Shown here piece by piece: positions 1-36,418 of a stretch of DNA of 36,418 bases (its first letter is position 1; the number at the start of each line of letters is the position of its first letter). The stretch lies in the NCBI GenBank assembly GCA_047619425.1, contig JBLHOB010000001.1, positions 1 to 36,418 of the forward strand. The letters run 5' to 3'. The notes beneath the pieces were generated by a model. It was not told the DNA's origin, made no database searches, and saw nothing but the letters and a program-made list of their open reading frames with translations. The DNA is from Myxococcota bacterium. Lineage in GTDB: Bacteria; Myxococcota_A; UBA9160; UBA4427. The position numbers and the translations under genes were made by a program.

Positions 1-544
1 TTGCCAAGGTGTCCGTGCTGGGCGTGAGTGCGACCTCGAGCACCAGTACGGCGAGGATCGCGCCAACCGGGTCAATCAATACGCCTTCGGCTTCCAGCAC
101 CGTTGCAACCCGGGGACGCAAGCGCAGCTCGCTCACAATGGGGCCCACGACCGTCGGCCCGGTAACGGTCACAAGACTCGCAAAGAGGCTCGACAGCAAC
201 CAAGACCAATCGAGCAGCTCGTGTGCCGCAAGTCCGGCTCCCAGCCCCGTGATCAACGGCCCCCATGTAACGAGTCGCCGAATCACAGTCTGCGAGCGAA
301 TGAGGCGTGACAACTCAAGGGAGAGTCCGCCTTCGAACAAGATGATCGCGACTGCGAGTTCGACAATGTCAAACAGGCCCTCGCCAAGGGTTTCGGGCAA
401 CACCCAGCCAACGCCGTCCGGGCCAAGACCAACGCCAAGACCCAACAAGACGACAATGCCGGGAATACGCAGGTGCTTGGCGACTGACTGCCCCAGCACA
501 CCGGCCGCGAGCGCGACTACGAACGTAACGATTGCGTGATGCAT
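1..544 (-). CDS. Cation:proton (Na+/H+ exchanger family) antiporter, N-terminal part. The gene runs off the left edge of the window.
   Basis: It is absent from the ORF track because there is no stop in the window. The reverse complement from the ATG at 544..542 reads MHHAIVTFVVALAAGVLGQSVAKHLRIPGIVVLLGLGVGLGPDGVGWV...ILFEGGLSLE...TGPTVVGPIVSEL...EAEGVLIDPVGAILAVLVLE. These are hydrophobic helices and motifs typical of Na+/H+ exchangers. The + ORF 9..539 is a Ser/Thr/Pro/Arg-rich shadow of it. Confidence 0.75.
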   Translation of the reverse strand, partial: MHHAIVTFVVALAAGVLGQSVAKHLRIPGIVVLLGLGVGLGPDGVGWVLPETLGEGLFDIVELAVAIILFEGGLSLELSRLIRSQTVIRRLVTWGPLITGLGAGLAAHELLDWSWLLSSLFASLVTVTGPTVVGPIVSELRLRPRVATVLEAEGVLIDPVGAILAVLVLEVALTPSTDTLA

Positions 545-715
545 TAACGGCTACCGCACCCTTCCCAAGGCAAACCGGCACCCTCTCGAATCGCCGGCCA
601 TGCGCCTTCGGCTAACGCACTGAGCATCTTGCACGAACGTCACTCCTCGCCCTCCACTGCATGCTTGACTGCTTGCATAGTAGAGTGCAACGAATCGGTC
701 CGGCAATATCGAAAT

Positions 716-732
716 CCACCCATTTGGGGTGG
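716..732 (-). terminator. Possible weak intrinsic terminator after the last gene of the minus-strand operon
   Basis: A CCACCC-ATTT(G)-GGGTGG hairpin lies about 40 nt downstream of the stop at 769. On the minus strand it is followed by ATTTCGATATT. The stem is short and the U-tract is poor. Confidence 0.3.
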
Positions 733-768
733 TGAGTGTGATGGTGATCGCAGCAGGCTCGGACTCGA

Positions 769-1383
769 CTAGCTCTGTGTCGAGCTCAAGCGCTTCTCTT
801 CGGCCTGCTCAAACAACTGCTGGACGTCGGAAAGACAAACCAGCAGGCGTCGATAGAGGCGCACTTTGACGCCTTCCAGCACCGAGTAAGCGACCAATGC
901 AAAGACACTCGAGATGAGCGCCACCGCCAATGCTCCAAGTTCAAGCGTGCTGTCGGCCATGTGCATTGAAAGAAACAGAATCAGCATGCCGCCGGTTGTC
1001 CCGACGAACCCGATCGGCGGCAACAGACTCGCGTACATCGAGATCAAACTCGAATAGTTCGACGTGTACTCGTTGCTCGCGTATTGGCGAGAGGCGTCAA
1101 ACACGAAATCACTGGGATACTGATCGCCGCCATCGTTTTGGCGCATCGATTTGCGAAGCACACGCATCATCAACACCGAAATCGGCTCGGTCCCGCCTTC
1201 GACCTTTGCTTGCGAGCTCTTCTTGGTGAGTTCAGCGGCGGTCAAACGTTCCGTCGCTTTCCACGCCTGCATGCATACCCGTAGACCGCGTATGAATGGA
1301 ACCCACACCGCTCCAACGGCCAACACCGTCAACATCATCATGACCCACTGGTCTGGGAATGCAGACCCAACAGACTCCGGCAC
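769..1383 (-). CDS. MotA/TolQ/ExbB-family proton-channel protein (divergent, 204 aa)
   Basis: There are three predicted TM helices: WVMMMLTVLAVGAVWVPFI, PPIGFVGTTGGMLILFLSM and LGALAVALISSVFALVAYSVL. The P-x-GxxGTxxGM pattern before TM2 and the TM3 spacing resemble ExbB/TolQ. A GTG start lies 3 nt after the upstream stop. Confidence 0.6.
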   Translation of the reverse strand: MPESVGSAFPDQWVMMMLTVLAVGAVWVPFIRGLRVCMQAWKATERLTAAELTKKSSQAKVEGGTEPISVLMMRVLRKSMRQNDGGDQYPSDFVFDASRQYASNEYTSNYSSLISMYASLLPPIGFVGTTGGMLILFLSMHMADSTLELGALAVALISSVFALVAYSVLEGVKVRLYRRLLVCLSDVQQLFEQAEEKRLSSTQS

Positions 1384-1386
1384 GTC

Positions 1387-1935
1387 CTACCCCTTCCACT
1401 TTCGCGTGGCCAAGATCTCCAGGCCCCGCTCGAGAGTCCCCTGCTTACCAATGGGGTACTCGATCAATAATTCATTCTGGCCTCGATACCGAAGCTCGAT
1501 TTCGTCGCGCACCATTTGTACGCGACTCGGATAACGCATTTGGATCAACACCTCGGCTTCGAGAAAGCGCAGGCTCGCGTCTTTCGCCATCAACTCGGGG
1601 TGACTGCTCTGCCACTCGCTGCGCAGCAGCGGTGCCAGGTGCACGGCCATGTAACGGTCGACGAATCGGTCGAGCTCAGAAAGCGCGCGTCCGTCCTTGC
1701 GATCGATCAAGCTCTGCATCGTGCGATGGATGTGGACCATGTCGCGGTATGCGCGATCCAGATCGTGTTTGCGTTGGTCGAGAGCGGCACCGCCGAGCGG
1801 CCCTTCGTCGAGGATTACCGCTGCACGCGTGTCCTGCTCCGGGAGTGCCGCGCATCCAACAGACAAAGCACCGAGCAGGCTCGCTGTAGTGAGAAGGATG
1901 GCAGCGCGGCTTGGTACCCATTTCGTCAGTTGCAT
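1387..1935 (-). CDS. Lipoprotein of unknown function (182 aa)
   Basis: Signal peptide with lipobox LLGALSVGC. A GGGGGA Shine-Dalgarno lies 9 nt upstream. The start is 4 nt after the upstream stop. I recognise no family. Confidence 0.6.
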   Translation of the reverse strand: MQLTKWVPSRAAILLTTASLLGALSVGCAALPEQDTRAAVILDEGPLGGAALDQRKHDLDRAYRDMVHIHRTMQSLIDRKDGRALSELDRFVDRYMAVHLAPLLRSEWQSSHPELMAKDASLRFLEAEVLIQMRYPSRVQMVRDEIELRYRGQNELLIEYPIGKQGTLERGLEILATRKWKG

Positions 1936-1939
1936 TGGG

Positions 1940-3985
1940 TTATTCCCCCTGCTCGTAGAACTTGCGGCGAAGAAGTGTGTGAACTGGATGTTCCCGCTGG
2001 CTACGCAGAGCCGGGATCAAATTGTCGCTCTCGAATATCGCGCCATAGAGCGGGATCGCGGCATTGCGGCCTTCGATCTGTTTGTTGAGCTTTGCGACCA
2101 ACCGGTGCAACTCGGTCACGCGCTGCACCAAGGTCGACTTTTCCATTTGCAGCTCGCGTCGAGCCGGTGCGTTGGGATCGACTTTGGCCGGGGACGTCGA
2201 ATGCGCTTCGATGGTTGCCTCAACAGCGGCGCGGCGCGAATTCAAGGTTTGGATCTTCGCCGCCAGCTCGTCGCGCTTGCCTACGAGCTCGCGCAAGCCG
2301 TCGCGCAGTTCATCGAGACTCGACGCTTCAGCGAAACCGAGATACATGATCACGAGGTCATCTATCAGTGCAAGCCGGATGGCCGCGATCTCGTCGGAGT
2401 TGCTCTCACTGTTGTCGATCCAATTCGCAACGTACCGCGAACGCACGACCGAATCGGCAACCGGTCGCGCCCGGCCAAGGTATTCGTTCGAGCGTCCTTG
2501 TCTCTCGAGTGCGGAAGCAAGCGAGCTCCACACCTTGCGGTCAAATGGGTAGGTCCTTAGCGCCTGCCCGTAGCGCGCGGTCACCATCTCGATTTCGGCG
2601 CTCGTGATATTGCCCGAGGAAAACGAGAGGAACGCATCGCCGTAGCCTTTGGCAGCTTCGTATGCGGCGAAGTAGGCCGAGTTTGGAACCAGGGCCATGC
2701 CTTCCTGTACGGCGAACTCGTCGAAGAACGAGAGATAGCTTGCGTAGATGCGAGCGGCGCTGCGGACGTGGTCGTCTCTTGCACCCGGCTCGGTTTGACT
2801 TCGAGCGAGGTAGTAGTCGGCGGCGTTCAGGCTTGCCTCTTGGATCTCTTCCCACAATCGATGCTGCGCCTGTACATAAGCTTTGTGGCCCGTCATGCGA
2901 AAACCGAGTTCGAGCCAGGCTTCGTCGTTGCGCGCCGAATAGAGCGTGCGATAGACGTCCATCGCCTCGTCGATCGTAAACGGACTCTCAACGTATGGAT
3001 CGACCTGCAAACGCTGCTTGGCAGCGTAGATTTCGCCAATCTGTCGCAGCACGCGCGTAAAGACCGCCGCCTCGCCCTGTGGAGTCTCGGCGCGATTCAA
3101 AGCAGTTTCGTACGCGCCACTCGCGATGCCCATGGCCTTTACGGTGTCGCTGTTGAGGCCTCGACTCGCCAACAAGCCTCGCGCGGCTTCGTGATGTCGC
3201 GCGGCTTCGAAAAGAGCCAGCGTAAAGGTCAAGCTACCGCCGTCTGACTCGGCACCGTCAAGACGGTCGACGATGCGGTTCAGGTAGGGCCTTGATGACG
3301 CATCAAGCGGGATCACGTCGGGATGCCCACCGACGCGTCCGTCGTGGAGCAAACGCACGACCGCCGCCAAGGGGTCGAGGTCGCGACTCATCCCTCGCTC
3401 CTGGCTGCGGATCATGATCAAGCGCGCGATGTTTTCGTAGAGGTAGGGCAGCGCCGAGACAAAGCCCGAGTTGGGCGACTGGCTGAGAGACAAGGCCGAA
3501 AGCGACTCGTAGGAACTTTCCAGCGGCGACACAACATCGAGCCACATGTCCATGATGTTGCGCACGAAGGCGTCGGGGTTGCCCGCTTCGAGAGCGCGAT
3601 GGGCCATGATGTAGCGATACCAGTAGAGGTTTTCATGGCGGCCGATTTGGCCCTTGAACGTCTCGATTGCATCAACACTCTTCTCGAGCGCGTCAACGTC
3701 GCGAGTCGTCAAATATTTCAAGAGGTATGCAATCGCCTGTCGGCGAATCGCGACTTCGTCCAGGGGCTCCCCGGATGGAATCTCGAACTTCTCGATAATG
3801 TAGTCATCGAGGCTGACGCCGGCTTCGCTTCCGTAGTCATCAAAACGCTGCGATAGCGTTGCCGCGTCAGCGGAAGAATAGATGTAGGCGAAGTCGAGAT
3901 AGTCGGCCCAGAGTGATGAATCTGCGGCGTGGCTTGACGTTGCAAGCCCTGCGTTCATCACAGCCACTAACACGAGTGCGCGCAT
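1940..3985 (-). CDS. Secreted all-helical (TPR-like?) protein with a C-terminal coiled coil, unknown function (about 681 aa)
   Basis: The ORF is 1940..4006. The likely start is the ATG at 3985 (MRALVLVAVMNAGLATSSHAADSS signal peptide), preceded by GGGGAG 7 nt upstream. The C-terminus (LRELVGKRDELAAKIQTLNSRRAAVEATIE...VTELHRLVAKLNKQIEGR) looks like a coiled coil. Confidence 0.6.
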   Translation of the reverse strand: MRALVLVAVMNAGLATSSHAADSSLWADYLDFAYIYSSADAATLSQRFDDYGSEAGVSLDDYIIEKFEIPSGEPLDEVAIRRQAIAYLLKYLTTRDVDALEKSVDAIETFKGQIGRHENLYWYRYIMAHRALEAGNPDAFVRNIMDMWLDVVSPLESSYESLSALSLSQSPNSGFVSALPYLYENIARLIMIRSQERGMSRDLDPLAAVVRLLHDGRVGGHPDVIPLDASSRPYLNRIVDRLDGAESDGGSLTFTLALFEAARHHEAARGLLASRGLNSDTVKAMGIASGAYETALNRAETPQGEAAVFTRVLRQIGEIYAAKQRLQVDPYVESPFTIDEAMDVYRTLYSARNDEAWLELGFRMTGHKAYVQAQHRLWEEIQEASLNAADYYLARSQTEPGARDDHVRSAARIYASYLSFFDEFAVQEGMALVPNSAYFAAYEAAKGYGDAFLSFSSGNITSAEIEMVTARYGQALRTYPFDRKVWSSLASALERQGRSNEYLGRARPVADSVVRSRYVANWIDNSESNSDEIAAIRLALIDDLVIMYLGFAEASSLDELRDGLRELVGKRDELAAKIQTLNSRRAAVEATIEAHSTSPAKVDPNAPARRELQMEKSTLVQRVTELHRLVAKLNKQIEGRNAAIPLYGAIFESDNLIPALRSQREHPVHTLLRRKFYEQGE

Positions 3986-4006
3986 GGTTTGACTCCCCAT
4001 GTCCAA

Positions 4007-5320
4007 TTACTCCAAGCACGCCAAGGCGTGGGTCAATTCAGTACATCGGTCGGACTGCTTGCGTCCCTGCGAACGTTCAATCCACATGGAAAAAGCGTTC
4101 AGGTTCTTGGTCTCGACAAATCGATAGGTGCCCGCCGAACTAACGCAGGCTTCTCGGTTCCTTACGGCCGTCAATACACGTTGCTTGAGGAGATCCTCTT
4201 CGCGATCGCTCATACAACTGGCCAATGAGCCGAGAGATACACCTCGCAGTGACATCTGGCTCTCGGAACCCCGAGGGCGTACCGGGGCAGCGTCTGATGC
4301 AGCCGACCGACGCGAGGTCGAGGCCATTTGAAGTGTGTTCGCCGGCGACCCTCGAGGCGCAAGCGCTGCGGGCGCCATCGCGAGCGAAGCTGCACCACGC
4401 CGCTTTGGGGCAGCGGGCGCGGCCGTCACGCGCTGACTTCTGGCCTGACTCGGCGTATGTTGCGCAAGCGTGGGGGCGCTCGCAGCCGCGACCTGAACGA
4501 TCGAACGACTTGAACCGCCGCCCGATCGGACGGAAGTAAACGCCGGCAAAGCGGCGCGCGATCTACGGGGCGCCGACGCTTCCGGGGCGAGCGTCTGCGC
4601 AGCAACCGCAGCCAAGACCGGAGCGGCTTTTGCTTTCCTCGCTGCACCCGACGTGGCTGCAACGCGTCCGGAACGCGCGCGCTTGGTCGCAACGGGTTGG
4701 GACGCCAACGCGCTCATGCCAGACGCCGGTAGCGCGAGCGCCTTGCGGCGTTCGGGGCTCGTCGCCTCAATACGAGATCGCGACTTGGGTGCAACCTCGG
4801 CGAGCTTGGGGGCGCTTAGAGCAGCCATCTCGATCTTCGGGACTCGGCGGGCCTTGGGAACTGGTTTAGGAGCCACCTTGGGTGCCGGAGGCGGTGTCGC
4901 CTTCTTTGCGATCTTCTGCGGCGGCGGCGCGAGCTTTGGCTTTGGTGCGGGCTTTGCCTTTGCGACTTTCTCTTCGACAGCCTTTTTGACGACAGGCTCG
5001 GGCTTCTTCACCACCACGGGCACGGGTGCTTTTGCAATCACGGGAGGCGGGGCCACAGCGGATGGCTTTGGGTCCTGCCACATCGCGATCTGGGTATGGG
5101 AGAAGTCGACGCGATCGCGCAGCGCGGTCACCGCGAGCGTGGCGACCAACACAAGGCCAAAGACAACGAAGGCCTTCATGCTGCCGAGAAAGTCGGGGCC
5201 TGCCTCGCGACAGCCGGCAATAAACGAGGGCTCAACCTCTGACTCCCGATAGGGCTCGGGACATAAGACGACGCGCGCGGCGCCGTGACCGTAACGTTTG
5301 CGGATCTGCCAGTCGGGCAC
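4007..5320 (-). CDS. TonB-like membrane-anchored protein. It has a Pro/Lys-rich spacer, a long Ala/Arg/Ser low-complexity linker and a Cys-containing C-terminal domain that is not TonB-type.
   Basis: The GTG start abuts the TAA of the upstream ExbD-like gene. There is a single TM helix (MKAFVVFGLVLVATLAVTAL), then APPPVIAKAPVPVVVKKPEPVVKK...KPAPKPKLAPPPQKIAKKATPPPAPKVAPKPVPK. The start could instead be the ATG at 5179. Confidence 0.55.
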   Translation of the reverse strand: MPDWQIRKRYGHGAARVVLCPEPYRESEVEPSFIAGCREAGPDFLGSMKAFVVFGLVLVATLAVTALRDRVDFSHTQIAMWQDPKPSAVAPPPVIAKAPVPVVVKKPEPVVKKAVEEKVAKAKPAPKPKLAPPPQKIAKKATPPPAPKVAPKPVPKARRVPKIEMAALSAPKLAEVAPKSRSRIEATSPERRKALALPASGMSALASQPVATKRARSGRVAATSGAARKAKAAPVLAAVAAQTLAPEASAPRRSRAALPAFTSVRSGGGSSRSIVQVAAASAPTLAQHTPSQARSQRVTAAPAAPKRRGAASLAMAPAALAPRGSPANTLQMASTSRRSAASDAAPVRPRGSESQMSLRGVSLGSLASCMSDREEDLLKQRVLTAVRNREACVSSAGTYRFVETKNLNAFSMWIERSQGRKQSDRCTELTHALACLE

Positions 5321-5794
5321 TTAGAACTCCGAGATCCGCGCCACCAACGCACGTCGGCGTCCGGGCCAATGCTCTTCGAGCAGAGCCACGGCGTCGAGCA
5401 GATCCTGGCTTCGAGAGTCTTCGTGGGGCGCAAGCAAGGGCTTGTTCTCCCCGTCCTTAAGCAGTGTTGCTACGTGATCGCGAATCGAAGCAATATCTCC
5501 GCGCACAACTTCCTCAGGTGCAGTCCCCGCGCGCATCAGCGCAAAGGCACCCGTTTGCGCTGCGTCGGGTGCAGACTTCGGATAGATGCGCAGTTGCCAG
5601 CCTTTGCCTGCATCCGCTGTCAGGTCTGCAGGCGCACCATCTTCGCCAATTCGTGGAACGACGATTTCGCCCAGATCAGGCGGCTCAGCGCCGACGTCTC
5701 CAGCGAGTTGGGTCATGGCGATCAGCATCAGAAAGGCGAGGTCTACGAAAGAGAAGAGCCACGCGGGCGCCCCGCCACCTTGTTCCGCATCCAT
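5321..5794 (-). CDS. ExbD/TolR-family biopolymer transport protein (157 aa, divergent)
   Basis: Short N-terminus, then one TM helix with an embedded Asp (WLFSFVDLAFLMLIAM), as in ExbD/TolR. This is followed by a periplasmic domain of about 100 aa that ends in a pattern like the ExbD C-terminus (KPLLAPHEDSRSQDLLDAVALLEE). Confidence 0.6.
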   Translation of the reverse strand: MDAEQGGGAPAWLFSFVDLAFLMLIAMTQLAGDVGAEPPDLGEIVVPRIGEDGAPADLTADAGKGWQLRIYPKSAPDAAQTGAFALMRAGTAPEEVVRGDIASIRDHVATLLKDGENKPLLAPHEDSRSQDLLDAVALLEEHWPGRRRALVARISEF

Positions 5795-5882
5795 CTTTTA
5801 AAGTCTCCAGCGAGGATGCGGCCAAGGGCCCTGCTACTTCGCGTTGGGGGGTTCTTCGCGGGGCCGAGTCGTAGTGATCAGG

Positions 5883-7427
5883 TCACGGAGTCCGCAGGGG
5901 TTCGAACGCAATCAGGTTGTCTCTGGGTGCGCTCTGTCCGAGAGTCCAGTTCGGCAGAAGGGTCTCAAATTGTGAGTCAAGTCCGTGCAAAGCTAGGTAA
6001 TTTAGGATCACCGCTTCGGTGAGCGCGGCGGGGCGATTGCTGATCTCGGTTGCATCAACATCGACGGAGCCTTCGTTGCTGAAGAAGCCGATCTGTTGCC
6101 GCACACCTGCGAGTTGCAGTGGGTCGTTGACCATCAGTGGACGCCCAGCAATTTCATCCTTGCTGTAAACCAACATGAATGCTGCAGCGGTGCTGGAGTT
6201 GTCGCCCTTCCAAATCCCTTTGCCTCCGCCGTTGTTGTCGATCTGCCCGTCTGAAGCGACCGAGCCATCGCTATACACATAAAGAACAAGGTCGTTGCAA
6301 CTGCGCGCGGCGTACTCGAGGCACGCACCAATCGCTTCGCCTGCACGTCGATCTCGCGCTTCGCCGGTAGCGCGAGTGCTGTCGTGATAGTCATAGCCCC
6401 CGAGCTCAATCACGCCGGCGCCAACATGTTGATTGATAACAAGCTTCATAATCGCAGCGGTCTTTTCAAAAGTGCTTTGATTGAAATCGCCGGCGTCAAA
6501 AATGCTGTCTACTTGACCCGTGATGATGGGGTCAAGCATGGGGTCAAGGGCGTCGGGGGAGCTGTAGAGTTGCACCAGCTCTGAGCTGTCCGCATAGGCA
6601 GCGCGAAGTAAGGACGTCGCAAGCGCTTGCTCGCCAAGAGCGTCGAGTCGATCGAGCTTGCGATTCGAAATCGCTTCCGCTGCCTGGACGACTCGCCCCG
6701 CTCCGTACTCGTCGAGGAACTCTGCCATACGGCCGGCATCGACGAGGCCAGTTGCGTCCGCGGCGCGGCGCACTTGAGTGGGACGCATCGTGGGGTCGAG
6801 CATGGAGCTCGGTGCCATGGAGTTGCCGCCGCTATCAGACGCACGCGAGCCGATCAATTGAAGCAGCCCACCATTCGCACCGACTTGACCAATGCCGTAG
6901 AGGGGGTTGAGTTCGTTGTTGCCCGTGTCGTTGAGAGACCGCGAACAAAAAACGGTGCCGTTTACTCGCGAGCGCGTACCAACACTTGTGCGCGAACGAA
7001 TGCCGTCGAGCATTGCGCTGTCGGAGTGAAACAAAAGCCCGAACTCACTGTCAATCACAGACGTGATCGAACCCTGGGGAGTGAAATCTTCGGGCAGCCC
7101 CAGCTTCGAGTAGCCGGCTAGGGAAAGTAGGTCTTGCTGACCTTGTGGGCCGCCGACCAGAACGTTCGAGCCGGCGATGTTGGCGCCGCCTGCTAGATCA
7201 AAACCGATGAAGGGGATCATCCCCGCTCCACCTATGGGAGACGTACAGGGAGCAAATTGCGCCTGCGCTTCACGGCCCCCAAGCAACCCAAGCAGGCTTG
7301 GTGCCAAAACCGTTGCGGCTCCAGTCATGAAGCCCTGCCCCAGGAACTCTCGACGTGTAACCGGGCGCTTGTGGCCGTCGATAAACAATGGGGCATTTTC
7401 CTGCCCCTTGAGAGTTGTCTTTTTCAC
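5883..7427 (-). CDS. Tat-signal periplasmic protein, DUF1501/DUF1552-like (planctomycete-type, alkaline-phosphatase-like fold suspected)
   Basis: The ORF is 5883..7535. The likely GTG start is at 7427, with GGAG 7 nt upstream and 14 nt after the LamG gene stop. The twin-arginine motif is VTRREFLGQGFMTGAATVLAP. It has FIGFDLAGGANI and ELGGYDYHD motifs that recall DUF1501. The family call is tentative. Confidence 0.5.
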   Translation of the reverse strand: MKKTTLKGQENAPLFIDGHKRPVTRREFLGQGFMTGAATVLAPSLLGLLGGREAQAQFAPCTSPIGGAGMIPFIGFDLAGGANIAGSNVLVGGPQGQQDLLSLAGYSKLGLPEDFTPQGSITSVIDSEFGLLFHSDSAMLDGIRSRTSVGTRSRVNGTVFCSRSLNDTGNNELNPLYGIGQVGANGGLLQLIGSRASDSGGNSMAPSSMLDPTMRPTQVRRAADATGLVDAGRMAEFLDEYGAGRVVQAAEAISNRKLDRLDALGEQALATSLLRAAYADSSELVQLYSSPDALDPMLDPIITGQVDSIFDAGDFNQSTFEKTAAIMKLVINQHVGAGVIELGGYDYHDSTRATGEARDRRAGEAIGACLEYAARSCNDLVLYVYSDGSVASDGQIDNNGGGKGIWKGDNSSTAAAFMLVYSKDEIAGRPLMVNDPLQLAGVRQQIGFFSNEGSVDVDATEISNRPAALTEAVILNYLALHGLDSQFETLLPNWTLGQSAPRDNLIAFEPLRTP

Positions 7428-7441
7428 AGTCGGTCTCCGGC

Positions 7442-9616
7442 CTAGTGAACCATGATCGGTGCGCTGGATAGCACCGCCGTACACATGCCCTTGGCGATCG
7501 CGAGTGTTTCCTCGACACCACAAGGAGCAACGCAATTCGTGACGAGGTCGTCGCGCAATACGTCGAGGTCGCTCGTTACTTCCTCCCGCAAGGGCTGATC
7601 GTCGAGTTGTTGCACGCCCAACATGCGCCCCGACAAGCGCTCGGACATCAGGTCGGCAAGGGCCGTGTTGCCATAGGCGGTCGCAACGTCGCTTTCGAAG
7701 AACGATGGGCTTCCCGCCTCGAACTCACTGCCGAACACCGCTTCTCGCTCGGTGGGCAGATCGACGAGTTCGACGCAGTACTCAAAGGCCAGCTTGGTAA
7801 GGCCCACCTGATGGGACGAAACGATCGAGCGAACATCAAATGACGCAGGCAACTGCTGCTTCACTTCTTCGTAGATATCCTGAATGGGATCAATCACGCC
7901 CGGATCGATCGCGCGATCGGCCAGCGGATCGACACCGGTCAACTCAGCCATCGTTGCATTGATGCGGGCAAAATCGCGAAAGCCAGCTTCTGGCGGAAGA
8001 GCGAGGGCGCTTGCGCTGGGCTCGTAGCTGAGCACCGTCGGGTCAATCGGATCTTCAAACAGAGCCAGTTCCTCGAATTCGACCGAGAAGGTGTCGGTCA
8101 GGGGGCTACTCCCCTTCGGTATGACGGAGCAACCTCGTGACACTTGATCTTGTTCTCCCGACAGGGACTGGTCGACATTGACGAACGATTGGCCTGAAGC
8201 CGGAGCTTCAACGCCATCGCCCGGGTTCACAACCACGCGAATGTTCTTGACGCGAATGCCGCCGAGATCGCTTCCGACGAAGGTCGGTTGGCAGAAGAGG
8301 TAGCTGCTCCCGTCGAGTTCGGTGACGGAGAACTCGAGGTTGGTATTCGTTCCCGTCCAGTCTCCGACGTCGAAGGAGAGCACCACCCGCTTACCCACAC
8401 CCGCGAGATAGTTGCGGTGAATCTGGTCCTGGGACAAGGCCTGCTTGTAGATCGCGAGCATGCGAATCTGCCCACGCCAAAAGTTGTTGCTGCCGTTTCG
8501 ATTCGAGCCGACGTAGAGCTCAGCATCGGGGTTCCAGTTCCAAAGTCTCGCCCCACCAATGGGGTCGATGTCGCCGGTGTAGTTCGAGTCGACATAGATT
8601 CGGCGGCCGTAGTGAGAGTCGTAGGTGATGACGACGTGCTGCAGCGTTTCTTGGGCATCTTGGTCGTCGGGGTCCGTGGCCACCTCGATCCGCCCGTCCA
8701 ATTCGCTGCCCGGCGCCATCGACCGGTTCCGCACGCCGTACTGATACTCTTGCTGGTGCAGGGAGACATTGCGATCGCCGCTGCTTCGGCCGTACGTCAA
8801 AATTCGCGCGTTCTCTTGCGTCACGTTTGCGTTGTTGACCCACATCTCAATCGAGTATTGCCCGGTTCCATATCCCGGTTTGGCAATTTTGTCGTAGAGC
8901 TTCTGACCATCGTCATCATCAGATCGCAAGCGCGAGCCGTCCATCACCAGACCGTAAGCGCCCATCCACTCCGCGTTGACGATGTCGAGATCCATGGCGG
9001 GAGACACACCACTTGTATCGTGAGCAATTTCGCCGGTGCCTTCCTTAAAACCGTAAAACGCAATCAGGTTGCCTCTGTATCGCTCGTCATTTTCGATCTC
9101 TTCGCCGTCGACAAAAGCTACTTCGCGACTTTCAATTGAAGCCACCTGAAGCTGTTCACCCGACTCTTCACTGGCTTCGACGATCGCGGCCCACGCTTCA
9201 ACGGCAGTGAGCATTTCGGCGCCGATGGCGACGCACTGGCTTCCACATTGGTGAAAATCTGCGGCGGGCCGGCGAACCACGCGAGACTGCGCGGGGTTGC
9301 TGAGGTTGACCTTGCTTGAGCCGGTGATCACCTGGTAGGCCGTGCCGAGGCTCGAGCTCGCGAAGAGAAAGGGAGCGCCACGCGCACCCGAATCGTGGCA
9401 ACCGTCGCCACAGTACCGAGTCACGACGGGATAGACCGTGGCCTCAAAAGCTTCGGCTTGCGCGGATTGACTCAGCCCCGGAGGCGGTCCGAGGGTCGTG
9501 GTACTCGCCTCTTCTTCCTTTCCGCCATCGTAGCTGCCGCAACCAACCAATAAAGCGATTGTGACAAGCATGCAGCTGGCGTTGAGAAGACGATGTGAGC
9601 TCGCAATGTGCTTCAT
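7442..9616 (-). CDS. LamG/concanavalin-A-like jellyroll domain lipoprotein with an N-terminal cytochrome-c-like segment
   Basis: Start MKHIASSHRLLNASCMLVTIALLVGC (lipobox), 5 nt after the upstream stop. There is a CGDGCH motif at 9395..9412. The central region (LIAFYGFKEGTGEIAHDTSG...QYSIEMWVNNANV...LYVGSNRNGSNNFWRGQIRMLAIY) is typical of LamG-like jellyroll domains. Confidence 0.65.
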   Translation of the reverse strand: MKHIASSHRLLNASCMLVTIALLVGCGSYDGGKEEEASTTTLGPPPGLSQSAQAEAFEATVYPVVTRYCGDGCHDSGARGAPFLFASSSLGTAYQVITGSSKVNLSNPAQSRVVRRPAADFHQCGSQCVAIGAEMLTAVEAWAAIVEASEESGEQLQVASIESREVAFVDGEEIENDERYRGNLIAFYGFKEGTGEIAHDTSGVSPAMDLDIVNAEWMGAYGLVMDGSRLRSDDDDGQKLYDKIAKPGYGTGQYSIEMWVNNANVTQENARILTYGRSSGDRNVSLHQQEYQYGVRNRSMAPGSELDGRIEVATDPDDQDAQETLQHVVITYDSHYGRRIYVDSNYTGDIDPIGGARLWNWNPDAELYVGSNRNGSNNFWRGQIRMLAIYKQALSQDQIHRNYLAGVGKRVVLSFDVGDWTGTNTNLEFSVTELDGSSYLFCQPTFVGSDLGGIRVKNIRVVVNPGDGVEAPASGQSFVNVDQSLSGEQDQVSRGCSVIPKGSSPLTDTFSVEFEELALFEDPIDPTVLSYEPSASALALPPEAGFRDFARINATMAELTGVDPLADRAIDPGVIDPIQDIYEEVKQQLPASFDVRSIVSSHQVGLTKLAFEYCVELVDLPTEREAVFGSEFEAGSPSFFESDVATAYGNTALADLMSERLSGRMLGVQQLDDQPLREEVTSDLDVLRDDLVTNCVAPCGVEETLAIAKGMCTAVLSSAPIMVH

Positions 9617-9621
9617 CACGA

Positions 9622-10812
9622 TTACAAACCCTCCGAGCAATACGCTGCGGTGTCCGCAAACACGTCCATCATGTCGTAGCCGTTGGTTTCAAAATCCTGT
9701 CGAATGTTTTCGACTTCGGTTCGGTCGTCGAGATCCGATGGAGCCCTGAAGCAAACCTGCTCGAACACTTTCTCGACGTGACAACGCGAGAACGCCTCGC
9801 TGTCGACGATTTGCTGACCGAGCGACTGCGCGCCGAAGCCCTGGGTCGCTGCTGTGCGCCAGCCGAGGATCGAATTCGACCCCGAGCGCCAGTAGTTATG
9901 CCACTGGTCATCGACCGTCACGTAACCAAAGGGGAAGGTATTCGCGTTGATGAGATACTTGTCCTGCACATCGCCTCGGGTGTATTCAACGCGGCCCGTG
10001 TCTTCTTCACCAACCCAGTTGAAGTACGCAAAGGCGCCGGCGAGGGGATCCATGCCCGCATGACATCCCGAACAGGAGTCGAGGAAGATCTGGCTATCGC
10101 CGCCCGGGCTTCGCGTAACATCCTGACGAATACGATCATTGGGTACGGCGTTGTCCTGCAGCGCTTCCATGTCGCGGCACAGATGGTTCATCATCGTGAA
10201 GCGGAACATCGCTCGGTTGGTGCCGTCTTTGAAGAATGCCTTGCCGGCTGCTCGCGTCGTCATGACCCCGGCGGCTTCGTCCGCGCGCAGCCAGTTCGGT
10301 GAAAGTTCCGATTGCAACCGTGCCTCAAGCACATTTGAACTCGAAAGGTCCGAGCCGTTCTCTTCAAGCGCCTCGTAGTGAGCATTGCTGCTGAAGGAGT
10401 AGCCGGGCGTTTGAGTGCGGCCGACGTAGATCACGTCACCAGTCAGCACTTCCTTAAACGAACGTCGGTCGCGAATGATGCCGATTACAGTCGCGGTGTA
10501 ATCGTTCAGCGGTGCAAAAATCGTCTGGTCTTCGTTGGTCCAGGGCGTCACGTAATTTTTGAGCACGACGTTGTAGAAGTTCGGGTCCAGCATCGCGAGC
10601 TCTGCTGCGGCCTCAGGGTCACCATCGGTGATGAGCTGTGCCATCTCGCCGAGTGTGAAGTCGTCCGGCGGTACCCCCACGAGCCGGTCGTGCATGCGCT
10701 TGGCTCGTTCAAAGCTTCCTGCCTGTGCGTTGCCGACGAATGCGAAAAAAGCACCAAAGACGAGGGCGAGGCCTGCGCGGTACCACATCCGATTTCCGCA
10801 ACGAACCTTCAT
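9622..10812 (-). CDS. Secreted CxxCH-motif protein, planctomycete PSD/DUF1585-like
   Basis: The ORF is 9622..10860. The likely ATG is at 10812, with GGAG 5 nt upstream. The signal peptide is MKVRCGNRMWYRAGLALVFGAFFAFVGNAQA. CSGCHAGMDPLAGAF (CSGCH at 10060..10074) matches the C-x-x-C-H...DP-x-G signature I associate with DUF1585-type domains. Confidence 0.55.
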   Translation of the reverse strand: MKVRCGNRMWYRAGLALVFGAFFAFVGNAQAGSFERAKRMHDRLVGVPPDDFTLGEMAQLITDGDPEAAAELAMLDPNFYNVVLKNYVTPWTNEDQTIFAPLNDYTATVIGIIRDRRSFKEVLTGDVIYVGRTQTPGYSFSSNAHYEALEENGSDLSSSNVLEARLQSELSPNWLRADEAAGVMTTRAAGKAFFKDGTNRAMFRFTMMNHLCRDMEALQDNAVPNDRIRQDVTRSPGGDSQIFLDSCSGCHAGMDPLAGAFAYFNWVGEEDTGRVEYTRGDVQDKYLINANTFPFGYVTVDDQWHNYWRSGSNSILGWRTAATQGFGAQSLGQQIVDSEAFSRCHVEKVFEQVCFRAPSDLDDRTEVENIRQDFETNGYDMMDVFADTAAYCSEGL

Positions 10813-11070
10813 AGTGACTCCATGTAGCGACCCCGCTCGACAAACCCTCGCCGAGTACAACTCAACAAGTTCCGGTGCATTGTGTAATCGGAACCTCGAT
10901 CCTCTACTCGGTGATCCGAATCACATTCATGGGATCCCAACCGTCCGATTTTCCAAACAGTTCGCCCGATCTGCAGTGAATGCGCATAAGGACGGCAAGT
11001 GGGTGAAAGCCCGGTAAATTTATTGCCGCTCGTGTCGATAACAGGACGGGACTATGAGGATCCTCTCAAC

Positions 11071-13374
11071 ATGATTTCAACGGTCACGCCACGCACCCGA
11101 CTCGTCACAAGCATGTTCGCAATGCTCGTGTGCTTGGCCGTATGCGGCGCGGGGCACGCTGCGACTCCTCAATTGGCACTGCCGGTGGGTGCTTCATTCG
11201 GAGTTGGTGACGAAGCAACACATCTTCGTGCCTTCTTACTCATCAACACCGAAGAGGACTCGCCGCAAATCAACACTGCGGGCATTGGCGTGTTGTTTGA
11301 ACTCGAGGAAGGCTGGCACCTCTACTGGAAGAATCCCGGAGACACGGGCCTTGCTCCCGAGATCGAGATTGACGCAGGGGGTGCAGAGGTTGCGGCGCTC
11401 GAGTGGCCAACACCGTTGCGCTTCGCGACGCCGGGAACTTCGCTCGCAAGCTACGGCTACAGCGACCGTGTGCTTCTGGCCAGCCGCGTTTCAAACTACA
11501 ACCAAACGCGACACGTCACAGTCGATGTCGACCTGCTCCTGTGCAAAGACGAATGTATTCCGTTCACGTTTTCCCTCGAAAGAGAAAGGCCAAATGAAGG
11601 CTCGCGCTCAACAGAGCAACGAGAAAATGAAAGTCAGGTGTTCGGGCAATTCAGAGAGCTTATTCCCAAGCCAGCGGCGGATATTGGTCTCGGTGTCCGC
11701 GCGGAGTTCTCGCCTCCTGAGCTGCAGCCTGGGGACAGCTTCGAAGCAACGCTGACCCTCACCCCGTGCGTGCACGGCCCGGCAGGCTGCACGCCCTTTG
11801 CGCCAACCGGTGCGCAGCCGTTCATCCCCGATCTCAAGACGGACGAAGCAATCGACCTCACGTATCTCGGCTCCTCCCCCAACCCCGCCGATCCAACGGA
11901 GTCATTGCTCCGGTTCCGGGGAGAAGTGGACAACGACGCCGATGGGTTGGCGACTCGTTTCGCAGGCCTACTTTCACTAGAGCGAGCCGCTGGTGATCTC
12001 GTGTCGGTTGTGGTCGATGTTCCGACAACCACACTACAAACCGCGGCAGGGTCACCGTCGGCCATCATCGCTGCTGGATCGACCGCTCCCCAAGCACCGC
12101 TACCCGCCAACAGCGGCACGAGCCTCCTCGGCGTCATCGCGCTGGCACTCCTCGGCGGCTTGATCTTAAACGGCATGCCGTGCGTGCTGCCGATACTCGG
12201 GATCAAAATTTGCTCGGCGGCCGAACTCGCCCAACATGACAAAGCGCAGTTGCGACGACACGGCGCCGCGTATCTGCTCGGTGTCCTGCTATCGATGGCC
12301 GTGCTCGCTTTCGCAGTAATCTTCCTCAAAGCAATTGGCGCAAGCGTCGGCTGGGGCTTTCAGTTTCAAGAGCCGTTGTTTGTCGGCATCGTTGCAGGGG
12401 TTGTCGTGCTCTTTGCCCTCAACTTGTTTGGCGTCTTTGAGATCGGACTCGAGACCTCATCGCTGAGCCAAGTCGGAGCAACCGCCCAGGGCCCCGCACG
12501 AAGCTTCTTTGACGGCTTGCTTGCAGTGGTGCTCGCAACGCCCTGCACTGCCCCCTTCCTCGGCACCGCGGTCGGCTTTGCCTTCGCGGGCGGCAGCGCA
12601 ATGATCATCGCCACCTTCCTCGCAATTGGCGTCGGTCTCGCATCGCCCTATGTCTTGATTTGTCTGATTCCCGGTTGGTCGCGCTTTGTTCCGCGCGCGG
12701 GTAATTGGATGCTTCGCTTACGCGCAGCAATGGGCTTTTTGCTTCTCGCGACGGCTGTGTGGCTCGTATGGGTCTTCGGCCGGAGCACGGGTGCGGACAG
12801 TCAAGCGGCATTGCTCGCCGTACTCGTCGCACTCTCATTTGGAGCGTGGCTATTTGGCTGGGTTCAAAGCCAAGGCCAACCGCGCACAACGTTTTCCGCA
12901 GTCGCCGTACTTTTCGTCTTTGGCATGATCTCATTCAATCGAATCGACGTTGAACCCATCCCCGCGGCAAACGTCGCCCCCAATGCTCGCTGGAAGACCT
13001 ACGACGCAGATGCAATCAAGCAAACCCTCGCAGACGGCTCCCCGGTATTCGTGAGCTTCACTGCTGACTGGTGCATTACGTGCAAAGTAAACGAGAGAGG
13101 CGTCCTTGCAGACGATCGAGTCCTTAACGCGCTCTCGGCCGCGGGCTTCGTAGCCTTTCGCGGCGACTGGACACAACGCGACGAGGCGATCCGCAGAGAA
13201 CTTGCCAAGCACGGCCGAGCCGGCGTACCCCTCTACCTTGTCTACGACCCCCGCACCCCAAACCACCCCGAGGTGCTCCCTGAGCTTTTGAGTGTGAATC
13301 TCGTGCTCAGTTCGCTCGCCGGGGCCTCGCCCGCTGCCCCCGAAAAACCACAAGTTGCGGCTCGCGCCACGTAG
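11071..13374 (+). CDS. dsbD: Protein-disulfide reductase, DsbD family (three-domain)
   Basis: The ATG at 11071 (MISTVTPRTRLVTSMFAMLVCLAVCGAGHA) lies inside ORF 10999..13374. The N-terminal domain has WHLYWKNPGDTG and LLCKDECIPF. The CcdA-like membrane core has the two Cys motifs NGMPCVLPILG and LATPCTAPFLG. The C-terminal thioredoxin domain has FTADWCITCKVNE. Confidence 0.9.
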   Translation: MISTVTPRTRLVTSMFAMLVCLAVCGAGHAATPQLALPVGASFGVGDEATHLRAFLLINTEEDSPQINTAGIGVLFELEEGWHLYWKNPGDTGLAPEIEIDAGGAEVAALEWPTPLRFATPGTSLASYGYSDRVLLASRVSNYNQTRHVTVDVDLLLCKDECIPFTFSLERERPNEGSRSTEQRENESQVFGQFRELIPKPAADIGLGVRAEFSPPELQPGDSFEATLTLTPCVHGPAGCTPFAPTGAQPFIPDLKTDEAIDLTYLGSSPNPADPTESLLRFRGEVDNDADGLATRFAGLLSLERAAGDLVSVVVDVPTTTLQTAAGSPSAIIAAGSTAPQAPLPANSGTSLLGVIALALLGGLILNGMPCVLPILGIKICSAAELAQHDKAQLRRHGAAYLLGVLLSMAVLAFAVIFLKAIGASVGWGFQFQEPLFVGIVAGVVVLFALNLFGVFEIGLETSSLSQVGATAQGPARSFFDGLLAVVLATPCTAPFLGTAVGFAFAGGSAMIIATFLAIGVGLASPYVLICLIPGWSRFVPRAGNWMLRLRAAMGFLLLATAVWLVWVFGRSTGADSQAALLAVLVALSFGAWLFGWVQSQGQPRTTFSAVAVLFVFGMISFNRIDVEPIPAANVAPNARWKTYDADAIKQTLADGSPVFVSFTADWCITCKVNERGVLADDRVLNALSAAGFVAFRGDWTQRDEAIRRELAKHGRAGVPLYLVYDPRTPNHPEVLPELLSVNLVLSSLAGASPAAPEKPQVAARAT

Positions 13375-13511
13375 GAAACTACTCCCGATAAAGCCCTGCC
13401 GAGCGTACAAAACGATGCATTTCGTGATCGCCATCACAATTGGATAAGCGTCGGGCGCCGTAATGGCGAAGAGCAACCTGCAATGGCAGAACTGCCCAGG
13501 AGCTCGATCCA

Positions 13512-14072
13512 ATGCGAAAACCGACATCTTCTCCTTCCCGGACGGGCGCAGCAAAAGCCCGCCTCGCGCGCGGCACAACGGCCCTGCTCGCGGCAACGAC
13601 GTTCATGATCGCCACAATGCTTGTGACAACCCAAGCCAGCGCGATTGAGCCCGGCGAGAAAGCTCCAACCTTCAACGCACGCAAGCTCGACGGCAAAGGC
13701 ACGCTTGGACTCGCGCAGTACCGCGGGAAGGTTGTCTACCTCGACTTCTGGGCCTCGTGGTGCGCGCCTTGTCTCAAGGCCGTCCCCGCCATCGAAACGC
13801 TTCGCGGTGAGTTCCCTGCTTCGAAGTTTCAAATCCTTGCGGTCAACGTCGACAAGAAAACCAAGAAGGCCCTCAAATTCTTGGCCAAGCACGACGTTGG
13901 CTACCCGAGCGTGTCGAACCCCAAGGGCGACATCCCCGGCAAGTTTGATCTCGAGACCATGCCGAGCTCCTACCTAATCGACGCCAACGGTGTTGTGCAG
14001 TACGTGCACAAAGGCTTTCGCGACGGCGACCTCGACATCATTCGCGAACACGTGCGAAAGATCATTAAGTGA
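13512..14072 (+). CDS. TlpA/ResA-like periplasmic thioredoxin (thiol:disulfide oxidoreductase)
   Basis: N-terminal signal/anchor. Motifs VVYLDFWASWCAPCLKAVP (a WCxxC active site) and the AhpC/TSA-redoxin-like LAVNVD...YPSVSNPKG. Confidence 0.85.
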   Translation: MRKPTSSPSRTGAAKARLARGTTALLAATTFMIATMLVTTQASAIEPGEKAPTFNARKLDGKGTLGLAQYRGKVVYLDFWASWCAPCLKAVPAIETLRGEFPASKFQILAVNVDKKTKKALKFLAKHDVGYPSVSNPKGDIPGKFDLETMPSSYLIDANGVVQYVHKGFRDGDLDIIREHVRKIIK

Positions 14073-14296
14073 TCCGGCTGGCACGCACGATCTCGCTTCT
14101 CGGAGTCCTTGCTTTTTGCATCGGCGCAACGGGTTGTGTCGCGGTCAAGCCTTGGGAGAAGGATCTCCTGGCCAAGCCCGGCATGGCGTGGAGTGACGAC
14201 GCGCGCCTCTCAACGATCCAGTCCCATATCGGCTTCAGCAAAGAAGCGTCCCTTCCTGCCGGTGGCGGTGCCGCCGGTGGCTGTGGATGCAACTAG
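14069..14296 (+). CDS. Small lipoprotein, DUF4266-like, with a Gly-rich tail ending in GCGCN
   Basis: The GTG start overlaps the tlpA-like stop (GTGA). The lipobox is IGATGC. The extreme C-terminus PAGGGAAGGCGCN resembles the DUF4266 family as I remember it. Confidence 0.65.
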   Translation: MIRLARTISLLGVLAFCIGATGCVAVKPWEKDLLAKPGMAWSDDARLSTIQSHIGFSKEASLPAGGGAAGGCGCN

Positions 14297-14308
14297 GGCT
14301 GCCGACAG

Positions 14309-15571
14309 ATGATTGACCAACGACCCAAGAATCGACGCGCGCGTCGCCTCGCAAACCGCGGGCGCAAACGCACGATTCTCGCGGCACTCTCGAGTGCTGC
14401 AATCGCACTTCTCTCGGGCCCGCTGTCTTCTACAGCCAACACCCCGATCGAAAAGCCCGCGATCGGCTACTCCTATTCGTATTACAAAGAAGACCCGATC
14501 GCGAAAAGTAAGGTCGCGTTTGGCAGCAAGTCGCGGTACAAGATCAAGACCCACCAAGTGTCGGTCGAGATGCCCATCAACGAGAGAGCCGACATCGGCA
14601 CGGACTTCATCTACGAAAGCATGAGTGGCGCGACACCTTGGTACGTTACGCGCGACGAAAACACCGGCAAACCGCTGCAGGCGATGTCCGGCGCGACGGT
14701 GAGCGAGAAGCGCTTCGACGCGACGCTAAAGAGCAACTACTACTTTGACAGTGCGCGAACGGGCGCTCACGTAGGTGTATCAAAAGAGCGCGACTATCTC
14801 GCCGTTTACGCCGGCGTTAACGGCGAATACTCCCTTAACGAAAAGAACACGACGCTTAGCGGAGGCCTCGGTTTTTCGATCGACAAGATCAAACCCACAG
14901 GAGGCGGAGCCAACGGCCGCATCAACAGTGATGACAAGCAATCCCTGTCGATGAATGCCGGCATTTCCCAGATCATCAACCGACGCTCTACGGTGCAGAC
15001 ATCACTCTCGTACAAGCTCGGCAAGGGTTTTCTCTCTGACCCCTACAAGCGCGCGCTCATCGACCCCGTTTTAGGCATCACTGTGTCAGACAAGCGCCCG
15101 GATGAACGCCATCAGGTCTCGTGGCTCACGCAGTATCGCTATCACTTCGAATCGGCCAACGCGAGCCTGCACGCCGACTACCGCTTTCACTATGACGATT
15201 GGAAGGTCAACTCCCACACCTTCAGCGCCAAGTGGGTTCAAAACTTGCTGAGCGACTACATCCAGATTATCCCGAGCCTGCGCTACTACTCGCAGAGCCA
15301 AGCGTATTTTTACAAGCCGTTCTATTCGTCTCTTCGCAACGACGAGCTAGCCTCAAGTGACTATCGACTTTCCCCCTACGGGAGTCTCACATTGGGAATG
15401 CGAATGCAGTTGCGGATCGAAGACCTGCCGTGGGAATGGGACTGGCGACTCGGTGTCAATTACGAACGACACCTCTCGGATGCCAAGTGGGCGCTTGCCA
15501 AGGTGAGTACCAAGAACCCGGGCCTCGTCGACTACCATTTCGTATACGGCACGTTGGACGTTAGGTTTTAG
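14309..15571 (+). CDS. Predicted outer-membrane beta-barrel protein, DUF3570-like
   Basis: Arg-rich signal region (KNRRARRLANRGRKRTILAALSSAAIALLSG). The body has an alternating aromatic/polar pattern throughout. The C-terminal ...YGTLDVRF ends in an aromatic residue, as in OMPs. There are two MSGAT motifs at 14621..14635 and 14684..14698. Confidence 0.65.
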   Translation: MIDQRPKNRRARRLANRGRKRTILAALSSAAIALLSGPLSSTANTPIEKPAIGYSYSYYKEDPIAKSKVAFGSKSRYKIKTHQVSVEMPINERADIGTDFIYESMSGATPWYVTRDENTGKPLQAMSGATVSEKRFDATLKSNYYFDSARTGAHVGVSKERDYLAVYAGVNGEYSLNEKNTTLSGGLGFSIDKIKPTGGGANGRINSDDKQSLSMNAGISQIINRRSTVQTSLSYKLGKGFLSDPYKRALIDPVLGITVSDKRPDERHQVSWLTQYRYHFESANASLHADYRFHYDDWKVNSHTFSAKWVQNLLSDYIQIIPSLRYYSQSQAYFYKPFYSSLRNDELASSDYRLSPYGSLTLGMRMQLRIEDLPWEWDWRLGVNYERHLSDAKWALAKVSTKNPGLVDYHFVYGTLDVRF

Positions 15572-15575
15572 GCCG

Positions 15576-16517
15576 TTGATACGGCATCACGCCACGCTCG
15601 CTGCTCTCGGTAGTCCGTGCGAGTTCCAATTGTATGGTGAGTCCGAGGACCGACTCGCAGAAGTTTCCGCGGGTGCCGCGGCCGAGCTCGAGAGGATCGA
15701 AACCAAGTACTCCCGCTATCGCGAGGGTAGTCTGTTGAGTGAGATCAATCGCCGCGCAGGCACAGGCCAGTTCGTCTCCCTCGACAACGAAACCATCGGT
15801 CTGCTCAACTATGCGCAAACCGCATTCGATCAAAGCGGTGGTTTGTTCGACATCACTTCGGGCGTGCTGCGTCGCGCATGGGATTTCAACAGCCAAACCC
15901 TGCCCGCCAAGGAGACGCTGCGCGAGTTGTGCGAACTCGTCGGCTGGCAGCACGTAACTCTCACAGAAGGCGCAATTCATCTTTCGCACACCGGGATGGA
16001 AATCGACTTCGGCGGATTCGGCAAGGAATACGCCGCCGACCGCGTCGTTGCGTATTGTCGCGAACAGGGAATTGCCGCGGGCCTCATCGACCTCGGTGGA
16101 GATGTCTGCGTCATTGGTCCACATCCCGACGGACGCCCGTGGCAGATAGGCATTCGCGACCCGCGAAACCCCGAAGCCGCACTCGCCTCGCTTCCCCTGG
16201 GTCGCGGCGCGTTGGCGACCAGTGGCGACTACGAGCGCTTCATGGAAGTCGACGGCAAGCGCTACTGCCACCTGCTCGACCCGCGCACAGGCTGGCCCGT
16301 TGAAAGTCTCTCAGGCGTAAGCGTCGTGGCAGAGCAGTGCCTCGTCGCGGGCACGGCAACCACCGTCGCAATGCTCAAGGGAAAAGGCGGGGCCGCCTGG
16401 CTTCGCAAGCTTGGCTTGCCGCACCTATACATTGACAAGGACGGCCACAGGGGTGGGACGATGTGGCCGAAGCAGCGCTCCGCGAAGACGCCTGCGCCTG
16501 CGCATCGGCAGGTCTAA
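15576..16517 (+). CDS. apbE: FAD:protein FMN transferase (ApbE family)
   Basis: LGSPCEFQLYG...ELERIETKYSRYREGSLLSEINRRAG...FDITSG...GFGKEYAADRV...IDLGGD...ATSGDYERF...YCHLLDPRTGWP are the conserved ApbE blocks. A TTG start lies 5 nt after the upstream stop. The open frame holds no signal peptide. Confidence 0.85.
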   Translation: MIRHHATLAALGSPCEFQLYGESEDRLAEVSAGAAAELERIETKYSRYREGSLLSEINRRAGTGQFVSLDNETIGLLNYAQTAFDQSGGLFDITSGVLRRAWDFNSQTLPAKETLRELCELVGWQHVTLTEGAIHLSHTGMEIDFGGFGKEYAADRVVAYCREQGIAAGLIDLGGDVCVIGPHPDGRPWQIGIRDPRNPEAALASLPLGRGALATSGDYERFMEVDGKRYCHLLDPRTGWPVESLSGVSVVAEQCLVAGTATTVAMLKGKGGAAWLRKLGLPHLYIDKDGHRGGTMWPKQRSAKTPAPAHRQV

Positions 16518-16565
16518 GCAGCAGACGATTAGGTGATCGTGTCCGAATCGCTTGCGGCTCGCCGG

Positions 16566-17396
16566 CTACCGCCAGGGATAGGGAAGATCAAAAACGCGTA
16601 TCCGAATCTCGAAACGGATCTCGTGAATGTCCTCCGACGATTTCGACGTACCGGGGCGGTCGGCCGGATCGGCCAATCCCAGCTTCATCTTCGCAGGCTT
16701 GTGGTAGCGGTACCCAAGGCCCAGATTGACGGCGTCCGTTAGTTGATACGCGAGGCCAGTGCCAAATTGGTAGGCAAAGTCGAACTTGCTCTTCTTGCCC
16801 CTAAAGCCGGGCTCTTCCGTCTTGATCTTGAGGTGCGCAAAGCCGATCCCGACTCCGACATAGGTGGTCAAGGGGCCGAGAAAGCGTCGCAAGCGCGGCA
16901 AGCGGGGTTTGCCAAACAAGAAGCCGCTGGTCGCTGAAATCGGTCGGAACAGCCCGCGCAGGGGCACGTCGAACCAGAGATTTTGCATAAACGACCAGCC
17001 GTTGATGTCGGTGCGGAACGGATCGCTCTCTGGGCCACCTGCAAACAAGCCGTCGGTCTTGAGCTCATAGTCCCGCAAGCCCGAAGCTTCAAACTCGAAG
17101 CGCACCGGCCAATCGGGCAACCGAAGGTCATACGGCAAGCGCCAGGGGGTCAATTCGTTCATCGGCACCTCGACTCCGAAGGCACCGCCAACGAGGGGGG
17201 ACACGTCTTTGTCCTTGCCCCGAAACATTTCGCCGGGATCGGGAGCCTGCGCCGAGCCGCTCACCTTCCCTTTCGCAATCGAGTAGCCGAAGCCACCGCT
17301 CACGTAGAGTTGCCAAGTTGCCTGTGCGGGTGCAGCCCAAAGGCAGCCCAACACGACAGTCGACGCCAATGCAAAGTTTCGAAACGCGCTCATCAT
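16566..17396 (-). CDS. Outer-membrane beta-barrel (porin-family/OmpW-like) protein
   Basis: Signal peptide MMSAFRNFALASTVVLGCLWAAPAQA. Beta-strand-like alternating segments (YVSGGFGYS, YVGVGIGFAHLK, FAYQFGTGLAYQL, LGLGYRYH). Confidence 0.6.
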   Translation of the reverse strand: MMSAFRNFALASTVVLGCLWAAPAQATWQLYVSGGFGYSIAKGKVSGSAQAPDPGEMFRGKDKDVSPLVGGAFGVEVPMNELTPWRLPYDLRLPDWPVRFEFEASGLRDYELKTDGLFAGGPESDPFRTDINGWSFMQNLWFDVPLRGLFRPISATSGFLFGKPRLPRLRRFLGPLTTYVGVGIGFAHLKIKTEEPGFRGKKSKFDFAYQFGTGLAYQLTDAVNLGLGYRYHKPAKMKLGLADPADRPGTSKSSEDIHEIRFEIRIRVFDLPYPWR

Positions 17397-17625
17397 GCTC
17401 CCGTGGGCTTAACTCTATATGCCCGGCAAACCTATCGGCGGCGGATTGGCCGCGGTTCACACTAGTTGGGGATCGGCATCACGAACGTGGAACGCGTGAG
17501 CGACGTCACATAACGAAGAAACAGCACGGACACAGCAATGTGCAGCTAGCATTGCATCTTGGTGGTATGCGTTGATGAGAGTCAGGTCGCAGGTGGCGGA
17601 TCGCCAGCGCTCGCCCAGCCCCCCT

Positions 17626-19665
17626 CTAAGTAGACGGAATACCCGATGCAGCTGTGCGCATCAAAATGGTTACGACAGTGCCGGTTCCCTGTTTTCCCGA
17701 CACGGTCATGGTCCCACCGAACTCGTTCACAATCCCAACCGACACGCTCAAGCCGAGCCCGGTCCCCCCGTCTTGTTCGCGCGTTGAATAGAATGGATCG
17801 AACACGCGATTGCGATCGTCGGGTGAGATGCCGATGCCGTCGTCTTCTATAACGATGCACGCCTGATCGCCCCGAGCCTCCACCATAACCTTGATCGTGG
17901 CGCCTAATGGGTTCGACTCGATCGCATTGTTCAACACGTTTACCAGTGCCTGCTCCATTTCAATCGGATTCATCACGACCCAAAGCGCTGCCGCGGGGTG
18001 AGTCACCTCGATGCTCGCACCTTTTCGTTTTGCGTAAGATTGAATTGCGTTGAGTGCCCCCTGAAGCACGACGTCGACGTTCTCGGCCCAGCGTTCGGTG
18101 GGGGCGCCGCGTGAGTACTGCAGCATGCTCCTGACGATACGACCACAGCGCCGTGACTGCGCCACCGCGTTGAGCAGTGCCGCCTTCCACACCTCGCTGC
18201 CGTCCTCGTCGTCCTCACACAGAAGAGCGTATTCCGCTGCGTTCAGGATCGCCCCGATCGGGTTATTGATCTGATGCGCGAGTCCAGAGGCCAACGTACC
18301 GATCGACGCGAGGCGCTCGGCTCGGCGCAGGCGCGCCAGGGTTTCCTCGATCTCATGAGTGCGTGTCGCAACCTGGACTTCGAGTTCGGCCTTGAGCTCC
18401 GATTTCGCGCTCTCCACTTTTCGTTGCTCGGTGAAGTCCCGGATGCGGGTCAATACAATGCTAGGCCCATCGTTGATGTCCTTGAGTAACCATGCGCACG
18501 CGGAGATCGCCACCAATGAGCCATCCTTGCGCAGCATCTCCCCTTCGTACTCCGGCATAAAACCAATCTCGGTAATCTGCTTGTAGTTGTCGTCCATTTC
18601 GCTCTTGGAAAGCGTCGAAGGCCGCATACTTTGAAAAGTGCGGTGTTTGAGTTCTTTTTTTTCGTATCCGGAAATTTCGCAGAAGGAACTATTCGCCTCG
18701 ATAATATTGCCTTCGAGGTCGAGGAACGCCATGCCGTCGCGGCTCGCTTGAAAGAGCTGACGGTACTTGACCTGTGCCGCCTCCTTTTCGGCCACCGCGT
18801 CAATGTGCTCGGTGATATCGATCAATACCGACACGGTGCGAAACTCGCCGTGCGTTGACTTCAAGGGAGACGCAGCAAAGTCGAGAACCAACTTGCTTCC
18901 GTCAGCGTGTATGAACGTGGTCGAGCCGTGCTGATAGTTGCCCTCAACCAAGCGTTTGAAAGAATCAACGGTGTGCTGCTGCGTCGCTGGAGGGGCAAAC
19001 TTCAGAAAGTGATTGCCGATCATCTCTTCACTCTTGTAGCCAAAAATTGTGCAGCTAGCCGCATTCACGTAAGTGAGGAGCCCATTTTGATCGGTTTCGA
19101 TAATCATCAAGTATGGATTCTCGGAGATGATTTCCAGCAGGCGCCTATTTGCGTCTCGTTCTCGCTCAGCGCGGTGAGACTCAATGATGTTGCTGATTGA
19201 GTGTGCGAAGTCCTGCAGGGTTTCCTTCTCGCCGTCGGTAAATTCGCGCCTCTCGACGCCGAGAATACAAAGGCTGCCCACGATATAACCGTCGTTTGTG
19301 CGGACAGGCGCAGCGGCGTAGAAGACAATGCCCCCATCCGTGTCGACCAGGGAGTGAAGTCGCGCGACCGGATCAAGGCCAGCGTCTGCCGAGGTCATCA
19401 TCTTGCCACCCAATACGACTGCCTCGCAAAGCCCTCCCTCGCGATCCATGCAAGTGGACTCAAACCCAACCGCCGACTTGACCCAGATCTTCTCGACGTC
19501 AACCACAGTCGCCATACACACTGGGATGTTGAAAACGCGAGCCACCATTCGCGTGATGCGGTCCAGCTCCTCCGAAGAGGCAATGTCGAGCACTCCGCTG
19601 CGCTCAATTGCTGCGATGCGTGCACCTTCAACAAGGACCGGGTCGGTCGCTGACGCGCCTGCCAT
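17626..19665 (-). CDS. Cytoplasmic sensor histidine kinase (GAF, two PAS domains, HisKA, HATPase_c)
   Basis: No TM segment. The N-terminus is GAF-like. There are PAS-like repeats (IIETDQNGLLTYVNAASCTIFGYKSEEMIG and LDLEGNIIEANSSFCEISGYEKKEL). The H-box is LASGLAHQINNPIGAI, the N-box is VLNNAIES, and the G-boxes are IEDDGIGI and GTGLGLS. Confidence 0.9.
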   Translation of the reverse strand: MAGASATDPVLVEGARIAAIERSGVLDIASSEELDRITRMVARVFNIPVCMATVVDVEKIWVKSAVGFESTCMDREGGLCEAVVLGGKMMTSADAGLDPVARLHSLVDTDGGIVFYAAAPVRTNDGYIVGSLCILGVERREFTDGEKETLQDFAHSISNIIESHRAERERDANRRLLEIISENPYLMIIETDQNGLLTYVNAASCTIFGYKSEEMIGNHFLKFAPPATQQHTVDSFKRLVEGNYQHGSTTFIHADGSKLVLDFAASPLKSTHGEFRTVSVLIDITEHIDAVAEKEAAQVKYRQLFQASRDGMAFLDLEGNIIEANSSFCEISGYEKKELKHRTFQSMRPSTLSKSEMDDNYKQITEIGFMPEYEGEMLRKDGSLVAISACAWLLKDINDGPSIVLTRIRDFTEQRKVESAKSELKAELEVQVATRTHEIEETLARLRRAERLASIGTLASGLAHQINNPIGAILNAAEYALLCEDDEDGSEVWKAALLNAVAQSRRCGRIVRSMLQYSRGAPTERWAENVDVVLQGALNAIQSYAKRKGASIEVTHPAAALWVVMNPIEMEQALVNVLNNAIESNPLGATIKVMVEARGDQACIVIEDDGIGISPDDRNRVFDPFYSTREQDGGTGLGLSVSVGIVNEFGGTMTVSGKQGTGTVVTILMRTAASGIPST

Positions 19666-20013
19666 AAGAAACTACTCCTGCGAGTGAGGACAGTAATCTG
19701 CGGAATCACGAGTTTTCAACGGGGTTGCGATCCACCACTCATAAACTGTGACACGAAGACAGCGTACCATTCGAGGAGCTTTCGGCGAAGAAAAACCCGC
19801 CTTTGTTCCGGGTCGAACCGGCGCAAAACGGCGACTCGCCAAGTGGCAGCGATCGAGTCATTCAACACGGTGACACTAAACTGAGGGAAAACCCCTAAAG
19901 GCCACCACGGTTTACCCGCAAGCTGCTCCCGCCCCGCCCACTCCAATCTACCAGCCGAGCAAGAATCGAGACGCATTCATGCAAGAGATCGGGCCGCGCA
20001 TCGGCGCACGGGC

Positions 20014-20823
20014 TCAACGTCCCTGGAATACGGGCGCTCGCTTTTCCATAAATGCTTTTTGGGCTTCTCGGGCGTCTTCCGTCTTTCGGAGTTCCTTGCC
20101 AATCTCTTCTTGGCGAAGATACGCCGCATCGAGATCCATGCTGAGCAGCTCACGAACGCCGGCGCGAGTCGCAGTCACGGCGAGGGGCGCATTGCTCGCA
20201 ATGGTGCCGGCGGTTTGGAAAGCGCGATCCATCAGCGCTTCCGGGGCAACGATTTCATTGATGAGCCCAACGCGTAGTGCGTGCTCGGCGTCGATCGGTT
20301 GAGCGGTCAGCAAAAGGTGGTGGGCATGGACCCAACCGATTTGTCGAGCCAGCAACACACTTGCGTGCCCCGTTGGGTAGAGCCCCAACGCGACCTCTTC
20401 GAGAGCAAAGGTCGCCGTCGGTACCGCGTAACGAAGCTCGCTGGCCAGCATCAGGTCGAAGCCCCCGCCGCGTGCGTGCCCATTTACGGCGCAGATCAAT
20501 GGCTTGTTCAGATCGAAGCCAGCGAGCGTCGCGGTCTTGGCGGACCGCAGCCCCTCGAACTCGGCTTCGGTGACGCGTTCGCCGCGGTGAAGTTTCTGGG
20601 AGGCCGAAAGCGTCGCTCCGATATCCATGCCCGACGTAAAGACCCGATCCCCCGCCCCCCTCAACACAACGCAGCGAACGTCCGAGTCTTCTGCGAGTTC
20701 GCGCCAAGCAGCGGCGAGCTGAGAGAGCATTTCGGGATCGAGGGAGTTTGCACGCTCGGGCCTGTCAATGGTGACGAGCGCGACATGGGGATGTTCTGAT
20801 GGCTTTTCGACGTTTACAGGCAT
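20014..20823 (-). CDS. Enoyl-CoA hydratase/isomerase (crotonase) family protein
   Basis: VALVTIDRPERANSLD...VLRGAGDRVFTSGMD...KPLICAVNGHARGGGFDLMLASELR...KEAQKAFMEKR matches the crotonase fold signature. Confidence 0.85.
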   Translation of the reverse strand: MPVNVEKPSEHPHVALVTIDRPERANSLDPEMLSQLAAAWRELAEDSDVRCVVLRGAGDRVFTSGMDIGATLSASQKLHRGERVTEAEFEGLRSAKTATLAGFDLNKPLICAVNGHARGGGFDLMLASELRYAVPTATFALEEVALGLYPTGHASVLLARQIGWVHAHHLLLTAQPIDAEHALRVGLINEIVAPEALMDRAFQTAGTIASNAPLAVTATRAGVRELLSMDLDAAYLRQEEIGKELRKTEDAREAQKAFMEKRAPVFQGR

Positions 20824-20931
20824 CGTGCGAAGATAGCTGGCCCAAGTTGTCGCGGTAGCGCGTTACTCGCCTCAAGAGCCGAGGAGCGCGAAGTTCCGCT
20901 CCTACTGTCATGGATCAAGAACCGATCCCAT

Positions 20932-21723
20932 TTGGCCGATGTAGAACCGGAGCTGCCGCACGATGGGCTTATGGAAGCAAAGGGTGGAGCAATGAAGAAA
21001 GAAGAGGTCTATCAGATTCTCAACGAGGCGTATTTCGGGGAGAACTGCGACGAGCGAGACCTGTTTGAACAGATCGAACCGCTGGTGCGCGAGGCTGCGT
21101 CGTTTGTCGACGTCGGCGCGAGCCTCGGACAGTACACACGCTTCGCAAGCCGCGTCATGAAGCCCGGCAGCAGCATTACTGCAATTGAAGCCGATCCGAT
21201 TCGCTTCGAAGAACTCGACCGCAACTGCTCCCGTTGGCAGCGGGGCGGCGGCATTGAGATCAAACCCAAGTTTGGCGCGATGACCGATCGCGAAGGCCCC
21301 GTACGCTTTTATTCCACACAGTCGAACACCAGCGGTGGCTTGTTTCAACACCCCGTTGGAGATGCCGAAGTCACGTGGGAAGAAATCGAAGCGCCGGGCT
21401 ACACACTCGATTCGCTTTTCCCGGAGACTCCTCCCGGCTTTGTGAAAGTCGACGTCGAAGGTGCGGAACTTCGCGTGCTACGCGGTGCCGAGCGAATCCT
21501 CAAGGCTCGGCAGACAGTCTTCTTTATCGAAGTCCACAGCTGGGCGGACCCCGAGGGCCAAAGCAACGCACAAGAGGTCCTTGAGCACATGCGCGTGCGT
21601 GGCTACCACTGCGCTTCATTGCGCGGGAAGTGCGTCTTCCATCCCAACCAGATGACGGCAATGCGCTTGGCGACACAGTCAAAGTTTCGGGGTGCAATGC
21701 GCCGACTCGGCTTGTCGGAATAA
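20932..21723 (+). CDS. FkbM-family SAM-dependent methyltransferase
   Basis: FVDVGASLGQYT (glycine-rich SAM loop), then KVDVEGAELRVLRGA, typical of FkbM-type enzymes. The start is uncertain: TTG at 20932, ATG at 20971 or ATG at 20992. Confidence 0.65.
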   Translation: MADVEPELPHDGLMEAKGGAMKKEEVYQILNEAYFGENCDERDLFEQIEPLVREAASFVDVGASLGQYTRFASRVMKPGSSITAIEADPIRFEELDRNCSRWQRGGGIEIKPKFGAMTDREGPVRFYSTQSNTSGGLFQHPVGDAEVTWEEIEAPGYTLDSLFPETPPGFVKVDVEGAELRVLRGAERILKARQTVFFIEVHSWADPEGQSNAQEVLEHMRVRGYHCASLRGKCVFHPNQMTAMRLATQSKFRGAMRRLGLSE

Positions 21724-21790
21724 CACTCCGGTCGAAACTTGTACCGACGATCTGGTAGAGCATCGAGTCGCTTGCTAAGGCGCCGCGCGC

Positions 21791-22204
21791 TCACGCCTTA
21801 ATTACGACCCCGGATGCCCCGCTTTCTTGCACCGAGGGAACGCCCCGCCACTGGGCGACGCCGAGGACGAGCACTGGAACGCAGACCGCGATCAAAATGG
21901 CGTTGCCCGCCTCACTGACGAGTCCGAGTGCAACCACCACCAGCGAACCCACCACCCAGGCAAAGTCCGAGATGGAGTGTTGCAACGCTTCACGCCGCAG
22001 CTTCGCGGTGTCGGTGCGCGCGGCAGTGAAAACCAAGTAGCCAGCAAACCCGGCTAAGCCCATCGCAGCGCTGATCAAGATTTCGGAATAAACCCCCATC
22101 AACTCGCTCAGGAAGTCGTACGCGAGCAAGATGCCGACAGCCGAGCAGGTTGAGAATACGGCGTTCAGGCGGAGAGCTAGGCGGAGACCATTGTGATTTT
22201 GCAT
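21791..22204 (-). CDS. Small integral membrane protein, unknown function (about 4 TM helices)
   Basis: 137-aa ORF with four hydrophobic stretches. I recognise no motif. Confidence 0.45.
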   Translation of the reverse strand: MQNHNGLRLALRLNAVFSTCSAVGILLAYDFLSELMGVYSEILISAAMGLAGFAGYLVFTAARTDTAKLRREALQHSISDFAWVVGSLVVVALGLVSEAGNAILIAVCVPVLVLGVAQWRGVPSVQESGASGVVIKA

Positions 22205-22855
22205 GGTGGCTAGTCATACAGAAGCCCTCAGTGGTTGCGGTGTTCGACTCCAACAGCCTGCCTGCTGCAACGGCATGTTAGGCGCGCACTGTTGCACGCC
22301 TGGGAACCGCTAACACAGTCAGCGAGAAGCTTCGAAGGACAAGTGAGGAAGGCTCGAGGACCGGCGTTGACGACGCACTGACGATCCACTGTCCCGCGTT
22401 TTCGGTGAACAAGGAGTCGTTGACGCTCAGGTGAAGAAATTCACTTTAAGAGGCGTACTCAGAGAACTCTGAACCGTCGTTGAACGGATTGCCAAGCCGA
22501 TATCGAGCGCCCTGCGAAACCGGCGGCGCACCGATGCGACCGATGCGAGAGTACCGGTCGAGATCGGAGGCAGCGTAGCGCGCATGGAAAAACTGCTGAA
22601 GTAACAAACCGTTATCCGTACACCGGCCTCCGTGGAAGTATTGCTCTACCCGCACAGAATGCGCTGTGTGAAATTCGCGAGAGCGTTGGCGGGCTCGTCA
22701 CCTCATAGGAGCTGCGTTTGGCTAGGAGTCCCCGAAAGGTTCGCATGATGAAGACACCATTGAGAAGCGCATGACCACGCCGTGGGTGACGCACGGATAA
22801 TGTCGACTAAGCTTTGGGGAAGGCAATTCAACCGCCCTACGAACGGAGCCCCCCA

Positions 22856-23398
22856 ATGCGTCTTAGTAAGCCTCGCGTCGAGCCCTTGAGCGACGAGCAA
22901 CTCCCCCCCGAGCTTCAGGTGAAGATGGGCGGTCGCGTGCTCAACATCTTTCGCACCCTGGCCCACTACCCAAAGCTGATGAAGCGCTGGCTCGTGTTTG
23001 GCAATCATATTCTGGCGAAGTCGACGTTAAGCCCGCGCGACCGCGAGATCGCGATCCTGCGCGTGGGTTGGCGTTGCCAGGCCGGTTACGAATGGGCGCA
23101 ACACGTAGTGATCGGGAAAGACGCCGGGCTCAGCGACGAGGAGATCGAGCGTATCGTTGACGGCCCTGATGCTCCGGGCTGGACCGCTGCAGAGGCAGCA
23201 ATCTTGCGAGGGACTGACGAGCTTCACGACGACTCCTTCGTAACAGACCCGACCTGGGCTGTTCTCACTGAGCACTACAGCACCGAGCAGATCATGGACT
23301 TCGTATTTACCGTCGGCCAATACCACTTGGTCTCGATGGCGTTGAACACCTTCGGCGTGCAACTCGACGAAGGCCTTGAGGGGTTACCGAAACGATGA
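22856..23398 (+). CDS. Carboxymuconolactone decarboxylase (CMD/AhpD-fold) family protein, no CxxC
   Basis: The ATG at 22856 has GGAG 8 nt upstream. LAHYPKLMKRWLVFGNHIL...SPRDREIAILRVGWRCQAGYEWAQHVVIG is the typical CMD-family core. Confidence 0.75.
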   Translation: MRLSKPRVEPLSDEQLPPELQVKMGGRVLNIFRTLAHYPKLMKRWLVFGNHILAKSTLSPRDREIAILRVGWRCQAGYEWAQHVVIGKDAGLSDEEIERIVDGPDAPGWTAAEAAILRGTDELHDDSFVTDPTWAVLTEHYSTEQIMDFVFTVGQYHLVSMALNTFGVQLDEGLEGLPKR

Positions 23399-24195
23399 GT
23401 GGACGACTTGCAGACAAGGTCGCCATTGTCGTCGGCGGAGGACAAACCCCGGGGCAGACAATCGGCAATGGTCGCGCGACGTCCATTCTATTTGCGCGCG
23501 AGGGTGCGCGCGTACTCGTAGTCGATCGCGATCTTGTCAGTGCAAATGAAACCAAGGAGATGATCGAAGGCGAAGGGGGCCAGGCCGAGGCGCACGAGGC
23601 AGACGTCACGAAAGAAGCCGAATGCGAGGCGATCGCTGCGCGCTGCGTTTCGCTTTACGGAACGATCGACATCCTGCACAACAACGTTGGCATCGGTACT
23701 GGCGATGCCGGGCCCACCCGTCTCACGGAAGAAACCTGGGACAAGATCATGAACGTCAACCTCAAGAGCGTCTTCTTAACCTGCAAGCATGTATTGCCCG
23801 TGATGCGCGAAAATAGAAGTGGTGCCATTACCAACATCTCTTCTGCTGCCGCAGTTTGCTCGGTTGGCATCATGGCGTACAAAACCTCCAAGGCCGGCGT
23901 CAACGCCTACACCCATGCGCTTGCGACCGGCAATGCGAAGTACGGCATCCGCGCCAACGCGATCATGCCCGGGCTCATCAACACCCCGATGGCAATCGAA
24001 GGGATCTCGCAATCTCGCAATGTGGACCGCGAAGAGTTGATCTCGCAACGCGATCGGATTGTGCCACTGGGCAACAAGATGGGCACTGCATGGGACGTTG
24101 CGAACGCCTCGCTGTTTTTGGCATCGGACGAAGCGGCCTTTATTACTGGCGTCATTCTTCCCGTTGATGGCGGGCAAAGCGCGCGGATTGGCTAG
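23395..24195 (+). CDS. Short-chain dehydrogenase/reductase (SDR)
   Basis: The start overlaps the upstream stop (ATGA). There is a Gly-rich dinucleotide loop (VAIVVGGGQTPGQTIG), NNVG, the catalytic pair S...YKTSK and PGLINTPM. Confidence 0.85.
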   Translation: MSGRLADKVAIVVGGGQTPGQTIGNGRATSILFAREGARVLVVDRDLVSANETKEMIEGEGGQAEAHEADVTKEAECEAIAARCVSLYGTIDILHNNVGIGTGDAGPTRLTEETWDKIMNVNLKSVFLTCKHVLPVMRENRSGAITNISSAAAVCSVGIMAYKTSKAGVNAYTHALATGNAKYGIRANAIMPGLINTPMAIEGISQSRNVDREELISQRDRIVPLGNKMGTAWDVANASLFLASDEAAFITGVILPVDGGQSARIG

Positions 24196-24231
24196 CTAGG
24201 CCCGCCAGCAAACTTCCCCGCATAAGGAAAT

Positions 24232-25551
24232 ATGTCGAACACACGGATCGATGCGCCAACGACGAGCAGCCAACCCGACCAACCTTCCGCCGCCTATCGA
24301 CGCTATGCACTTGGCCTCCTGACCCTCGTCTACATTACGAGCTTCGTCGACCGACAGATCCTGGCCGTGCTGCTCGAAGACATCAAAGGCGCGTTCGATG
24401 TCTCCGACACCTTTCTGGGTTTCCTATCGGGCTTCGCGTTTGCACTCTTCTACGCGACCCTCGGCATCCCGATCGCAATGTGGGCCGACCGCGGAAATCG
24501 CCGCAACATCATCTCGCTGGCGCTCGCGCTGTTCAGCATCATGACGGCACTTTGCGGCATGGCGCAAACCTTCACCCACTTACTCATTGCTCGTATTGGA
24601 GTCGGCGTTGGGGAAGCGGGCACCAGCCCTCCATCGCACTCAATTATCGCCGACTTATACGAGCCCAAAGACCGCGCAACCGCGATGGGGACGTACGCGA
24701 TCGGCGTGAACGTCGGCATCATGGTTGGCTTCTTCGCCGGAGGTTGGATCAACGAGTTGTATGGATGGCGCGCTGCGTTTATGGCCGTCGGCATACCGGG
24801 GCTCGTGATTGCAACCGTCGTCCGCCTGACCCTCAAGGAGCCCGTGCGCGGCGCATCGGAAGGGCGAGTACTTGTGACACCCACCGAAAAACCATCCGTC
24901 CTTTCGGCCGCCAAAACCTTCTGGAAGATCCGCACCATGCGGCACATCGCGTTTGGCGCCGCACTCAACGCCTTCGTGGGCTACGCGTCGATCACGTGGA
25001 TCCCGTCCTTCCTGAGCCGCTCCTACGGCATGTCGTCGGGAGATATCGGAACGTATCTGTCCCTGATCATCGGCATCGGCGGTGGCATCGGAACCTTCTT
25101 GGGCGGCTATTTCGCCGATGTCCTCGGCAAGCGCGATGTGCGCTGGAACCTCTGGTTGCCCGCATCGCTCATTCTCTTCGCCCTGCCCTTTTGCTGGGGA
25201 GTCTTTCTCGCCGACTCCTCCACGGCGTCACTCAGCTGGTACGTAGTCCCCGCGATGCTCGGCACGGTCTACCTCGGCCCGAGCCTCGCGTTGACCCAGT
25301 CCCTGGTGCCCCTCCACATGCGCACCGTCGCGAGCGCGATCTTGTTGTTCATCATCAATATCCTCGGCATGGGGCTCGGGCCGCAGACGGTCGGCATTAC
25401 AAGCGACCTCCTCGCAGACCGCTTCGGCGACGAGTCCATGCGCTACGCACTTTTCCTCTCGGTCTTCATGTACCTCTGGTCGGCGTTCCACTTCTACATG
25501 GCATCGCGCACCTTGAAGGAAGATCTGGCTTCCGTGAGCGATCGCGCCTGA
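24232..25551 (+). CDS. MFS transporter (spinster-like subfamily suspected)
   Basis: About 12 hydrophobic helices. The MFS loop motif is WADRGNRRNIISL, with LIARIGVGVGEAG following. Confidence 0.8.
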   Translation: MSNTRIDAPTTSSQPDQPSAAYRRYALGLLTLVYITSFVDRQILAVLLEDIKGAFDVSDTFLGFLSGFAFALFYATLGIPIAMWADRGNRRNIISLALALFSIMTALCGMAQTFTHLLIARIGVGVGEAGTSPPSHSIIADLYEPKDRATAMGTYAIGVNVGIMVGFFAGGWINELYGWRAAFMAVGIPGLVIATVVRLTLKEPVRGASEGRVLVTPTEKPSVLSAAKTFWKIRTMRHIAFGAALNAFVGYASITWIPSFLSRSYGMSSGDIGTYLSLIIGIGGGIGTFLGGYFADVLGKRDVRWNLWLPASLILFALPFCWGVFLADSSTASLSWYVVPAMLGTVYLGPSLALTQSLVPLHMRTVASAILLFIINILGMGLGPQTVGITSDLLADRFGDESMRYALFLSVFMYLWSAFHFYMASRTLKEDLASVSDRA

Positions 25552-25588
25552 CACAAGCGCCGCTTCGCAATCGCAGCAGAACACAAAA

Positions 25589-25642
25589 GGCCCGACGCAA
25601 GTTCAGTTTTGAAACCGAAGATCACGTCGGGCCATTTTATTT
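25589..25642. terminator. Bidirectional intrinsic terminator between the convergent MFS and amt genes
   Basis: A perfect 9-bp GC-rich stem GGCCCGACG (25589..25597) / CGTCGGGCC (25625..25633) has a partly self-pairing interior. It is flanked by ACACAAAA upstream and ATTTTATTT downstream, giving U-tracts in both orientations. Confidence 0.7.
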
Positions 25643-25701
25643 CGTCAGCCACAGCAGCTCACCAGTGGTGAGGCATGCGGCCAGTTCTTGCAACGAGCTT
25701 G

Positions 25702-27045
25702 CTAGTAGCGATACCCCGTCTCTTCGTGCAGTGCGAGATCGAGACCCTGGTTTTCTTCGTCTGCCGAAACCCGCAGGCCAACCATGGCCTCAGTGAGCTT
25801 GATCAGGATGTACGAAGCAATCGCTGTGTAGCCCGCGGTCAGTACGCCCGCGTAAAGCTGCATGCCCGTCTTACTCACGATGTCTACGTCGCCGAGGTTG
25901 CCGCCGAAGATTTCCGAGCAGAACACACCCGCCAAGACGACGCCGACGAACCCGCCAACACCGTGCACGCCAAAGACGTCGAGAGAGTCGTCATAGCCGA
26001 GCTTCGACTTGATCGTCGTCGAAGCGATGAAGCAGATGATCCCGGACGCGAGGCCAATTGCGACTCCGCCCACCGGGCCGATGAAGCCCGACGCCGGAGT
26101 TACGGCTGCGAGTCCTGCAATCGCGCCCGTGGCAAACCCGAGAACGCTGGGCTTGCCATGCTTCACCCATTCAATCGTCATCCACGTGAGCGCTGCAACA
26201 GCAGCTGAAATATGGGTGACCGTGATCGCCATCGCGGCGCCGCCGTTGGCGCCGAGCGCGCTGCCACCGTTGAAGCCAAACCAACCAACCCACAGCATCG
26301 CGGTGCCGGTGACCGTCATGGTCAGGTTATGCGGGATCATCGGGGACTTGCCGTAGCCATTGCGAGGGCCGACTACGATACATGCCACCAACGCACCAAC
26401 ACCCGCGGTGATGTGGACAACAATGCCGCCGGCGAAGTCGAGCACGCCGCGATCGGCGAAGTAAGCACCTGCGCCGCCCCAAGTCATGTGGCAGATCGGG
26501 AGGTAAACAACCACGAGCCAAAGCGTGGAGAAGATCAACATTGCCGAAAACTTCATTCGCTCGGCAAAGGCCCCAACCATGAGTGCCGGGGTGATGATCG
26601 CGAAGGTCATCTGGAATACGAAGAATAGAATCTCGGGGATGGTTCCCGAAAGGGATTCACCCGTAACACCGGCCAGGAAGGCTTTGTCGAAGCCGCCGAT
26701 GAAGGCATGTAGGCCCGCTTGGCCTTCCACCATGCCGGTCGTATCAAACGCCAGGCTGTAGCCAAACGCGAGCCATACAACGGTCACAACCCCCGTCAGT
26801 GCCATACACTGCATCAATACAGACAAGACGTTTTTGGTCTGAACCAGCCCGCCGTAGAAAAGTGCCAGGCCGGGTATGTTCATAAACAAAACCAGGGCCG
26901 TTGAGGTAAGGATCCAAGCCGTGTCGCCGGTGTCTAATACATCTTCTGCGAACGCAACTGCGGGAAGAAACAAGACTGCGAGTACGCCCAAGGCGCGAAG
27001 CGCGCGCCATGAATAGTCGCGTACGTGGTTTGGTTTCTTGGCCAT
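25702..27045 (-). CDS. amt: Ammonium transporter (Amt family)
   Basis: The ORF extends to 27291. The ATG at 27045 gives MAKKPNHVRDYSWRALRALGVLAVLFLPAVAFA (signal peptide) followed by DTGDTAWILTSTALVLFM, then FAGGIVVHITAG, GWFGFNGGSA and DDSLDVFGVHGVGG, which are classic Amt blocks. Confidence 0.9.
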   Translation of the reverse strand: MAKKPNHVRDYSWRALRALGVLAVLFLPAVAFAEDVLDTGDTAWILTSTALVLFMNIPGLALFYGGLVQTKNVLSVLMQCMALTGVVTVVWLAFGYSLAFDTTGMVEGQAGLHAFIGGFDKAFLAGVTGESLSGTIPEILFFVFQMTFAIITPALMVGAFAERMKFSAMLIFSTLWLVVVYLPICHMTWGGAGAYFADRGVLDFAGGIVVHITAGVGALVACIVVGPRNGYGKSPMIPHNLTMTVTGTAMLWVGWFGFNGGSALGANGGAAMAITVTHISAAVAALTWMTIEWVKHGKPSVLGFATGAIAGLAAVTPASGFIGPVGGVAIGLASGIICFIASTTIKSKLGYDDSLDVFGVHGVGGFVGVVLAGVFCSEIFGGNLGDVDIVSKTGMQLYAGVLTAGYTAIASYILIKLTEAMVGLRVSADEENQGLDLALHEETGYRY

Positions 27046-27398
27046 GATGGGGGGCAAAACTGTCTCCTCTTGGGATCTTTCTAAGATCGATCTTTTGAGC
27101 GGTCTGGTGAGCTGTCTTTCGAGCGGTTTTGAGGCTCTCGATCTCAAGACATCGAATGCAACGCGCCTCTCGGCACAAGCCGATAGCCGATCGATTTCTG
27201 CTGGCGCAGGATGCGCCATTTTGGGCAAATTTGGGACGAAGTGGGCAGGATTCTTCACAGAAATCGACGCATTCTTTTCAACACATCTCACATGAGCTGT
27301 GCATTTTTTCGCCCACTATCCCACCAACACCCAGACGATCAGACGCTACTCATTGAAGACATTGATTTTTTTGAACCCGCCCCACCCGAAGAGGCCAA

Positions 27399-28205
27399 AT
27401 GACGACACCCGAAACCAACGACTCACCGCTGCTCCTCACTCGCGATGGCCGCGTTGCAACCCTCACCCTCAACGATGCACCCATGAATCGCATGAGTCTC
27501 GACTTTATCGACAAGCTTGAGGTCTTGATGCCGGAACTCGACGCGGACCCAACCGTGGGCGCAGTCGTGATCACCGCCGCCGGGGATCAGAACTTTTCGG
27601 TCGGCATGAACCTCAAGCAACTGCCCTCCGGTATCAAGCAGAAGGGAAGTGCCGAAGCTGTGTTCGACCAACGCTTGCGCGTAATCGAGCACATCGAGAC
27701 CATGAGCAAGCCGGTCATCGCCGTGTTGTACGGCTACTGCCTGGGCGGTGGCCTCGAGTTGCCCCTCGGATGTCATTTCAGGCTCGCGGCCGAAGAGGGT
27801 GCCAAGATTGGCCTGCCGGAGATGGACCTCGGGACGGTGCCCGCATGGGGAGGCTCTGCCCGGCTCACCCAACTTGTCGGGCCCGCACATGCCCTCGACA
27901 TGATCTTGCGCGCCAAGAAGGTCAGCGGTCCCGAGGCACTACGCATCGGCCTCGTCAATGAAGTCTGGCCCAACGCGGAGCTTCAACAACGCGCCCAGGC
28001 CCTCGCCCACGAACTCGCCGCGATGCCCGCACTGGCGGTCGCTGAGATTCTACGCGCCATCACGGGTGTCGGGCGCGATGTACTGGCCGCTCGCATTGCA
28101 GCGGAACGCGCCGCCGTGAACGCCACCATGGGCACACAGGATCAACTCGAAGGCATGCGCGCTTTCATGGAAAAGCGTCCGCCTATTTTCAACGCGGACT
28201 CGTAA
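27399..28205 (+). CDS. Enoyl-CoA hydratase/isomerase (crotonase) family protein, second copy
   Basis: VATLTLNDAPMNRM...VVITAAGDQNFSVGMN...KPVIAVLYGYCLGGGLELPLGCHFR...EGMRAFMEKRPP. Confidence 0.85.
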   Translation: MTTPETNDSPLLLTRDGRVATLTLNDAPMNRMSLDFIDKLEVLMPELDADPTVGAVVITAAGDQNFSVGMNLKQLPSGIKQKGSAEAVFDQRLRVIEHIETMSKPVIAVLYGYCLGGGLELPLGCHFRLAAEEGAKIGLPEMDLGTVPAWGGSARLTQLVGPAHALDMILRAKKVSGPEALRIGLVNEVWPNAELQQRAQALAHELAAMPALAVAEILRAITGVGRDVLAARIAAERAAVNATMGTQDQLEGMRAFMEKRPPIFNADS

Positions 28206-28233
28206 CGCCCGCGCACGTTCGAATAAGTTGGCG

Positions 28234-29400
28234 CTAGCGACTGGCGCGCTCTTCGGGCGACAGGTGGTCCATCCCAAGTTCACTGCCGATCCCATAACGC
28301 ATGTCGCGGGTAAAGCCGTCGTCAATAGGGATGCCGGTCGAGTCCGCAATGCGGTCAACGACATTGAACATCGTAATGACCGCCGCAGCCTCGACCACGC
28401 CGTCTTTGCCCAATTGTTGCTCGAGTGCATCGCGTGTCTTCGCAATCGCGCTCGCATCTCGCGCCATCACCGCATCGGTAAACGCTAGAAGCTCAGCGCC
28501 ATGACTCACTCCTGAGTCAACGGTGCCGTCGTTCACTGCAGACAGATCGATCGTCGTACCGGCTATCCCACCGCTCGCACGGAGCAGGCTTGCGTGAGCA
28601 GTCGTTCAGTAAAAACACTCGTTGATCGCCGAGACCCGCGAAGCCACAAGTTCCATTTGCAAACGGTCGATCGCGCGGTCTGGCTCGACATACCCCGGGT
28701 TGCCCACATTCTCAATCGACATGTAGTGCGCCTGGGAGAGCGTGTTGAGCATCATTACTTCTGCGGGCACAAGGCTCAGCGCGCGTCCGATCTGTGGGAC
28801 GAACTCACGACCTTCATAGAGATTCGCGTAGTCTTCGCCACCCTCTTCTCCAGCGGGAATCTGCGGCACCCAGGCTCCATCGAGCCGCGCGCTCACCGGA
28901 CGTTGGCGCGACGGTGAGCCGGCAATTGGCTTAGGCAGCGGAAGAGCCCCGGTGCCAATCGCACGTCCGAATACGTCGAGCGCATTCGCAAGCACCGTGA
29001 CCGAGACGAGTTCGATGTAGTGCTCTTCGTCGAGCGATGTATTTGCGATGACACCTTCGTACCAACTGCGCGCGAGACGTCCGGGGTCGGTAACGATGCG
29101 GTGGATCACGTCGACGATGTCGGCGGCAAGAGTGCCGGGGCCGTCGTGAATTCCGTCGACCGAAAACGGCGAGAGCGCCGCTTTGCGTTCGGCGCAAAGG
29201 CTGCAGTCTCGCGACGCACGCGACTCGGTAGCAATCGCCACACGCTCTTCGCCGGTCCACCAGGTACCGCTCTTGGCAAAGCTCTCGAGCACTTCGTCCT
29301 GAGCAGTAACGATGCCGTCGCGAACCGGATAGTTCGACGCGCTGTAGTCGACTCTGGAAGTTTGGCTTTGTGTCACGGTGTACCTCGAGATTAGGGGCAT
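28234..29400 (-). CDS. AhpD/CMD-fold alkylhydroperoxidase-like protein with an in-frame TGA at 28606..28608. It is either a candidate selenoprotein (CxxU) or a nonsense pseudogene.
   Basis: Track ORFs 28606..29439 and 28234..28536 share one frame and are separated only by this TGA. The read-through gives ...SRVSAINECFY[TGA]TTAHASLLRASGG..., which fits the CMD signature N-x-C-x-Y-C-x-x-x-H with the TGA in place of the second Cys. The likely start is the ATG at 29400 (MPLISRYTV). Confidence 0.6.
28570..28602 (-). promoter_or_regulatory. Stem-loop 3 nt downstream of the in-frame TGA, a candidate bacterial SECIS element
   Basis: The minus strand reads TGA-ACG-ACTGCTCACGC-AAGCCTGCTCC-GTGCGAGCGGT. 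That is an 11-bp stem (8 Watson-Crick pairs, 2 G-U wobbles and 1 A-C mismatch) with an 11-nt apical loop. A G in the loop lies 16 nt after the TGA. Confidence 0.4.
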
Positions 29401-29416
29401 CTGCTTCGTTGTACTT

Positions 29417-29971
29417 CTATTCCACTTTAACCAGCACACGCCGCACCTTTGCGCGCTCTTCGCCGTCGATCCAAACCGTCATCGTTGAAATCATAGTGTC
29501 TAGATCGTCTGCAATCGTACGGCTCTCGTGAATTCTCGCGGCCTTGCCGCTTTTCAGCACGCGCTCGCGAAACATCTCCATGCCGCGGTCGGGGTGCCAA
29601 GTGAAGCGGTCCATCGATTCGTTGCCGAGGGCGTCGGTGGCGGGACGCGAAACGCCGTCTAGCTCAACGGTGCGCGTCACATTCTTGATCGGGTTCTCTT
29701 GAAAGATCCGCAGCCTCGGCTCGCAGCTATCGCACGACGCCGGCTCGACGGTAAGCGTGAGGTAGATCGAGATGACCCCCGACAGCCGCTTCAAAAACCA
29801 AGGAACTTCAAGCGCATCCATTGCGGGGTCGAACGACTCGGATTGATCCCAATCGAGAGCCCAGCGTCCGTTCAAGCGAGTGATGTCCTGGATCTTCCCG
29901 GCTTGCGCCAGCGTGGACGAAAGCACGACGGCAGTGAGCAATGCGGCGGCGATCTTCTGAACAATGGTCAT
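29417..29971 (-). CDS. Secreted protein of unknown function (184 aa, possibly lipocalin-like)
   Basis: Signal peptide MTIVQKIAAALLTAVVLSSTLAQA. It ends 16 nt upstream of the AhpD-like gene start, so the two are probably co-transcribed. Confidence 0.5.
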   Translation of the reverse strand: MTIVQKIAAALLTAVVLSSTLAQAGKIQDITRLNGRWALDWDQSESFDPAMDALEVPWFLKRLSGVISIYLTLTVEPASCDSCEPRLRIFQENPIKNVTRTVELDGVSRPATDALGNESMDRFTWHPDRGMEMFRERVLKSGKAARIHESRTIADDLDTMISTMTVWIDGEERAKVRRVLVKVE

Positions 29972-30184
29972 TTAGACAATCCAGCTCCGCCCAATGCGCG
30001 CAAAGACGCTCTCGGCCGTAAAGTGGTTCGGACGCGCACGTCGAGACAAGTCCGTTAGTGTTTGACCAACGGTAAGAAACCACGCGGAGTGTTTCAACGA
30101 ATTCACTTCGCCTCAATCGAGCGCCGCCCCGGCGCTCTGGCAGCCCATACGTGAGCCTGCACAAGAAAAAGAGAAAGGGTGGCA

Positions 30185-31099
30185 ATGCAAGGCAGCAAGA
30201 TCGCGGTCATCGGGATCGGCGCCATCGGCGGCTCGATCGCGGCCGACCTGGCAGACCTAAAACGACACGAACTCAGCCTTTGCTCAAGGACACCCTTCGA
30301 GTCTCTTGAGGTCACCCACCCGGGTGGTACGTCGATCACCAAAGGCTCGATGATCGACGACCCCAAGAGGGCTCAGCCTGCCGATTGGATCTTGCTCGCA
30401 ACCAAAGCGCATCAGAGCGAAAGTGCCCGGCCCTGGCTAGACGCTTTGTCGCATTCGGCCAGTGTTGTTGTCGTTCTACAAAATGGAGTCGACCACCAAG
30501 CGCGCATCGACCCCCTTGTCGGCAACGGCGTCGAGGTCTTGCCCTGTGTAGTCGGCTTGCCCGCCGAGAAAATAGCTCCCGGTAAGATCAAGCAGATGCA
30601 CAACGGCGGCTTGACGGTTCCAAGCGGCGCGACGGGCGATGCATTTGCAGCCCTGTTTGAAGGGAGCCGCACAAATATTACGGTCAGCGAAGAGTTCATC
30701 ACGCAGGCGTATTGGAAGCTTCTCAACAACGCGGCTCTTGGCGGCGTCTGTGCTTTGGCGCTGCGTGAGAACGGAGTCGCAAGTGATCCCGAGGTACGCG
30801 AGCTCGTCCTCAGTGCCATGGCCGAGGTCATGGCCGTCGGGCGGGCCGAAGGTGCCGACTTGCCGGACGATGCTCCCGAAAGAGCATTGCGACTCATGCT
30901 CAACGCCGTCCCCAACCACTGGTCATCGATCACGGTCGACCGCCGCGAAGGCCGTGCGATCGAATGGGAGGCGCGCAACGCCGTGGTGGGCAAGTTAGGG
31001 AGACGACACGGAATCGCGACACCGATCAATGACGTCTTCACCACGCTCCTGCGCGCCGCAGACGAGCGACTGGGCGACGACTCGCGCGACTGGGACTAA
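30185..31099 (+). CDS. 2-dehydropantoate 2-reductase (PanE/ApbA) family oxidoreductase
   Basis: MQGSKIAVIGIGAIGGSIAADLA is a Rossmann loop. Also ATKAHQ...VVVLQNG and a C-terminal helical domain (YWKLLNNAALGGVCAL). The start is the ATG at 30185 or the GTG at 30179. Confidence 0.7.
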   Translation: MQGSKIAVIGIGAIGGSIAADLADLKRHELSLCSRTPFESLEVTHPGGTSITKGSMIDDPKRAQPADWILLATKAHQSESARPWLDALSHSASVVVVLQNGVDHQARIDPLVGNGVEVLPCVVGLPAEKIAPGKIKQMHNGGLTVPSGATGDAFAALFEGSRTNITVSEEFITQAYWKLLNNAALGGVCALALRENGVASDPEVRELVLSAMAEVMAVGRAEGADLPDDAPERALRLMLNAVPNHWSSITVDRREGRAIEWEARNAVVGKLGRRHGIATPINDVFTTLLRAADERLGDDSRDWD

Positions 31100-32097
31100 C
31101 CGGTTTCGTGCTCGCCACCAGGCTCGCGCCGGGTAAGGCCACTGTAGGCGTCCATCGCGCGGCGCCCTTCATAGATCACGCCGTGTACCTCGCGTGAGAT
31201 CGGCAGGTCCACGTCATACTTCGCGCCCAACTCCATCACCACGCGACTCGTCTTCACACCTTCCGCGACCTGGTTCATGTCCCTGATGATCTCTTCGATC
31301 GACTTGCCGCGCCCGAGTTCTTCTCCCACAAAGCGGTTGCGACTCTGGCGGCTCGCGCAGGTCGCAATGAGGTCGCCAATCCCCGCTAGTCCTGCGAACG
31401 TCGCGGGTTGGCCACCCATCGCGACGCCCAGGCGCGTCAACTCGGCGAGGCCGCGAGTCATAACCGCTGCGCGCGTGTTGTCACCGACGCCGAGGCCATC
31501 GCCCATGCCGACCGCGATCGCGATGACATTTTTGAGTGCACCGGCGATTTCGCAGCCGACAACATCGGTGTTGGTATAGACGCGTAGCAAGCCCGAGTTG
31601 AAGACCGACTGCAATTGCCGCGCAACGTCTGCGTCTTCAAACGCAACAACGCTCGCAGCAGCAAAGCCCGCCATAATTTCCTTGGCCAGGTTCGGCCCGG
31701 TCAAGACGCCCGCGCGGTGCTCCGGGAGCATTTCGTTGATCACTTCGCTCATGCGAAGGTGCGAGTCCTGCTCGAGCCCTTTTGCGAGGCTAACGACCGG
31801 CACCCACGGGCGGATGTATTGGCGCACCTCAGTCAAAACCTCACGCATCCCGAGAGACGGAACACCGAGCACAACCACGTCGGCCTCGCGCACCGCTTCT
31901 TCTAATGAAGCAGTCGCGCGGAGCGCCGGCGCGATCTTGTAACCGGGCAGATATTTGTTGTTCGTGTGCTGTGAATTGATCTCGTCCGCAGTTTCCGCAC
32001 GTCGACACCAGATAATTGTCGGGGCGTTATCCGTCACCAAATGCGCAATCGTCGTACCAAACGAACCCGCGCCGAGCACCGAAACACGAAGCTTCAT
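31096..32097 (-). CDS. gpsA: NAD(P)H-dependent glycerol-3-phosphate dehydrogenase
   Basis: MKLRVSVLGAGSFGTTIAHLV...NNKYLPGYKI...LAKGLE...GPNLAKEI...NVIAIAVGMGDGLGVGDNTRAAVMTRGLAE...EGVKT. This is the GpsA signature throughout. Confidence 0.9.
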   Translation of the reverse strand: MKLRVSVLGAGSFGTTIAHLVTDNAPTIIWCRRAETADEINSQHTNNKYLPGYKIAPALRATASLEEAVREADVVVLGVPSLGMREVLTEVRQYIRPWVPVVSLAKGLEQDSHLRMSEVINEMLPEHRAGVLTGPNLAKEIMAGFAAASVVAFEDADVARQLQSVFNSGLLRVYTNTDVVGCEIAGALKNVIAIAVGMGDGLGVGDNTRAAVMTRGLAELTRLGVAMGGQPATFAGLAGIGDLIATCASRQSRNRFVGEELGRGKSIEEIIRDMNQVAEGVKTSRVVMELGAKYDVDLPISREVHGVIYEGRRAMDAYSGLTRREPGGEHETG

Positions 32098-32353
32098 CGA
32101 CTACCTCTTTATACTATCAGGCGGACTGCAACCGCTCGCGAGGAGCACCCCGCCGACACACCGAGCCCACATCGGACCCGGCAGAACGAAACATGATTAT
32201 GCAACGAGCGATTCGAATCTCCAAGGCGGCAATCCCCGACGCCTTTCGTCCATTTCGAGTCGCCGCTGTTGGTCGCAGTGCCTAGACTCGCGCCTCGCAC
32301 CTTCCCACCACTGGAGCCCAACGAACCGTGTCATCTCCCGATCGCAAGCTGTC

Positions 32354-33838
32354 GTGACTGCGACTGCTCTCCCCAAGCCCGAACGAGAAGAACAGCTGCT
32401 TCGCCTGCAACGCATGGAGGGCAAGCTGATCAAGGGCCTATTCGAACATCCAGGTGTTGTCAGTCGACGTTGCGAAAACCAACTTCGCTACGCGCTCGGC
32501 CTCGCATCGCTCGAAGTCTTCCAACCCGGCGCAGCCAAAAAGGGTGGCCGCAACAACCGGCCGGACGTGGTTGTGCGCTCGCCAGGGCTTGCGGGGTGGC
32601 GCAAACGTGTGCTTTCCAATTTGGGCGGAATCTTGACCGGCACCCGCGACAGCCGCAAGCGCGTCGAACTTGCGTGGCAAATCTTCGAGCCCATGCTTCC
32701 GGCGCTCGAGAAGACCCGAAGCGAAGTCATCGAAAAGTACGTCGACCACTTCAGCGCTCGAGAGCTGGACCAAGAGATCGGGATCAAGACCCTCGTCACG
32801 GTTGCGGGGGGAGGCGGTGGCTCGGGCTACGTCTACATGGGCGCCTGGGAGGTGTTGCAGAACGCGGGCCTGGTGCCCGGCTACGTCATCGGGGCGTCGA
32901 TCGGCTCGGTGCTCGGCTTGTTTCGTGCGCGACGCCGCAACGCCGACTTCAACGAGTACTTGGCACTCGCCAAAAGTATGAAACGCGAAGACATTTTTCG
33001 TTATGTCAGCATCAAAAACCGCTACGGACTGCCGGGGATCATGCGCCTGTACTTGCACGCGAGCATTGGCAGTGCATTCACCACCGAAGACAAGCGAGAG
33101 ATGCTGCTCTCCGATCTCGAGATTCCTTTCGAAGCCGTCGTCGCGGGTGTGCGACGCAATTCAGTTGGCGACAACGCGGCCAAGTACGCCCGCAACCATC
33201 ACTTGCCCCAAGACAAGCGACCGAGCCCTCTAGAACTGAAGGCGCAGATCGCCTCGCAGTTGGTGCGACTCGTTGGTTTCATCAACCCGCGCGCTGTACA
33301 AGAGATTGTGATTGGCGCGGACAAACTCACCGAGCACTTCAACGCCGTCGACGCTGCGGGGTTCTCAGCCGCCATCCCCGGGATCTTGCACTACGACGTG
33401 ACACGCAAAGACCCGCACATGAACGGCATCCTAAAAGAGCTGATGGAGCGCGAAGACGTGCTTGCCCTCGTTGACGGAGGTGTTGCGAACAACGTCCCCT
33501 CGCGCACCGCGTGGCAACAGGTTCAAGCGGGCAAAATCGGCACCCGTAATACCTACATCCTCGCGTTCGATTGCTTTCACCCGCAGATGAGTCTGGGACA
33601 TTTCTGGATGCAGCCCATCACGCGAGTCGTGGCCTACCAAGTTGCACTCAACCAGCGATACGCCCGCAAGCGCATTGAGTTCCGACCCACACTGTCTCCG
33701 ATGAATTTGCTTCCGCCCGCAAACGAGCTCGATCAGGCGGTCGGTTGGGGCAGGCAGCAGATGTCACAATCGCTGCCCGAAATTCAAAAGTTCTTTGAAC
33801 CCGTACGTTGGGTGGCACCGAACACCTCGAAGCCGTAA
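32354..33838 (+). CDS. Patatin-like phospholipase
   Basis: Oxyanion loop AGGGGGSGYVYMG, GxSxG nucleophile GASIGS and catalytic Asp in LVDGGVANNVP. The track ORF starts at 31955 but that overlaps gpsA. The plausible starts are the GTG at 32354 or the ATG at 32414. Confidence 0.85.
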   Translation: MTATALPKPEREEQLLRLQRMEGKLIKGLFEHPGVVSRRCENQLRYALGLASLEVFQPGAAKKGGRNNRPDVVVRSPGLAGWRKRVLSNLGGILTGTRDSRKRVELAWQIFEPMLPALEKTRSEVIEKYVDHFSARELDQEIGIKTLVTVAGGGGGSGYVYMGAWEVLQNAGLVPGYVIGASIGSVLGLFRARRRNADFNEYLALAKSMKREDIFRYVSIKNRYGLPGIMRLYLHASIGSAFTTEDKREMLLSDLEIPFEAVVAGVRRNSVGDNAAKYARNHHLPQDKRPSPLELKAQIASQLVRLVGFINPRAVQEIVIGADKLTEHFNAVDAAGFSAAIPGILHYDVTRKDPHMNGILKELMEREDVLALVDGGVANNVPSRTAWQQVQAGKIGTRNTYILAFDCFHPQMSLGHFWMQPITRVVAYQVALNQRYARKRIEFRPTLSPMNLLPPANELDQAVGWGRQQMSQSLPEIQKFFEPVRWVAPNTSKP

Positions 33839-33907
33839 CGACGCTTTCGCTTGGCCCGCACTCAACGCCACTGAAAATTCAACAAGAGAATTCGAACAGG
33901 AGTCGTC

Positions 33908-34558
33908 GTGGGAGATCAACTCGAGCTTGACCATCTCGTCTACTTCGTGCCTAGCCTCGCCGAAGCCATAGTGGAGTTTCAAAACTGCCTTGGTGTCGCG
34001 CCCCACGAAGGCGGCCGTCATGAAGGCATGGGGACCCACAACGCGATCCTGCCACTTGCCGGCACAAAGTACGTCGAGCTAATTGCCAAAGACCCGACTG
34101 CCCCCACGCCGAACCAACCGCGCCCCTTCGGCCTGGACGCGCTTACCGCACCCCGGCTCATCACCTGGGCGGCGCGTACGAGCGACATCGACGCAGCCAC
34201 GGCTCGATCCCGAAACGCAGGCTACGACCCGGGCATCATCCTCCCCATGTCGAGAAAGGAACCGGGCGGCGCAGAGCTTCGCTGGAAGCTTTCTCTGCCC
34301 ACCTCGCCGGAGAGTATGATCGGCGACGGGCTCGTCCCGTTCATCATTGACTGGGGAAACACGCCCCACCCCGCTCACGCAACCTCCAACGGTGAGCCCC
34401 AATGCGAGCTCGTCTCATTTGCGGGTTGCCACATCAAGCCCGACCCGGTTGTTGTGGCACTCGCTGCCCTGGGCGCAGAGCTCAAAGTGGCTTCGGGAAC
34501 CGCGCCAGGGTTGCGCGCTGAGCTGCGCGGACCGGCAGGTTCGCTGGTTCTGGACTGA
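33908..34558 (+). CDS. VOC / glyoxalase-like domain protein
   Basis: The GTG start has GGAG 6 nt upstream. LDHLVYFVPSLAEAIVEF...GGRHEGMGTHNAILPL..YVELIA is the glyoxalase-like (Glyoxalase_3-type) N-terminal pattern. Confidence 0.7.
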   Translation: MGDQLELDHLVYFVPSLAEAIVEFQNCLGVAPHEGGRHEGMGTHNAILPLAGTKYVELIAKDPTAPTPNQPRPFGLDALTAPRLITWAARTSDIDAATARSRNAGYDPGIILPMSRKEPGGAELRWKLSLPTSPESMIGDGLVPFIIDWGNTPHPAHATSNGEPQCELVSFAGCHIKPDPVVVALAALGAELKVASGTAPGLRAELRGPAGSLVLD

Positions 34559-34605
34559 TCAAATTCCGGTGAGCCGCGCCTAAACCACGAGCTTCCTGCG
34601 CTACA

Positions 34606-36048
34606 GTGCAGGGCGACGCGCCGTCAACGCACGACTTGGGTTGCATACCCAATGCCCGCCCATGCGGTGGAGAATTGTGCGGTCACGCGCTTGACCGCAC
34701 ACGCAGCGCCAAGCCCTTCTCCGTCAACCGCTACGCAATTGCCTACACCCATTTTTCTGCCAAGGTCAGGAGGCCCGTCATCTCTCAGCAACCCTCTTCT
34801 CCCGAAAACGATGCTTCGCCGAAACTGCCGACCCCCGGTTGGTACGGCGTTGAGCCCGTCGAGGGTCCTCAGCCAGAAGATCCTTACACTGGGTTCAAAG
34901 AGTTGCGCGAAACGCAACCGGTCAACCTGACCCCTGAAGGTGGATGGCGCCTCACGCGCTATGACGACGTGCGACGCCTGCTGCGCGCACCCCAGGCCGG
35001 CATGCGACTAACCAACGGCCTGCTGCCGGGACAGGACGAAGAAATCCCCGGCGGCGGTCTCTTCATGCTGCTGCAAGACCCACCGACACACACGCGTTTG
35101 CGCAAGCTCGTCAAAAAGGCCTTCACTCCCCGCGCCATCGAAGCGTGGCGACCCAAGGTTGAAACCGTGACGCAGCGACTCTTGGATAAAGTCGCCGCCA
35201 CGGGCGAGATGGATCTCATCGACGACCTCGCTCGCCCTGTACCTGCAACGCTGATCTGCGAGTTGCTCGGCGTCCCGACTGAAGACCAAGACGACTTCAC
35301 GCAATGGACTGCCGATGCGACGCACGGCTTGCTTACGATCCGCGGACTCGGTGACGACGCCATCGGCAAGCGCGTAGAAGCTGCGAGCACATCACTGATT
35401 GGCTACTTCAACAATCTCATCGAAGAACGCCGAAGCAACCTCGGTGACGATCTCCTCAGCGTGTTGATCTCCGCCGAAGAAGAGGGCGACAAGCTCGACC
35501 CACTGGAGTTGCTGTCACAATCCATTGGACTCTTGATCGCCGGCTTCGAAACAACCATCGGCTTGATCGGCAATGGGCTCACCACGTTGATCCGCCACCC
35601 CGATGAAATGGCCAAATTGCGCGCCAACCCCGAACTCGCTCCGAGCGCCGTCGAAGAATGCCTGCGCTACTCGGGCCCAATCGTCGCGACCATACGGGTG
35701 CTGCACGAGGACATGGAGTTCGGCGGTTTCACCATTCCGACGGACGCCGAGATTGTCGCGGTCCTCGCCGCGGCAAACCGAGACCCCGAAGTCTTTGAGG
35801 ACCCCGAGCGCTTCGACATCACGCGGTTCACGGACGACAAGAACGCCCCCGCCCAACTTTCATTTGGCGGTGGAGCGCACTTTTGTCTCGGAGCGCATCT
35901 GGCTCGCATCGAAACCGAAATTGCGATTCGCTCGTTGGTTGAGCGATTTGACGATCTCACATTGGTGAATCCAACCACCCAATGGGGCCGGTCGTTGTTT
36001 CGCGTACCGGGCCACGTACCGATCACCTTCACCGCGAGCAACCGATAG
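34606..36048 (+). CDS. Cytochrome P450
   Basis: I-helix AGFETT, ExxR (EECLRY) and the heme-thiolate loop [15 protein letters not shown]. The start is uncertain. The frame opens at the GTG at 34606 (480 aa), but the conserved core would fit about 420 aa (see finding). Confidence 0.9.
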
Positions 36049-36055
36049 TCATAAC

Positions 36056-36418
36056 ATGAGCGCACTGACATCTCTCATCGATTTACTCGATCTCGAGCAA
36101 CTCGAGCTCAACCTGTTTCGTGGACGCAGTCCACAAGAGCGTTCGCAACGTGTGTTCGGAGGCCAAGTCGTCGGCCAGGCACTCGTCGCCGCAAATCGCA
36201 CCGTTGAGGGGCGCGTCGCGCATTCGCTGAAGGGCGATTTCTTGCGGCCCGGCGATCCGAAGACCCCGATTATCTACGAGGTCGATCGCATTCGCGACGG
36301 CAGGTCGTTCGCCACACGACGCGTTGTAGCCATTCAACACGGCAAAGCGATCTTTGCGATGTCCGTTTCTTTTCAGAAACCCGAGGAAGGAATCGAGCAT
36401 CAAGTCCCGATGCCCGAT
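36056..36418 (+). CDS. tesB: Acyl-CoA thioesterase II, N-terminal part. The gene runs off the right edge of the window.
   Basis: It is absent from the ORF track because there is no stop. The ATG at 36056 gives [50 protein letters not shown]...[39 protein letters not shown]. This is near-collinear with E. coli TesB as I recall it. Confidence 0.9.

Follow-up and report, generated by a model that had tools for sequence, protein, structure and literature searches.

A candidate Tol/Ton-like energiser module encoded beside an envelope redox gene cluster in a Myxococcota bacterium

Analysis of a 36,418-nt window of DNA from a Myxococcota bacterium (the window being the whole stretch that was analysed) indicated that a run of eight collinear minus-strand ORFs, g1 to g8 (10812 to 769), is two functional modules placed end to end, beside a third. 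The first module comprises g1-g3 (10812-5883), the second g4-g8 (5794-769), and the third is a neighbouring redox cluster (10999-16517). The reading we favor, with moderate confidence, is that g4-g8 encode a lineage-specific Tol/Ton-like energiser that uses the proton-motive force (PMF) and is attached to an envelope redox system, and that g1-g3 are an envelope redox triad belonging with the DsbD/thioredoxin/DUF4266/DUF3570/ApbE genes of that system.

The ORF coordinates, and independent gene calls on public contigs of identical DNA that share the same eight starts, agreed with an earlier note on this DNA that there are eight consecutive minus-strand genes. Their products are 396, 725, 514, 157, 437, 681, 182 and 204 aa long in the independent calls, with g2 given as 724 aa in the window. 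The coordinates also reproduced the junctions that had been claimed (5, 14, 88, 0, 21, 4 and 3 nt), and the translations of g1-g8, read directly, bore out the statement that every product has an export signal or a TM anchor. The 88-nt gap at 5795..5882 lies where triad and motor module meet. A scan of this gap found no promoter-like or terminator-like site, a result that is in itself uninformative. In other loci where g3 and g4 are adjacent the gap between them has a median of 63 nt, and in other genomes the two modules are separable.

Genes g4-g8 were collinear, in the order g4-g5-g6-g7-g8, in all 51 Myxococcota loci that hold all five genes (median internal gaps of -4, 24, 17 and 30 nt), which argues that the module is more than a chance arrangement. 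This conservation of gene order across genomes points to a real, uncharacterised motor module. Its carriers were all uncultured MAGs, so far as seen here from uncultured Myxococcota only, and some genomes had two to four copies (L012/L080; L054 and L086 in one MAG). The triad, by comparison, behaved as an autonomous unit. It recurred on metagenome contigs unrelated to one another and was seldom accompanied by the motor, which was present in 5 of 80 metagenome loci with the triad. Among Myxococcota loci, some have the triad on the other strand, some have it several kb from the motor, and some lack it. The earlier note had treated the run as one eight-gene unit; across genomes the order is fixed for g4-g8, but g1-g3 are distributed separately and are not tied to the motor. 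It had also proposed the g1-g3 products as clients of the motor. Because thioredoxin and DUF3570 genes accompanied the triad in all 23 informative metagenome loci, we prefer to see these products as components of the adjacent DsbD/thioredoxin/DUF3570/ApbE system.

ExbBD, TolQR, MotAB and AglRQS are PMF-driven stators that energise a periplasm-spanning partner. The product of g8 (769..1383) resembles the pentamer-type subunit of such stators (TolQ/ExbB/MotA-like). As had been noted, it has three hydrophobic stretches, corresponding to three TM helices, and a GTxxGM pattern (GTTGGM at residues 128–133). It scored 24.2 bits against Pfam MotA_ExbB (PF01618; cutoff 22.9), and the best match of its family profile was TolQ (8odt, E = 0.004), with weaker matches to MotA and PomA. 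Among 69 sequences, residue T129 is conserved in 60 and replaced by N in nine, and position 159 always carries S or T; both align with polar pore positions of TolQ TM2/TM3 (GTV and IAT segments). At the level of sequence, these comparisons place g8 in the TolQ family.

The second putative stator subunit, g4 (5321..5794), would be of the TolR/ExbD-like axle type. It has one TM helix containing Asp18, a linker and a small alpha/beta periplasmic domain. The Asp previously noticed inside this single helix proved invariant in two sets of homologues (n = 54 and n = 60), and W12, L13, F14 and F16 were likewise invariant in the homologue alignments. No Pfam or NCBIfam family matched g4, and a profile search found no ExbD/TolR chain at E ≤ 10; E. 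coli ExbD finds TolR at 1e-13, whereas ExbD/TolR profiles miss the g4 family. Alignment with hhalign set Asp18 on ExbD D25 and TolR D23, at a probability below 1% and covering the TM helix alone. The AF2 model of g4 (pLDDT 72.8 overall, >90 in the periplasmic domain) had TolR (2jwk, 5by4) and ExbD (8vgc, 8p9r, 8pek, 8vgd) among its top 30 Foldseek matches, with target-normalised TM-scores mostly of 0.5–0.54 (0.41 for 8pek), a best E-value of only 0.33 and none below 0.001. The invariant membrane Asp and the weak fold match, rather than a significant sequence match, tentatively suggest that g4 is TolR/ExbD-like. The proposal of a split ExbB/ExbD-type stator stood with respect to g8, by its Pfam and TolQ matches, and to the membrane Asp of g4, but g4 lacks significant sequence similarity to the known subunits. 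That the two motor genes are not adjacent was confirmed, as g5, g6 and g7 lie between g4 and g8 by coordinates and in all 51 loci.

The candidate force transducer is g5 (4007..5320), whose cytoplasmic N-terminus is conserved and is followed by a single TM helix, a Pro/Ala-rich linker of ~270 residues (Pro 12–26%, Ala 16–26% in the alignment) and an ~80-aa C-terminal domain. This layout of TM anchor, Pro-rich linker and globular C-terminal domain is of the TonB/TolA type. The C-terminal domain has four invariant Cys, probably disulfide-bonded, and was modelled by AF2 (pLDDT 82) in the order alpha-beta-beta-beta-alpha. Foldseek against the PDB gave nothing above a TM-score of 0.33 for this domain, with no TonB or TolA among the 50 best matches listed; none of 55 members had a Pfam match in the domain, and it had no PDB sequence match. 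An hhalign comparison of the domain with E. coli TonB likewise gave no match. The TM helix, FVVFGLVLVATLAVTAL, has no His and departs from the S-x3-H-x6-L-x3-S (SHLS) motor-binding signature. Given the lack of this His motif and of a TonB/TolA fold, the coupling of g5 to the stator is conjecture.

Between g5 and g8 lie g6 (1940..3985), a secreted helical protein with a Sec signal, and g7 (1387..1935), a helical lipoprotein with the lipobox SVGC that comes after g6 in every locus and is predicted to reside in the outer membrane. The g6 profile matched consensus TPR proteins at ~450–510 (E = 8e-8) and coiled-coil-type proteins at 558–645 towards the C-terminus; the window protein alone had no Pfam match. 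For g7 there was no Pfam or NCBIfam match, and its profile gave weak HEAT/alphaRep-like matches. Scans of g1-g8 with Pfam and NCBIfam found no TonB-dependent receptor, TonB_C, TolA, TolB or Pal/OmpA domain, as the earlier note had stated of the run. Searches against known families also left g5, g6 and g7 without a match to any Tol-Pal or TonB_C family, and a general HMM scan, whose model set has no dedicated Ttp models, identified no TtpB/C/D-type protein.

These features can be compared with the Tol-Pal system (TolQ-TolR-TolA-TolB-Pal-CpoB), of which g4-g8 might be a divergent envelope-integrity version or paralogue, with g8 as TolQ, g4 as TolR, g5 as TolA, g6 as CpoB-like and g7 as Pal-like, and with the redox adjacency a neighbourhood effect. 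CpoB combines TPR and coiled coil, as does g6, which is encoded together with a lipoprotein, g7; g8 is a 3-TM protein whose best sequence match is TolQ; g4 crosses the membrane once, carries an Asp in that helix and has a weak TolR-like match in its periplasmic fold; g5, an inner-membrane-anchored protein, would by its layout span the periplasm; and some copies of the module have no redox neighbours. In addition, PMC12204202 describes the domains of TolA as varying widely and the ancestral CpoB as a lipoprotein. However, three genes separate the stator genes and the order is unlike tolQRAB-pal. Neither a TolB-like propeller/PD40 nor an OmpA-type peptidoglycan-binding domain in lipoprotein g7 was detected (g5-g7 searched with Pfam, NCBIfam and profiles), and the four-Cys domain of g5 is not TolA-like and has no PDB match, its TM helix moreover lacking the conserved His. 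Two to four copies per genome would be atypical of Tol-Pal, and the link to redox genes, seen at 22 of 26 loci, exceeds what neutral proximity would give. We therefore regard a Tol-Pal identity as quite improbable.

With respect to Ton systems (ExbB-ExbD-TonB, including Vibrio TonB2), g4-g8 share the logic of a PMF stator with a Pro-rich transducer and the presence of several paralogues per genome, but have no TonB_C domain or TonB-dependent receptor, and the g4 family is undetectable by ExbD/TolR profiles. Three loci (L039, L043 and L053) kept g5-g6-g7 and lacked both g4 and g8. In these the N-terminus of the g5 homologue is swapped for a His-bearing TM helix, SLLLHGT......L, which resembles the S-x3-H-x6-L signature motif described for TonB (PMC12204202), and this His helix was found only in the homologues from stator-less loci. 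There g5-g6-g7 lie downstream of ApbE and an OMP gene on the same strand. Judged from sequence, the pattern fits a motor-coupled transducer that may be able to use a generic ExbBD/TolQR motor, and these loci provide a built-in comparison of how a transducer pairs with dedicated and generic motors.

A precedent for the architecture of g5 comes from the report by Williams-Jones et al. (2025, PMC12204202) of vWA-domain force transducers, in which a TM helix and a disordered Pro-rich linker lead to a non-TonB C-terminal domain, and which are encoded with tolQ-like, tolR-like and TPR genes. The TolA/TonB-type g5 stands beside such genes too. It differs in having an ~80-aa, probably disulfide-bonded, C-terminal domain instead of a vWA domain, and in the lack of the SHLS motif in motor-linked g5; the host clade and gene order of g4-g8 also differ.

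The redox cluster begins divergently from g1 with a plus-strand gene for a DsbD-type transmembrane thiol:disulfide electron transporter (10999..13374; Pfam DsbD_N, DsbD_TM and Thioredoxin_7). It is followed on the same strand by a TlpA/AhpC-type periplasmic thioredoxin (13512..14072; AhpC-TSA E = 1.9e-22, Redoxin), homologous to the triad-adjacent thioredoxin gene of other taxa, a 75-aa lipoprotein ending CGC-N that is DUF4266-like by position and C-terminal CXC motif only (14069..14296), a DUF3570 protein (14309..15571; E = 3.5e-68) and an ApbE flavin transferase (15576..16517; E = 9.5e-77). A small outer-membrane beta-barrel protein is encoded on the minus strand (16566..17396; OMP_b-brl E = 6.7e-11). 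Based on its C-terminal ...VRF, the DUF3570 protein is itself a probable outer-membrane barrel. The absence of an outer-membrane barrel holds inside 769-10812, but not for the neighbouring 14309-17396; genes that bear on the system are thus encoded just beyond the run, at 10999-17396. Meheust et al. (2021, PMC8238504) present DsbD/DUF3570/ApbE as a flavinylation-type extracytosolic electron-transfer cluster, DUF3570 as an ApbE substrate family with flavinylation shown experimentally, and a small DUF4266 CXC protein as a cluster component. Positions 10999-16517 carry all five components so described, whereas the parts of that account on which we draw name neither the g1-g3 triad nor a TolQR-like motor among the associated genes.

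Of 26 orthologous loci whose flanks were complete, 22 had the triad and/or the DsbD-Trx-DUF3570-ApbE genes within 10 kb of the motor. Neither was within that distance in the other four, or beside paralogous g4-g8 copies (~39% identity), so the motor is not obligatorily tied to them, and outside this Myxococcota clade the triad and redox system occur without such a motor. A more specific form of our favored explanation is that g5 opens a barrel other than a TonB-dependent receptor (DUF3570 or the ~270-aa OMP), in the manner of a Ton-like uptake energiser, for import or export of a substrate or metal processed by the triad and redox system. Multi-copy, specialised paralogues, as seen here, are typical of Ton systems. 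OMP_b-brl homologues adjoin a g4 or g5 homologue in 12 Myxococcota loci, DUF3570 is in the same neighbourhoods, and iron transporters are present in some DUF3570 clusters (PMC8238504). Against this, no plug domain or TonB box was identified, the C-terminal domain of g5 is unrelated to TonB_C, the barrel nature of DUF3570 is suggested by its C-terminal ...VRF only, and the module encodes no transporter for an imported substrate. We view this form as possible but rather unlikely.

Returning to the broader reading of g4-g8 as an energiser attached to the redox system, we propose that g8 would assemble with g4, which has a TM Asp of the essential type, into an inner-membrane stator of 5:2 type. 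The inner-membrane-anchored g5 would serve as a TonB/TolA-analogous transducer, with its Pro/Ala-rich linker crossing the periplasm and its C-terminal domain docking on an outer-membrane-proximal partner (g7, the g6 scaffold, DUF3570 or the small OMP barrel). The Myxococcota clade studied here would have recruited such an energiser to the redox system. We infer the 5:2 assembly, the transducer role of g5, the pulling of a partner and a redox or transport outcome. A bolder version, which we hold doubtful, is a third kind of trans-envelope energiser, in which a TolQR-type stator and a disulfide-headed transducer drive a flavo/haem redox assembly at the outer membrane by mechanical action (the DUF3570 barrel, the small OMP and a CxxCH lipoprotein), so coupling PMF to extracytosolic electron transfer or substrate access. 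Proton motors of the 5:2 type are increasingly seen to drive many envelope processes, and g4-g8 add a clade-specific version that is unusual in three respects: its two stator genes are set apart, its TolR-like subunit escapes sequence profiles, and the head of its transducer matches no solved structure. The consistent redox linkage also offers a concrete hypothesis for the role of the DsbD/DUF3570/ApbE flavinylation system.

The AglRQS motors of Myxococcota are TolQR-like and work with Glt proteins of TPR and TonB-like type, and in six loci a GspD-like secretin gene lay upstream of g4-g8. It is nevertheless highly unlikely that the module is a motor of the Agl/Glt or secretion-associated kind (for gliding, spore coat or a secretin) unrelated to redox chemistry. 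The secretin neighbour was limited to those six of 29 loci examined, domain scans found no TonB_C-bearing GltG/GltJ-type protein, and the module loci contain no additional Glt-like barrels or second TolR-like gene. The difference between g5 and GltG/GltJ in TonB_C comes from a Pfam domain scan and is a comparison of domain content. Zorya and other motor-based defence systems were rejected, as PADLOC gave no relevant match of g4-g8 to ZorA/ZorB or other models.

Within the triad, g1 (9622..10812) encodes a secreted protein with a Sec signal ending AQA and a CxxCH motif in which C247, G249, C250 and H251 are invariant. It showed weak similarity to PSCyt3 (DUF1588; 18.6 bits, cutoff 27) and PSD2 (DUF1585; 17.4 bits, cutoff 25.8), both below the Pfam cutoffs; PSD2 reached E < 0.01 in six of 26 g1 relatives. 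The g2 product (7442..9616) is a lipoprotein with the lipobox LVGC and a LamG domain (Laminin_G_3, E = 1.8e-16) present in all 26 relatives, and its N-terminal Cys-x(2-3)-Cys-His motif includes the invariant C69, C73 and H74. Both g1 and g2 carry just one motif of the CxxCH type. The g3 product (5883..7427) carries the twin-arginine motif TRREFL of a Tat-exported protein. It had been called DUF15xx-like, a label that found no Pfam support for the protein, its profile, 25 relatives or 10 distant family members; nor did the protein, profile or distant members match the PDB. The weak PSCyt3/PSD2 similarity around the CxxCH of g1, encoded with a Tat-exported protein, recalls Planctomycete-type PSCyt/PSD proteins and their partners, but g1 scores below the cutoffs, g3 matches neither DUF1501, DUF1552 nor another Pfam family, and LamG lipoprotein g2 lies between them. 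The analysis thus exposed a triad and a large g3 family, neither above a Pfam family cutoff, the latter with 1165 matching clusters at 50% identity (E ≤ 0.001). We infer an enzyme role for g3, probably metal-dependent; residues that do not vary across its family are, among others, D167, those of the GGYDYH motif (G344, D346 and H348), D387 and D409.

The gene layout given in the earlier note for the eight minus-strand genes (g1 to g8, 10812 to 769) was confirmed. The open reading frames and starts were as claimed, the starts being shared by public gene calls on contigs of identical DNA, and their coordinates in the window gave the same junctions of 5, 14, 88, 0, 21, 4 and 3 nt. The presence of an export signal or TM anchor on all eight products was likewise legible in the translations: Sec signals in g1 and g6, lipoboxes in g2 (LVGC) and g7 (SVGC), a twin-arginine motif in g3 (TRREFL), one TM helix each in g4 and g5, and three hydrophobic helices together with GTTGGM in g8. 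A promoter and terminator scan over the eight genes returned fewer sites than shuffled sequence and was uninformative for the 88-nt gap between g3 and g4 (5795–5882). The host of this DNA is an uncultured Myxococcota MAG. A Na+/H+ exchanger gene (1–543, minus strand; Na_H_Exchanger and TrkA_N on an identical public contig) starts ~225 nt 3' of g8.

Scanning with a g6 alignment, at one genome per species, identified 79 loci, all from Myxococcota or "delta" MAGs, some of them with an apparently wrong Spirochaet label. The genes g4-g5-g6-g7-g8 (5794–769, the motor module) were collinear with tight junctions in 51 of the 51 loci holding all five. The genes g1-g2-g3 (10812–5883, the triad) were directly upstream of the motor, as in the window, in about 20 loci, 2–8 kb downstream on either strand in about 9, and absent within 10 kb in the remainder, which included all the ~39%-identity paralogous copies. 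Upstream of g4 in triad-less loci there were mostly heterogeneous housekeeping genes (ORF picking was noisy in high-GC DNA), e.g., an RNase D-like gene (translation inspected), a short-chain dehydrogenase and a secretin. Metagenomes scanned with a 12-sequence g3 alignment yielded 80 loci, with GC of 0.40–0.70 in the 19 measured. The triad was collinear in every metagenome locus long enough for all three genes. The motor was present in only five of the 80, and profile HMMs found no remote homologues of g4, g5, g6, g7 or g8 in the others. From the collinearity of the triad across metagenomes and the presence of the motor in just five loci, we conclude that the triad is a widespread module in its own right and that the motor is clade-specific. 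The observation on the eight genes is real and conserved; of its earlier interpretation, the new stator module was supported, with its order conserved in all 51 loci, but the eight-gene operon with clients did not, as the triad is separable.

A second, paralogous g4–g8 family (~38–43% identity; L072–L079, L081 and L085–L087) had neither triad nor redox neighbours, and the two families share genomes (e.g., L020 with L085, and L025 with L076). Several of the paralogous loci adjoin an RND/MMPL-type transporter and a diadenylate-cyclase-like gene (translations inspected). In L049 (5588–8056), L066, L019, L029, L069 and L078, six loci in all, a GspD-like secretin gene was located just 5' of the motor; the L049 protein has an additional C-terminal segment. 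Spirochaetaceae or Spirochaetales labels were found on many MAGs with the locus (L011, L013, L025, L030–L032, L037–L039 and others), and one Spirochaet-labelled isolate is named HK-STAS-MYXO-51; on MAGs with a Myxococcota-type locus these labels are probably a taxonomy mislabel.

Pfam and NCBIfam searches of all eight proteins gave Pfam matches in just three (g8, g2 and g1); no family from either database was found for g3 to g7, and g4 had no HMM match. The match of g8 to Pfam MotA_ExbB was marginally over the cutoff. A profile of 69 g8 homologues identified TolQ (E = 0.004), then MotA and PomA, and polar residues were conserved at the positions corresponding to the pore of TolQ. A 54-sequence g4 profile found no ExbD/TolR chain at E ≤ 10, whereas E. 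coli ExbD finds TolR at 1e-13. The comparison sequences were E. coli ExbD, TolR and TonB, of which ExbD agreed with the PDB at 140 of 141 residues and TonB was identical. Canonical ExbD/TolR genes were also sought in the fetched loci for a comparison profile, and none were found there. Within the g4 TM helix Asp18 was invariant, and hhalign set it on D25 of ExbD and D23 of TolR. The AlphaFold model of g4 had a TM helix, a flexible linker and a small alpha/beta domain at pLDDT >90, and its best compact fold matches were repeatedly the TolR and ExbD periplasmic domains (TMt 0.5–0.54, none statistically significant). We take g4 as functionally analogous to TolR/ExbD and as probably a very remote homologue, rather than as an established member of that family. 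A Zorya-like defence system was excluded, there being no PADLOC match.

Alignments of g5, the candidate transducer, indicated a conserved cytoplasmic N-terminus, one His-free TM helix, ~270 Pro/Ala-rich residues and a C-terminal domain of ~80 residues with four invariant cysteines. This domain was modeled confidently, at pLDDT 82, in the order alpha-beta-beta-beta-alpha. It matched no PDB fold (every TM-score <0.33), no PDB sequence and not E. coli TonB, and Pfam gave no family for it in 55 g5 members; a TonB- or TolA-like C-terminal domain was ruled out by both sequence and fold. The protein g6 combined a TPR motif with a coiled coil at its C-terminal end, and g7 was a helical lipoprotein matching no known family. 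We considered whether the motor module is a divergent Tol-Pal paralogue. The module would work like the Tol and Ton systems. Membership tests placed it outside ExbD/TolR by sequence, and outside TonB_C/TolA-III, TolB and Pal as well. For a transducer with a non-TonB head beside tolQR-like and TPR genes, the vWA class of Williams-Jones et al. (2025, PMC12204202) is the nearest precedent in the literature.

Divergent from g1 and just past the coordinates of the earlier note, a plus-strand series encodes DsbD (10999–13374), a TlpA-like thioredoxin (13512–14072), a DUF4266-like 75-aa CXC lipoprotein whose C-terminal end is CGC (14069–14296), DUF3570 (14309–15571) and ApbE (15576–16517), followed on the minus strand by a small OMP beta-barrel (16566–17396). 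Past the latter is a GAF-PAS histidine kinase gene (17626–19665, minus strand). Taken together, the genes from 10999 to 16517 match in full the make-up of the DsbD/DUF3570 electron-transfer cluster, associated with flavinylation, that is described in PMC8238504. In the account of that cluster by Meheust et al. (PMC8238504), ApbE flavinylates a DUF3570 protein and the function of the cluster is left open. Of 26 orthologous Myxococcota loci whose flanks were complete, 22 had the triad and/or the DsbD-Trx-DUF3570-ApbE genes within 10 kb of g4–g8. In 12 loci, a homologue of the small OMP was immediately beside the g4 or g5 homologue. A Ton-like gate for a barrel other than a TonB-dependent receptor was among the rival readings considered.

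Three loci had no stator genes (L039:8595–12537, L043:7242–10913 and L053:8933–12618), and neither g4 nor g8 was found in them, an HMM search included. Their order, DUF3570-ApbE-OMP-g5'-g6-g7 on one strand, united g5, g6 and g7 with redox genes in a single operon. The g5 homologue in these loci retained the Pro-rich linker and Cys domain, and its usual N-terminus was swapped for a His-bearing TM helix, e.g., SLLLHGTLFALL, resembling the S-x3-H-x6-L signature of the TonB TM motif described in PMC12204202. Such loci fit the expectation for g5 as a motor-coupled transducer: given a dedicated g8/g4 stator, g5 would rely on an N-terminal motif of its own, and lacking that stator it could plug into a generic ExbBD/TolQR motor.

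We propose that the proton-motive force drives a TolQR-like stator built of g8 and g4, that g5 would carry the force across the periplasm, and that its Cys-rich head would contact an outer-membrane-proximal partner (g7, g6, DUF3570 or the OMP). An Agl/Glt-like or secretion motor was also considered, as a rival. In the reading with g5 as transducer, the energizer would serve the DsbD/DUF3570/triad redox system in this clade, and its work could be gating, assembly, positioning or substrate access. A further, more speculative possibility is a mechanical coupling of the proton-motive force to redox machinery in the envelope.

Among the triad proteins, g2 matched Pfam Laminin_G_3, and g1 matched PSCyt3 and PSD2, both under cutoff; CxxCH-type motifs were invariant in both proteins. 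In one long-read MAG (L005/L015:2869–3851) the g2 homologue was broken into 139-aa and 188-aa pieces, probably by an assembly frameshift or as a pseudogene. The Tat-exported g3 family is large (1165 clusters at 50% identity). The label "DUF15xx-like" previously given to g3 was not borne out, and DUF1501/DUF1552 was dropped, as Pfam matched none of 25 relatives and 10 distant members, and the family profile had no PDB match; neither database gave any match for the family. Invariant Asp/His positions in the family (5883–7427 in the window; P0241–P0390) were a GGYDYH motif, D167, D387 and D409; an alkaline-phosphatase-like metal site is only a guess from this pattern. The motifs of g1 and g2 and the Tat export of g3 would fit a periplasmic redox assembly. 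In all 23 metagenome loci that reached far enough upstream, the triad adjoined thioredoxin and DUF3570 genes, partners that it also has in the window, and an HZS_alpha and PD40 propeller protein was also nearby in 20 of the 23. In L096–L160 (e.g., L158:159–16776; contig GC 0.40–0.70), a conserved divergent operon beside the triad encoded an ~890-aa HZS_alpha/PD40 propeller, an OMP_b-brl+SH3 protein, a 220-aa protein, thioredoxin and DUF3570, with ApbE and two large TPR proteins frequent downstream; together with the triad it looks like a widespread, undescribed supra-operon.

Follow-up and report, generated by a model that had tools for sequence, protein, structure and literature searches.

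We found that the window (the whole stretch of DNA that was analysed, 36,418 nucleotides) very probably carries, on its minus strand, one gene whose product is an all-helical redox protein with two domains and ∼380 amino acids, in which an in-frame UGA is recoded to selenocysteine (Sec) and which belongs to the NCBIfam family NF041238. The first-pass annotation had noted two ORFs in one frame, separated by 69 nt (23 codons) without a further stop codon, and had read them as one protein of about 388 residues. Translation of the minus strand confirmed this arrangement. The minus-strand ORF 28606..29439 ends with ...LVASRVSAINECFY, followed by TGA at 28608..28606. The frame past this TGA continues as TTAHASLLRASGGIAGTT... 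(also given as TTAHASLLRASGGIAGTTIDLSAVNDGT...) up to the next stop, a TAG at 28236..28234, with none between. The second ORF, 28234..28536, is the tail of the same frame and begins at an internal GTG (28536). Around the TGA, the sequence NECFY-TGA-TTAH is read at 28617..28594 (minus strand), i.e. a C-F-Y-U-T motif in which U is the in-frame TGA.

The reading as one gene thus stood, and a product of 388 amino acids including Sec is obtained when translation starts at ATG 29400. The likely start codon is GTG 29376, however, which gives 380 amino acids; it has a GAGG 6 nt upstream and is the start used by gene callers, both in the 256-amino-acid N-terminal gene call P0001 and in a near-identical contig, L084. 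The GTG further upstream at 29439 is an unlikely start because it overlaps the preceding gene. Residue numbers are counted here from ATG 29400, so that Sec is residue 265 (257 when counted from GTG 29376). The gene is flanked in the window by an enoyl-CoA hydratase gene and a gene for an unknown 184-amino-acid protein. A mechanical search for in-frame-TGA pairs elsewhere in the window gave 24 pairs; a redox motif or homology was found only in the CFYU gene. The coordinates of the features are collected in Table 1.

Table 1. Positions of the predicted selenoprotein gene and its features in the window.
Feature	Position	Strand	Basis or remarks
Complete predicted selenoprotein gene	28234..29376	-	GTG start 29376, TAG stop 28236..28234; 380 aa including one Sec
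Alternative start ATG	29400	-	Product of 388 aa including one Sec
All-cysteine CxxC motif (second in the protein), C66-S-L-C69, N-terminal domain	29194..29205	-	Invariant columns in alignments A1 and A2
AhpD-type active-site helix-turn-helix (predicted)	28594..28653	-	Invariant columns, spacing, PDB alignment
Glu250	28653..28651	-	Invariant in alignment A2
Cys262	28617..28615	-	Invariant in alignment A2
In-frame UGA, predicted to be read as Sec, second position of CFYU redox motif	28606..28608	-	Alignment with Cys of CFYCT homologs
His269	28596..28594	-	Conserved in every locus recovered by pattern search
Post-UGA 123 codons, rest of AhpD-like domain, with HGA..L..F and R.AD.TGIP motifs	28237..28605	-	Homology, dN/dS
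Candidate SECIS hairpin	28571..28587	-	RNAalifold on 79 sequences
Candidate hairpin, 5′ arm CUGCUC	28587..28582	-	
Candidate hairpin, loop CGUGC	28581..28577	-	
Candidate hairpin, 3′ arm GAGCGG	28576..28571	-	

The family to which the product belongs was identified by profile searches with the joined protein, in which Cys was written at the TGA. The protein matched NF041238 (AhpD_rel_CFYUT, alkylhydroperoxidase-related (seleno)protein), with an E-value of 2.1e-129 and a score of 431.8 bits against a cutoff of 175. This alignment was end to end, with residues 26–380 of the protein placed on positions 1–355 of the 357 in the profile. The match lies far beyond the cutoff and therefore indicates membership in a curated family that is named for exactly this CFYUT motif; judged by the profile, the product is a full-length member. 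Two more general profiles were also passed: Pfam PF02627 (CMD), with 25.9 bits against a gathering threshold of 23 and a core restricted to residues 241–277, and TIGR00778 (AhpD core domain), with 28.7 against a cutoff of 27.8. The cutoffs of TIGR00777 (true AhpD; 19.7 against 191.95) and of TIGR01926 (peroxidase-related; 37.2 against 81.8) were missed. By these scores, the product is a relative of classical AhpD and of TIGR01926 and a member of neither. The other NF041238 proteins share the CFYU-T motif, the length (∼360–380 amino acids) and the two-domain layout with the window protein, and no difference from them could be detected. No biochemical characterisation of any NF041238 member was found in the literature.

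The conservation of the TGA was examined among homologous proteins and genomic loci. A protein search returned 529 relatives, of which the best 120 were inspected. Within this set, 115 are gene calls of ∼250 amino acids that end ...N-x-CFY, exactly at the same stop. CFYCT is the sequence in three full-length Cys homologs (P0043, P0047 and P0078), whose second Cys aligns with the TGA, in agreement with the first-pass proposal that the TGA falls on the second catalytic Cys of the CxxC motif. The alignment of these homologs with the window frame runs on to the C-terminus and takes in the HGA..L..F and R.AD.TGIP motifs, so that homology does extend beyond the TGA.

A scan of species-representative genomes found relatives in 527 genomes, and the best 80 loci were kept. 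Among the best 80 of the 527 genomes plus the window, every gene copy (83/83) has TGA at the Sec codon, comprising 81/81 copies with CF[YF] and two with CVY; TAA, TAG or a Cys codon at this position occurred in 0/83 copies. The hosts of the TGA copies include Myxococcota, Binatia, Thermodesulfobacteriota, Gammaproteobacteria, Alphaproteobacteria, Spirochaetales, Thermoanaerobaculia, Limisphaerales and Limnocylindria, among others. Nearest to the window are Myxococcota: the closest species representatives among the matches listed, L001 and L002, have 66% and 63% identity, respectively, and the source is therefore probably an uncultured Myxococcota-like bacterium.

Past the TGA, the frame stays open for 116–166 codons in every locus of this set (the best 80 of 527 genomes plus the window). 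The 123 post-TGA codons of the window are 72–76% identical at the amino acid level to the nearest relatives (L001, L039 and L002), and their dN/dS values in these comparisons are 0.09–0.14. This pattern is that of purifying selection, and a dN/dS of ∼0.1 downstream argues that the segment after the TGA is translated; the sequence conservation that the first-pass annotation had asked about is thus kept. A JGI metagenome contig of independent origin (L084) matches window positions 27754..32377 at 99.72% identity, differing by 12 mismatches and one gap, and it carries the identical TGA and flanks. A one-off sequencing error, a possibility raised at the outset, is therefore excluded. Elsewhere in the window, TGA is the ordinary terminator for 5 of the 20 other Pfam-supported genes. 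Genome-wide reassignment of TGA was ruled out on these grounds, and the recoding would therefore be specific to this site, with no change of genetic code.

The region downstream of the TGA was searched for a Sec insertion element in an alignment (A3) of 79 distinct sequences that has no gaps and spans the TGA with 9 nt on its upstream and 57 nt on its downstream side. RNAalifold predicted one hairpin, with columns 31–36 paired with columns 42–47 around a 5-nt loop. The distance downstream from the UGA is 18 nt to the start of the 6-bp stem and 24 nt to that of the loop. Standard pairs are found in 94.7% of cells, against 25–56% when the partners are slid by 1–3 columns. The outer two pairs covary: C-G is replaced by A-U in eight sequences and by G-C in two, and U-A is replaced by C-G in two. 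In the inner GCUC/GAGC pairs, the four synonymous third positions are invariant in 78–79 of the 79 sequences; third codon positions outside the stem vary freely in the same alignment. The hairpin is kept across phyla, and its conservation includes synonymous sites. The loop has G at position 2 in all sequences and G at position 4 in 78/79, and its apical dinucleotide is GU in 59/79 and GG in 20/79. The hairpin overlaps the codons L-L-R-A-S-G, and part of its conservation must be attributed to the protein level because the LLRxS codons that it overlaps are themselves conserved. Among the three Cys forms, the hairpin is intact in L081 and broken in L082 and L083; loss in two of three fits an RNA constraint that is tied to the UGA.

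Bacterial SECIS elements have a small apical loop that contains G (PMC1088965), and the hairpin fits such an element as a candidate. The first-pass annotation had pointed to 28560..28610 as the place to look for a SECIS; a conserved hairpin was indeed recovered there with RNAalifold, but the covariance models of Rfam gave no match, either in the whole window at gathering thresholds or in the 121 nt around the TGA at E ≤ 10. Rfam appears to have no model that covers this hairpin. When the window RNA was folded alone, a pairing other than the hairpin had the minimum free energy, and stability did not differ from that of shuffled sequences (z = 0.14, −0.46 and −0.53). A longer-range pairing seen in this single-sequence fold, CUGCUCA/GAGCGGU, was rejected because RNAalifold gave it no support on the 79 sequences. 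The window hairpin can alternatively be folded with a bulged U. The SECIS of the E. coli fdhF type is likewise a hairpin within the coding sequence, soon after the UGA and with a small G-containing apical loop. The window stem is shorter than in that type, with 6 bp of which four are invariant.

The search for Sec machinery in the source genome covered the 36-kb window. Neither selA, selB nor selD was found in it (Pfam on 29 ORFs; tblastn), nor was a tRNA-Sec, and the window has no tRNA of any kind. In two alphaproteobacterial MAGs, the machinery lies next to the homologous gene. ARAGORN placed a tRNA-SeC at 853–948 in L052, directly upstream of the selenoprotein gene (from 958), and another at 4379–4474 in L057, where the selenoprotein gene starts at 4514. 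The end of selB precedes the tRNA-SeC in L052; in L057, selA (18–1310) and selB (to 3241) come just before the tRNA-SeC and the selenoprotein gene. These gene arrangements directly link the NF041238 gene to Sec machinery at the level of the family.

Four other explanations of the TGA were weighed. The first-pass annotation had itself offered a pseudogene. On this view, a recent TGY-to-TGA nonsense mutation inactivated an AhpD-related gene of the Cys type, and the reading frame beyond it is now decaying. The lack of Sec machinery within the 36-kb window and the existence of rare Cys forms in the family would suit this, but a recent mutation does not account for a TGA that is found in 83/83 copies from many phyla and retained in a second strain (L084), nor decay for 123 intact downstream codons that are 72–76% identical to those of relatives with a dN/dS of ∼0.1; NF041238 is, moreover, curated as a selenoprotein family. 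We rejected the pseudogene as highly improbable. An artefact of sequencing or assembly, for which nothing speaks, would have had to arise in the same way in L084, which has the identical TGA and flanks despite 12 mismatches and one gap over 4.6 kb, as well as in 83/83 copies, and it is the most remote of the four. The TGA could alternatively be a true stop between two real genes, one for a 256-amino-acid protein that ends at the TGA and one for a separate 100-amino-acid protein that starts at GTG 28536, as gene callers have annotated it in almost every record. Such a split would divide the CxxC/H active site, however, and would leave outside both proteins the 23-codon stretch from the TGA to GTG 28536, which holds the conserved T-x-x-H and LLR residues. 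The Cys forms are single polypeptides, and the stop in the 83 copies is always TGA, never TAA or TAG. Two separate genes are accordingly given hardly any weight.

It could also be argued that read-through of the UGA inserts a residue different from Sec (e.g. Cys, Trp or Gly, by near-cognate or reassigned decoding), since Sec insertion has been deduced here from nucleotide and protein comparisons and the machinery is absent from the window. Against this reading, TGA ends 5 of the 20 Pfam-supported window genes, so the codon is not reassigned; the SECIS-like hairpin is conserved; and selB and tRNA-Sec adjoin the gene in the relatives L052 and L057, with selA as well in L057. Insertion of another amino acid is therefore very improbable. 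All four explanations are contradicted because the conservation is specific to TGA, the downstream codons are under purifying selection, a second strain has the same codon and TGA is a normal stop elsewhere in the window. Together they retain only a small share of the probability.

The C-terminal half of the protein corresponds to the AhpD-like domain. A PDB sequence search aligned residues 238–361 with the AhpD-like protein 6k40 (E = 8e-8), and also with 2oyo, 3c1l and 2pfx, with the C-x-Y-C of these proteins lying on CFYU. Fold evidence came from an AlphaFold (AF2) model of the Cys homolog P0047, which is 47% identical to the window protein. The model is all-helical (pLDDT 86.5, pTM 0.88), and about half of it superposes on 6k40, 2prr and 2oyo with target-normalised TM scores of 0.68–0.76. 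As modelled, therefore, the C-terminal half has the all-helical fold of an AhpD-like domain. F263 and Y264 are, like Glu250 and Cys262, invariant in alignment A2. The spacing of Glu250/Cys262/Tyr264/Sec265/His269 equals that of the AhpD proton relay, with the second Cys changed to Sec; the corresponding residues are Glu118/Cys130/His132/Cys133/His137 in M. tuberculosis AhpD and Glu36/Cys48/Tyr50/Cys51/His55 in PA0269 (PMC3141380).

We propose the following scheme for synthesis and catalysis. With the ribosome at the UGA (28608..28606), SelB loaded with Sec-tRNA(Sec) would bind to the hairpin that lies 18 nt further on; SelB would then deliver Sec, and release factor 2 would not end the chain. 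In M. tuberculosis AhpD, the nucleophile is the second Cys and the resolving residue is the first. By analogy with AhpD, Sec265 may make the nucleophilic attack on an oxidised partner, which could be a peroxiredoxin-type protein, a disulfide or a hydroperoxide, and Cys262 would resolve the intermediate to give a selenenylsulfide. The N-terminal C66/C69 pair may form a second redox or metal centre and could recycle the Sec265 centre. We infer both the catalytic chemistry and the redox partner of the product from this analogy. Gene context gave no indication of a partner: a comparison of 84 loci yielded antisense-ORF artefacts and sporadic SDR or ECH genes but no conserved gene neighbour. Among the 84 loci, ahpC was likewise not a conserved neighbour, and the window flanks lack ahpC.

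CxxU AhpD-like selenoproteins have been described before, with 27 sequences in an analysis of the Sargasso Sea in 2005 (PMC1088965) and two selenoprotein families, 'AhpD-like 1' and 'AhpD-like 2', in the GOS analysis of 2008 (PMC2398784). The occurrence of such forms in marine bacteria, mentioned in the first-pass annotation, is documented by both. The window protein has the same AhpD/CMD-type domain, with Sec second in CxxU and a candidate bacterial SECIS just downstream as in these families. The Sargasso and GOS families, one of which might include the CFYUT proteins, were defined by single-domain matches to COG2128 or pfam02627; the CFYUT family has two domains. In the GOS AhpD-like families, Cys homologs outnumber the Sec forms, in contrast to the CFYUT family, where Cys was found in 0/83 copies examined.

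Similar comparisons can be made with proteins of known structure. The AhpD-like structures (D. radiodurans 6k40, 2oyo, 3c1l, 2pfx, 2prr; TIGR01926) have the C-terminal 120–190 residues in common with the window protein in both sequence and fold, and their CxYC-xxx-H is in register with it. These proteins are, however, single-domain and all-Cys with ∼190 amino acids, whereas the window protein has Sec and an extra N-terminal domain of ∼200 residues with its own CxxC. M. tuberculosis AhpD (TIGR00777; 1knc, 1gu9) has the same proton-relay pattern, Glu-x11-Cys-x-x-Cys-x3-His (PMC3141380). The window protein is nevertheless no ortholog of it (19.7 bits against 191.95), the structural match is weak and there is no adjacent ahpC. 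His132 of M. tuberculosis AhpD is Tyr in the window protein, as in P. aeruginosa PA0269.

The N-terminal domain (∼200 residues) gave no family match. H85 and H100 are invariant in the family alignments A1 and A2, as are the two cysteines of its CSLC motif. When the N-terminal and C-terminal halves were compared with hhalign, there was a weak match that placed CSLC on CFYU (P = 8e-4, probability 24%). These observations hint at an ancient internal duplication with a second redox or metal centre. It is conceivable, though we consider it rather unlikely, that the protein is an AhpD-like enzyme with two centres that arose by internal duplication and works without a separate partner; the N-terminal CxxC, with H85 and H100, would relay electrons to the CxxU or bind a metal beside it. 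If this were so, Sec would be close to obligatory in the family, because Cys occurs in 0/83 of the closest copies, and being locked into the LLRxS codons would have kept the SECIS hairpin frozen in at least eight phyla. The chemistry of the family could then differ from the peroxiredoxin recycling of the AhpD type.

The CFYUT family, its motif and the replacement of the catalytic Cys by Sec in AhpD-like proteins are already documented. The window gene is thus an ordinary representative of a selenoprotein family that was known before, and its value lies in annotation, not in new biology. In practice, gene callers split the gene into a 256-amino-acid 'hypothetical protein' and a 100-amino-acid ORF, and this mis-annotation is systematic, affecting 115 of the 120 best database matches (of 529). 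Reading the two parts as one gene adds one member to a widespread, biochemically uncharacterised redox family, and the CFYU gene, once recognised, points to the source organism as a probable user of selenocysteine.

Among the loci of CFYU relatives in other genomes, two alphaproteobacterial MAGs carried the Sec machinery directly upstream of the CFYU gene (L057:18-6750 and L052:80-2040). The order in L057 was selA, selB, a CMD-family gene, tRNA-SeC and two tandem CFYU paralogs, while L052 comprised the end of selB, tRNA-SeC and the CFYU gene. Tandem selenoprotein paralogs, two per locus, were found in two loci, L057 (5212 and 6356) and L024 (6735 and 7971), and each of these paralogs had its own TGA and hairpin. 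The residues preceding the TGA also varied: the motif was CFFU (CFF-TGA) at L019 and L020, in one Binatia MAG and one gammaproteobacterial MAG, and CVYU (CVY-TGA) at L062 and L069, in two alphaproteobacterial MAGs. The TGA and the T-x-x-H were kept in all four.

In the window region running downstream from the TGA (28560-28608, minus strand), the 3′ arm of the conserved candidate SECIS hairpin, GAGCGGU, was also able to pair with an upstream CUGCUCA (28602-28596). This pairing formed the MFE structure when the window sequence was folded singly; it was not conserved across the CFYU family.

Features of the window and of the relatives' loci
Feature	Sequence	Coordinates	Strand	Details
CMD-family gene	L057	3711-4331	opposite	between selB and tRNA-SeC
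tRNA-SeC	L057	4379-4474
tRNA-SeC	L052	853-948
MotA/ExbB-like gene	window	769-1383	-	downstream of seven-ORF run
Seven co-directional ORFs	window	1387-10860	-	182, 688, 437, 157, 550, 732, 412 aa
DsbD-like thiol:disulfide transporter	window	within 10999-16517	+	791 aa
ResA/TlpA-like thioredoxin-fold protein	window	within 10999-16517	+	186 aa
DUF3570 protein	window	within 10999-16517	+	420 aa
ApbE flavin transferase	window	within 10999-16517	+	313 aa
Second CMD/AhpD-superfamily gene	window	22814-23398	+	194 aa; PF02627, E=9e-12
ORF directly upstream of CFYU gene	window	29417-29971	-, as CFYU gene	184 aa

The 184-aa ORF was also found in the near-identical metagenome contig L084; it had no Pfam or NCBIfam match and was not a conserved neighbour of the CFYU family. 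The second CMD/AhpD-superfamily gene is unrelated to the CFYU gene and contained neither a CxxC motif nor an in-frame TGA. Elsewhere, the window contained an envelope redox gene cluster (10999-16517), and a seven-ORF run essentially without family assignment, the exception being the 732-aa protein, which has a Laminin_G_3 domain. For the 21 supported window genes, a small sample with gene ends taken from mechanical ORFs, the stops were TAG (11), TGA (5) and TAA (5). To our knowledge, TAG is seldom the most frequent stop in a 59% G+C genome.

Neither Pfam nor NCBIfam gave a separate family match for the N-terminal domain of the CFYU protein, and this domain showed weak similarity to the C-terminal AhpD-like half (hhalign P=8e-4). 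It contained an invariant C-S-L-C (29194-29205, minus strand) and two invariant histidines, H85 and H100. These residues may bind zinc or may constitute a second redox centre.
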